DNA from: Octopus vulgaris
Lineage: Eukaryota
Reading direction: 5' to 3'
DNA: 64,000 nt
Assembly: GCA_951406725.2 (NCBI GenBank)
Contig: OX597829.1
Location: 34,596,001-34,660,000 of the forward strand
In this document: one piece after another, positions 1 through 64,000 of the stretch
Layout of the letters: each line of letters begins with the position of its first letter
Numbering within the stretch: position 1 is the first letter of the stretch
The notes under the pieces: generated by a model
What the model was told of the DNA's origin: nothing
The model's input: only the letters and a program-made list of their open reading frames with translations
Database searches by the model: none
Position numbers and translations under genes: made by a program

Positions 1-1314
1 CATGGAGAAGCTGCCTCTGCTGACAAACCTGCCGCTGAGGAGTACGTGAAAGAGATGTTCAAGACCATCATTGAGGAAGGGGGATATTTGCATGAACAAG
101 TTTTCAATATGGATGAGTTTGGCCTCTTTTAGAAATGGATGCCATCGTGGACTTTCCTTATGAAGGAGGAGGCCAGAGCCCCAGGGTTTAAGGTGTACAA
201 AGATCACCTCACAATTATAATATGTGGAAATGCTGCAGGCTTTATGGTAAAGCCAGGGCTTATTTATAAGTCCAAAAACCTAAGGGCCCTCAATAACCAA
301 AAAAAGAACCTGCTGCCAGTGCATTGGATGCACAAGCAGAAGGCATGGATAATGAAACCACTGAAATCAGATTGGTTTTACCAATGCTTCACCCCTGAAG
401 TCAAGGTTTTTCTTACCAAAAAAGGATTGGAATTCAAAGTGTTTCTCCTAATGGACAATGCTGGAGGTCATGCACTCGACCTGTTGTATGAGGGTGTACA
501 AATTGAATTCTTACTGCTGAACACAACATCATTGATCCAACCCATGGGTCAAGATGTTATTCATGCTTTTAATGTGCTCTATACGTGAAACTTCCTGCTG
601 AAGGAGTACTGGCATGGTTACACCAATGCAACATGTCTCAAAAAAATTCCGAAGGCCATAAAGGAAACTTTGAATTGTCAGCTGAAAGAAATTGTAACCA
701 GAAGCAGTCTACGACTATAAAGGAATCTCTCCTGATGAAATTCACCACTCTGCAGTGGATAAGGCAGTGAAGCTGGCAAAATTGCTAGGAGGAGATGGTT
801 TCACCAATATGACTACCAAAGACATTAATAACCTGATCAAGGCCCACTCAGCTCCATTAACAGATGAAGATCTGGCAGAGATGACAAAGTCAGCAAGTGA
901 GAAAGAAGTCATCCTTTCACTAGAACACCACTCAACTCTAGCAAAAACGGCAAAAAAACTTCAAGGAATGGCAGAAGATTGAGACCTCTAGATGATTCAT
1001 GTGTTGCAGCTCAGAAATGCAATCGACGGAACCATGGAAGCTTATAAAAACCTCCTTACACAGAAGAAAAAGCAGTGCTAGCAACTACCCATCACTATGT
1101 TTCTCACCTGCAAAAAAGGAGAAAAGATAGGTACTCCTAAGAGTGTGGGAGAGTTTATAAAAGCTTAAATATATAAAAATTATAAAACAAATGTACACAA
1201 ATTATGAAAATGATTTTAAAAAATATACAGAAGAGTACTGTTTCTACTTTGTGGATTTTCACTTATTGCGGGGAGTTTTGGAATGTAGCACCTGTGATAG
1301 TCAAGGGATTACTG
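1..1314 (+). mobile_element. Tigger/pogo-family DNA transposon, decayed, 5' end outside window
   Basis: Frame from base 1 reads HGEAASAD...VFNMDEFGLF*KWMP. ORFs 139..588 (LLMDNAGGH, NTTSLIQPMGQDVI), 585..770 and 755..982 are frameshifted pieces of a pogo DDE transposase. The element ends in the TIR-like AGGGATTACTG (to 1314) followed by TA. Confidence 0.88.
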
Positions 1315-1364
1315 TATATCTAAATATAAGTATATATATATATATGGTGACATACAGCTAGATA

Positions 1365-2649
1365 CGAGGGGCGTTCAATAAGTAATGCCTCTGACCCACT
1401 TACCTTTGTTTGATCTAGCTGAAATTTTGCATGTGCAATTATTGATATCTCTATAGTGGCAAATTACAGCTCCGAACTAACTGTGGTTTCTGATTTACAG
1501 GTGTTTGAAATGAGTCAAGTGGGAAATGGAGCATGTTGAGTGTCGAGCAGTGATCCGGTTTTTGTATTTGAAATGACGCACACCACAGGAGACTTTTAAT
1601 GAAATGAAAGTAACTTATGGTGATGATGCCCCATCATATGACCTTGTAAAACGCTGGCATCGTGAATTCAAACATGGTCAGAACTCTGTGGAAACAGCTC
1701 CCAGATCTGGTCGCACCCCTTCTGCCATTGATGAGGCATCTGTCCGTCAAGTTGAGGCTGCCATTTTGGAAGATCGACGCATAACTATTCGCCAAATAGC
1801 CCATGAGGTCAAGATTAGTACCGGGTCTGTGGAAACTATCATTCATGACCATTTGCATATGCAAAAGGTGTCTGCCAGATGGATTTCCAGGTTGCTCACA
1901 CTTTTCCAGAAGCAAGAACGCAAGAATTCCAGAAGCAAGAATTTAGGGATGTGCCAAGAAGATGAGTCAAAATTTTTCAAAAGACTGATTACACAGGATG
2001 AGACCTGGGTCCATCGCTATGATCCAGAGACCAAAGCCCAGTCAATGCAGTGGAAGCACCATGACTCACCTCCTCCAAAGAAGGCAAGGGTGCAGCCCTC
2101 CGCTGGCAAGGTCATGCTCACAGTCTTCTGGGACCAGGACGGAGTAGTGATGACAGATTTCCTGGCAAAGGGTACCACAATTACAGGAGCCTATCATGTT
2201 TCACTTTTGAGGAAATTAAGAGAAGCTATCGAAACCAAGAGGCGGGGCAAGATCAGCAAAGCATCCTCCTCCTGCAGGACAACGCTCTGGTCCACAACTC
2301 GCGTGTCGCCAGATCAGAAGCACAGGCGTGCAGCTATGAACTCTTCCCCCATCCCCCTACTCTCCTGACCTTGCACCCTCTGATTTTCACCTCTTCCCAG
2401 CCATGAAGTTGTTTTTGAAAGGAAAGCGTTTCCCAGATGATGCAGCCTTGATTTCTGAAGTCACGTCGTAGTTGGAGGACCAAGCTGGGGTCTTCTACGA
2501 AAACGGTCTCCAGAACTGCATCAAACGATGGGAGAAATGTGTAACTCTGGGTTGTTCCTATGTAGAAAAAGACTAATACCTGTGCCAAGTTTTGTTGCTC
2601 TACTGCTATGGGAAGTGGGTCAGGGGCATTACTTATTGAACGCCCCTCG
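1365..2649 (+). mobile_element. Full-length mariner (DD34D) transposon with inactivated transposase
   Basis: About 37-bp TIRs (CGAGGGGCGTTCAATAAGTAATGCC...) with one mismatch, TA on both sides (1363-64, 2650-51), length 1285 bp. ATG at 1526 and in-frame TGA at 1574. Motifs are ITQDETWVH, then after a frameshift near 2260 LLQDNA and HPPYSPDLAPSDFHLF. Confidence 0.95.
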
Positions 2650-2949
2650 TACATCCATATGCTTATAGATATTGAGCATATATGTGTATCCCTAGCTCTT
2701 GAGCATGTGAAGTTTTACATGTATAACTTAATTTCTTATTAAAGGTTAATATAAAAGGATGTATACAGAACTGTACATGGTATGTATTTGTAGAACTTCA
2801 TTCCTATATAAATTACTTAATATAGATACATAGCAATGTAGAATCATTATAGATATCTATGTAGATAATTGCAAATAAGTATTATGGGTGTAGAAAAATG
2901 AGGGGAAAGCTGAAGTGTTAGTTGTTAATAGGTGTAAGCTGATTTTTAT

Positions 2950-5030
2950 ATTTGAGATTGCTCATGGAGAAGGAATTGGGGAAGTAATTAGTATGTTTAA
3001 CTATTGGAGTTTAAAGTGATTTAAATGTTTAAAGATTTTTGTGTTTGCAGGAAGAGAGAGTTGTGGTTTAGTGGTCGGGGCTTAGATGATAAAATTTCCT
3101 GTAGTTCAGCACTACTGAGTCAGCAAGATGCTTCTGTTTACTTTGTATGGTTGTGCATATGACAATATTTTCCTATCAATGTGAATTGAGATATTTTCAG
3201 ATTTGTTTTATTTACATAGTGAAGTGTTGTTGTTTTTCCCTTTTGAGTTGCAAAATGTGCATATGTTGATGGTGTTTTGTTTTGAACTCTGTGTGCACAT
3301 GTGTGTAGCTGTGCATCCTGCTACATGTTGTTATGCTATAGTGTTACTCCATGAGACAGTTTTTGTTTAGAGAAGAGGATGAAGGGATATTGAAGTTTTG
3401 AGTAGAAGTGCTAGGTGTATAGTTTTGGTTTTAATATTATAGTAGTTGTTAGTGGTTATATGATTAGCTATACTTCTTACAAAGTTACTTGTTGTGGAAT
3501 ATGATATTTTTATACTGTGCTTATTTATCAGTTTGTGGTACTTGTGATTGGAGTGGAAGTGCTTTTGAAAGATTTTAAAGAATAGGCTGGCTATTGGTTT
3601 GGAGACTTGTGTGCTGATGGGCGATTGAACCAGATACTTTTTCTTTCCTTGGTTTAGTTTATTGTTGCTGTTATTTTATTTTTGTGTTTGACTTTATCTA
3701 TGTAGCTGTTGTACAATACTTCATTGAATGGTGTTGTACTTTCATTCAATATTGATTCAGTGGATGTTAAAGAAGAAAGTATTAGTGTGATGTTCTTGAT
3801 GAAGTTCTTAATTATATTATGAGAATTATTCTTTTCTAAATCTGTGCATTGAAGTTTCTGAGTAGACCAGTCATGGTTAACCTGTGGCTCATGGGACTTT
3901 CTGGAAGACACATCTAACAAACGATGAGCAGTTATGTCTCATGCAGCCAGCTTCTTGAAAAGGTTGCCCATGCCCAGAGTAAACCATTATCTCTATAGAG
4001 ACCATCTAAAATGAAGAAGAATTTGATATGTAGTGCTGATAATATGTATCGGTTAACAATGTTATTAACATCTACTAAGCCATTTGAACCCATGCTGACA
4101 TCAAATGGTTCTTTGGTGTTTTTCTTAATCCAGTATGAATCATTGTGAAAAAGAAGGAATTTCCTGGCTTGCAATAGTATTTCACTTTTTGTATCTTTGT
4201 TATGATTAATTTGGCCAAGTTCTAAGCTGTTGTAAATATTGATAATCATCTTGAAATTGTAATGTCATAGTTTTTAATGTCAAACTGGGAAAAGTAGCAA
4301 AATGTGTGTTACTTGGGATCTATTTAAGTCAACCAATTACAGTATAAGTGTTACACTAGAGATGTAGCACTGACCATGCTTTTATTTTGGATATGAATGT
4401 ACCAATGATTTTCTGGTTAATGGTACCTAAGTCCAATTTTGGAGTTTATTAACCTGACAGATTGTTATTGAAATTGGGTTTGTGATCTTTCATAGTGATA
4501 TATCAGAAGTTGGATGTTAAGTTATCTGTTCTGTCTTGAATTTTTAAGTCGGAGGTTTCATTTTTCTGTTATGTTGATGTTGTTTTAAAGACATGTCATG
4601 TTTCGTTTTGTTTTTTATATGTGCTAGAGACTGAGCTAGGAAGAAGGTGATTGTAAGAAGTTTGACTTTGCTAGACGTTGCTTGTCATCTGCTTTTACAG
4701 ACAAATGTGTGGCATTTTTGATGTAGTCCATTTTCTACTTTACCTCATTTTATGGGGTATTCATCCAGTTGTTAAATCTTATGTTCTTGATCTTGCAAAT
4801 GGTTCATCTTTGAAAGATTGTAATAATGGGTTAGGTAGTGGACATTTGACTGTCATAAATCCTTACTTGTTACTGGAATTTTTGTCCCGTTTGTCATTTT
4901 CAAAATGGCAAATTTTCCATCAAGGTCCTGGTTATTTGCAGGAGTATCTTCAGGTAATGTTTCTTCAGTATATTCTTAGTGGTAAAGCATATGATTTTGA
5001 TGCATCTTTTCAAATTTTCTATCAGTGTTA
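2950..5030 (-). mobile_element. Degraded Penelope-like element (RT plus C-terminal endonuclease region; Naiad/Hydra-like)
   Basis: Minus-strand fragments read ARKFLLFH..WIKK..PFDVSMGS and GLYRDNGL (3932..4249), NIIKN...ILSSLTSTESILNES (3654..3920), IWFN, HFHSNHKYHKLINKHSIKISYS, and a C-terminal SCKHKN. Many stops. Confidence 0.8.
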
Positions 5031-5059
5031 AGAAAGCATTCACATCAGAACAGCTATTA

Positions 5060-5226
5060 TATTGGTTTCAAATTTTGGCACAAGACTAGCAATTTCGAGG
5101 TGAGTGTGCATAACTGGTGCTTATTTTATTAACTCTAAAGAGATTTGAACCTAGAACATAATGATGGATGAAATGCTGCTAAGCATTTTATCCAGCATGC
5201 TAATGATTCTGACAGCTTGTCACCTT
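5060..5226 (-). mobile_element. Degenerate SINE, same family as 7073-7309
   Basis: Diverged reverse complement of the AAGGCGGCGAGCTGGCAGAA...TTAGCATGC SINE head and internal block. Confidence 0.55.
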
Positions 5227-5890
5227 GCAACGAAGCTGTTATATTGATGTTTGTTTTTATGTGAAACTACATATGAAAAGCAGTTGGCATTAAATGGAAT
5301 TATCATTCGATACTACAAGGTCACTGTTAACATTTTCTTTGAAAAATTTAGCCTGTACATATTGTTTGTTTTGGTTGCATGCCTAACAGCCTATTTGGAT
5401 ATATGTTTATCCATTCTTTTTTTCTTGCTTTACTGCATGTTTGTATGGTTGTCTTTGTGTTACTATGTTTCTTGATGCGATTGTTTCTGAAAAGATATTT
5501 TCTTCCAATTTTTCCTCTCAGCTTATTTTGATTTGCTTAATGTAAATAGTCTGACAATTTATATACTTGTGGTATGTGGGAATGCACACATGTGTGTGCA
5601 TCTACACATGCACATGTATGCACATGATTATGTGTGTTTATTTATTATGTATACTTTATACATATGTGCATAGATAGGTATGCTAATGCATATACATACA
5701 TGCACACACACACGCAACTGTGCATGTGCTGTTCATAGAAACTAGAGTTTACTTAGTTGCTACCCCTTAGAACCTTTCGACACTGAAATTGTCTCATCTC
5801 TTTCCCCATGCTGTAACAGCTACTCAGATTTCTTTCGCCCCTATTTTGCTCTTTATGTCTATGAAATGTTATATTGTTTTAAAATTTCGT

Positions 5891-6352
5891 ATTGACACTG
5901 ACCAGCCCTCACATACATATAGTAAGACAGAATTTTGTATTGACACTGACCAGCCCTCACATACATATAGTAAGACAGAATTTTGTATTGACACTGACCA
6001 GCCCTCACATACATATAGTAAGACAGAATTTTGTATTGACACTGACCAGCCCTCACATACATATAATAAGACAGAATTTTGTATTGACACTGACCAGCCC
6101 TCACATACATATAGTAAGACAGAATTTTGTATTGACACTGACCAGCCCTCACATACATATAATAAGACAGAATTTTGTATTGACACTGACCAGCCCTCAC
6201 ATACATATAGTAAGACAGAATTTTGTATTGACACTGACCAGCCCTCACATACATATAGTAAGACAGAATTTTGTATTGACACTGACCAGCCCTCACATAC
6301 ATATAGTACGACAGAATTTTGTATTGACACTGATCAGCCCTCACATACATAT
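5891..6352. repeat. 48-bp minisatellite, 9 full copies plus 1 partial
   Basis: Unit ATTGACACTGACCAGCCCTCACATACATATAGTAAGACAGAATTTTGT starts at 5891, 5939, ... 6323. Copies are near-identical with no spacers. Confidence 0.97.
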
Positions 6353-7072
6353 TGCAAGATAGATACACACTGACATACATTTACACATGTTAGTTGTCAT
6401 ATATGTATATGTATGTGTAGATGTGTGTTAAATAATGTACCGTTACATATGTATATGTTATAGATGTGTATATGTTTAATAACGCACCTATCGCGGAATG
6501 ACACACACACTGAGACATATACATACTCATACACTAACACACATACACTCACAGACAGATACACAGTCATATACAAAATGTGATGTTGTCATGTTATAAA
6601 ATGTCCTGTTGACAATAGAAAGATTATCTCTAGGAAATGTTATATTGTTTTAATCGAAATGATAATAATGAAAATAAAAATACAATTTCGTATTGACACT
6701 GACCAGCCCTCACATACGGATAGTATGTTTAATAACATACCTAACACAGAAAGATACACACACTGTGAAACATATGCACACTCATATACTCACACACATA
6801 CATTCACAGACAGATACACAATCATATACAAAATGTGACGTTGTCATCAGTTGTCACATATGTATATGTATGTGTAGATGTGTGTGTTCAGTAAAGTATA
6901 TTTAATAAAGTATATGTATATTTATGTGTAGATGTGTGTGTTTATTAATGTACCAAAGACGGGAAGACATACACACACTCATACACTTACACATGTACAC
7001 TCACAAACAGATACACAGTCATATACAAAATGTGATGTTGTTGTCGTCGTGATATAAAATGTCCTGTTGACA

Positions 7073-7309
7073 TTAAGGCGGCGAGCTGGCAGAAACGTTA
7101 GCATGCCGGGCGAAATGCGTAGCTGTATTTCGTCTGCCGTTACGTTCTGATTTCAAATTCCGCCGAGGTCGACTTTGCCTTTCATCCTTTCGGGGTCGAT
7201 AAATTAAGTACCAGTTACGCACTGAGGTCGATGTAATCGACTTAATCCGTTTGTCTGTCCTTGTTTGTCCCCTCTGTGTTTAGCCCCTTGTGGGTAGTAA
7301 AGAAATAGG
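7073..7309 (+). mobile_element. tRNA-derived SINE with 20-bp target-site duplication
   Basis: Head AAGGCGGCGAGCTGGCAGAAACGTTAGC...TTCAAATTCC and central GTCGACTTTGCCTTTCATCCTTTCGGGGTCGATAAATTAAGTACC. TSD TATAAAATGTCCTGTTGACA at 7053-7072 and 7310-7329. Related copies at 18.5 kb and 46.2 kb. Confidence 0.9.
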
Positions 7310-7564
7310 TATAAAATGTCCTGTTGACAATAGAAAGATTGCAGCATTGAAGATTTTTGTAAGCCATTCAAGAACACACAAAAACCGTTAGTTTCACTTC
7401 AACATTTAAATTTCCTTTGTGTCAAAATATTTTTGTTACTTTGAAACCGCAACCTGTTCACTGACAAAATTTTGTGCTGCATCTGAAAAAATAACAGTTA
7501 GTTCATGATATATAAGTATGTATATATGTAAATGTGCATGCATATACGCATATACGTATGTATG

Positions 7565-8781
7565 CAGTGGCAGACTGTCAAGGTTGCCAGCTTGCCTAAT
7601 GGTAAGTGGGCACCTGCGCCATTAAAATCCATATATGGGCGCCCATTTTAGTATCTAAGGGGCCCATCCCCTCAAGTTTGAGAATTTTTTAATTCACTTC
7701 TGGAAGAATGCATTATTTCAGCCTGGATGTGTTTGTAGACAGTTGAAAATAATACTTTTAACAGAAAAAAAAAAAAAAATAAACGATAGCATTGTAGTTG
7801 TGGGTGGGCCCTCTTAGTCTCCTGGCTACATACATACATACATACATACATACATACATACATACATACATACATACATACATACATACATACATACATA
7901 CGTACGTACATACATACATACGTACGTACGTACACATACATACATACATACGTACATACATACATACATACATACATACATACATACATACATACATACA
8001 TACATACATACATACATACATACATACATACATACATACATACATACATACATACATACATACATACATACATACATACATACATACATACATACATACA
8101 TACATACATACATACATACATACATACATACATACATACATACATACATACATACATACATACATACATACATACATACATACATACATACATACATACA
8201 TACATACATACATACATACATACATACATACATACATACATACATACATACATACATACATACATACATACATACATACATACATACATACATACATACA
8301 TACATACATACATACATACATACATACATACATACATACATACATACATACATACATACATACATACATACATACATACATACATACATACATACATACA
8401 TACATACATACATACATACATACATACATACATACATACATACATACATACATACATACATACATACATACATACATACATACATACATACATACATACA
8501 TACATACATACATACATACATACATACATACATACATACATACATACATACATACATACATACATACATACATACATACATACATACATACATACATACA
8601 TACATACATACATACATACATACATACATACATACATACATACATACATACATACATACATACATACATACATACATACATACATACATACATACATACA
8701 TACATACATACATACATACATACATACATACATACATACATACATACATACAGTGGTGGACTTAGTCCCAGTCTGCCACTG
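7565..8781. mobile_element. Non-autonomous hAT-like element enclosing the (TACA)n array
   Basis: Perfect 13-bp TIR CAGTGGCAGACTG (7565) / CAGTCTGCCACTG (8769-8781). The same 8-mer TATGTATG flanks both ends (hAT-size TSD), although it is low complexity. Confidence 0.6.
7827..8750. repeat. (TACA)n tetranucleotide microsatellite, about 920 bp
   Basis: Nearly pure TACA run with a few TACG variants near 7900-7955. Confidence 0.99.
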
Positions 8782-8926
8782 TATGTATGTGAGCATTTAT
8801 ATATGTGTGTTGACGTGTCTGCATGTATGTTTATGTACTGATATGTGTGTGTTCAATTCTATATATAACTGTTATTCCATCAAAGGTTGTATATATATAT
8901 ATATATATATAACAGCAAAGATTTAT

Positions 8927-9587
8927 TGCAACGGCATGTTGTAAGATGTCAAAGATGAAAGAACAGTGATCAGTTGGCAGTATTGCTATCTCTATTCTAG
9001 CTGTTTGGATAGGCCTAGTAGATATAGCATAACACAGTTCGTTAAGCATGCACGGTAAAGAAAGTTAATTTCAGCTTGTATATGTATGTACACGATCTCA
9101 CAGTAGTATATATAGAGAGATGTGGTAATGTTACAGAGAAAAGATAATGAGTTAGTGAAAGTGAGAGGGGTGGAACGAAACAGCTGCTTCGATGGTGCGT
9201 TACCAAAGCTGTCTCCTTGTGCCTTTTCTTTCAGAGACAGCGTTTTGTTCAGCTGGTCAGCCATACTCGGTTCTCACTAAGTGACTTTGTCTTACGGAGT
9301 TCTTGTTTTTATAACTATCCAAAATCAGCCAGAAGGATAGACATATTGTTGAGAACAATAGATTTCGTTGGCAGTTTGCTATCTCTATTCTAGCTTTTGG
9401 TAGCCTAGTAGAGGTTAGAAGGGTTAAGTTACAAAGACATAATCCTGCTTAGCGAAGGCATCTGGTAAATGTAACTGCTGTCACAGAAAAACTATTGTTT
9501 TACCATGAGAAAAGCACTGTTGATCTGTTAAGTGAAATTTGGCTATCGAGGATCGAATCCATGCTATGTCTGCATGAAACCACTACA
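8927..9587 (+). mobile_element. Solo LTR-like repeat (family A, copy 1)
   Basis: TG...ACTACA termini with flanks TTTAT/TCTAT (4 of 5 match). Shares long blocks (ATAACTATCCA, GTTGAGAACAATAGATTTCG, GTCACAGAAAAACTATTG, GATCGAATCC) with 11763-12486 and 20545-21217. Confidence 0.6.
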
Positions 9588-10683
9588 TCTATGTTCAGAG
9601 CATACGATCTCAGATCAGGTCACATGCTATGCAAGAACATCTCCGTAAATAGAAAGACTATCTCTCTCAAATGTTATATTGCTTTAATCGAAAGGAAAAT
9701 AAAATTTCATTGACACTGACCAGTCCTCGCATACATATAGTGTGTTTAATAACGTACCTAACGTGGAAAGACACACCCATTGTGAGACATTTTCACACAC
9801 ACACTAACACACATACATTCACAGATAGATACACAGTCATATACAAAATGTAATGTCGTTGTCGTCGTAGTCGTGGTTATAATTAAAAATAAAAGCATAA
9901 AACCGAAACATGGTATGTTTAATAACGTACCTAACGTGAAAAGACACACACACACTGTGAGATATATACACAGTCATACACTCACATACGTCATGGTGGA
10001 GGTTACAATTAAAAGCAAAAGTATAAAAGTGGAACATAACATTGTCATCGTGGTGGCTACAATTAAAGGTAAAAGTATGGAAGTGAAACAGTATATCACA
10101 TTACAATATAGATGTTATTCCTTCACTTTTATTCTTCGAGCTTTAAGATGTAATACGGAACTACTGTCAATGTTACATTGTTTTAAATTATATGTTGACA
10201 CTCGCGAGGTGTGCTGGCATTACCATCTAAAATTTTATTTGATTTGGTTGAGCCATTTGAAAATGCAACATTGGGAACTGATAGAGAGACAAAGGATTAT
10301 ATATACATATACATATACATGCATACATACATGCATGCATACATACATGCATGCATACACACATACACACACATACATACATACATACATACATACATAC
10401 ATACATACATACATACAAACACGCACACACGCCCCCCCCCCCCAATATACACACATATATTTCCTACATGGAGTGCTCTTTCAGTTTTCATGTAGGAAAT
10501 CCACTCACAAAGCTTTGGTTGGCCTGAGGCTATGGTATATATATATATGTATGTATATGTATATATATATACACACACAAATATATATTCCTACATATAC
10601 ATATATATATATATACACACATACATATATATATAATGTATATATGTATATACATATACATATGTACATATATATACATATAT

Positions 10684-10726
<43 letters not shown>

Positions 10727-10802
10727 GTATATATGTATATACATATGTACATATACATATATACACACATATATATACACATATATATACATATATATAC
10801 AT

Positions 10803-10837
<35 letters not shown>

Positions 10838-10908
10838 CATATGCATAAATAAATACATATATATATTTATACACACACGCACACACATACATATATACTT
10901 ATATGTAT

Positions 10909-11270
10909 GTCGTGATACTCCGTTGGTTACAACGACGAGGGTTCCAGTTGATCCGACCAACGGAACAGCCTGCTTGTGAAATTAACGTGTAAGTGGCTGA
11001 GCACTCCACAGACACGTGTACCCATAACATAGTTTTCGTAGAGATTCAGCATGACATAGAATGTGACAAGGCTGGCCCTTTGAAATATAGGTACAACAGA
11101 AACAGGAAAAAAGAGTGAGAGTAAGTTGTGGCGATAGAGTACAGCAGGGTTCGCCACCATTCCCAGCTGGTACCTCGTGGAGCTTTAGGTATTTTCGCTC
11201 AATAGTCACTCACAATGCCCAGTCTGGGAATCGAAACCACTGCCCTAACCACTCGGCCATTGCGCCTCCA
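10909..11270 (-). mobile_element. tRNA-derived SINE (second family)
   Basis: Minus strand starts TGGAGGCGCAATGGCCGAGTGGTTAGGGCAGTGGTTTCGATTCCC (A/B-box-like, internally deleted tRNA head). The 3' end abuts a TA/CA microsatellite. Confidence 0.75.
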
Positions 11271-11762
11271 TACATACAGAGTAGGAGAGAAATTGTGCCA
11301 ATACCAACCAATCAGAGTAGTGGGCACAGCGTGATCCAAATAGATGCCAAAGACTAGCTGTTCCCTGCTACGTTCGAATGCACGTATATTTAATAAATGG
11401 GAGAGGAATTACACCCGAGTCTACGCTACAAAGTCAAGGATTACGTAAACGTTTGTGAAAAAAAAAATGAAAGGAATAGAAACAAAAGAAGCAAAAGATT
11501 GAACAGTAGTAAATCGCATATACAACAGTAGTTGCAAAGCGCTAGATATTGGATTATTACTAGCAAAACATATGTAAGAACATATAATCGAATAGAAATC
11601 TTCTGTCTACTGGAAAACCTCACACGGGTTTTCTTCTTCCTTACAGGTACAGAAGACAAATAACCAACAAAATCACCACCGAAAACATCTCTTCTTGTCA
11701 GTTCCAAAAATACAGAGCTGCAAGACCAATGTAAGCATTATAAAAGGTTGATTTGGTGAGGT

Positions 11763-12486
11763 TGTAACGGTTTTGGCTCTTCGTTGAAGTCGAGGATCAT
11801 CACCAATTGTAATAGTTTGTTGTTAGTTGATTTCCATTATGTAAAGATGAAAGTACAGTGATTAGAGTTGTAAAGAAAATATTTATTTTATCGTTACATT
11901 GTAAAATACCTTGCCTCAACGGGCAGGTGATAAAATCGTAAAGCATGCGAGATAAAAAAAAGTTAATTTCGGCCTGTATGTTCTTATTATAGTAGTAAAC
12001 CATGTACAGAGAAAAGAAAGTAAGCTGAGCTAGTGACAGTGAGAGAGTCGAGGGAAGTTGTCTCGCATAGTCGCTGATTTTAACTTCCTTTTCCCCTTTG
12101 GCCGTTTGTCTTTAGTGGCTGCCTGCTTGTGACCATGATTCTAATGGTCTGCTCACTAACTGATGGTCACTCTCTCTAACTCAGGTTCTCACTAACTGAC
12201 TTTTGCTTGGAGGTTCTTGTTTTTATAACTATCCAGAAGGATAGATAGCCATATCGTTGAGAACAATAGATTTCGTTGGTGGTACTTGTTATCTTAATTC
12301 TAGCTTTTGGTGGCTTATTAGAGGTCAGAAGGGTCAAGTGGCGAAGACATCATTTTGATTAGCTAAGGCATCTGGCACATGTAAACTGCTGTCACAGAAA
12401 AACTATTGTTTTACTGTGAGAAAAGTTCTGTTGAACTGTTACTTGAAATTTGGCTATGGTGGATCGAATCCACTTCATGCCTGCAT
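11763..12486 (+). mobile_element. LTR-like repeat (family A, copy 2; 3' tip missing)
   Basis: Starts TGTAACGG and is colinear with 20545-21217 over about 700 bp. Confidence 0.6.
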
Positions 12487-12859
12487 AGTGAGGTCGTGAA
12501 CGTGATGGAGTGGAAATGAGTGAATGTGTGCTTGCTCAAAAAGTAAGACGAAAAGGATCCTTATCTAACTCCTCACAGGCAAGAAACAGCAATACAAATT
12601 CTTCTGGGTGAATAAAAGCTATGATACAATTAGGGTATGCATACTATTATCTGAAAAATGGGTTTGTAATAAAGGAATTAAGTTGAGACTTGTTATAACA
12701 ACCACATTTATTTCTTAATACACCTCACAGGATTGACAGACCAACAGCAAGACCATTTCTTTGAGGTCTTTCGGCAAACTACTTTTACGAAGACTAAAAG
12801 CGACTTCATTATTGTTGCTTAGAGAACCAAAATGTCATGTCATTTAGAAGTGTGTATCA

Positions 12860-13845
12860 GAAATGATGAAAGCACATTTGCCATTGTTACTAATTGTGAG
12901 AAAGATGTGTAGAAGAGCTAATAAAAGAGGCTGTTGAATGTGGAGAATACGTGGGATAAAGAGGAGCTACTTCAGGCTGACTACAGAGACAACAGCAATT
13001 CAAATTGACAGCAGTGTGTTAAGCAGAGTGATTATGGACATGAACACGGGGAAAACTGTTGGGCCATAAGGAATAATCATTGAGATGTTCAAAATATCTG
13101 TAAAGGTAGGACACATGATAATCACTTGAATAGTTAATCTGCTTATACAGGTTGTTGTCATACCCAACACCGAATGTAGCAATATCATTGCAAACTGCAA
13201 CAAGTGCTAAGGAAGTGCTATAGAGGCAGGAAATTATAGGCATCATGTTGCTATCCGTGGGAATTCTTATATGCTGTTGAATCTAATTTACATAGTTAAA
13301 TTTACAGAAAAATTAGAGGCGAAATTTCAGGTTGTAAGCAAAACATAGAACCGAGAAGCCTCAAGGTGAACTTAGTAAAGACTAAGGTTTTAGCAAGTAG
13401 GGACGAATACAGGAAATGGTCTTGCTCAAAATGCATAAAAAGAGGTGTAAACTCTTTGTGTAGTACCCATTGTAAGGACACACAACTGTACTGGAATCAC
13501 AGGCTGACTCACTAAAAGCAGTCGAGAGCTCTTGTTACCTAAGTAACATAATTAGCAAGGGAGATGGTTGTTCAGAAAGTATAGTAGCCAGGTTAATGAA
13601 GTAACGAAGATCTTTTTTCCACCGAATAACAGGTAGATTGTATGATGCTTGTGTTAGAACTGCGATGTTACTCAGTAGTCAGACGTAAGTTTCAAATATA
13701 GATTTGCGAAGGTGGGAAAGAAATCAGACAAATATGCTCCGATGGATGTGTAATATTAGTATGCACCCAAAACAAGGTAACTCGGACCATGACAATCTGC
13801 CAAACTCAAACCAGCATGGAAAACAGATGTAAAATTATGATGATA
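12860..13845 (+). mobile_element. Heavily degraded, internally deleted RTE LINE
   Basis: Recognisable diverged blocks of the 47.7-52.4 kb element (RLLNVENTWDKE-like, GGTAGATTGTATGATGCTTGTGT). Ends AGCATGGAAAACAGATGTAAAATTATGATGAT. Confidence 0.75.
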
Positions 13846-14569
13846 TTTATGATTATACATATGATATATATATACGCGCATGCGTGAGTACATAGAATTA
13901 CAACACTTATCAGAAGAAGCGAGGCGACTAGCTTACACCGCGAGGGAGAAAGCAGAATGGTGGGATCATGAAGTTTGCCGATTGTAGCATGACAAAAGCG
14001 ACGTCTCGCCTACAACCATGTTTGCCATGCGCGAGACCACAGCGAGGTTCTCATGGGCAACATCTATTTAAGAAGGCGTATTAAGGTGATTCTCTCTCTT
14101 GCGTTCGCGCTCACGCTGAGCAACAGTGCAAACTGGCAGCTCACAGCAGATTCTTGTCCTGCTCTAAATTTCCCCGATTATCTCCAGAGGTAATGTACCT
14201 CACGTGAACGGAGCTATAACGAGCCATGCGCTGCCATACAGATGGTCGCCGGGAGCGAGCCCCATGAATGAGAACTAAATAAACAACCATTGAATTGCAG
14301 CCGCTTGTAAGCTTCTTCTTTCGAGTTCCAGATCCTAAGACCACAGAAAATAATTGTAATGGGAGAAGGAGATACTCTGCAGGTATCATGAACCTTCGAG
14401 TGCCATTATACGATCTTCTGTGACTTGAAGACTAGAGGTATGAGGCGTTCCCAGACCAGAGGGAATCATGATGTTTGGTGAGAACCTTTTATCTATCAGT
14501 CCTTCAGTCCAAAACAAAGGAATTTAAGACGAGATAACCATGAGATTTCTATGTGGTACTGACCTCGTT

Positions 14570-14583
14570 ATATATGAAACTCA

Positions 14584-14640
<57 letters not shown>

Positions 14641-14645
14641 AGTGA

Positions 14646-14712
<67 letters not shown>

Positions 14713-14825
14713 TGTGTAAACCTGCATAGCTTCTGAAGTTCGCGACTGATTTTCTCCAAACTGGGAACATACATTACTTATGTTCTAGAGATGGTTTTAG
14801 ATTCTTAAAAATCTTTCACATAATG
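14570..14825 (+). mobile_element. Possible Helitron-like 5' fragment with (TG)n microsatellite
   Basis: ATATATGAAACT-(TG)n-...GATTTTCTCCAAACTGGG resembles the 5' architecture of the Helitrons in this window. No 3' CTAG end was found. Confidence 0.3.
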
Positions 14826-15211
14826 AGTAATGTGGCCTCTGGAGGGAGAGAACACCCTTTCCCGTGGTAGTACGACTTCTGTGGAGAAGGGAGGTATCTC
14901 TTTAAAAGTAACTTTCAGGAATTGATTGCCTCTCTTACATCCAGTACGATTAGTCTGCGACTGAAATGATATAAGTAGGTTGTATTGAATGGATAAACTG
15001 ATGTAGACTTCAAATTGCGTTGTATAAGTGGTAGCAATAATAGCCTGTTCCCGTAGTACTATAGGTAGCAATTTGTTGGAATAAAAACCGTTTGGAACAC
15101 ACTATGCTAAAATATGTTAAATCCTGAGCAACTATTCAACTATTTTCTTTTAACTTCAGTATCAAAACCTTCCTTCTAAGCATAGACAAAGCCCATACAA
15201 ATATTCTTCAG

Positions 15212-15617
15212 TTTGCTCTTTTACTCTTTTACTTGTTTCAGTCATTTGACTGCGGCCATGCTGGAGCACCACCTTTAGTCGAGCAAATCGACCCCGGGAC
15301 TTATTCTTTGTAAGCCCAGTACTTATTCTATCGGTCTCTTTTGCCGAACTGCTAAGTGACGGGGACGTAAACACACCAGCATCGGTTGTCAAGCAATGCT
15401 AGGGGGACAAACACAGACACACAAACACACACACACACATACACATATATATACATATATACGACAGGCTTCTTTCAGTTTCCGTCTACCAAATCCACTC
15501 ACAAGGCATTGGTCGGCCCGGGGCTATAGCAGAAGACACTTGCCCAAGATGCCACGCAGTGGGACTGAACCCGGAACCATGTGGTTGGTTAGCAAGCTAC
15601 TTACCACACAGCCACTC
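15212..15617 (-). mobile_element. tRNA-derived CORE-like SINE (third family)
   Basis: Near-identical reverse complement of 39812-40212: tRNA-like head, CTTGGGCAAGTGTCTT core, internal CA/TA tract and AAGAGT-type tail. Confidence 0.88.
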
Positions 15618-15999
15618 ATTGATTATAACCCGAAATATGGCATGTACAATAACCCACTAATTTATTGTGTCTAAGACCCAACCACGTTAGTTAGAGACCG
15701 TGTCCTTAATGTGATCTTGTGTGCCTGGATGCCATATGCAGAATTGTTTCCGTTTGGGTGCTGAGTTGTCTTCACAATGGTCGCACGCTGTTTACGCGAA
15801 GGAGTGTACGGTTGGGCCACAACTAAAACTGAAATATCGCATGACAGCGTTGTTTTCAAGCGCTTCCTTGCCAATCCCTCAACATTACCACGTCATGTAT
15901 ATTTCTCTCATGCGGTGTAGTTGAGCGCACCCACAGGCTTAATTTATCATACAGTACCAACCTCTCACACAGCACCAACCACTGCTATTATAACCCAGT

Positions 16000-18440
16000 G
16001 CACAACCATACACCATTGCTGTGATTAACCCACTAACTCAACTCAATAATAATGCCAAATGCACAAGGTCTTTCACACTCCACAAATGGAACAAAAGTAT
16101 CATATTTTAGAGACCTTGTCCAGTGAGAAAAACAATATGTATAACGCTAAGTGAAGCGTACCTGACCCCAGATATATTGGATGCAAAAGTACATATGTCA
16201 GGTTATGTACAGCTATCTTCATCCATGAAGACCTGGTGACAAATGTCCACCTCTCTCACTCTAACACAGTGTGCGATACACTAATAATACATATTGTTGT
16301 GAATGGTCAGGGACACCTCTATGACCTACTTTGCTGGCTTGGAGACAGAAAGTCTGGAATGCAAAGTTATAGTCCTTTGTTTTGGGAAGAGTAATGGCTT
16401 TTGGAAGGACCCCTACCCTTTTGCTGGTCAAGGAAAGTTCGTTCTAAACACCCCTTAAAAGGAAGAGCTGAGAAAGACAGATTAAGGAATCTGGGAGCTG
16501 TCATGAGAGAGTGACAGTGACAGCGTAGAGGAGGACAGACAGATGGTATTGCAGAGCTAGGAGAGAGAGTGACAGTGACAGCGTTGATGAGGACAGGCAC
16601 ATAGGACTAAGCGGCGATAGAGAGAGTATTAGAGCTAAGAGAGATTGGGGGTGGTGACAGAGAAAGAGGTTTTGGCAGTCGGTATTTGGAAGTCAAGGCG
16701 AGCGGTTGGATTTAGCGGTGAGGATTTGGTATTCAGGGCAAGCAGTTTAGCAGTTGGATTTAGCAGTGCTAAGAGAGATGAGGTACAATATGAGACATTG
16801 GCTTTTATAGCAGGAACTGAACGGTATGTGTTATTGTTGTATTAATATGTGAAGAGAAAGAAGGAAAAAGAATCGATGTATTGAAATGTAAAAGAAATGA
16901 GACAGTGAAAAGAACAATGTGAACTGTGTTGATTTGTGTACAGAGTTGTTAAGGCAAAAGAGAACTGTGTAATGAACATTGAACTGTATAGGCCTTTAAT
17001 GTCCTTTGAACTGTAACTTTAATGTGATTTGAAACAGAACTGTTGTCTCCGGACTGTTATATTGTATCTGCATGTTTAAATGCTTTGATCTGTGGTATAC
17101 CTGTATGATGTATTGAGTTGTTGTTTAATTCGACGTGTCCTCTTTAAATGTATCTGATATGTATTTGATGTTGTAACAATTATTAAGTGTTATAAACTAG
17201 TTGTTAAACGTAGCCAATTGCCTTGCCCTCTTTGTGTCTCTCTCGATTGCCTCTGTGTCTCTTCTTGCGGCTGCTGCTGCTGTAGTTGTTGTATCTCTCT
17301 CCTCTTTGAGTTTCCGTGGCGAACATTCGCAGATCGAACGGGCCTGTGTGAGGGATTCCGCAACAGATTTCGTTCTTCGGAGGTCCCCTCGTAACAATAT
17401 GATTAACCTCAATTTGATCATAGGCATTACCTGTTGTCTCTAACTACGAAATCATTTCAAAGATGCTTTGTCGCTCATAAGTCAAACGTTAAATGAGGCC
17501 AGTCCACAGGCCAATGTATTTTAGCAGGGGACTTTAATTTTTCTTTGTCTCAGTTAACTTGAGGGCTACATCCAGCCTGGAATTAAACAACTGAACAGGA
17601 GAGATATGAATGTTCTTCTCGATACCACTTAAGACTTACTCATGCAACAAATCATTACCCATCCAACTGGGGGAAATAACATACTCGACCTAGTCTTTAC
17701 CACAATATTCAGGTCCTTCCTACACCTAAATCTGATCACAACATTATACAATTATCTTTATATGGTTCAAAGAGGGTAACACACACAAATAATATCTAAC
17801 ATGATTCACTCCACATGAAGGAAATCAAAACTGAAATCCTTAAACAAACTGGTCTCAGCATATTGACTCCTCAATCTTAACGATGGAATGAAGTTTCTGT
17901 ATGAAGAGTTAATCAGGATCTGTTGAAAGCATGCCCCATAAAAATACGCCTACTCCCACAAGCACTTGATTCCGAGAAATAGACAGACACTAATGTATCA
18001 TAGAACCAAACCAACAAAACAACTAAAAAAGAAAAAAGTTTCTCGGCTGATGTGATTGAGAAAGTATCAGTTTGGTCTCCCAGGCATACTGCTAAAAATG
18101 AGCAAAAGCAGCCCCGTGAAACCATTATATATACTATTTCAAAAGTCGTCAGTCCTGTTTCTCTCAAATCTCACATGCCTAAAATTATCAAACGCATTGT
18201 TTGAAATTGAATTAGTGCATACCTTGTGGAAAACAACCTCGTAGATGACATACATCATAGTTTTGGGACTGGACGAAGTTGCCTTTCACAACTACTAATA
18301 ACGCCATAACACTGTTCTTAATAATCTCTTGAGAGGAAAGGACACTGATTGTATATACCTTGATTTTGTCAAGGCGTTCGACAAGATTGTTCATGGAATC
18401 ATCTGCCATAAGTTAAGGAATCTTGGTATTACAGGAACTG
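16000..18440 (+). mobile_element. Degraded CR1/L2-type LINE (APE plus RT start), split by a solo LTR
   Basis: Fragments TLSEAYLTPDILDA (~16145), GDFN (~17530), HPTGGNNILDLVFT (~17660), SDHN and YLDFVKAFDKIVHGIICHKLRNLGITG (18329..). Confidence 0.75.
16295..17396 (+). mobile_element. Solo LTR (family B) with ATAT TSD
   Basis: TGTT...AACA termini with ATAT at 16291-94 and 17397-400. Shares blocks with 23935-24930. Host LINE reading resumes after it. Confidence 0.85.
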
Positions 18441-18512
18441 CTACTGAAACATTAAACATGTTTATTGATATTATATGTGATTGCTCTGGCATAGAACAAG
18501 AATCAATTATTC

Positions 18513-18701
18513 TTTTCTACTCTAGGCACAAGGCCCAAAATTTTGGGGGAGGGGGGGCCAGTCGGTTAGATTGACTCCAGTACGCAACTGGTACTTAATT
18601 TATCGACCCCGAAAGGATGAAATGTAAAGTCGACCTCGGCTGAATTTGAACTTAAAACGTAAAGACGGCGTGCTAACGTTTCTGCGCTAGCTCGCCGCCT
18701 T
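18513..18701 (-). mobile_element. SINE related to 7073-7309
   Basis: GTACTTAATTTATCGACCCCGAAAGGATGAAA...TGCTAACGTTTCTGC...GCTCGCCGCCTT. Confidence 0.8.
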
Positions 18702-18789
18702 GAACAAGAATCAATTATTGCTGTTATGTTTCTGAAAACGAGGATGTTCACGAAGATTTTCTCCTGACTACACTTTAGAGACACTAACT

Positions 18790-19456
18790 CAGGTTATTCT
18801 GGATGTTTTTTTGTTGTCTAAACATTGAGCTGGGCTCAAAATTATACTGCATATGCCTTTGATGGTGCATGTACTACGAGCGGGCACATTTCAAACATAC
18901 AAAAGAGATGAAAAGATATGTTTCCTGGTACATATTTTGTGTACTGCGGAAACCACTCTCTGGACCTTGTCCTCCAAGAAATTGGATCTACGGTTGCCAT
19001 GGTCAATGATGCATTAAACTTTGTTCACCAAATCACCATTCTTCTGAAAGCGCTATGGACCAGCCTTTGTGATGAGAATGTCATCATGTTGGAAGCCTGA
19101 GTCTGTTGCATCAAGCGAGAGACTGTTCAGCAAACTTTGCTGTTTGAAGACCTGACTCTGCACCACACTGATGCAACCCCGTTTGACACACTGTGCTGTA
19201 ATGCATATATATAAAAACTTGTGCAATGAAAGCACTTTGGAATCCTCTTGTAAAACTTCATCGCCAAAACAAGCAAGAGTAGAAAATTTTTTGGAATGAT
19301 CTGAAGCATTACTTTTCCATATATAATAATAAAAAAAATATTATTATACCCGTGTTTGTTTTGATATTAAGACTGAAAAATAATCGGCCTTGTTTGTAAA
19401 AAAAATTTAGACCTGATTTTGCACCTCGTAATCAAATTTCATTCCAGGGTCACTGA
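18790..19456 (+). mobile_element. hAT transposase remnant with possible right end
   Basis: Reads AYAFDGACTTSGHIS...FVYCGNHSLDLVLQE (hAT DGA..SG and CxxH motifs). Ends in CACTG at about 19456. Confidence 0.7.
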
Positions 19457-19606
19457 TAGGCAGGATCTCTGAGTTACACAATAAGTCCAAGTTGGCAGTT
19501 GAGGATTCCCATCAAAGCCGTTCCCAGAGGTTAAGGTAAAATAGTTTTCACTCTTTAAATTACAAGTTATTTCAGCGCCCTTTTACTTTCATCAATGTTC
19601 GACATG

Positions 19607-20280
19607 GTAACGAAAATAAGGATTGGCAGCGATGTTCTCAGGCCCATTTCTGGTGAAGGTGGTCCGGATTAAAAAAGTAAAGCTTGTTGTTAAGTTGCTA
19701 GCGAGCCTCATACTACTATGCCAGGAAGGAAGTGCCCTGAATTTGTATCTGGAGAAAGACGAGTCGAACCAAAGAAAGATTGAGAAGATCAAGGAGTGAT
19801 TAAAAGGCACATACATGGAAAGAACGTTCAAGCCACACTACAAGCTAGGGGGAGGTGGTGGAATGGATGAGAGAAGAAGTGTACCACTGTGTAAGCGAGA
19901 TTAGAAATCTAGCTACATTTGGCGTTTGCGACTAAATTTGCCGACCATATCCCGTTGAGGCTGCAGCGGCTGCTAGAGATCGTGACGATAACAGTGGGTC
20001 TTTTGGTGGAAGTAACAAGAGTATGGACGTAGAACGTCACCTGTAATGTTGCAGTGATAGCGAGGTCCAGTAGAACGAAGGCCGTGAAACAAGTTGTACA
20101 GCAGATACGGTTCTTCAAGGGACATTGTTTCCGGTGTCGAGGTTTGCACATGATCAGGGAGTGTAAAGAGCCGAAGTCCAAAGAGGTTTGCAACTTCGGT
20201 GTGACTATGCTGGTCGTATAATAATACACTGGAGTTAAGGAAAAGAGGAAGTGAAGGCTACTACGGTTGTAATCAACCAA
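19607..20280 (+). mobile_element. Gypsy-type gag remnant
   Basis: Decayed RPISGEG..IKKVKLVVKL..ALNLYLE-like N-terminus and a zinc knuckle CFRCRGLHMIREC (~20123-20165). CA-TGG (LTR end/PBS-like) lies just upstream. Confidence 0.65.
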
Positions 20281-20544
20281 GTTAAGGCTGTCTTGTATTC
20301 GATATCTGTGTAACAGTAAAAATTTGTAACGGCAGAGGTTGAGTTTGTTACTGTTGTAATTGATTTGTGAACATTAATATGGTGAGCAATAGTGTGGTAA
20401 ATGATAGTTGATACACAGCAGGATGGATGTAATCTGTTTGTAACAGTGGAAGTTTTTATGAATTTGTACGGTTGAAATTGATTTCGGGACGATTGAAATT
20501 CAATTTGTAAGCAATAATATGAAATGTCGGAGTCGTAATCAGTT

Positions 20545-21217
20545 TGTAAGGATAGGTTCTTCGTTGATTGCCATTATGTAAAGATGAAAGAACAGTGATT
20601 GAAGTTGTGAAGAAAATATTTATTTTACCGTTACATAATACAATACCTTACCTCGACGGGCAGGTGATGAAATTGTAGAGTATGCAAAGTAAAAAAGTTA
20701 ATTTCGGCCTGTATGTTCTTATTGTAGTAGTATGTTCTTATTATAATAGAGAGAGATATGGTAATGTGCAGAGAAGAGAAAGTGAGTTAGTGTGGGACGA
20801 AATAACTGCTCCGTTGGTAATTTACCATAGTTGTTCTCTTTGTACCCTTTTCTTTAGAGACGACGTTTGTTCAGCCGGTCAACCAGACTCCGTTCTCACT
20901 GAGTTGTCACCAAGTGACTAACTGATTTTTTCTCGAGGTTCTTGCTGTTATAACTATCCAGAAGGATTGACGTATCGTTGAGAACAATAGATTTCGTCGG
21001 TGATACTTGTTATCTTAATTCTAGCTTTTGGTGGAATAGAAGAGGTTAGAAGGATCAAGTGGTGAAGACATTATTTCGGCCTAGCTAAGGCATCTGGCAA
21101 ATGTAAACTGTCACAGAAAAACTATTGTTCCACCATGAGAAAAGTTCTGTTGAACTGTTACTTGAAATTTGGCTATGGTGGATCGAATCCACTTCATGCC
21201 TGCAATGATTCACTACA
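20545..21217 (+). mobile_element. LTR-like repeat (family A, copy 3)
   Basis: TGTAAG...CACTACA termini. Colinear with copies 1 and 2. Confidence 0.6.
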
Positions 21218-23067
21218 TCTGAAATAAATGTTTTTTGGAAGAAAGGAGAAGTGAGAGCCTTCCTGGACCCAGGCAACACATTAGCTCTGATGACTCTGAA
21301 GATGATCAATAGCTGGAGTGGAATAACTAGACTAAGGGCAACAAATAGATGGAAGATTAAGTGTAAATGCATTAGTATTGTGATAATGGCGGTACAGGGA
21401 ACGCTAATGAGGATTACAGGTGATAGTAGTCGACAAGGTTGCAGTTGACATGAAGGGAGTGGAATTTAGGATCTAATGAGCTGTGTATTGTGAGTATGCA
21501 GCGGAAGAAGATGGCCCTGAAATCGATGGATCGAACTCCAAAGGAATTCCACAGACAAATTTCGAAGACGAGGACTTCCGGGATGAGTTTAACGGCGAGT
21601 GATGGACAATGAAATGAATCTGGAAGAGCTCTCAATGTTAAAAATAAGATAAGCTGCAATGAGCATACCCAGAAATGGGTATGCAATTAGCATACCCAGG
21701 AGCAAGTTCGAGATAGAGGCGTACATATGGATTCAAAAGGATATATTGATCTCTTGGAAAGAGAAGGTAAAGAGAGATGTGTCTCCAATGACAACAGTGA
21801 TTCAACCAACGAAAGATCCGCTTTTTTTGTGTTAACCCCGACAAGATGCAACTGATGATTAAGACAATGAACATAGGGTATATGTTTTTCATATACGACG
21901 ACAAAGTGGGAGGGAAAACATTTGCCATGATGTAAGCTGTTTGGGGGAGCGTGAGAGTGGAGGACCTAGTAAAAGGAACATAGTACGTGCCCACATCAGG
22001 AAAAGGAATTTTGATAACAGTCAAGTTGTCAAGAAAGAAATCAGTCGAAATTAATCACACAACAGTTCTATTGGCCTTTAGCAGGAGTATCAATTAGAGA
22101 AAGAATGTAGTTTACAGTCATGTTTTGGAATCCACGCTTATATTGTCAATAGGATCTTGTCTCCCGGGCTTCCAACTGCCTTCAGGTATCAGTTCGCTGC
22201 GTAATGACTGTCTGATCAGATTAAGCCTGTTCTGTTTTTTAAACATCAATTTCACCTGCTATATATACCAGTTACTCTTGCCAACAACAAATCTGATTGG
22301 ATACACTTATGCTGACGTCATTACATCCATGAGTTGTCATCAACTTCAAAAAATTCCTACTTTTCAAAGAAAGCCATTAATCAGACTTTTACTGATGCCG
22401 TTCAAAGAATTCTATGTGCCTCATCATTGGTTAGATTTTTAAAAAATTATCTTATCAGTCAATCTAACAACTCGTGCTTTGTTGCTTACTAAATTCTTCG
22501 GTACTATTTATTATCTCACCCCCATTAAAATATTGGGTTATCTCCCCACATTTTATGAGAAATATCTGTTCTTTTGGTTATCTCCTTCAACTAAAAGAAT
22601 TATTGGATCCTTATTATTTAATCCTTAATAAAACAAACAAACAAAAAAAGTGATACAATGAAACCTCGTATTGAATCTGATAACATTTTTATAACAAATC
22701 ATATAAAAAGCTGAAAGGATTAATAACAATGAAAACTGAAAACATTAATAAATACGAAAACAAATAATTAAACATCTTAACAAATCATACCATGCCTATT
22801 AAGGAGGCCAAATGTTAACAACGTGTTGAAGTACTGAATCAAAAGAATCTAACTCTTTCAATCCAATCTCTTGTTGCCATATAAACTCAATTTTTTAGTG
22901 GGGAGATAAACCAGTTGGATCTTTACCTTTTGACCTACAGATTTAAAAAATAATTTTTTGTAACTAAACACTTTCAAACTTCGGACAGTGGGAGAATGTG
23001 TCCTATAAAACATGTTTTACTATTAGCATTTTTGAGAAAAACTTATATTTATGAAGTTATTTCACGT

Positions 23068-23417
23068 TTAAGTTATTGTATTACTGTAATTTCAACCAAT
23101 CAATGACGTGTATTCAGCTGAATAAAATTACTGCCGTTGTTTGTCAACAACAACTACCGGCGGTGTGTATTTCGTTTGTCACTGTTTTTTTATGACATCG
23201 TTCGTGCATTTGTACTGGTTATAAGGTTTTAGGGTTACGATTTAGGGTTAGGGTTTTAAGGTTAGTGTTGGGTTTTAGGGTTAGGGTTGTCATAAATAAC
23301 AGTGACAAACGAAATATACACCACCGGAAGTTCTTGTTGACGAACAACAGCAGTAATTTTATTCAGCTGAATACACGCCATTGATTTGTTGAAATTACCG
23401 AAATACGAGAACTTTAA
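23068..23417. repeat. Fold-back/MITE-like inverted repeat with TTAGGG-like spacer
   Basis: About 130-bp imperfect inverted arms (23068-23197 and 23288-23417) around degenerate TTAGGG repeats. Confidence 0.85.
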
Positions 23418-23619
23418 GATGTCGTTTGCAACGACACCCGAAAAGCAGATGGACATCGTGCCAAAATTTCCTAATTTCTTTATTGCTCATCATATACATC
23501 AGTAATGAAACACCTTCTTGGTTCAAAGCTCCTCGAAGTGGTTCTCTGAGTTTGAGAACATAAGTCAGCGCTTATGCAATAGAAATTTGCGTTCAATGAG
23601 AGAAGCAATTTATAAATTC

Positions 23620-23930
23620 AGAGTTATGTTACGAGATGAGAAAGAGATAGAATAAAAATTAGCTGATATGAAGGACATGAACAATAAATTGGAGGTATTG
23701 GCTAAAAACGAGGTCCTTTTGACAGGCAACAAACATATCAAGAAACATATGCAGAGATGTTTTAGACCAACAAAGTCGCAAATGTTAAGTAGCTGAGGTA
23801 GTTGATGAACTAAAAGATAGAGAGCATCGTTAAAACAATATCCTAATCATAGGACTGAGAGAAAAAAAAATGTGACGAAGATCCAAAAGAACATCGAGCT
23901 GATGTAACGGCTGTGAAAAAAAAATGTTTG
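23620..23930 (+). mobile_element. CR1-like ORF1 remnant
   Basis: VVDELKDREHR*NNILIIGLRE resembles the CR1 ORF1 R..N..I.G..E motif. Interrupted by the LTR at 23935. Confidence 0.45.
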
Positions 23931-23934
23931 ATAT

Positions 23935-24930
23935 TGTTATGACTGGGTCAATTTAAGGACAGTGGTTGCGACCTACTTTTGGAATAAATCCATTGTCCTG
24001 TCAGATTCAGGTGGATTGATTAGTTCTGGGGAGACCTGCGACCCTTTCAGGTGAAAGAAAGTTCGTGGAAGCACCCCTTTTAAAAAGCAGGAACTGTGAG
24101 CCTGTGGGGGACAGTCGGCCGGCAACTCTACGAGAGACGGGACAGTCGAGGACAGAGCAAGTTAGTAACAGGTTGTTTCTGCTGTGACAGAGGAAGACAG
24201 GCAGGGAAGATTAAGGAACTGAGAGAGATTGCGGCGAGAGGGCTTGGCGATTACGGTAGTAGTTTTCTGAAATTGTTGCAGACGGAAAAGAACGTCCGGT
24301 AAAGTTTTGTTTGTGTCTTTTGGTTGTTGTATTTTGAACTAAAAAGAGAATTGATGTGAAAAAAGAAGGAAAGAGTAAAAAGATAGAACAGTGCTAAAGA
24401 CTGGAAAAGAAATGAGATTGTAAAGACATTGTGAATTAAGGAAAAGAGTAGTTGAAATGTAAAAGAAAGGAGAAAAAGAGAAGGACTTTAATGTGATTTG
24501 GACATTGAACTGTATTGTTGTTTTGATTTGTATCGTGAACATTATTTGTTTGATTCGACGTGTACTGTTTAAATGCTTTGATTTGTTGTTTCTTGCATGT
24601 ATTTTCTTTGATTTATTTGATGTTGTAATAATTGTATAAACTGTTGTTAAATGTAGCCAATTGCCTTCCGCCGTCTCTCTCTGTATCTCTTCCTGTTTGT
24701 TGTTGTTGTTATCTCCAGTCACCGGTCCTGCCGGGTTCGCTGCCATCCCCACCGAGTCCTCTCTGTGTGGCGAATTCTCCGTTCGCCGCTTTTCTTCCCC
24801 CACCGAATTCTCTCTTTCCGTGGAGAACTTTCTACGATCGATCGGGCAGGTAAATCGTCGTCGCTCGACTTGGTAGGGTCCCGGGTTTGTCCCGAAGAGT
24901 TTGAGCGACGGCAGGTGGGATTCCGTAACA
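23935..24930 (+). mobile_element. Solo LTR (family B) with ATAT TSD
   Basis: TGTT...CGTAACA termini with ATAT at 23931-34 and 24931-34. Shared blocks with 16295-17396 include TATAAACT..TTGTTAAA.GTAGCCAATTGCCTT and ATTCGACGTGT. Confidence 0.85.
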
Positions 24931-25479
24931 ATATATTAAATGTAACTAAGAGCTATCTCAAAAGCAATACAACTTGGAAATAAAAGTGATACAAGCAAGG
25001 GAACACCTACATGGCTAGAAGCAAGTTTAGACGATATCATAATGAAAAATAAGTCTCTGATTGTACCAAAACACTTCTAAATGGGAGAATAAATACCGTA
25101 TTTGTCGGTAGATTGGACACATTTTTCTTTTTTTTTATGCATCAGAAAATTGCCCTGCGTCTAATGCAATCGTATAACGGATGGGTGATCGAGCGCCGTA
25201 GGCTAGGGAGCTCAACGAGCATACTGGGTAAGTTCCCTAGGCACAAAAATTGTTGCTAATAATAAAATAATGAAAACAAGCCAAATTATTACAGTAAATT
25301 GGCAACTGTTTGGAGCCTCGATAGCTGACAAAATATGGGAAGCGATGACTGCTACACTATGGAGTTCGATGGCCTGCTCTACAAGCTTGATCGTCATATG
25401 TCACACTTAATCGAGGTTCTCTTGATACATGTCTACTTTTCGTTACGTTAACAGAATTAATCTAAGTTGTCTTAATGGT

Positions 25480-27100
25480 TACACGGACTAAAAACTCGTG
25501 GCTTGTAATAGTCGAGGAGTGATGACGTCGTTGAGGAAAGACGTTAGGAGGACGTAATTGAATATTTTAGTATCATAACTCTGCTCAAAACAAAATTAAA
25601 GATATTGGCAAAGGTGTTCGTCAAAAGGCTGGCGTTTGTCTTTGATAGTGTAGTGCGGGAGTGCAAACTAGTGCCTTCCCCGACAAATCTATCCACGATA
25701 ATTTCCATCTCATGCGATGCGACGTAGCGTGGGTCAGAAATAGATCTAGCTTTGTGGAGCACCGGTTATTATGGATCAGTTGGTGATAGTTTCAAAGAGT
25801 AGTCAGTTTTGGTCCCGTCTTCAGAGGTTGCATGTACTGCGGCTTCTGTTATCAAAATAAATAGCCACATCTCGGAACTGTTCAGCATGAAACGTTCGAT
25901 CCGTGGGATGCCTTCTCTCTTTCTCTCTCTCACCTCCGCTCTTTCCCCTCTCTCTGTGCCCCTTCTCCTCCCTCTCTCGTGTATATTTTGGCTTTACAAC
26001 CATTGCTACAGTGGACGAAGAAATTGAAGGGCCTCTTTCTCGAACTGGATCACAGTTAAATTGTATTTACATACGCGGACGACACCACTGTCAAGATTCG
26101 AACACTTCTGTAGCAGAAATGGTCGACACCAAACCAAAGGAATACCGGGCCGCACACATCAACCAGGATAAGACGGTAGAACAACAGTTGCAAACTGGTT
26201 AAGATGTTCGGGGTCTGGCTCCTGGGATCGAATCTTCAGATGGATATGAAATGAAAAGAGATGGTATGTAGGGTAGCTACATTTTGCTAACGTCTCTACA
26301 TTTCGGTTGTGTATTGATACCTGACCGTCGTGCTCGTCCCAAACAACATGTGATCAGACATGCTTTTTCGTTTCCACTGATCAGGAAATCCATCTGCTAT
26401 CAACACCCGCTCTACTGGGTCTCGGGATGCTGTCTTTAATGATGTACAGATATGCACTGAGGCTGACATGCCTACAGAAATATCTAGACCACTGTGATGG
26501 CGAAGACTAGGAAAACGAAGGGGAATTAATTTGAATCCCTTTCTGCAGTACGTCTTTCCGTAGTCTAGTAAAGTCATGTCGTACGTCTTAGAATGGTTCT
26601 GGACGTCGATGAGAGGAGCCTGAACAGTCAAGAATATAGACAACTTCCAAAGTTCCTTGGCAGTACCTGTTCGAGTCAAGGGCTATTGGTACGGAAGCGC
26701 CAACAGCCAAAACTGTCCTGCATGCTGTCGTTCAATGTCCGTACAATAGCGACTTCTGGGCTTGTGTCCAGTTGCTGCCTAAGGAAGTGGAACTAATCCA
26801 GCTGTCCGCCAAGTCTATAATGGAAATTGATGTACTATCTTCTTTTGATAGGAATGGAAGATTTAACTTCTGCTAAGTGACAAGTGGAAGAAGAGATTAT
26901 GTGGTGGACTCGCCTGAGAAGCTTAAAGACAGGTATTTTCCTACCTGGCCAACCTCTCATTAATTTCTTCAAGTACCATTTCAAGAGGAAGGTAAAAGAG
27001 GGGAGGTTGCCTTCTGATGTTTTTATCGCAAAATAAATGAGAGTAGAAAAGTTGATTAGTCCGAATAGATCTACCCGAAGTATTTTTTCTTAGTAGGAGG
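25480..27100 (+). mobile_element. Degraded L1/Tx1-type LINE RT region
   Basis: ITLLKTKLKILAKVFVKRLAFV (~25575) resembles PITLLN.DYKILAK. A frameshifted RSIR-G-CP(L) appears near 25890. Confidence 0.55.
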
Positions 27101-27354
27101 AAGGAAACATGAAGGGGGCAAGTTTATTGCCTTAGAGATGGCAGAATAATCTGGTTCCTTTTTTGTGTCTGTATTGTCTCCACTCATGTTTTTGTATTGC
27201 CACCCTCATCCGACGCATAATGATAAATGAAATAGATAATTATATTATCATTATTTGATGATAACTCGCAGTTTATTTTGCTGGGTATGATGGAAAATGT
27301 CAGCTGTCCACAGCCAGCAGACTAAGGTGACACTTGTTTACTGGTCATACTACA

Positions 27355-27855
27355 AGAACTTTGTGAAGAATTCTTGCAGTTCCAAGCAATGTTGATTTTT
27401 ATAGGTGTTCTATCTTTACATTTGTACCAATCTTTTTGAGCCATGCTGGTAGTTGAGTACTGATACTTTCAAGTGCGCTAATTGCTGTTGGTGTCACGTC
27501 TACCCTTCTCACTGACCACTTCAAGTCGTGTTGTAGTTGTGCAGTTTTTCTTCTTTCTCTTTGATCCTGTTGTCACTGGGACATGATATGTCGATTATCA
27601 TGTAAGTTCTTCCTTTTTTATTCACCACAACAATATCCGGTTTCCGATGTCTGGTCAGGTGATCGCACTGAATCATTGCATCCCACAGGACTTTGCAATC
27701 TTCATTCTCGGTGATTCCTTTTGGGGTTTGCTCATATCACATCTTTGCGCTTTGTAGGCCGCGATTTCCACAGGGCTCCCTGTGGATCATTCTTGCCACA
27801 TTGTCATGTCGCCTTTTGTATTCGCGTTGTGCTAATTCCGGACATTCTGCATCTG
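27355..27855 (-). mobile_element. R4/Dong-type LINE C-terminus (restriction-like endonuclease)
   Basis: Minus strand reads ECPELAQREYKRRHDNVAR..VLWDAMIQCDH..RKPDIVVVNK..IIDISCP..KSTLLGTARILHKVL. Confidence 0.8.
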
Positions 27856-27891
27856 TTCATCACTACTACTACTACAACTACTACTACATCA

Positions 27892-27923
<32 letters not shown>

Positions 27924-28179
27924 CACATTCACATGTATATGCGGGTGAATATGTGTATACATACTCACACACCCATAGTCATGTAGTTTGTATCTTACAT
28001 ATTTTTGAAAAAGCGGTTACATTATCAAGCAATAAATTTTTTGTTCAATTTTATTCCATCGTAGCGGCATTCAATTATTGCCATTGTATGTTTTTTTTAA
28101 ATAACATTTTTGTTCCACTTTACAAAATCGTCCACAGACCGGAAACGAGAAATTAGAGTAATGATTTGAGAAGTTTTGA

Positions 28180-28841
28180 CGTTCAACAACGCGCGCGTGC
28201 GTGAGTGTGTTGCGTGCTTAACGATGTGGATTCGTAACTCACTAAAAAGCACCAAAGTCAATATTATGGACTTAGCAATTCAGCATCGACCGATAGCGAA
28301 TACTAGACGAAGTACAGGGATTGATATAACTTACTAAAACTCCTTAAAAAAAAAAAAAAGGCTGGAACCACTGCATGATAGCAGCTAAAGCTCCTTAAAT
28401 CACTCGCTTCAATCATTGAAAAACGAGGACATTTCTACACTCCTAAAAAAAAAATTGTCCAAAGTAGACAAGGAGTGGTGTTTTGTGAGCAGAGCACTTT
28501 AAAATCAAACGTTTCTAGTTGGCATCTTTTTTCCCATAATATTTCAACTTAAAACTCGGCCTTCACACTACACACAGCTGTGACACAACCAGAATTCTGC
28601 TACGGCTGCTGCTGCTGCTGCCACTGCTAAAAGACACGTCAATATCCCTCCCACTACTCCTCGATTCTCTGCTTACTCTGCACTGACAGCGTGTTGTACC
28701 GTTCTCTAGGACTAGAACACCAGGTTTAGTCCTGTTGTCACTCGATAACGTCTCCTCTCACTTCCACCTCAACCGGCTACCACCTTTATTTCACACCGGA
28801 TGAATAAAATTTTTACGTGTTTGCCCCGAAACACGAACTTG

Positions 28842-28874
<33 letters not shown>

Positions 28875-29237
28875 ATATATATATATATATATAAATGTAT
28901 ATAACACGCATACACGTATGTGAACATATATAAATATATATCCATTTAAACAAAGGCTATATTTACATACATACGCATCCATATATATATACATATATAT
29001 ATATATATACTGTTTATAGACACATACACAAACTTCATATAAATACATCGCTATATACAGTAATACGCACATATTTACGGACCTATATACAGCACGCACG
29101 CGCGCACAAACACACCACACACACACACACATATATATACAGAGAGAGAGAGAGAGCGAGGGAGAAAGATTGATAGATAGAGAGAGAGAGAGATGTGTGA
29201 GAGTGTATGTATATAATTTCAACACCTGACATACGCC
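28180..29237 (+). promoter_or_regulatory. Putative promoter / 5' UTR of the TANGO1-like gene
   Basis: Non-TE-looking, locally CpG-richer sequence with TA/CA/GA microsatellites directly upstream of a GCCATG start. The TSS cannot be determined. Confidence 0.35.
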
Positions 29238-29607
29238 ATGTCACTTGCTGACGACGCTTGCCATACGGTTTCAAATTCAGTCGCGTGCAGGAATACTACC
29301 ACTACAAGGAGTAGAATAACACCCACTACAGCACCAATACCGTTACTATTTCTACTACCAGAACCACAACAGATGGTCACGGCAACGGTCCGCCCCATGT
29401 GGAACATACACAAAACTGACAATTCACATAGAAACACTGCCAGCGGACAGTTTACGCGGGACCATCGAAAGATTTCGCCTTCGCCGGTTTTCTTAAATTT
29501 TCCACTATTATTGTTCTTACTCCTGTTGACAATCTCTCCTATCTGCCACGTTGATGCTTTGAACAAGGTTTCAAATTTGCGTCTTTGTGCCGACGCAGAG
29601 TGCAAAG
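29238..29607 (+). CDS. TANGO1: First coding exon of a TANGO1/MIA3-like (MIA-family SH3-like domain) ER export receptor; partial gene
   Basis: GCCATG start, hydrophobic signal segment FLNFPLLLFLLLLTISPICHVDA, then VSNLRLCADAECK matching the MIA/TANGO1 N-terminal LCAD..C motif. Consensus donor AAG|GTGAGT at 29607/29608 in phase 1. No downstream exon was recognised in the window. Confidence 0.7.
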
Positions 29608-29669
29608 GTGAGTGTTTCGACTGATATTTTACTGATATTTAATTTCTATATGTTTATGTTGTGTAATCT

Positions 29670-29722
<53 letters not shown>

Positions 29723-29954
29723 CACACACACACACACACATATATGCTGGCATGTCAGTGGTTAAGAAGTTTATTTTGCATTCATGAGATCCTAGTTCCG
29801 TTCCCGTGGCGTAGCATCTTGCGTAAATGTCTTTTATATCTGTAGCCTTGATCCAACCTTGTGCGAGAAATTGGATTGCTGTTCTTCAGCTCTAGGCTAC
29901 GCCGGACCGGCTCAGATCTAAGATCAAGGATATTCTAACCATGACGATTCGTTT

Positions 29955-30307
29955 TTTAGATGGAACATTCTTTTTTAAGGTATGATTTGAGGGAGAATTT
30001 GTTATTTCTTTCAGCGTGTCTGTCGATCACATTGAGGTCTTCATCATTGGCTCGAGCGAAAGTGGACAAACGGAGCCTGTGGGAACCTGTCAGATGGATA
30101 ATACTGTAATTAAAGGAACCCCTGTACTAAAGAGTGTTCCGTTGACTCTGCCCGACGATTACGTTAGGGTACCGGTGTCTGTAGAAGACACAGCCACTTA
30201 TCAGTGGGTAGGTCAGTTCATTGAACAATGTGAACTTGAATACTCATCATTGAAACCGATGGAGATCCATTTTACTTTTACTAATATATGTGTGTGTGTG
30301 TGTGTGT
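29955..30307 (+). repeat. About 350-bp direct duplication, copy 1 (copy 2 at 36126-36475)
   Basis: Near-identical sequence 6.17 kb apart, beginning TTTAGATGGAACATTCTTTTTTAAGG. Confidence 0.92.
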
Positions 30308-32627
30308 TCGTTAGAACTGAAAAATAAAACGAACTCAGATCAATTCAAAATTAACTTGAAATGTAAAAAATTGTAAATTTATTTAAGCTAGAAGTGATGA
30401 CAAGAGTGCAATAGTTTCTCTCTCTCCTTAAATTCTACATCCTTACTTTGAATAACTTCGACGAGGGAAACGAAGACAACCTTGTCAGCACTTCCAGCTT
30501 CTGGATATGCTGGGACACCTCAACAGTAGTGTAATCAAGTATCATCAGGTGTTTCTGGTCTCAACATAGAGACACCCCAGCCATGTGACCCAACAAGGAT
30601 TGTTTAGAAACATCCAAACATTAGCAGTCTCTGGTCCAGCCCTCTTAATCCATATTCATCTGGTGCTTTTTCTGTTTCTTCACTTGCAGACTGAATGACC
30701 CATTTGCACCCTTGTAAAACCCAATTGGTAGAGGGCTTTATAGAGTGAGCACCCTGTTAAACCTCTACAGCCCACTTATATGCTCAGTGTTTTCTAGCCT
30801 TTATTCTGGCACTTCTCCAACATTTCCTGATACTTCACTATGTTTCCTCTCATAGGCTTCATCAATGCATTCTTCCCAGGACACTGTAATTTCCAGCATG
30901 TTCACTTGTTTTGGTGTGTCAGAGGTGATGATCATGCCAGAATTATATTCTTTGGAAATTTCAACATTTCAAACTGTCTACCCAAATTGACATACAATGT
31001 CAAAGACTGTTCAGAGGAGGCATACTCTTGTTTTTGGTTGTAGATTCAGTTTCTCTACAGCTTTCACAAATTAAATTGCGTAGTGGATATTTACATTCAC
31101 TAATGACTAAGTAGCTAAGCTCTCAGTAGCCACCTTGAGCATCTGGTCATGGTGTCACAGTAGCACCCCAAAAGGCAGAAAAGACAAGATGTTGTCTCAT
31201 TCTTGACCTAAATGTGAAGATTAGTTGGGTTTGGCAAGGCATTTGGACAGCTTGGACAAGAAACTGGACACAGCAGAAGTCTGCCTGCAAGTATATCTTG
31301 TGCTGCTGCACATTCTCCCACATGTCCATAGTGCCTGAGCCCCACATTTCTGTCTCGTTTCCTCTGCACTTGCTTGGACTTCCTCCCAAAGGAGATGATG
31401 CCTCCTTGTCCTGAGTCTCTGGGAAGTATCACAGTCTGCTCTGCCTGTTGCCAACACACATCTTCTTTTGCCTTAGGCATGATTCCTGTCACTTGCACTG
31501 CTTTCTAGTCTTAGGAGTCTTTGTACTTACAGATTTCTCTTGCTCATGTTATCTTAAAATCTTCATGATACCACTAATAAGGAACTGCAAGAGATCTAAC
31601 TGCTTCCATACAATGCTTCACTGTTGAGGCTGCAGGGGAACTCCAGCTATTTGTAGAGAATGTCATCTTTCAAAGGATTCTACTATTAATGAAACCATAT
31701 AAACTAGCAGATGCACTTAGGGTAGGGTAGAATGTTGGTAAATACAGGTGAACCCGACTTACTAACCTTGGTGAAGCATGTTTTCAAAGTCTTTCTTGAA
31801 TATTTGAATAGCAGCAGAAGAGGTTCCCTAGGTTCTTGACTGGTTGCACTGTGATGAAGGAGATGACAGTTCTGAATATTGAGAAATGGAATCTGTCAAC
31901 TACTTTCATCAACACTATGAACCTTGATTAGCAGGCTCAAAACTCGTCCTTGCTCAGAATGTTTATTCCTTGGAACCAATATTGTTGTGACTGTATGATT
32001 GGCAATAGATACTCTTATTGTAGACTTGGTTAGAAGGCCTCTACATCCCTTCTTGGTTGACTCAGCCACCCTGTTCAAGGCAAGGGCTAAAAGAATAACT
32101 GAGACTAGCAATACCTCTGGAGTTTGATATTAGTTTTTGACCTAGAAATTATTGTAGTAACCCAGGAACAAGGTCATTGAGTTTCCTAGGAACGTGGTGA
32201 TGCAGTTGCAAATTCACCTTGTCAATGTGGTATGGACGCATAGGCATTTGTCTGATACAACTAGATTACTTCTGCTCTCATGGGTTTTTCCGATGTGCTT
32301 TGTAACTACACTGTTGTCTTCCAAGTGACCAGGACCACCAAGAATCCTAATCTTCTGCTTGAGAAGAAACTCTGTTGGTCATTGGGAAACAACATTAAAA
32401 ACACCTCTTCAACTTTTAACAATGAAATTGATGATATGAATCCAAATTCCTTTCCTCTCCACTGATCAGCAACTCTCCTTTCTTATATCATCATCAAGGC
32501 CTTCCATATGTACCAGAGAAGCAACTCTATGTTTCAGCTTCACATGCTTTTGTCTCAGTACCAGACATGTAAAAACTGATTTTAGCTGGACTTTGAAATG
32601 GCAGAAAGGACCTCTTTGTTGTCTTTA

Positions 32628-35600
32628 CATCATCATCATCACCATCATTCAATGTCCTTGTCCATGCTGGCATGGGTTGGATGGTTTAACTGGGCTGGCC
32701 TGCTAGAAGGCTGCACCCGATTCCAGTCTGATTTGGTATGGTTTCCTAACGACAACCACTCTGAGAGTGTAATGGGTGCTTTTATGTGCCGCCGGCATGA
32801 GTGCCAATTTGTGTGACACCAATATCTGAAAACAGCTGCAATTTTGCTCGGCTTGATGGATCTTCTTCTCAAGCATGACATAACATGAAAGGTCTTGGTC
32901 ATTGTCTCCATTAAACCCAATGCTTGAAAGGAACTCAGCCACTTTGCTTCCATGAGGCCCAATGCTTGAAAGATGTTCTTTACATGCCACCAGCATGGGT
33001 GCACTCGGCTTGATGGATCCTCTCAAATACAGCACATTGCCAAAGATCTTGGTCGCTAGTCATTGCCTCTGTGAGGCTCAAAGTTCAAAGATCATGCTTC
33101 ACCACCTCATCCGATGTCTTCCTGGTTCTACCTCTACCATAGGTTTCCTCCACATTTAGAGATTGGCACTTCTTTACGCAACTGTCCTTGCCTATATGCA
33201 TCACATACCAGCACAGTCGTCTCTCTTGCGCACCATATCTGATTCCTCTTATACCTAACTTTTCTATCAAGATGCTTACACTCTGTCAAACATGCACACT
33301 GACATTGTACATCCAGCAAAGAATACTGGCTTCATTTCTTTCACGCCTATGCATGTTCTCAGTTGTCATAGCCCATGTTTCACTGCTATGCAGCATAGCT
33401 GTTTGCACACAGGAATTGAACAATCTAAGAGAGAAGCCCTTTGTTGCCAGTAGGGGTTGGAGCTCTTTGAATTTTGCCCAGCCTAATCTTATTCTGACAG
33501 CTATACTCCACTACTAACTTGGTCACCTAGATAATGAAAGCTTTACGTGCCAATCATACGGTCACAACAATATTGGTTCCAAGGAATAAACAGATTCTGA
33601 GCAAGGACAAGTTTTGAGCCTGCTAATCAAGGTTCATAGTGTTGATGAAAGCAGTTGATGGAGTCTATTTTCTGCACATTTTCAGCGTTTATTGTACCTG
33701 TGCACCTTCCACATTCAAAAGTTTCCCTGTTAACCTTCTTCTAATGTTGCTGCACCTATTATGTGTCCAAAGCTTACATTGGGTGCATCTTATGGAGTTT
33801 CTACCTACACCTTTCCTACAGATTGAGCAGGGCCATCTACCTGAAGAGATTTGTGATTTGACTGTTTTCTATTTACTAAGATTTAGGCTTTTGCTAGGTT
33901 AACTCTAAGGCCCTTTGATCCTAGACCTTGCTTCCATACCTAGAACTTCTTTTGTTCAGGTAGTGATTCAGGATTAAGAGCAAGGTCATCAGCTCAGAGG
34001 AGCTCCCAGGGGCAGCCTGTCTTGAATTCCTCTGTTTTTGCCTAGAGGACTATGATGAACAAGAGGGGGCTGAGCACTGATACTTGGTGAACCCTTACTT
34101 GTACCCTGAATTCTTTGCTGTACTTGTTGCCCACCCTCACCTTACTGGTAGCAACTCTGTACAAGGCTTGTACAGCTCTCACCAACTACTTGTCTATCCT
34201 TACTTTCCGCATTGACTTCCAGATAAGGGATTGGGGAACTCTGTCGAAGGCTTTCTCCAACTCAACAAAAGCCAAGTCCAGAGGTTTATCTTTGGCTAGG
34301 TATTTCCCCTGCAGTTGCCTTACCAGAAATATAGCATCAGTGGTGCTTCTCCCTGGCACAAAACCAAACTGCATCTCATCTATACTGACTCTCTCCTTAA
34401 TTAGTTGTGCTATGACTCCGTAACTTTCATCACCTGATCCAACAATTTGATACCTCTGTAATTATTTTTTATCTAAAGCATCACCTTTACCCTTGTAGCA
34501 GTTAACTATGTTGCTGCTACACCAGTCACTGGGTATGACTCTTTCATGAACAACCTGATTTACTATATGGGTGACCAGACCATAACCCACACCACCAGAT
34601 ATTTTAAGTATTTCAGCGGAGATTCCTGATTGGCTGGAGGTCTTAATCTGTCTTCATATCCTTAATTGCTTTATCTACTGTCGATTTGGGTAGCTGGTCT
34701 ATCAATTGGGTTAACATTTGGCAGACTCTTTTCCTCCCATTTATTCTCAATGTTCAGCAGTCTTCAGCTCTTTGGTCCTCACGATGCTCAACATAGGCAG
34801 ACTTCTTCTTTTCTGCTTCTCCCTTGGCTAGATATATCTGTCCCCTAGCTTCCCTTCTGGCAATCTGACGCAGTTCCCTGCTGCCCCCACTCTTCCAGGC
34901 CTTCTAGGCCTGTTTCTTTGCTCTAATGGTCCTTTCTATAGTATGGTTCCACTACCATGTTACCCTAGGTCTAGAAGGGACTTTGCACCAGCCACAGATT
35001 TAGTCTGTGGCACTCATCAATGTCTTGCAGGAATTCCCAGTTACCCACTATGTCACAAGTTTGTAGCTCCTCCTCTATTTCATCAAATTTCTCAATTAAA
35101 ATGTCCCTAAATCTCTGACCATATGAAGGTCCTTAAGCTTCCAAGTCCTTCTTTTCCATATTGGTCTGCCTCTTGGCATCTAAAGGCACTAGTGACTAGT
35201 CTATGCTGTGGGAGTACATTCTTCACCAAAGAGGGTCTTTGTGTTTAAGAGCAACTGTGCATCCTGCTGTCTGATGAAAATGAAATCGATATGGCTGGCA
35301 GAGTTACCTGATTGATAGGTTATCAGGTGATTGGTTGGGTTCCTGAAGTTGGTGTTGCAGATCAATATATTATTGGCATCACAGAAGTCCAGTAGCCTTG
35401 TTCTCTCTTCATTTCAGGAACCAATTCCATGGCTCCCATGTACACCATGGAAGATACCAGCCTGCCCATTGAAATCCCCAGCCACGAAGATGAGATCATT
35501 GTCACTCATCTTTGAGGTAGCCTGCAGATGAATATCATAAAAGTGGTCCTTCTGTTCATTTGGTAAGCACGCTTGTGGGGCGTAGGCAGATATAATTGTA

Positions 35601-35750
35601 GCTATACTATTCTGCAAGACTAGCCTGAGCTTAAGTGCTCTATCACACACACTCTGACTACCTCTATAACCTTATCCATCCTTTTCTCTGCAAGAAGTAT
35701 ACCCACACCACCTACTCCATTACTGTTACCTTCCCAGAAGATTTTGACAG
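32628..35750 (-). mobile_element. Degraded RTE LINE (APE-RT) with (CAT)n tail
   Basis: ORF fragments MQFGFVPGRSTTDAIFLVRQL (34186..34374), ISAYAPQ..VAGDFNG (35414..35650) and RLCWY (33085..33270). Tail at 32628. Confidence 0.92.
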
Positions 35751-36125
35751 TTAATTCACTGATGAGTATTCGATGAGGAAAACTCTCTCTTCTTGCTGAC
35801 CACATTTTCTAACCATTGTAGCTAGTGCTTTCTCATGGTTGATTCTATGATTCAGCTGTTGGGTTTTTCCAAGATTGCATTGTTGTTGATGTAGCCCTCC
35901 CATTTGATATTTAAGAGATGAGTTTTTTGTTGATGGGCATACTCCACATTTTTGATGCTGCCATAATAAAGTGTCCATGTTTCACAACTGTAATAATGTT
36001 GAGATGATAACAGTTTGATAGACTGTCAATTTAATTTTGAGGTTAGATGTTTATTCTTAAATAATGAGTGGCTTGATTCAGTTCTATGTTCTACATCCTT
36101 TTCCAAAGTATATTTATATATATAC

Positions 36126-36475
36126 TTTAGATGGAACATTCTTTTTTAAGGTATGATTTGAGGGAGAATTTGTTATTTCTTTCAGTGTGTCTGTCGATCA
36201 CATTGAGGTCTTCATCATTGGCTCAAGCGAAAGTGGACAGACGGAGCCTGTGGAAACCTGTCAGATGGATAATACCTGTAATTAAAGGAACCCCTGTACT
36301 AAAGAGTGTTCCGTTGACTCTGCCCGATGATTACGTTAGGGTACCAGTGTCTGTAGAAGACACAGCCGCTTATCAGTGGGTAGGTCAGTTCATTGAACAA
36401 TGTGAACTTGAATACTCATCGTTGAAACCGATGGAGATCCATTTTACTTTTACTAATATATATGTGTGTGTGTGT
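36126..36475 (+). repeat. About 350-bp direct duplication, copy 2
   Basis: Matches 29955-30307 with a few substitutions and a 1-bp insertion. Confidence 0.92.
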
Positions 36476-36682
36476 TGAAAAGTCCCTGGCTTTAAGGGTA
36501 TCGTGAAAGGCCTGGTTGGAGGTCCAGCTGTCTGATTTCTTTTACAGGGCTTAGAAAAACTGAAGGTCCACTGCAATAAGTGTATAAATCTGAGAGGAGA
36601 ATATGTTGAATAAAACCATAATAAACTGATCCTCCTCCTGTATTTTCTTTTACCCAAAGCCAAGAACTTTTCAGCACCTCCT
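36472..36682. mobile_element. Mariner-type MITE
   Basis: Imperfect TIRs GTGTTGAAAAGTCCCTGGCTTT / AAAGCCAAGAACTTTTCAGCAC. Confidence 0.55.
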
Positions 36683-36739
36683 AGTGTTTGTTGGAAAGAA
36701 TACTTTCAGAGCCGGTTGGGTGAGGTTTTAAGACTTCTT

Positions 36740-37290
36740 GACATTCACTGTGTGGCAAACACTATGCCTAGTGAAGTTGTTGACTGATTTCTGGGATTCT
36801 AAATATATGTGACAGAGAGTTTCATTGATATCCATGTGTTGAATTTTTGAGATGCTCTGGATGTTGGTAAGTCAAGGAAATTGAAATTTTGCTATGTTAA
36901 ACAGTCCACCCTTAATACATCCATCTGATGTCAATACTTGGATTGTCTGGAAAAAGTTCAAAAAGCATAACAGACAAATATAAGAAGAGTGTAGGTGCAA
37001 GAACACGACCCTGCTTCAATTTGCATGTATTCAGGCATGTTATACCTGAACCACTGTTATACCCGAACCAATATATTGAAGAACCATTCATGTGGTTTCT
37101 CTGTCAAAAGCCTTTTCCTGGTTGTAGAAGACAAAGAAGAGTAGTTTCTGTAGTTATCTGTTTTTTTCCTCTTGTTGACAACTATGTCTGTTGTGCCATG
37201 AGAGGTACAAAAACTGTAAGGAAAAATCTCCACAATGGTCTGCAGATGGCTTAGGATTCTTGCAAATATTTTCCCTACAACTGGCAGCAA
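36740..37290 (-). mobile_element. Degraded RTE (BovB-like) RT fragment
   Basis: LLPVVGKIFARIL (37057..37290) and KQGRVLAPTL near 36990-37020. Confidence 0.6.
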
Positions 37291-37359
37291 GGATATTCTA
37301 TAATAATTCCCACAAGATTTTTAATCTTGAAGATAGTAATAATAAAATATATTTGATAA

Positions 37360-37520
37360 TGTGGCTGTGTGATAAGAAGCTTGTTTCCCAATCGCACAGT
37401 TCCAGGTTCTGCCCCCAGCATGGTACCTTGGGCAAGTGTGTCCTATAATATTGTCTTGGGCCAACCAAAGCCTTGTGGGAAGATGAGGTAGATGGAAACT
37501 GAAAAGAGCCCATCATGTGT
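37360..37520 (+). mobile_element. Partial CORE-like SINE (5' half)
   Basis: GTGGCTGTGTGATAAGAAGCTTG...CCTTGGGCAAGTGT, homologous to 39812-39970. Confidence 0.7.
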
Positions 37521-38003
37521 ATATGTGTGTGTGTGGGGGGGGGGGCGTGTGTAAAAAAAGTCAAGATAGAAAATGCTAAAATAATTTTATAAAAAAACAT
37601 TTCAGCACTGGTTTCAGTCATTGAAACTTTTTCAACTGTAAGTAGGGAAAACAATTAAGTTTTGGAAAAATTAAGAGAAAAGTTTTTTTAAAGAATATTT
37701 GCACAGTGTTCAAATACAAGTGGCATTTTCCTTGTTTCTGCCTGTTTCTGTGTCTCTTGTTTACTCTTGTGGGTTCGAGGTCGTTGTGAATTCTTGGTAG
37801 GAGAAGAAGAAGAAAGGGGAGGAGGAGGAGAAGAAGAAAAAGAAGAAGAAGAAGAATGGGGGAGTGCCATGATAGTAGTATGTTAAATGGTCAACTGCCT
37901 CTGAAAGTGTTCCATTGTGGATTGTAGTATATATATATATATATATATATATATAGGAGAGTGTTGTTGCACACTTGATGCATTGTGCACTGTTTGTAAA
38001 AAA

Positions 38004-38404
38004 TCTTTATATATAAAAGTGAGGTTGTGTGCTGTCTGTCTCCTACGATTTAGATTCCTAACTACTCCCACATTTTGCGGTGCAGTTTAACCAAAAGCGG
38101 GTATCTTATAGTCGTGATTCATATCGAGCCCTTCTGGGTATTAGCGCGCGTCTACGATGAGTCTACGATTTAAAAAAAAAATTACCATAATTTTTTTCCA
38201 TTTTAATGCATTTTTTCGCTATTATATAAGGGAAGTAACTCTCTAAAAATTTCTACAATGAATCAACGATTTAAAAAAAAATTTACCATCATTTTTTTCC
38301 CATTTTTAATGCATTTTTTTGCTATTTTTTGGCTATAACTCTCTAAAAATGTTTATATAGTTATTTCCCTTATAAACCCGAGCAACGCCGGGCGATACTG
38401 CTAG
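38004..38404 (+). mobile_element. Non-autonomous Helitron (401 bp)
   Basis: 5' TC, subterminal hairpin CCCGAGCAACGCCGGG and 3' CTAG. Inserted between A and T with no TSD. Confidence 0.92.
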
Positions 38405-38498
38405 TAATAAATAATAATGTTTTGAATGGTACAACAATGCACTATAATAACAACAATGGACCATAATAACTGTTATAATTTAATCATCCATAGTCTGA

Positions 38499-38663
38499 TA
38501 TAATATTTTGGAATATAAAAATTCCTTCTTCAGATATCCCTAGGAATTGATCAAGTCACCACTGTAATCGATTTTATAACTATTGGAAAATCGATTATAG
38601 CAGTGACTTGATCAATTCCTAGGGATATCTGAAGAAGGAATTTTTATATTCCAAAATATTATA
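38499..38663. repeat. Near-perfect hairpin (77-bp arms, 11-nt loop) of Penelope pLTR-like sequence
   Basis: 38499-38575 is the reverse complement of 38587-38663 with 3 mismatches. Looser arms extend to about 38405 and 38720. Confidence 0.9.
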
Positions 38664-38724
38664 GTCCATTGTGTTATTATAGGGCATTGTTGTGCCTTCA
38701 AAATGCATTATTATTATTGTTTAT

Positions 38725-38764
<40 letters not shown>

Positions 38765-38925
38765 AAAATTAATATAGACAGCAGTGTGCAATGTTTTATC
38801 AAAAAGGAAAACTATACTTGTGACTAGGGTGTTAGAACACCTACATTGCCAGAAATAAGACCTAAAAAGCTCTAATGCTGTTGTTAAAGCACATAATTGT
38901 ATATGATTATGTACTTTGACTACTT

Positions 38926-39140
38926 GTGTGTGTGTCTTTGTGTCTGTGTTTGTCCCTCATCACTGCTTGTTGGTGCGTTTACCTCCTTGTAACCTAGCAG
39001 TTCGACAAAAGAGACTGATAGAATAAGTACTAGGCTTTAAAAAAATAAGTCCTGGGGTCGATTTGTTCTACTAAATCCCTTCAAGGCAGTGCTCCAGCAT
39101 GGCTGAAGTCAGATGATTGAAACAAGTAAAAGAATGAAAG
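38926..39140 (+). mobile_element. Partial CORE-like SINE (3' half)
   Basis: Homologous to 40005-40212 (GATAGAATAAGTACT, GTGCTCCAGCATGG, GAAACAAGTAAAAGA). Confidence 0.75.
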
Positions 39141-39811
39141 AGCTGCATTTTCAAACTCATTTGGGATTTGGTAATCTTTCTACATTTTCAAGATCAGAGT
39201 GTGAAAAGTCTGATATTGAGAGGTAGTTCCCGATGTTGCTATAATTTAAGAGAGATGTTTTATTTTGGGTATTTTCATGGTTTCATTTCTATTCATGTCA
39301 TTTTTCCAACTTATGAAATAAAGGCTGTTTAAGATGATATGGGGCATTTCAGTTCAGTAATGATGGAAAATGTCCTTTCTAGCATTTGAGGATATATTTT
39401 GCGAATCCATTAGGATGTTGGAATTGACTGCAGCCACTAGGTTGCTTCTTTGATGTTCATACTAGGCTAAACATTTGCTTCATTCCAGCAATGGGGTTTC
39501 TGGGTTCATGGGCATTTGTATTATTCCTAAGTTCTATTGCTACCTTCCTTTCTGTCTATATGTGTATCTCTCATTCTGTATTACTCTAGTTTACCATTCC
39601 AGAGAGAGTTATAGAGAAAGAAAAATTAAAGAGCAATTAAGGAGGAAATAAAACGTTATGGCATCACACCTACTTTAGAATCTCTCATTTACTCACACAA
39701 CCTCTCTTTTCCAACTTCATGCATATTGACTTTCTCTCCATTTGCTCTCTTGACAGACAGAAGGGTATGATGTGAGGAGATTTGATTTATGTTTCTCAAA
39801 ATAACATTATA

Positions 39812-40212
39812 GGCACAGGAGTGGCTGTGTGGTAAGTAGCTTGCTAACCGACCACATGGTTTCGGGTTCAGTCCCACTGCGTGGCATCTTGGGCAAGTGT
39901 CTTCTGCTATAGCCCCAGGCCAACCAATGCCTTGTGAGTGGATTTGGTAGACGGAAACTGAAAGAAGCCTGTCGTATATATGTATATATATGTATGTATG
40001 TGTGTGTGTTTGTGTGTCTGTGTTTGTCCCCCTAGCATTGCTTGACAACCGATGCTGGTGTGTTTACGTCCCCGTCACTTAGCGGTTCGGCAAAAGAGAC
40101 CGATAGAATAAGTACTGGGCTTACAAAGAATAAGTCCCGAGGTCGATTTGCTCGACTAAAGGCGGTGCTCCAGCATGGCCGCAGTCAAATGACTGAAACA
40201 AGTAAAAAGAGA
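39812..40212 (+). mobile_element. Full-length tRNA-derived CORE-like SINE
   Basis: GGCACAGGAGTGGCTGTGTGGTAAG...GGGTTCAGTCCC head and CTTGGGCAAGTGTCTT core. Near-identical to the copy at 15212-15617. Confidence 0.88.
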
Positions 40213-40284
40213 AAATACAAAATTTCCTTATGAGTGTTCATTTTGTAGATTTTGAATACAAGTTGGACACACATATAGGCAATT

Positions 40285-40317
<33 letters not shown>

Positions 40318-41369
40318 GTGTATGAGTGTCCTCATCGTGACTTTACATTCACTTTCTGCACTGGTATGGGTTTGACAAGTTGCCACGATCCAAATCCACC
40401 CTTATTTATAGTTAGTGCACTCCTACACTGCTGGAGGCCACATCTTATGTTTCATTATTGGAATATTTTCTGTGCCTGGATGCTCTTCACAACTCTGGCT
40501 TCTTTACAGTGTGTACTGGATGCATTTATTGTAAAAGAAGCACTAGAGAGGTTGTCATGTTCTCTATGTTTCCTCTACTCATTTGTCAACCACTTTATAG
40601 TGTCTAGTAGATTCATTTTATTATGCACCAACACTAATGAGCTTGCATTGAACTCATGACTAGAAGTCCTCACTACTCTTGTATGCATCCTCTTGCTTGA
40701 GGCAAAAATAATCAAGAGGGTAAACAGAAGAAGAGACATCAGAAGAATTAGGATGAATGGATGAAGGGAATAACAGATGATAGAAACAGAGTGATTGAAG
40801 GGGAAGCCACAGATGAATAATTACAGAGGTGGACAATGGTAAAGGAAAGTGATGGCTCAGTGTTGTTGAAATGATTGGCAATGAAGAAAGTGATAGTAGT
40901 GTGTATTGGATACAAAGTCCCTATAGATCTTATACAATTTTTATACATAAGCTTTTAGAAGGGTGAGAGGTAAGAATGGTGGTGATGAGGGATTGAATAT
41001 GAGTAAGTTCAATACCATCCTTTGTTACATAGGCAGTATTATACAGTAAATAGGAGAAAGGTCTAGTGTCAGAGAGTTGGAAAGGTTAAACAGGTCAAAT
41101 GCCTTCTTTTGTTTAACTGACAAAATAGCACAGTGAATAGAAAGGTATATTAGTGGAAAGAGAATGAGTGAGAGAGAGAGAGAGAAGAGGGTATCAAAGA
41201 GGTCATGATGGCTGTAGAAGTCTTCATCAGCTGCCTCCATGGATATATTGGGGAAAAAAATCCAAATGTAGTTTTTGTATTATGTCTTACAGCCTCCATG
41301 CTTCTTCATTACTATTGCACCAATCAGTGCAGTCCTTTGTCATCTCCTCAGTGAGCTTTGCCACCTAAA

Positions 41370-42330
41370 ATCAGTCTTTGCTTGCTTCTTTCACATCACC
41401 TTGGGTTTCCTTCTTCCACTTATTCCAAATACTTTGGGCACTCTGTATTTCTTTATACAGCTGTCCTCTTATATTCAGTTTTTCTCTCATCTCACTTGTA
41501 TTGTTGTTCATGCAAACATTTTACACTAATAATAGCATGCTTACTTCATTTCTTTCTGGCCTTCATAAATCATCTGTTTCCAGGACCTCTGACTCACCAC
41601 TATGCACCATTGCAGGTCACATAAGAGCATCAAACAGTCTGCTCTTCACTCTGAGATAGAAACCTGTTTCCAGCATATGTAATAACTCACTGACATCTTT
41701 TAATCTGTTCTTACTCAGGCTGCTGTGTTTTCAGAACACTCACCACCTCTGCAATTAGGTCATCTACATAACAGAAGCTATTTACAACTTCTATTGGGGT
41801 ATTTTAGAGAATCTGTTTCATATGTGCTCTTAATGTTCACTATTTTTGTGCATCTGCCACATACAAAGTCTCTTTTCTCCACCAGGCTTCCTGTGATTCC
41901 ACTACAATTCTTGTATGTTCTTAATTTACACTTAGTACACCATATATGGAACTTTTTTTTCTTCTTTTCTGAAAATCTAACATAATCATTTCCTTTATCA
42001 TAGTATTATCCTTTTTTTCTTTTATACTTACTAATTGTTTTAATCTTTGTTATATTTACCCTGAGACCTTATGATTCTAGGTTTTGCATCCTTTACTGCA
42101 ATTCTCTAATTCTGCTACAAATTGAGCTATAAGAGCCAAGTTATTATACAGCAGGTATCACACACAGCTACACTTATACTATTCCATTATGACCTGGAGG
42201 ACTGATAAATATTAATGGCATGAGAACTGAACTTAGTGCACACATACTAGCAAGCTAAATTTCATTGCTGAACTCATTCATATCTCACATCTTGCTAAAT
42301 GCACTTTTGTACTGGGTTAGAAGGGGTACA
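41370..42330 (-). mobile_element. Very old RTE LINE remnant
   Basis: Diverged blocks colinear with the RT C-terminal half of the 48-50 kb element. Confidence 0.5.
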
Positions 42331-42627
42331 TGGCCCACACAAGCCAGTTGTCTACCCGTAGTTTCATTAGCAACATTCAAACTGCAGAGCATAAAATCTA
42401 GTTGAAGCGTTTTCCCAGGCTGACAAATGCTAGTATTTCATCTGCACTTGTCTCACTAACAAGAAAATAGTAGTAACTTCTTTTTGAAATAGAGGTAGCA
42501 TGAAATATTGTCAGTGAACAAGTTGCGGTTTCAAAGCAAAGAAAAATATTTTGACAGAAATTAAATTTAAATGTTGAAGTGAATGTAATGTTTTTTTTTG
42601 TGTTATAAACACTTTCCACACAGCAAT

Positions 42628-42674
<47 letters not shown>

Positions 42675-43025
42675 CATATAAATATTATAGAAAACCAAAA
42701 GACAAAAACAGGTGTATAAACAACAAGCATTTAGTTTGATGGTGGAGAAGGTGAGAAAGCCTTTTAGATTTCAAGCCTATGCTCTTCAACTGAAAGGAAT
42801 GTGACAAAAAACAGAGAGAGAATAAAAAAACTTGTGGGTTTAATGGTCAATCATATATATATGTGTGTATATGTATATATGTGTGTGTCTGTGAGTATAT
42901 ATATGTGTGTATATATATATGTGTGTCTATATGTATATGTGTGTGTATATATATATGTGTGTCTATATGTATATGTGTGTGTATATATATTTGTGTATAT
43001 ATACATATATATATATATTTAAATG

Positions 43026-43058
<33 letters not shown>

Positions 43059-43080
43059 TTGTATATATATGTGTATATAT

Positions 43081-44007
43081 AACCTAAGAAGCATCAGTTG
43101 TGGTGTGCAAGAGAGACGGCTGCGCTGGTATGGTCATGTGACGAGAATGGATGAAGATAGTTGTGTGCAAAAGTGCTACACCCTAGCAGTTGAGGGAACC
43201 TGTGGAAGAGGTAGACCCAGGAAAACCTGGGACGAGGTGGTGAAGCACGACCTTCGAACTTTAGGTCTCACCAAGGAAATGACTAGAGACCGAGACCTAT
43301 GGAAGTATGCTGTGCGTGAGAAGACCCGGCAAGACTAGTGAGGCCATAACCCGTGGCCCCTACCTGGGACGTAGTCAGTCCACCTGTGCATACCTTCCTT
43401 CTTGTGACACTTGTGAAGACCTGTTGAGGCAAGTGAAAATCAAACCAAATCAAAATAGATGAACATCAATGGAATTTGTATCTTGTGGTACCAGTGCCGG
43501 TGGCACATAAGAAAACCATCCGAACATGGCCGTAGCCAGTACCGCATCGACTGGCCTCCGTGGTGTGGGCACGTAACAAACACCATCCGATCGTGGCCAT
43601 TCGCTAGCCTCGTCTGGCACCTGTGTCGGTGGCACATAAAAAAAAACACCATCCAAGCGTGGCCGTTCGCCAGCCTTGTCTGGCACCTGTGTCGGTGGCA
43701 CATAAAAAACACCATCCGAGCGTGGCCGTCTGCCAGCCTCATCTGGCACCTGTGTCGGTGGCACATAAAAAAACACTATCCGAGTGTGGCCGTTCGCCAG
43801 CCTCGTCTGGCACCTGTGTCGGTGGCACATAAAATCACCCACTACACTCTCGGAGTGGTTGGCGTTAGGAAGGGCATCCAGCTGTAGAAACACTGCCAGA
43901 TCTGACTGGCCTGGTGCAGCCTTCGGGCTCCCCAGACCCCAGTTGAACCGTCCGACCCATGCTAGCATGGAAAGCGGATGTTAAACGATGATGATGATAA
44001 TGATGAT
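43081..44007 (+). mobile_element. 5'-truncated RTE LINE (ORF end plus 3' UTR with about 63-bp tandem repeats)
   Basis: [19 protein letters not shown]...GRGRPRKTWDEVVKHDL...RQD*, then 3' UTR repeats and a (GAT)n tail. Microsatellite on both sides. Confidence 0.95.
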
Positions 44008-44020
44008 TTCAGTGTGTATA

Positions 44021-44079
<59 letters not shown>

Positions 44080-47000
44080 ATCATCATCATTATCATCATC
44101 GCTTAATGTCCGCTTTCCATGCTAGCTTGGGTTGGACGATTTGACTGAGGACTGGTGAACCAGATGGCTACACCAGGCTCCAATGTGATCTGGCAGAGTT
44201 CCTACAGCTGGATGCCCTTCCTAACACCAACCACTCCGAGAGTGTAGTGGGTGCATTTACGTGCCACCGGCACGAAGGCCAGTCAGGCAGTACTGGCAAT
44301 GGTCACGTTCAAATGGTGTTTTTTACATACCACCTGCACAGGAGCCAGTCCAGTGGCACTGGCAACGACCTTGCTTGAATGTATTTTCATGTGCAACCTG
44401 CACAAGTGACAGTAAGGCAATGCTGGTAATGATCACGCTCAAATGGTGCTTTTTACGTGCCACTGGCACAGAAGCAAGTTAGCTGCTCTAGCAACGATCA
44501 TGCTCAGATGGTGCTCTTTGCACACCGCTAGCACAGATGCCAGTCATTGAATTTGATTTTGATTTCACTTGCTTTAACAGGTCTTCACAAGCAGAGTTTA
44601 GTGTCCAGCAAAGGAAAGGTATGCATAAGTGGGCTGGTTACACCACTGGCATAGGCCATGGGTTATGGTCTCACTTGGCTTGCCGGGTCTTCTCAAGCAC
44701 AGCATTTTTCCAAAGGTCTCAGTCACTAGTCATTGACTCGATGAGGCCTAATGTTTGAAGGTCATGCTTCACCACTTCATCCCAGGTCTTCCTGGGTCTA
44801 CCTCTTCCACAGGTTCCCTCAACTGCTAAGGTGTGGCATTTTTTACACAGCTATCCTCATCCATTCTCACCACATGACCATACTAGTGCAGTTGTCTCTC
44901 TTGCACACCACAACTGATGCTTCTTAGGTCCAACTTTTCTCTCAAGGTACTTATACTCTGTCGCGTATGCACACTGACATTACACATCCATCAGAGCATA
45001 CTGGCTTCATTCCTTGCGAGCTTACGCATGTCCTCAGCAGTCACGGCCCATGTTTCACTGCCAAGTAGCATGGCTGTTTGTACACATGTATCATACAGTC
45101 TACCTTTTACTCTGAGTGAGAGGCCCTTTGTCACCTGCAGAGTTAAGAGCTCCCTGAACTTTGCCCAGGCTATTCTTATTCTAGCAACTACACTTTCAGT
45201 GTACTCTCCCTTACTACTAACTTGGTCACCTAGGTAATGGAAGCTATCAACTACTTTTAGTTTTTCTCCCTGGAATGTAGCGGAAGTTGTTCTCTGCACA
45301 TTTTCTGTGTTTATTGCTCCTGAGCATCTGCCACCTAGAAAAACCCTCTTCCCAGTTAGACTTCCTTTGATATTGCTGCACCTCTTATGTGTCCATAGCT
45401 TATGCTAGGTACATCTTATAAAGTTTCTACCAATGCCTTTTCTACAGATCGAGCAGGGCCATCTACCTGAAGGGATTTGTGGTTTGCCTGCGAATTAAAA
45501 CTTTGGTTTTAGCTAGGTTGACTCTAGCTACTTATTAAGACTTTGGATTTAGCTAGCTTGACTCTAAGGCCCTTCAATTCTAATCCTTGCTTCCACACCT
45601 GAAACTTCTCCTCTAGTTTTGATAGTGACTCAGCAATTAGAGCAAGGTCATCAGCATAGAGGAGCTCCCAGAGACATCATGTCTTGAATTCCTCTGTTAT
45701 TGCCTGGGGGACTATGATAAATAGGAGGGGGCTGAGGACTGAACCTTGGTGGACCCCTACCTCTACACGGAATTCTCCACTGTACTCATTGCCAATCCTC
45801 ACCTTACTGACAGTATCCCTGTACATGGCTTGCACAGCTCTCACTAACCATTCTTGTATCCCTAGTTTCCTCATTGACCACCAGATAAGGGATCGGGGGA
45901 CCCTGACAAAGGTTTTCTCCATGTCAACGAAAGCCAGGTATAGAGGTTTATCTTTGGCTAGGTATTTCTTCTACAGCTGTCTTACCAGAAATATATTATC
46001 AGTGGTGCTTTTCCCTGGCACGAACGCAAACTGCATGTCATCTAAACTGACTCTCTCCCTAATTCGTTGGGCTATGACCCTCTCTATGACCTTCATTATC
46101 TCATCCAACAACTTGATACCTCTGTAATTATTTGTATCTAAAGCATCACCTTTACCTTTGTAGCAGTTGACTATTATGCTTATTTTTTTATTGCCCACTA
46201 GGGGCTAAACATAGAGGGGACAAACAAGGACATTAAGTCGATTACATCAACCCCAGTGCATAACTGGTACTTAATTTATCGACCCCGAAAGGATGAAAAG
46301 CAAAGTTGACCTCGGCGGAATTTGAACTCAGAACGTAGCGGCAGACGAAATACTGCAAAGCATTTCGCCCGGCGTGCTAACGTTTCTGCCAGCTCGCCGC
46401 CTTATGCTGCTACACCAGTCATTGGGTATGACTCCTTCGTGTATCACCTGGTTAACTATACGGGTGACCAGGCTATAGCCGACACTGCCAGATATTTTGA
46501 GCATCTCTGCAGTGATTCCTGCTTTCCCTTTCTTCATACTTTTAATTACTTTATCTACCAAGGTACTGTCAACTTGGATAGCTGGTCCCTCTGCTGGGTT
46601 GACATTTGGCAGACTCTCTTTCTCCCATTCATTCTCTTTATTGAGCAACCTCTCATAGTGGCATCTCCAAGCCTCTCTCTTTGCAGCCTCGTTTAGTGCA
46701 AGTGAACCATGATCCATGTGGATACCTTTCTCTCCTACCACATCACGATTCTCTCTCACACAATGTCTTGCAACACGAAGTACCTCAAGTCCTTGGCCCT
46801 CACGGCACTTAACATTGGCAAATTTTTTCTTATCTGCTTCCATTCTTATCCTGTCTCCTAGCTTCCCTTCTGGCAGTCTGATTCCCTGCTACCACTGTTC
46901 TTCCAGTCCTTCCAAACCTGTTTCTTTTCTCTAATAGCCCTGTCAACAACATTGTTCCACCACCATGTTACCTTGGGTCGAGAGGGGACTTTGCACCATC

Positions 47001-47373
47001 CACAGATCTGGTCATTGGCCCTCAGCAGGTTGTCCCGTAGAAACCTTCTACATCGTGTGAAGCTATATCCCCTTCTATTTCGTCAAAGGCTTTGAGTAAT
47101 ATGTCTCTAAATCTCTGTCCATTTGCAGGATCTTTAAGCTTCCAAACCCTTCTCCTTCATGCTGGTCATCTTCTAGCCCTGATCCTGAAGTCAGTAACTA
47201 CCAGTCTATGTTGTGGGGTATATTCTTTACCTGGGAAGGTTTTAGCATTTATGAGCAGCCATCTTTCCCTTTTTCTGGTGAGGATGTAGTCAATTTGGTT
47301 AGTGTGTCTACCAGAACGGTAGGTGAGTAGGTGACTGGCAGGTTTCCTGAAGTTAGTATTGCAAACCATTAGA
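44080..47373 (-). mobile_element. 5'-truncated, mutated RTE LINE with nested SINE
   Basis: (CAT)n tail at 44080. ORF pieces 44991..45299, 45677..45922, 45971..46198 and 46328..46843. Breaks off within the APE region at the 47.4 kb microsatellite. Confidence 0.95.
46181..46401 (-). mobile_element. SINE (7073 family) inserted in RTE with 7-bp TSD
   Basis: TSD TTATGCT at 46174-80 and 46402-08. Removing it restores the RTE sequence seen at 49770-49790. Confidence 0.92.
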
Positions 47374-47402
47374 TATGTATGTATATATATATTTATGTAT
47401 AC

Positions 47403-47439
<37 letters not shown>

Positions 47440-47525
47440 CATACACACACATATATATGTGTGTATATATATATATGCATATATGTATATATATGTATGT
47501 ATATATATGTGTGTATATGTATATA

Positions 47526-47580
<55 letters not shown>

Positions 47581-47593
47581 GTATATGTATATG

Positions 47594-47628
<35 letters not shown>

Positions 47629-47707
47629 GCGTATATGTATGTATATATATATATATATATATGTATATGTATATATATATATGTATTTATATATATATAT
47701 ATATATA

Positions 47708-50700
47708 TCATCATCATCATCATCATCATTTAGCGTCCGTTTTCCATGCTAGCATGGGTTGGACGGTTCTGCTGGGGTCTGTGAAGCCAGAAGGCTTCAT
47801 CAGGCCCAGTCAAATCTGGCAGTGTTTCTACGGCTGGATGCCCTTCCTAACGCCAACCACTCCGTGAGTGTAGTGGGTGCTTTTTACGTGCCACCCGCAC
47901 TGGTGCCAGACAGAGCTGGCAAACGGCCACGAACGGATGGTGCTTTTTATGTGCCACCGGCACGAGGGCCAGGCGAGGCTGGCAACGGACACGAAACGGG
48001 GCGGTGCTGGCAACGGTCGCGAAACGGAAAGTTCTCTTACATGCCACCGGCACTGGTAACACATCTGCAATTTCCATTGATCGATTTCGATTCTGATCCT
48101 CACTTGCCTCAATGGGTCTTCACAAGCAGAGTTTCGACATGCCACCGGCACTGGTAGCACATCCGCAATTTCCATTGATCGATTTCGATTCTGATCCTCA
48201 CTTGCCTCAACACGTCTTCACAAGTAGAGTTTTGTGTCCCAAGAAGGGAAGGTATGCATACGTAGGCTGGCTCCATCCCATGTAGAAGGCCACGGGTTGT
48301 GGACTCACTTGTCCTGCCGGGTCTTCTCGCGCACAGCACACTTCCAGAGGTCTCGGTCTCTAGTCATTTCCTCAGTGAGACCTAAAGTTCGAAGGTCGTG
48401 CTTCACCACCTCGTCCCAGGTTTTCCTGGGTCTGCCTCTTCCACAGGTTCCCTCAACCGCTAGGGCGTGGCACTTTTTCACACAACTATCTTCATCCATT
48501 CTCGCCACATGACCATACCAGCGCAAACGTCTCTCTTGCACACCACAACTGATGCTTCTTAGGTCCAGCTTTTCTCTCAAGGTACTTACACTCTGCCGAG
48601 TGTGAGTACTGACATTACACATCCATCGGAGCATACTGGCTTCATTTCTAGCGAGCTTACGCATATCCTCAGCAGTCACGGCCCATGTTTCACTGCCATG
48701 TAGCATGGCTGTTCGTACACACGCATCATACAGTCTGCCTTTCACTCTGTGCGAGAGGCCTTTTGTCACCAGCAGAGGTAAGAGCTCTCTGAACTTTGCC
48801 CAAGCTATTCTTACTCTAGCAGTTACACTTTCAGCACACCCGCCCCCGCTGCTGACTTGGTCACCTAGGTAACGGAAACTATCAACTATTTCTAGTTTTT
48901 CTCCCTGGAAAGTGACAGAAGTTGGTCTCAGAGCATTTTCAGTGTTTATTGTTCCTGAGCATCTGCCACATACAAAAACCATCTTCCTAGTTAGCCTTCC
49001 TTTGACATTGCTGCATCTCTTATGTGTCCATAGCTTACACTTGGTGCATCTTATAGAGTTTCTACCTACACCTTTTCTACAGATCGAGCAGGGCCATCTA
49101 CCTGAAGGTGTTTGTGATTTGTCAACCTTCCTACTGATTACGACTTTGGTTTTAGCTAGATTGACTCTAAGGCCCTTCGATTCTAATCCTTGTTTCCACA
49201 CCTGAAACTTCTCCTCCAGTTCTGATAGCGACTCAGCAATTAGAGCAAGGTCATCAGCATAGAGGAGCTCCCAAGGGCATCCTGTCTTGAATTCCTCCGT
49301 TATTGCCTGGAGGACTATGATAAATAGGAGGGGGCTGAGTACTGAGCCTTGGTGGACCCCTACCTCTACCCGGAATTCTTCACTGTACTCATTTCCAACC
49401 CTCACCCTACTAGCGGCGTCCCTATACATGGCCCGCACAGCTCTCACTAACCATTCATCTATCCCTAGTTTTCTCATTGCCCACCAGATAAGGGATCGGG
49501 GGACCCTGTCGAAGGCTTTCTCCATGTCAACAAAAGCCAGGTACAGGGGCTTATCTTTGGCTAGGTATTTCTCCTGCAGCTGCCTTACCAGGAATATAGC
49601 ATCAGTAGTACTTTTCCCTGGCACAAACCCAAACTGCATCTCATCTAAACTAACTCTCTCTCTAATTAGTTGGGCTATGACCCTCTCTGTAACCTTCATC
49701 ACCTGGTCCAACAGCTTGATACCTCTGTAGTTATTTGTATCTAGGGCATCACCTTTACCTTTGTAGCAGTTGACTATTATACTGCTACACCAGTCATTGG
49801 GTATGACCCCTTTGTGTATCACCTGATTAACTATATGGGTGACTAGGCTATAGCCAACACTACCAGACATTTTGAGCATCTCTGCAGTGATTCCTGATGG
49901 GCCTGGGGCTTTCCCTGTCTTCATGCTTCTAATTGCCTTAGCTACCACAGAACTATCAACTCGGATAGCTGGTCCCTCTGTTGGGTCAACATTCGGCAGA
50001 CTCTCTTTATCCCATTCATTTTCTTCATTCAGCAACCTTTCATAGTGGCATCTCCAAACCTCTCTCTTTGCATCCTCATTTAGCGCAAGTGAACCATCTT
50101 CCATGCGAACACACTTCTCTCCTACCACATCACGATTCTCTCTCACACACTGTCTTGCAACACGAAACACCTCCAGTTTTGGTCCTCACGGCGCAGAGCA
50201 TTGGCAAATTTTTTCTTATCTGCTTCCCCTCTGGCTAAATAAACCTGTCTCCTAGCTTCTCTTTTGGCAGTCTGATACAATTCCCTGCTACCCCCATTTT
50301 TCCAGACCTTCCAAGCCTGTCTCTTTTCTCTAATAGCCCTGTCTACAATGTTGTTCCACCACCACGTTATTCTAGGTCGAGAGGGGACTTTGCACCAGCC
50401 ACAGATCTGGTCAGTGGCTCTCAGCAGGTTGTCCCTTAGAAACGTCCAGCTGTCTTCTACCCCCTGTGATGCTCTATCCCCTTCTACTTCGTCAGAGGCT
50501 TCAAGTAATATGTCCCTAAATCTCTGTCCATTTGCAGGATCTTTAAGCTTCCAGATCCTTCTTCTCCATATTTGTCGTCTTCTGGTTGTCCTCCTAGTCC
50601 TGATCCTAAAGTCACTAACTACCAGTCTATGTTGTGGGGTACATTCTTCACCTGGGAAGGTTTTGGCATTTATAAGCAGCCATCTCTCCCTTTGCCTTGT

Positions 50701-52360
50701 AAGGATGTAGTCAATTTGGCTGGTATGTTGGCCCGATTGGTAAGTGACTAGGTGGCTGGTAGGTTTCCTGAAGTTAGTGTTGCAAATCATAAGATTATTT
50801 GCATCGCAGAACTCCAGCAGCCTGGATCCCTCCTCGTTGCGGGAGCCATAGCCATAGCCTCCATGTACGCCATGGAAGCCCCCAGCATGTCGTCCAACGT
50901 GACCATTGAAGTCACCAGCCACAAAGATAAGGTCTCTGTCGTTCGTCAATGAGGTAGTCTGCAGTAGAGTGTCATAGAATCGGTCTTTCTGTCCATCGGG
51001 TAGCCCCGACTGAGGAGCATAGGCTGATATAATGGTTGCTAAACTATGATGAAGCACTAATCTAATCTTAAGTATTCTGTCACTTACTCTGATTACCTCA
51101 ATTACTTTATCTACCCATTTCTCAGCGATAAGTATACCCACGCCACCAACCCCGTCAGTGTTCCCTGCCCAGAAAATCTTGTACCTGCGTTCCTTGCCTG
51201 TGAGGAACCTAGCTGATCCTCCTCTCCACCTTATTTCTTGCATGCAACATATATCCACACATCTCCGTTCAAGCATCTCGACTATCTCACCAGACCTACC
51301 TTTCAGAGTGCCAACGTTGAGGGTGCCAACCCTGAGGGTGTGGAAGGCATGGGCTCTAGAGACCCTGGGACGGTGGACAGTAGCTTCGTGTACCTGAAAA
51401 GAAAGCTCGCATTTGGCAGAATTCATGTGCAAAAAATGAAGTAGTAAAGTAGCCTTCAGTACAACCTGCATAACGCTAGCCTTTCATATTTTGCACTGTA
51501 TGAACATTACCTTACATAGGTCGAGACTAGGGGTAGGGACGGGTAGGGATGGTGAGAGCATTTGCAGTCTTCATGGGAAGCAACCCCGGAATGGAAGAGA
51601 ATAGGAACTTCCGGCATGCGTGGTGGGGGTGGGAGGGCGGGTGCACCGTAGCTGAGTAAAGGGGTTCTGTTAATCGTGAGCTAGCAAATGGGTTTGTATG
51701 AATCGGGAGACAATACTAAACGAAAAATTGAAAAATCAGAGTGGCTATGAACCTGGAGACAAGTCTAAACGTAAAAAAAAAAAAAAAAAAAAAAAAATGT
51801 TTGAGCTAGACAGGGTAATGAGGGAATACTGAAAGAATGAGGGACAATACAATGAGATGGAAATTGAAGAATAGAGAAAGAATAAGGATAAGTGCAAGAA
51901 AGAAGGTAGTCGTAGCGAGGTTGGACGATTCACTTAACTTTTAGCCATTCATGATCTGTGCGTATTCTTTAGATATTTTGAAGCGAGTGGGGTTAACGAT
52001 AAATGCGATCGCTCCTTTATGTATGGCGATGATGGTTTTGGGGAGGGGGGGGGCATAGAGGACCATGGCGATGATGGTTATGGGAAGGGGGGACATAGCG
52101 AGAGAGAGATAGGGTTAGTTAGAGAGAGAGGTCAAGGGACACGTGACAATAAGCGGTGTGAGGGAATTTGACTGGGGACGGCATTGTCGATAAATAAACA
52201 TTAGATAAATAGGTTTGAAAATCAGAAAAATCAGAGGGAATATCATTATTGATAGCTAATATAACACCGTAGCTGAGTAAAGAGGTTCTGTTAATCGTGA
52301 GCTAGCAAATGGGTTTGTATGAATCGGGAGACAATACTAAACGAAAAATTGAAAAATCAT
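47708..52360 (-). mobile_element. Near-intact, apparently full-length RTE-clade LINE
   Basis: (CAT)n tail, 3' UTR, RT and APE frames, and about 0.9 kb of 5' UTR. The 5' boundary is approximate. Confidence 0.93.
48305..51471 (-). CDS. RTE ORF: AP endonuclease plus reverse transcriptase, one frameshift near 50175
   Basis: APE motifs GTLNVGTL, MQEIRW, AGDFNGH, QIDYIL and QHRLV (50143..51471). RT motifs NYRGIKLL, QFGF, DMEKAFD, HQGSVLSP and YADD (48305..50170). Adding one base gives a single 1055-aa ORF. Confidence 0.93.
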
Positions 52361-52405
52361 ATAAATAAATGAAAGAAAGAATGGAGTTGAACAACGATTT
52401 AGCAA

Positions 52406-52508
52406 AATTCCTTTATTCTCGACATATGTTTCGAAGACTGCATATTCCTAATTCCGAAAGAATAAAGAGTGCATTATGCCGCCTTCTCATCAGGAAAGAC
52501 AAGGAACT
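52406..52508 (-). ncRNA. Type I hammerhead ribozyme motif with intact catalytic core
   Basis: Minus strand AGTTCCTTGTCTTTC-CTGATGA-GAAGGCGGCATA...TATGCAGTCTTC-GAAA-CATATG-TC-GAGAATAAAGGAATT. All three stems can pair, and the GUC cleavage site falls at 52421/52420. Confidence 0.8.
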
Positions 52509-52709
52509 TATGTCAGCATCATGACGAACAAAAACTTCTAGATGACTGCCCACACGGAGTCCAAAGTGATAAAAACACACAAATTTCCACACGAAAGCAC
52601 GTGATCTCTGCCCTTGACATGTAGCTTCAACTGTGTTTTCTGACGTGAATTTGCTACCCGGGTATCGGTTAACCGAATTATCCATACTAGGATAATTCAT
52701 TCAACTACT

Positions 52710-52760
<51 letters not shown>

Positions 52761-52765
<5 letters not shown>

Positions 52766-52950
52766 ATTGAAACAAAGAAGAACAGACAAGGAAAAACAAT
52801 AACACAAGGATGTGGTACAAGTACTGCTCAGGAAAGTAAGGAAAGAGGATTTAACGTTTCGAGTCAAGCTCTTCTTCTGAAATGGAGGAAAGCCCAAAGG
52901 AAGGGAAGACAGAGGAAGAAAATCACCATTGATACACATGCAGTTACATT
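52761..52950 (-). repeat. Penelope pLTR-like dispersed repeat with degenerate hammerhead core
   Basis: Homologous to 58675-58870 and 63673-63880. Minus strand CAGAAGA-AGAGC-TTG-ACTC-GAAACGTT. Confidence 0.6.
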
Positions 52951-53239
52951 TTGAAATGACCGGAAGGGAATGTGTGAAGAAAAAGTTTTTCCTAAGACAG
53001 GAGAGAGCAAGAGAAGGAGATATGTGTGTGTGCATGCAGGTTTGTGTGTGTGTGTGTAATAAAAGCATTTGTATGTGTTTGTGTGTTACTTTGGCTGTTT
53101 ATATGTGCGTGACAGTGGACTTTGTGTCACTTAATTTCTTAGAAAGAATTTACAGTGGGAATTTTAGGTAGGAGTGGTTGTCTTTTGTGTGTCTCCCTTC
53201 TCATGTGCATAGGAGAATAAGTAGAAAGGTGTTTAACTG

Positions 53240-53956
53240 GTTGTTTGAAGTGTGTGCACGTGTATGCATATGTTGTGTGTGTGTGTGTCTGTGTGTGTGT
53301 ACGTGTATGCATGGGGTTGTGTCTGGAGCGAATGTGTGTTATTCTATGTGTGCATGTATGTATGTGTGTGTATGTCCATGTATCTGTAATTGTGTATGTA
53401 TGAGTGTGAGTTGTGTGTGTGCAGGCGGTATGTGTAGGTTCATTTGCGTATGTATGTGTGCACGCGTGTATTTTATGTGTGCATGTGTGAACAAGGGGTT
53501 GTGTGTGGAGTTTGTTTTTTGCATGTGTATGCATAGGTGCATGTATGTGTGCGTGTATATGTATCTGGGTGTGTGTATGTATGTATGTGGGGTTGTGAGT
53601 GTTATGTGTGCATTTGGGTGCATGTGTGTGTATGTTGAATGTACATGTGTGTATATATGTGTGCTTGTGTGTATGTATATATTGTGTGTATATGTGTGTG
53701 TATGTGAGCTTCTGTATGCGTGTATACATGGGTTGTGTGTGGGGTATATGTGCATTCCTGTGTGTGTGTGTGTGTGTATGCATGTGAGTCCTTATGTATG
53801 TATGTGATTATGTCCATGTGTATGTAATTGTGTGTGGGAAGTATGTATGCATACATGTGCGAGTGTGTGTATGTATGTGTGCGTGTGTATGTACATGTGT
53901 GTATGTGCATGTGTGTGTATATGTATGTGTGTGTGTGTATGTGTGCATGTATGTGT
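53240..53956. repeat. Degenerate (GT/ATGT)n low-complexity tract
   Basis: Alternating purine-pyrimidine sequence that generates spurious Cys/Val/His/Thr ORFs. Confidence 0.9.
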
Positions 53957-54083
53957 ATCATCATCATCGTTTAACGGCCGTTCTCCATGCTAGTATGGGT
54001 TGGACGGTTCGCCCGGGGATCTGGGAAGCCAGAAGGCTGCACCAGGCTCCAGTCTTATCTGGCAATGTTTCTACAGCTGGATG
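53957..54083 (-). mobile_element. RTE 3' tip
   Basis: (CAT)n-CGTTTAACG...CCATGCTAG...CTACAGCTGGATG. Confidence 0.85.
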
Positions 54084-54118
54084 TATATATATATAATGAA
54101 TATGTATATATATACATA

Positions 54119-54954
54119 CTAGCAGAATTGCCCGGCGTTGCTCGGGGCTGAATTGCTTGAAAGTACTGTTAATGATTGCACTGAATTATGATGATTATTC
54201 AGGCAAATATTGATATAAGTTTACGGTGGGAGATAAGAACTTAACAATAAAACGTGTGCCATTGCATTGTTTTGGGGGAACCAAATTTCTGATGAGCATT
54301 AAACTTTAAGTTTGAGAAAGTGTGGTGGTAGTCCGGGGTGCTCAAAGGAATTGAGTACCTCTATTGGATAGTTGATGACGTCCTCTGTGTCAGGAGTTGT
54401 ATCGATAGACTGATATACATAGACTTCCCCAGGAATGAGTTTTAGCATTTCATCATAAATATGGTGAACAGTTTTATTCCTCGGGGCCAGTATAGCCTTT
54501 TTGCCAATCCAATCCATATTCTGATAATTAGCTTGTAGATCTGGGAACACTGCATCTCTGAGATCAGAAGGCGTCTTAACAATGGTACAAATGGAATCGA
54601 TGGCAATATTACCATTTTCATCCCCTGGTATTTTGCCATCGCCAAGTGCAAGGAGGGTGTGAGGAAATGCTGCTGATGTGATATTACGTCGCATATGAGC
54701 ACGCATATTGGTGTGAAGTTTGAGAGTTACTTCCCTTTATTTAAAAAAATATGCATTAAAATGGAAAAAATGATGGTAAATTATTTGTAAAATCATAGAC
54801 TCTTCGTAGACGCGCGCTAATACCCAGAAGGGCTCGATATGAATCACGACTATAAGATACCCTGTTTTGGTTAAACTGCATTGCAAAATGTGGGAGTAGT
54901 TAGGAATCTAAATCGGAGTAGACAGACACACAACCTTTCTTTTATATATAAATA
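54119..54954 (-). mobile_element. Internally deleted Helitron carrying a PIF1-like helicase fragment
   Basis: 3' CTAG and hairpin at 54119-54147. ORF 54299..54706 (LLALGDG, AILAPRN, YQSID, LNSFEHPGLPPHFLKLKV). The 5' 220 bp are homologous to 38004 and 57797. Confidence 0.92.
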
Positions 54955-56684
54955 TTTTCGTCCTAAAAAACTTTGTTTGGATTGAATGGTTACCTCTATG
55001 GAAATATATACACGCACATTATACATACATGTGTGTATAGATGAATATATAAATACATTTAAATATCTATATACACTTTTGGGCGATCTTTCTTTTTCTT
55101 AGAGATAACTTTAGATCTTATTTTCGTCCTAAAAAACTTTGTATGGAGTGAATGGTTACCTCTATGGAAATATATACACACACGTTATACATACATGTGT
55201 GCATAGATGAATATATAAATACATTTAAATATCTATATACACTTTTGGGCGATCTTTCTGCTACTTGTATATACTTTAGATCTTATATTCGTCCTAAAAA
55301 ACTTTGTATGGAGTGAAAGGTTACCGCTATGGAAATATATACACACACATTATACATACATCTGTGTATAGATGAATATATAAATACATTTAAATATCTA
55401 TATACACTTTTGGGCGATCTTTCTGCTACTTGGATATAGGTCTTATATTCGTCGTAAAAAACTTTCCTGTCACACACTCACGCACACGCACACACACACA
55501 CACACACACACGCACGCATCCTCACACACACACACATGCACACGCACACACACTCACACACATACGTTAGCTTACAATTTTATTTATATATTTGCGTGTC
55601 TATGTGTGTAAAGAGGGAGTGGGAATGTAGAGTGAAAAAGTCACTCACTACAGAAAGTGAATTACTTTCACTTTATTCATTGCACACTGTGTGTGTGCGT
55701 TTGCGTGTGCTGTATCCCACACTAAGGGAAGCATTTGACTCATACACCACAATGTGAGTTTTCTCTAAATTTTGCTTAATTGAGGTTGAAATTTTAAAAA
55801 GTGGACCTGGCACGACCCGATGCATTCTACTCTTAAAAATGCTAGGTAAATTGTAATTGAAGAAATCCTATATTGTAGATTTCTATAAGATACAAAGGGA
55901 GGCAGATAAAATCTGCCTTTTATAATAAGAGATGTGTGCATAGATGAATATATAAATACATTTAAATATCTATATACACTTTTGGGCGATCTTTCTGCTA
56001 CTTGTATATACTTTAGATCTTATATTCGTCCTAAAAAACTTTGTATGGAGTGAAAGGTTACCGCTATGGAAATATATACACACACATTATACATACATCT
56101 GTGTATAGATGAATATATAAATACATTTAAATATCTATATACACTTTTGGGCGATCTTTCTGCTACTTGGATATAGGTCTTATATTCGTCGTAAAAAACT
56201 TTCCTGTCACACACTCACGCACACACACACACACGCATCCTCACACACACACACACATGCACACACACACACACATGCATACACACACACACACACACTC
56301 ACACACACGCACACACACACGTTAGCTTACAATTTTATTTATATATTTGCGTGTCTGTGTGTAAAGAGGAAGTGGGAATGTAGAGTGAAAGAGTCACTCA
56401 CTACAGAAAGTGAATTACTTTCACTTTATTCGTTGCACACTGTGTGTGTGCGTTTGCGTGTGCTGTATCCCACACTAAGAGAAGCATTTGACTCATACAC
56501 CACAATGTGAGTTTTCTCTAAATTTTGCTTAATTGGGGTTGAAATTTTAAAAGTGGACCTGGCACGACCCGATGCATTCTACTCTTAAAAATGCTAGGTA
56601 AATTGTAATTGAAGAAATCCTATATTGTAGATTTCTATAAGATACAAAGGGAGGCAGATAAAATCTGCCTTTTATAATAAGAGA
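54955..56684. repeat. About 166-bp tandem subrepeats plus an about 737-bp tandem duplication containing Helitron-like 5' ends (-)
   Basis: TTCGTCCTAAAAAACTTTG recurs at about 54957, 55123 and 55288. Identical ORFs 55283..55477 and 56020..56214 are offset by 737 bp. Both large units end ...TTTTATAATAAGAGA. Confidence 0.88.
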
Positions 56685-57080
56685 TCTCTTATTATAAAAG
56701 GCAGATTTTATCTGCCTCCCTTTGGGAGTTATACAAATCTACAATATAGGATTTCTTCAATTACAATTTACCTAGCATTTTGAGAGTACAATGCATCGCG
56801 TCATGCCAGGTCCAGTTTTTAAAATTTAAACTCCAATTAAGCAAAATTTACAGAAAACTCACATTCTGGTGTGTGTGTCAAATGCTTTTCTTAGTCTGGT
56901 TTACACCACACGCAAACGCACACACACAGTGGGCAACGAATAAAATGAAAGTAAATAGCGACAGAGTGATTTGAGGAAGACTAAAGTGAAAGTATTCTGT
57001 CTATGACGCTGATAGATACATGAGTAAAATGTATGGGGAGCTAAGAGTGAGTGAAAATGTTCTTGGAAGAGAGTAATTAG
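56685..57080 (+). mobile_element. Helitron-like 5' portion, head-to-head with the minus copy
   Basis: Begins TCTCTTATTATAAAAGGCAGATTTTATCTGCC and is the reverse complement of about 56390-56684. No 3' CTAG end was seen. Confidence 0.6.
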
Positions 57081-57327
57081 TAATAAAGTAAACATACACT
57101 CATACATACATACATACATACATACATACATACATACATACATACATACATACATACACACACACATACATACACATACATACATACATACATATACATA
57201 CATACATACACACATACACACACACACAGTATTGAAGCTTGAGAACAATCAGATACATTTGCAACACATCTGTTGAAAATATTATTGTTCACACACATAC
57301 ATATACATATATACATACAGACAGATA

Positions 57328-57361
<34 letters not shown>

Positions 57362-57409
57362 ATCCAGCATGGCCACAACCTCAAGGCTGAAACATATAAA
57401 AGAATAACA

Positions 57410-57780
57410 GAATATAAATGTGTGCAAAGTACAAGAAATATTAATGCAGTATATGGGGATTGGACAATAAGCGTAAGGCAGTGTCAATGGTGGTTCCAGA
57501 AATCCCGAGCCATAAACTACAGCCTAGAAGACGAGCCTCATCCTGAAAGATCTGTAGAACTCGACAAGGACATCCTGAAAACCCTGGTGGAACAAAATAT
57601 CATCGTAACTGTTGAGGAACTAGCAGAGAAGCTTGGATTTGGTCATTCAACCATTCATTGACACCTGTGTGCTATCGGAAAAGTCAGCAAATTGGGTCAA
57701 TGGGTTCCTCACGAACTTTCTGAGTCTAATTGCATGCAGAGAGTGAATGTATGCTTTTCTTTGCTGTCATATCTCACCAC
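57410..57780 (+). mobile_element. Mariner transposase N-terminal fragment
   Basis: RNINAVYG..CQWWFQK..LEDEPH..ELAEKLG..*HL..GKVSKLGQWVPHELS (WVPHEL motif). Confidence 0.85.
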
Positions 57781-57796
57781 TACTGCGCTATGTATA

Positions 57797-58433
57797 TCTA
57801 TATATATAAAACTGTAGTTGTGTGAGTGTCTGTCCCCTTCGATTTAGATTCCTAACTACTCCCACATTTTGCGGTACAGTTTAACCAAATTCGGGTAGCT
57901 TATAGTCGTGATTCATATCGAGCCCGTCTGAATATTAGCGCGCGTCTACGATGAGTCTACGATTTTAAAAATAATTTAACATCATTTTTTATTCCATTTT
58001 AATGCATAATTTTTCGTGTGTCAATGGCGGCGGAGTTGGCGTCCACGCTCACACCTGCACCTGTGGGGAAGGGAGTGTAAGGAAATCAACGTCGTAATGC
58101 GTTGTCAAGGAGACCAGTGTTCTTTTAGAACAACGACTTCATGGCTTGAAGACACCAAAACAGAAATGGCTAAGAAAGCGTCTACATGAGTCTATGATTT
58201 AAAAAAAAATTTACCATCGTTTTTTTTCCGTTTTAATGCATTTTTTCGCTATTATATAAGGGAAGTAACTCTCTAAAAATGTCTACGATGAGTCAACGAT
58301 TTAAAAAAAAATTTACCATCATATTTTTTCCATTTTTAATGCATTTTTTGCTATTTTTTGGCTATAACTCTCTAAAAATGCTTATATAGTTATTTCCCTT
58401 ACAAACCCGAGCAACGCCGGGCGATACTGCTAG
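57797..58433 (+). mobile_element. Non-autonomous Helitron (637 bp)
   Basis: 5' TC, hairpin CCCGAGCAACGCCGGG, 3' CTAG and A|T insertion site. Same ends as 38004-38404 plus an extra internal segment. Confidence 0.92.
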
Positions 58434-58674
58434 TATATATATAAATACAAAATAAGAAAATGGAGGGATAGATTTCTTTCAATCATCAACTTCCAGATAA
58501 TACCAATTCATATAATTTATTAACTAATTATTTAGATTAAATAGGAACATCCAAATCCAACAGAATAAGACAGAATAAAATATATATATATGTATATATA
58601 TATATATGTATATATTTATATGTATTTATATGTATATATATGTATATGTATATATATGTGTGTATATATATATA

Positions 58675-58870
58675 AAGTTAATCCAAACAAGAAAGCACAA
58701 AAAAACACAACGCGAAGACGTGGAACAAATATAGTATTATTGGACGCTCAGGAAAGAAGGAGGGTTTAACGTTTCAAGCAGAGCTATTCATCGGAAACAT
58801 AGGAGAAAGAAAGATCCAGAGAAGGGAAGACAGCAGAAAAAAAATCGCCAACGGTACACATGCGGTCACA
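58675..58870 (-). repeat. Penelope pLTR-like repeat with degenerate hammerhead core
   Basis: Minus strand GTTT-CCGATGA-ATAGC-TCT-GCTT-GAAACGTT-AAAC (58764-58798). Embedded in a TA microsatellite. Confidence 0.6.
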
Positions 58871-59164
58871 TATATATATATATATATGTATATATATATG
58901 TATATATATGTATGTATATATGTATGTATATATGTATGTATATATGTATATATATATGTATGTATATATGTATGTATATATGTATATATATATGTATATA
59001 TATATGTATATATATATGTATATATATATGTATATATATGTATGTATATATGTATGTATATATGTATGTATATATGTATGTATATATGTATGTATATATG
59101 TATGTATATATGTATGTATATATGTATGTATATATGTATATATATATGTATGTATATATGTATA

Positions 59165-59567
59165 TCATCATCATCATCATCATCATCATCATTTAGCGTC
59201 CGTTTTCCATGCTAGCATGGGTTGGACGGTTCAACTGGGGTCTGGGGAGCCCGAAGGCTGCACCAGGCCAGTCAGATCTGGCAGTGTTTCTACAGCTGGA
59301 TGCCCTTCCTAACGCCAACCACTCCGAGAGTGTAGTGGGTGATTTTATGTGCCACCGACACAGGTGCCAGACGAGGCTGGCGAACGGCCACGCTCGGATG
59401 GTGTTTTTATGTGCCACCGACACAGGTGCCAGACGAGGCTGGCAGACGGCCACGCTCGGATGGTGTTTTTATGTGCCACCGACACAGGTGCCAGATGAGG
59501 CTGGCAGGTGCCAGACGAGGCTGGCAGACGGCCACGCTCGGATGGTGTTTTTATGTGCCACCGACAC
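59165..59567 (-). mobile_element. RTE 3' UTR fragment with about 62-bp repeats inside a TA/TATG microsatellite
   Basis: Nearly identical reverse complement of 43620-44000. Confidence 0.92.
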
Positions 59568-60246
59568 ATATATGTATATATATATGTATATATATATGTA
59601 TATATATATGTATATATATATGTATATATGTATGTATATATGTATATATATATGTATATATATATGTATGTATATATGTATATATATATGTATGTATATA
59701 TGTATATATATATGTATATATATATGTATGTATATATGTATATATATATGTATGTATATATGTATATATATATGTATGTATATATGTATATATATATGTA
59801 TGTATATATGTATATATATATGTATGTATATATGTATATATATATGTATGTATATATGTATATATATATGTATGTATATATGTATATATATATGTATGTA
59901 TATATGTATGTATATATGTATATATATATGTATGTATATATGTATATATATATGTATGTATATATGTATATATGTATGTATATATATACATGTGTATATA
60001 TATACATGTGTATATATGTATGTATATATGTATATATGTATGTATATATATACATGTGTATATATATATACATGTGTATATATATATGTATATATATACA
60101 TGTGTATATATACATGTGTATATATACATGTGTATATATACATGTATATATACATGTATATATATACATGTGTATATATATACATGTGTATATATATACA
60201 TGTGTATATATATATGTGTGTATATATATATGTGTGTGTATATATG

Positions 60247-60300
<54 letters not shown>

Positions 60301-60365
60301 CAGATGAATATGTATATATATATAAATATGTATGTGTGTATATATCTATAGATGTGTGTGTGTAA
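59568..60365. repeat. Compound (TA)/(TATG)/(GA) microsatellite; similar tracts at 10300-10910, 42860-43080, 47375-47708 and 58870-59165
   Basis: Direct inspection. Confidence 0.97.
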
Positions 60366-60606
60366 TAACAAAGGGTAAAATTAATTAAGAAGTAATCAAT
60401 AATTTCACCAAGTAGAATTCGGCATGAAAAAGGACCATTTCACGGTAAACTTAAGTAATACTTAATAATTAGGGTTCAGCAAAGATTTGCTTTATCACAT
60501 ACCAAAGTTTAGAAATAGCAGCCAAAAAACCTTAGCTATTTCTTCTACTCTAAAAAGGGACACCCAGAAAAACTAAAATACTGTGTGTGTATATATAAAT
60601 ATATAA

Positions 60607-61461
60607 CACGCAAATAGTGAGCGGTGTTCCGCGAGGCACTGTTTTGGGACCACTACTGTTCATAATGGCCCTCTCAGACATGCCCTCAGCCACGCAGAGA
60701 ACCACGATCACAAGTTATGCAGATGATACAAAAGTTTCACAGGCAATACAGAACCCTGAAGACACTAAGCACCTGCAATGTGAGCTGGACAAAATATACA
60801 ATTGGACTGAAAAGAATAGCATGCAGTTCAATGCTGAAAAGTTTCAAGCTTTATGCTATCAGCATGCAATACCCAATAAATACACTGGACCTGGAGGGAT
60901 TGCAATCCCAGAGGCACAATCAGTACGAGACTTGGGTATTTACATGAGTGATGATGCAACCTTTCATGTGCATGTTGCTAAATTGGCAATGAAATGTAGG
61001 CAGCTGACCGGATGGATTCTTAGAACCTTTAGAATAAGAGACCAGGAAACCATGATGGTCCTCTGGAGGACACTTGTCCTAAGCCACTTTGACTATTGCT
61101 CTCAGCTATGGTCACCATCCAGTGTCAAGTTAATCACAGAACTTGAGGCGATCCAACGAAGCTACACAAAGAAGATAGCCTCTGTGCAGCATATAAGCTA
61201 CTGGGAAAGACTCAAGAGATTAAGACTCTATTCCTTAGAGCGTAGGCAAGAAAGATATGCCATAATATACATCTGGAAGATCCTAGAAGGACTTGTCCCA
61301 AACTTTGGCATCGAGAGTTACACAAATGCTAGAACTGGGCGCCACTGCAAGGTGCCAAGGACTCCAAATTTGCCATCAAGATGTAGGACAAGATACTGTG
61401 ATAACCTGGGCTTCAGAGGCCCACAGCTCTTCAATATCCTCCCAAAGAACCTGAGAGACCT
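60607..61461 (+). mobile_element. CR1/L2-type LINE RT C-terminal fragment, uninterrupted frame
   Basis: SGVPRGTVLGPLLF, YADDTK, MQFNAEK, DYCSQLWSP and LYSLERRQERY (ORF 60617..61501). Confidence 0.92.
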
Positions 61462-61540
61462 GGTTCACCAGACCTCAGTGAAATCATCCAACCCATGCTA
61501 GCATGGAAAGCGGACGTTAAATGATGATGATGATGATGAT
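61459..61540 (+). mobile_element. RTE 3' tip with (GAT)n tail fused to the CR1 fragment
   Basis: CTGGTTCACCAGACCTCAG...CCATGCTAGCATGGAAAGCGGACGTTAAATGATGATG matches the 3' end of the 44080 RTE. Confidence 0.85.
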
Positions 61541-61650
61541 ACACACACACACACGTACATACATGTATATACATCTATAAACACACACACACACACATAT
61601 ATATATATGCATCATTTCATAATCATCATTTAAAGTTTGCCTTCCATGCT

Positions 61651-61686
<36 letters not shown>

Positions 61687-62531
61687 CATAAGACAAGAGG
61701 TAGCACAGAAAAGTTTAAACATTTAAACACAAGCATTGTACAATCTGCCTTTCAATTCGAGGGAGATGATAATAGAACTCTGAGCATTTTCCAACCAGTT
61801 CTCACCTTAGCAACTGTACTTCCAGTGCAACCATTTCTCACTTTGATAATGGAAACTATTCACTAATCCAAGTGAGTCAGTAGGCTGTTTAAAAGAATCT
61901 ATTTCTGGCATGATCTTCCATTGTAGAAAGGATTATTTTGATTATTATTATTATGTTGATCATGATAGAAATTGCTATTTTGATTATAAAGAACCATGAT
62001 GTATATTTTTAAATCACCCACTCTCACTCCATCTCTCGTTTTTTCTTTTTCTCTTTCACTTTTCATCGACCTCACTTTTTGACTCGTATGTCCTATCCAT
62101 CCCTATTTCTGTTCATTCTCTCTGTTCCTTTGATTTGTCTAGAAACAATCTCCCGTGCAATAGCCATCAAGAGGTACCAATCCAAGAACACTCAGTTTCT
62201 GTCATTGATCAAGGACCAGGTTATTGATGTGAAGAGTAAAGGAGGTGGGCGCGTCCCCTACCTTTGGGGTGGTGAGGTATGTATATATATATATATTTGT
62301 ATGTGTGTATATGTGTACATAATAATTTTCATGGTCTTGAATCATTAATCTCTACGCATTTTTCTTTTCGTTGTTTTTGCATTGTCTCTCCTTTTTTCTC
62401 CCTCTTAATTCTTCCTGTAAAAAAGCATAAACTCAAAACTTTAAACACTTTTCAATTCTTCCTGAGTGTTAAACTTGTTGTTCCTATAGCTGTCTTTGTC
62501 TTTTGTTTCTATAAATTTGAACTGTACATTA

Positions 62532-62869
62532 AAAAGAGACCTCCTTCGGTCATGAATGACCATAGGATTGCACCTAGAAAGTTATCCTCCTAGACACAAG
62601 TCCGGGCAAGGTTGTTTATGGAAGACCAGCAGTCGCCCATGCATACCAGCCTCCCCTCTCCACGCCACCGATGTTATCCAAGGGAAAGACAAAGGTCGAT
62701 ACAGCTTGGCACCAGTGACGTCGCAACTCATTTCTACAGCTGAGTGAACTGGAGCAACGTGAAATAAAGTGCTTTGCTCAAGAACACAACACGCAGCCCG
62801 GTCCGGGATTCGAGCTCACAACCTCACGATCGTAAGCTCGACGCTCTAACCACTAAGCCATGCGCCTTC
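62532..62869 (-). mobile_element. tRNA-derived SINE (fourth family) with 11-bp TSD
   Basis: Head GAAGGCGCATGGCTTAGTGGTTAGAGCG...GAGCTCGAATCCC. TSD ACTGTACATTA at 62521-31 and 62870-80. Confidence 0.9.
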
Positions 62870-63115
62870 ACTGTACATTATATATACATATATACATATA
62901 CAAATACATATATATATATATGTATATATGTATATTGTAATTAATTTTTTACTGTAAAGAATATTTGTGTGTGTGTGTAGATATATATATATAATGATCA
63001 ATATGTATGAAAATCATATCTTTATTTTAGATCACACCTTAAAAATCCAACAATTGTTACAATTGCATTAACATACACATATATACATTCATATGTCTGT
63101 CTGTCTGTCTGTCTC

Positions 63116-63145
<30 letters not shown>

Positions 63146-63146
<1 letters not shown>

Positions 63147-63645
63147 CATCATCATCATCATCATCGTTTAACGTCCGTTTTCCGCGCTAGCACGGGTTGG
63201 ACGGTTCGACTGGGGTCTGGGAAGCCAGGGGCCGCTCCAGGCTCCAGTCTGATCTGGCAGAGTTTCTACGGCTGGATGCCCTTCCTAACGCCAACCACTC
63301 CGTGAGTGGAGTGGGTGCTTTTTACGTGCCACCTGCACAGGGGCCAGGGGGTCCGGCATCGGTCACGATCGGTTCGAGCTTTTTAACGTGCCCGCGGCAC
63401 GGGGGCAACAGGGATCCGGGGTACTTGGAATGGGTGGGGGTGGGGAAGGTTGGGGGGGGGGTAAGGAGGAACGATGGCAGGAAGGGTTGGTGCAGGCTCG
63501 TAAGAAATAAAAACGTAGGATAATTACGAGGCGGGGAGGGGACTGGAAGGAGATAGTCGGATTGAGGCAGTGTCAGATTCAAAACAGGAGGAAGCGTAAG
63601 ATCAGTGGGCGGTTGAAGAGCTGTGACGCTAGTAGCTTGTCTTTT
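63146..63645 (-). mobile_element. RTE 3' UTR joined to an unrelated G-rich segment
   Basis: (CAT)n tail and GGATGCCCTTCCTAACGCCAACCAC block to about 63400, then non-coding G-rich sequence up to the next microsatellite. Confidence 0.7.
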
Positions 63646-63672
63646 CACATATATGTATGTATATATGTATGT

Positions 63673-63880
63673 AGAGTTAATCCAAACATGAAAACACAAA
63701 GAGAAAACACAACAATGTGAGGACGTGGAACAAGTAAAGTGTTATTGGACGCACAGGAAAGAAAGAAGGAGGATTTAACGTTTTGAGCCGAGCTCTTCGT
63801 CAGAAACATAGGAAAAGGAAAGATCCAAGGAAGGGAAGATGGAGGAAAAAAATCGCCAACGATACACACGCAATCACACA
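63673..63880 (-). repeat. Penelope pLTR-like repeat with near-complete hammerhead core
   Basis: Minus strand GTTT-CTGACGA-AGAGC-TCG-GCTC-AAAACGTT-AAA (63774-63807); G12 is replaced by A. Confidence 0.65.
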
Positions 63881-63885
63881 CACAC

Positions 63886-64000
63886 ACATCACCAACAACA
63901 AAACTGAACACCTTTTTGATCTCCATGTGTCTAACACACGTGGACATGCCTACAAAGTCAGAAAACAATACAGCTCCCATGACTTTCGGAAACATTTTTT
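63886..64000 (+). mobile_element. CR1-type LINE 3' coding fragment, runs off window
   Basis: NTRGHAYKVRKQYSSHDFRKHFF resembles the CR1 TRGH..K...R..FF motif. Confidence 0.7.

What the first reader, a model, noticed from the sequence alone, without database searches (positions are those of the whole stretch)
52406..52508. Canonical hammerhead ribozyme directly upstream of, and co-oriented with, a near-intact RTE LINE
Seen: on the minus strand every core nucleotide is present: CUGAUGA (52493-52487), a G-C first pair of stem II, GAAA (52432-52429) and GUC with C17 at 52421. Stem I is 4 bp, a 3x3 internal loop and 8 bp. Stem II is unusually long (54 nt, GAAGGC.GCAUA/UAUGC.GUCUUC). Stem III is the palindrome ACAUAUGU. 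Established: type I hammerheads with short palindromic stem III occur in Penelope-like elements and retrozymes, while LINE 5' ribozymes described so far are mostly HDV-like. Inference: either this is a Penelope/retrozyme-type unit (about 52360-52708) next to which the RTE landed, or read-through RNA is self-cleaved about 60 nt before the RTE 5' UTR and so supplies a defined LINE transcript end. It is antisense to the TANGO1-like pre-mRNA, so it would not cut the host transcript.
Basis: partly seen in the sequence, partly recalled or inferred. Interest (0 to 1): 0.8.

Follow-up and report, generated by a model that had tools for sequence, protein, structure and literature searches.

The report
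Hammerhead repeat beside an octopus LINE
A predicted self-cutting RNA motif (a hammerhead ribozyme) lies inside a very common 350-base octopus repeat, likely a non-coding offshoot of Penelope-type jumping genes, and the neighbouring LINE most likely just landed in that repeat's tail, so the pairing looks ordinary.

Summary
The hammerhead is real: every core base and stems I-III are at the stated places, and 1 of 600 shuffles gave any comparable motif. It does not appear to belong to the RTE. Public contigs laid on 50900-52712 show 52364-52712 as a separate high-copy repeat: summed depth is 9-83 times that of the RTE's 5' leader and steps up 4-60-fold at about 52364, and other copies run from 52375 into TA microsatellite. 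The cut lies 949 nt before the RTE start codon. It would leave the catalytic core on the upstream piece, so a LINE could not inherit it. Co-orientation is common here: 6 of 8 RTE-related loci in this TANGO1 intron are antisense, and three decayed copies of a second hammerhead repeat are too. Best reading: a solo Penelope-pLTR or retrozyme-type unit into whose TA tail an RTE inserted. No Penelope partner was found, cleavage is untested, and a minor chimeric RTE subfamily is not excluded. The 54-nt stem II is the one unusual feature.

The parts
52405..52509 (-). Type I hammerhead motif: core CUGAUGA 52493-52487, 54-nt stem II 52486-52433, GAAA 52432-52429, palindromic stem III 52429-52422, predicted cut between C52421 and G52420
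52361..52712 (-). Repeat B: non-coding unit of about 350 bp that carries the hammerhead near its 3' end, followed by AATAAA (52417-52412) and a 45-60 nt tail. High-copy in all three organisms laid. Its 5' limit in the family is not known.
   Evidence: depth step and loose ends, summarised; no protein match
52710..52761 (.). (TA)26 tract between repeat A and repeat B
52762..52950 (-). Repeat A copy 1: a second, unrelated short repeat with a decayed minimal hammerhead (CAGAAGA-A-GAGC...CUC-GAAACGUU from 52879). Other copies at 58623-58871 and 63649-63878.
51644..52359 (-). Segment C: 621-bp unit plus a 95-bp direct repeat (52265-52359 = 51644-51738, 99%). Multi-copy, but less deep than B (4- to 45-fold); probably the outer 5' leader of this RTE subfamily, or a separate repeat.
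47707..51643 (-). RTE-type LINE: leader 51643-51472, ORF from ATG 51471 to 48305 (APE, RT, PHD-like finger) with one frameshift near 50178, 3' UTR, (GAT)7 tail running into a TA-rich microsatellite
29238..62280 (+). Host TANGO1 gene: exon 1 29238-29606, intron 1 of about 32.5 kb holding all of the above, exon 2 about 62142-62280

Best explanation
The hammerhead sits near the 3' end of a high-copy, non-coding repeat of about 350 bp (B, 52361-52712) that is likely a solo pseudo-LTR or retrozyme-type offshoot of a Penelope-like element, and the RTE most likely inserted into B's TA-rich tail. Shown: the motif; B's abundance and its boundary at about 52364-52375; the TA microsatellite behind other B copies; the RTE's anatomy. 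Inferred: B was spread by a Penelope-type enzyme that favours AT-rich or (TA)n sites; in tandem source copies two hammerheads would pair through the ACAUAUGU palindrome and cut the multimeric RNA into units; this single, slightly decayed copy would cut poorly or only with help. The RTE family here also ends in microsatellites, so the elements form a chain (A-(TA)n-B-C/RTE-(GAT)n(TA)n). The shared orientation likely reflects the general excess of antisense insertions in this intron.
For: Median summed contig depth, B against the RTE's unique leader: 19.6, 18.7, 83, 8.9 in runs X1, X4, X8, X5; B against segment C: 4.2, 32, 45, 8.4; step across 52364: 11.5, 59, 60, 3.9. Loose ends at 52375 continue into TA microsatellite (4 contigs each in X1 and X8). 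In X5 the depth of bin 52303-52363 (27.3) is fully explained by one contig that stops at 52350, so no X5 contig bridges B and C. The cut would leave the whole core on the 5' product and only 60 nt of B on the 3' product. Cofold of two copies gives the double hammerhead as its minimum-energy structure (-58.2 kcal/mol), while the monomer's best fold mispairs the core (-26.5 against -23.2). Of 6 listed variants at stem positions in other copies, 4 strengthen a pair (52402, 52418, 52459, 52466). A second hammerhead-bearing repeat occurs three times in the window, all minus strand and next to TA/CA microsatellite. 7 of 9 RTE-tail matches run into TA/CA microsatellite. 6 of 8 RTE-related loci in intron 1 are antisense (plus this copy). 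Dispersed single hammerheads from truncated PLEs, long helix II and palindromic helix III are described in PMC4209133. The geometry 'hammerhead, short tail, AT-rich target' is described for an anole PLE in PMC11167929.
Against: No Penelope RT or GIY-YIG was found: 0 of 94 window ORFs scanned (94 of the 121 listed, plus the two RTE pieces) matched such a family, and B's longest frame has no homolog, so the PLE link rests on anatomy and literature. No tandem B was seen. Contig depth is not a copy number (tool caveat), and only 24 of 1168 loose-end rows and 40 of 179 variant rows were shown. Two of the 6 stem variants weaken a pair (52407, 52468), and none is a two-sided compensation. Depth across B does not fall steadily towards its 5' end, as simple 5' truncation would predict. 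No target-site duplication can be read in the TA-rich flanks. A rare B-C junction could hide under B's depth in the three larger runs.
Confidence: 0.78

Rival explanations
1. An RTE subfamily has captured B as its 5' head (promoter plus hammerhead), so B-C-RTE moves as one chimeric element.
For: B's end and C's start are 15 nt apart and co-oriented; B-C-RTE as a whole is flanked by TA tracts on both sides. C is about as deep as the RTE's unique leader in 3 of 4 runs (0.6, 1.8, 1.1), so a junction at that depth would be invisible under B. Ribozymes at RTE 5' ends are known (HDV-like, PMC6765202; twister in Perere-3, PMC8501958).
Against: Cleavage would cut the core and everything upstream off the LINE transcript, whereas in Perere-3 the ribozyme stays with the element and the duplication abuts the cut. 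No X5 contig covers 52351-52363 (contigs show presence, not absence). The other RTE copy that reaches the APE region has no CUGANGA in the 2 kb upstream, though it is only 72% alike and truncated.
Confidence: 0.06
2. Locus-level effect only: RNA read through from B or upstream is cut at 52420 and gives this one RTE copy a defined, uncapped 5' end, without the trait being inherited.
For: The core is intact while the three A copies are decayed. A 2-bp stem III with a tetraloop allows some monomer cleavage in other animals (22% in 1 h for an axolotl motif; PMC7229834). RTEs are described as transcribed from outside promoters (PMC6765202).
Against: Predicted monomer population of the active fold is about 0.001 (nearest-neighbour model, no tertiary contacts). 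No second intact core lies within 64 kb. The RTE ORF is frameshifted, and 15 ATGs lie in the 949-nt leader. In an anole PLE the hammerhead needed the element's protein, and no RNA-seq ends were found at the site (PMC11167929).
Confidence: 0.08
3. B is a hammerhead-bearing SINE with its own Pol III promoter (as in schistosomes), mobilised by a LINE rather than a Penelope-like element.
For: Dispersed, short and very abundant; depth is high in its 5' part too (52608-52712). SINE-like hammerhead repeats are known (PMC6765202).
Against: No tRNA gene in the window. One-mismatch A-box-like and B-box-like hits do not form a spaced pair at B's 5' end. B lacks the RTE 3' tail and (GAT)n end that the RTE-related short repeats here share.
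Confidence: 0.08

Closest known systems
Hammerheads in pseudo-LTRs of metazoan Penelope-like elements (Cervera and de la Pena 2014, PMC4209133; parts 1-2 of 4 read)
   Same: Type I topology, G10.1-C11.1, palindromic short helix III predicted to work as a dimer, longer than usual helix II, mostly single dispersed copies
   Different: Helix II here is 54 nt with four helical segments, against 6-8 bp there; no extra base between positions 9 and 10.1; no PLE ORF found beside it
Animal non-LTR retrozymes (PMC7229834, passages; Li, Clavereau and Pollet 2026, 10.64898/2026.07.22.740005, part 1 of 5 and passages)
   Same: Non-coding unit of about 350 bp (mussel: 350-390 bp) with one type I hammerhead, low GC, high copy number; solo monomers are described
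   Different: No tandem array or circular RNA shown here; other copies end in TA microsatellite
5' ribozymes of LINEs: HDV-like in R2, L1Tc, RTE, Baggins (PMC6765202, passages) and twister variants of the RTE Perere-3 (PMC8501958, passages)
   Same: Self-cleaving motif upstream of and co-oriented with an APE-RT ORF
   Different: In Perere-3 the ribozyme stays on the element, about 112-147 nt before the AUG, with the duplication at the cut. Here the core is 5' of the cut, 949 nt before the ATG, in a separate more abundant repeat.
Rfam RF00163 Hammerhead_1
   Same: All core positions and the GAAAC-n4-GUC stem III align
   Different: 19.9 bits, below the gathering score of 34, because 50 nt of stem II fall outside the model

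Membership tests
Type I hammerhead ribozyme | CUGANGA, GAAA and UH core with helices I-III, helix I open | tested here: met
Type I hammerhead ribozyme | Rfam RF00163 gathering score | tested here: not met
   19.9 of 34 bits; the long stem II is unmodelled
Type I hammerhead ribozyme | Self-cleavage 3' of C17 | not testable with these tools
   needs an in vitro assay or end mapping
Type I hammerhead ribozyme | Loop 1-loop 2 tertiary contact | not tested
   a 3x3 loop in stem I and a 1x1 loop in stem II exist; no contact was modelled
PLE pseudo-LTR | Hammerhead with palindromic helix III near the unit's 3' end, AT-rich or (TA)n target | tested here: met
PLE pseudo-LTR | Flanks or is homologous to an RT/GIY-YIG ORF | tested here: inconclusive
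   none in the window; no genome held; no related loci in three collection scans
Non-LTR retrozyme | Non-coding unit of 170-400 bp with one type I hammerhead, many copies | tested here: met
   about 350 bp, no protein match, high depth; the size range is partly recalled, 230-390 bp seen
Non-LTR retrozyme | Head-to-tail arrays | tested here: inconclusive
   single copy in the window; no wrap-around joint among the 15 of 46 joints shown
Non-LTR retrozyme | Monomeric circular RNA | not testable with these tools
   only contigs were available; no run on record as RNA
LINE 5'-processing ribozyme (R2/L1Tc/RTE/Perere-3 type) | Ribozyme body stays on the element side of the cut | tested here: not met
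   the core lies 5' of the cut
LINE 5'-processing ribozyme (R2/L1Tc/RTE/Perere-3 type) | Occurs with the LINE 5' end, at similar abundance | tested here: not met
   9- to 83-fold deeper than the RTE leader; other copies end in microsatellite
LINE 5'-processing ribozyme (R2/L1Tc/RTE/Perere-3 type) | Target-site duplication next to the cut | tested here: inconclusive
   the RTE's 3' flank is TA microsatellite and shares nothing distinctive with the cut's flank
RTE-clade LINE | Single APE-RT ORF and short tandem-repeat 3' tail | tested here: met
   Pfam APE and RT; relatives are single ORFs of about 1050 aa; (GAT)7 tail
RTE-clade LINE | RT phylogeny within RTE | not tested
   no named reference set was available; the clade label is from architecture and recall

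The most novel reading that the evidence does not exclude
An octopus RTE subfamily has adopted a Penelope-derived promoter-plus-hammerhead cassette as its 5' head, the first LINE known to use a hammerhead, with a 54-nt stem II acting as a regulatory or protein-binding arm.
Probability: 0.06. Interest if true: 0.7.

Novelty: new member of a known kind. Interest (0 to 1): 0.27.

Why it matters
As it stands, this adds an abundant octopus family to the known hammerhead-bearing Penelope/retrozyme repeats. Its long stem II makes it invisible to Rfam at the curated threshold, so such families are probably under-counted in cephalopod annotations, and it gives a concrete RNA to test for self-cleavage and circles. 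It also shows why a ribozyme next to a LINE in a microsatellite-rich genome is weak evidence of a link. If the chimeric reading were true, it would be a new route by which LINEs gain 5' processing.

Tried and rejected
No listed run is on record as RNA: no RNA holder listed, no evidence on expression either way. Two exact-pattern scans of metagenome contigs and one of viral contigs found nothing. Rfam found nothing at gathering score in the window, only microsatellite-driven miRNA matches and one lncRNA match on 51500-53500, and no HDV-like or twister match on 51300-52380. A home-made HDV-like descriptor found 0 hits in 52400-51300, but also 0 in 57 background tiles and had no positive control, so it is uninformative. 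B's 95-aa frame had 32 candidates, none scoring. No target-site duplication could be read. Look-ups of earlier notes by sequence, by place and by the long word list were empty. PMC5785218 is not held. An alternative pairing of stem II's inner arm with the 3' strand of stem I was noticed by eye, but it is not in the predicted folds and was dropped.

Full report
1. The observation. The minus strand reads CUGAUGA at 52493-52487, a 54-nt stem II (52486-52433), GAAA at 52432-52429, the palindrome ACAUAUGU (52429-52422) and C17 at 52421. Stem I has 4 bp, a 3x3 internal loop and 9 further possible pairs. Stem II folds on its own into four stacked helices (-14.3 kcal/mol; 3 of 200 shuffles as stable). 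A hammerhead descriptor found only this site in the window; 1 of 600 dinucleotide shuffles gave a relaxed hit and 0 of 600 a hit as good. Rfam's Hammerhead_1 aligns with the core matched but scores 19.9 against a gathering score of 34, and it is missed in larger scans. The 116-nt region overall is not more stable than its shuffles (z -1.24). As a monomer the best fold mispairs the core (-26.5 against -23.2 kcal/mol; predicted share of the active fold about 0.001), while two copies fold best as the double hammerhead through the palindrome (-58.2). These are nearest-neighbour predictions; no cleavage was tested.

2. The setting. A peptide at 29349-29606 is 100% identical to a protein named TANGO1 of Octopus sinensis. 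Its exons 1 and 2 map on + at 29238-29606 and about 62142-62280, so the motif is antisense in a 32.5-kb intron. The LINE has APE and RT domains in two frames, split by a 1-nt loss near 50178, relatives of about 1050 aa in one ORF and a (GAT)7 tail. I call it RTE-type from this architecture; no tree was built. Its first ATG is at 51471, 949 nt after the predicted cut, with 15 ATGs between. Between them lies segment C (51644-52359), a 621-bp unit with a 95-bp direct repeat.

3. Does the hammerhead belong to the RTE? No genome is held, so I laid contigs of 4 of the 24 listed public runs (X1, X4, X8, X5; three organisms) on 50900-52712 at 82% likeness. The tool warns that summed contig depth is no copy number, so I use only the contrasts. 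Segment B (52364-52712) is about as deep as the RTE ORF. It is 19.6, 18.7, 83 and 8.9 times deeper than the RTE's unique leader (51449-51692), and 4.2, 32, 45 and 8.4 times deeper than C; depth rises 11.5, 59, 60 and 3.9-fold across 52364. Contigs that leave B at 52375 continue into TA microsatellite (4 each in X1 and X8; 24 of 1168 loose-end rows were shown). In X5 the bin 52303-52363 is fully accounted for by one contig ending at 52350, so none bridges B and C there; contigs show presence, not absence. Among the 40 of 179 variant rows shown, none falls in the core. Six fall on stem positions: four strengthen a pair (52402, 52418, 52459, 52466) and two weaken one (52407, 52468); all are one-sided. 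At 52402 and 52459 nearly all depth in the three larger runs carries the other base, so this copy is a slightly decayed member of the family.

4. Topology argues the same way. The cut leaves CUGAUGA, stem II, GAAA and stem III on the upstream product and only 60 nt of B on the downstream one. A LINE copied from that RNA would lose the ribozyme in one round. In the RTE Perere-3 the twister stays on the element, 112-147 nt before the AUG, with the target-site duplication at the cut (PMC8501958, passages). HDV-like ribozymes of R2, L1Tc, RTE and Baggins are reviewed in PMC6765202 (passages); that their body lies 3' of the cut is recalled knowledge. A type I hammerhead is inherited in tandem or circular units, where it sits at the unit's 3' end.

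5. Adjacency and orientation are common here. A second, unrelated repeat with a decayed minimal hammerhead occurs three times, all on the minus strand and next to TA/CA microsatellite; one copy lies directly upstream of B across a (TA)26 tract. 7 of 9 matches to the RTE tail run into TA/CA microsatellite. 6 of 8 RTE-related loci in intron 1, this one included, are antisense. B's own tail is cut short where C begins, and TA microsatellite resumes after the RTE's (GAT)7, as expected if C-RTE inserted into B's tail. A target-site duplication cannot be read in such flanks, so the order of insertion is inferred.

6. What B is. It is non-coding as far as tested: 0 of 94 window ORFs scanned (of 121 listed) matched a Penelope-type family, and its 95-aa frame found no homolog. 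There is no tRNA gene, no spaced Pol III box pair at its 5' end and no RTE tail. Its anatomy matches PLE pseudo-LTRs and animal retrozymes. PMC4209133 (parts 1-2 of 4 read) describes mostly single dispersed motifs with long helix II and palindromic helix III that cleave weakly and as dimers. PMC7229834 (passages) describes 350-390 bp mussel units. The 2026 preprint 10.64898/2026.07.22.740005 (part 1 of 5 and passages) derives retrozymes from pLTRs and counts solo monomers. 10.1101/2021.04.23.441226 (passages) notes (TA)n targeting by some PLE clades. PMC11167929 (passages and part of the main text) places the element's end about 90 nt after the cut, at AT-rich targets, and finds the hammerhead protein-assisted and dispensable for insertion in vitro. 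PLEs and RTEs are both recently active in O. vulgaris (PMC13282606, passages). The octopus RTE of PMC9115989 (passages) has UTRs of about 600 nt, and the paper does not mention ribozymes. The giant squid genome paper counts 235 Hammerhead_1 matches (PMC6962438, passages). The PLE partner of B was not found, so membership stays open; three collection scans were empty.

7. Novelty. Six literature searches (the top 10-20 listings of each seen) showed no description of this octopus family and no LINE with a 5' hammerhead. I read no supplements, and repeat databases such as Repbase or Dfam were not available; the family may be listed there. Earlier AI notes on other genomes report a repeat copied into TA microsatellites in the PLE pattern (e1-7810660) and LINEs that captured foreign 5' heads (e1-7807616, e1-7940754). 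I did not check them; they only keep the chimeric reading from being dismissed. Verdict: a real hammerhead motif in a new member of a known kind of repeat, next to an RTE most likely by shared target preference. The 54-nt stem II is the one feature a specialist might want to test. Interest 0.27.

Noticed in passing
window 52762-52950, 58623-58871, 63649-63878 (all minus): Three copies of a second short repeat with a minimal hammerhead (shared pattern CUGANGA-A-GAGC-loop-GCUC-GAAACGUU), each with a different core or stem lesion and each next to TA/CA microsatellite. It matches the PLE minimal-hammerhead features of PMC4209133.
   Followed up: partly
window 51644-52359: A 621-bp unit plus a 99% identical 95-bp repeat, with internal sub-repeats and an A25 tract. 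About 4.7 times deeper than the RTE leader in run X1 but 0.6-1.8 times in the other three runs. Possibly tandem 5' monomers of the RTE subfamily, or a satellite.
   Followed up: partly
window 48305-50185 (minus), residues 366-409 of P0002: A PHD-like finger sits after the RT domain (E 3e-4, below Pfam's cut-off) and is annotated in many relatives at 49-75% identity.
   Followed up: no
run X4, loose end at 52438: Ten contigs of a diverged B subfamily keep the apical AUUCC/GGAAU hairpin of stem II with a different loop and flank, a hint that the long stem II is conserved.
   Followed up: no
window 54103-54900 (minus): Helitron-like 3' end (hairpin then CTAG at about 54120) behind a helicase-like reading frame; the label is by eye and recall, and Pfam gave no match.
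   Followed up: no
window 133-585, 1577-2365, 57329-57658, 60599-61498 (plus): DDE_1 and mariner-type transposase remnants and another RT fragment.
   Followed up: no
window 29955-30303 and 36126-36475; 15220-15617 and 39819-40215: Two pairs of 97% identical repeats of 350-400 bp (the first direct, the second inverted).
   Followed up: no
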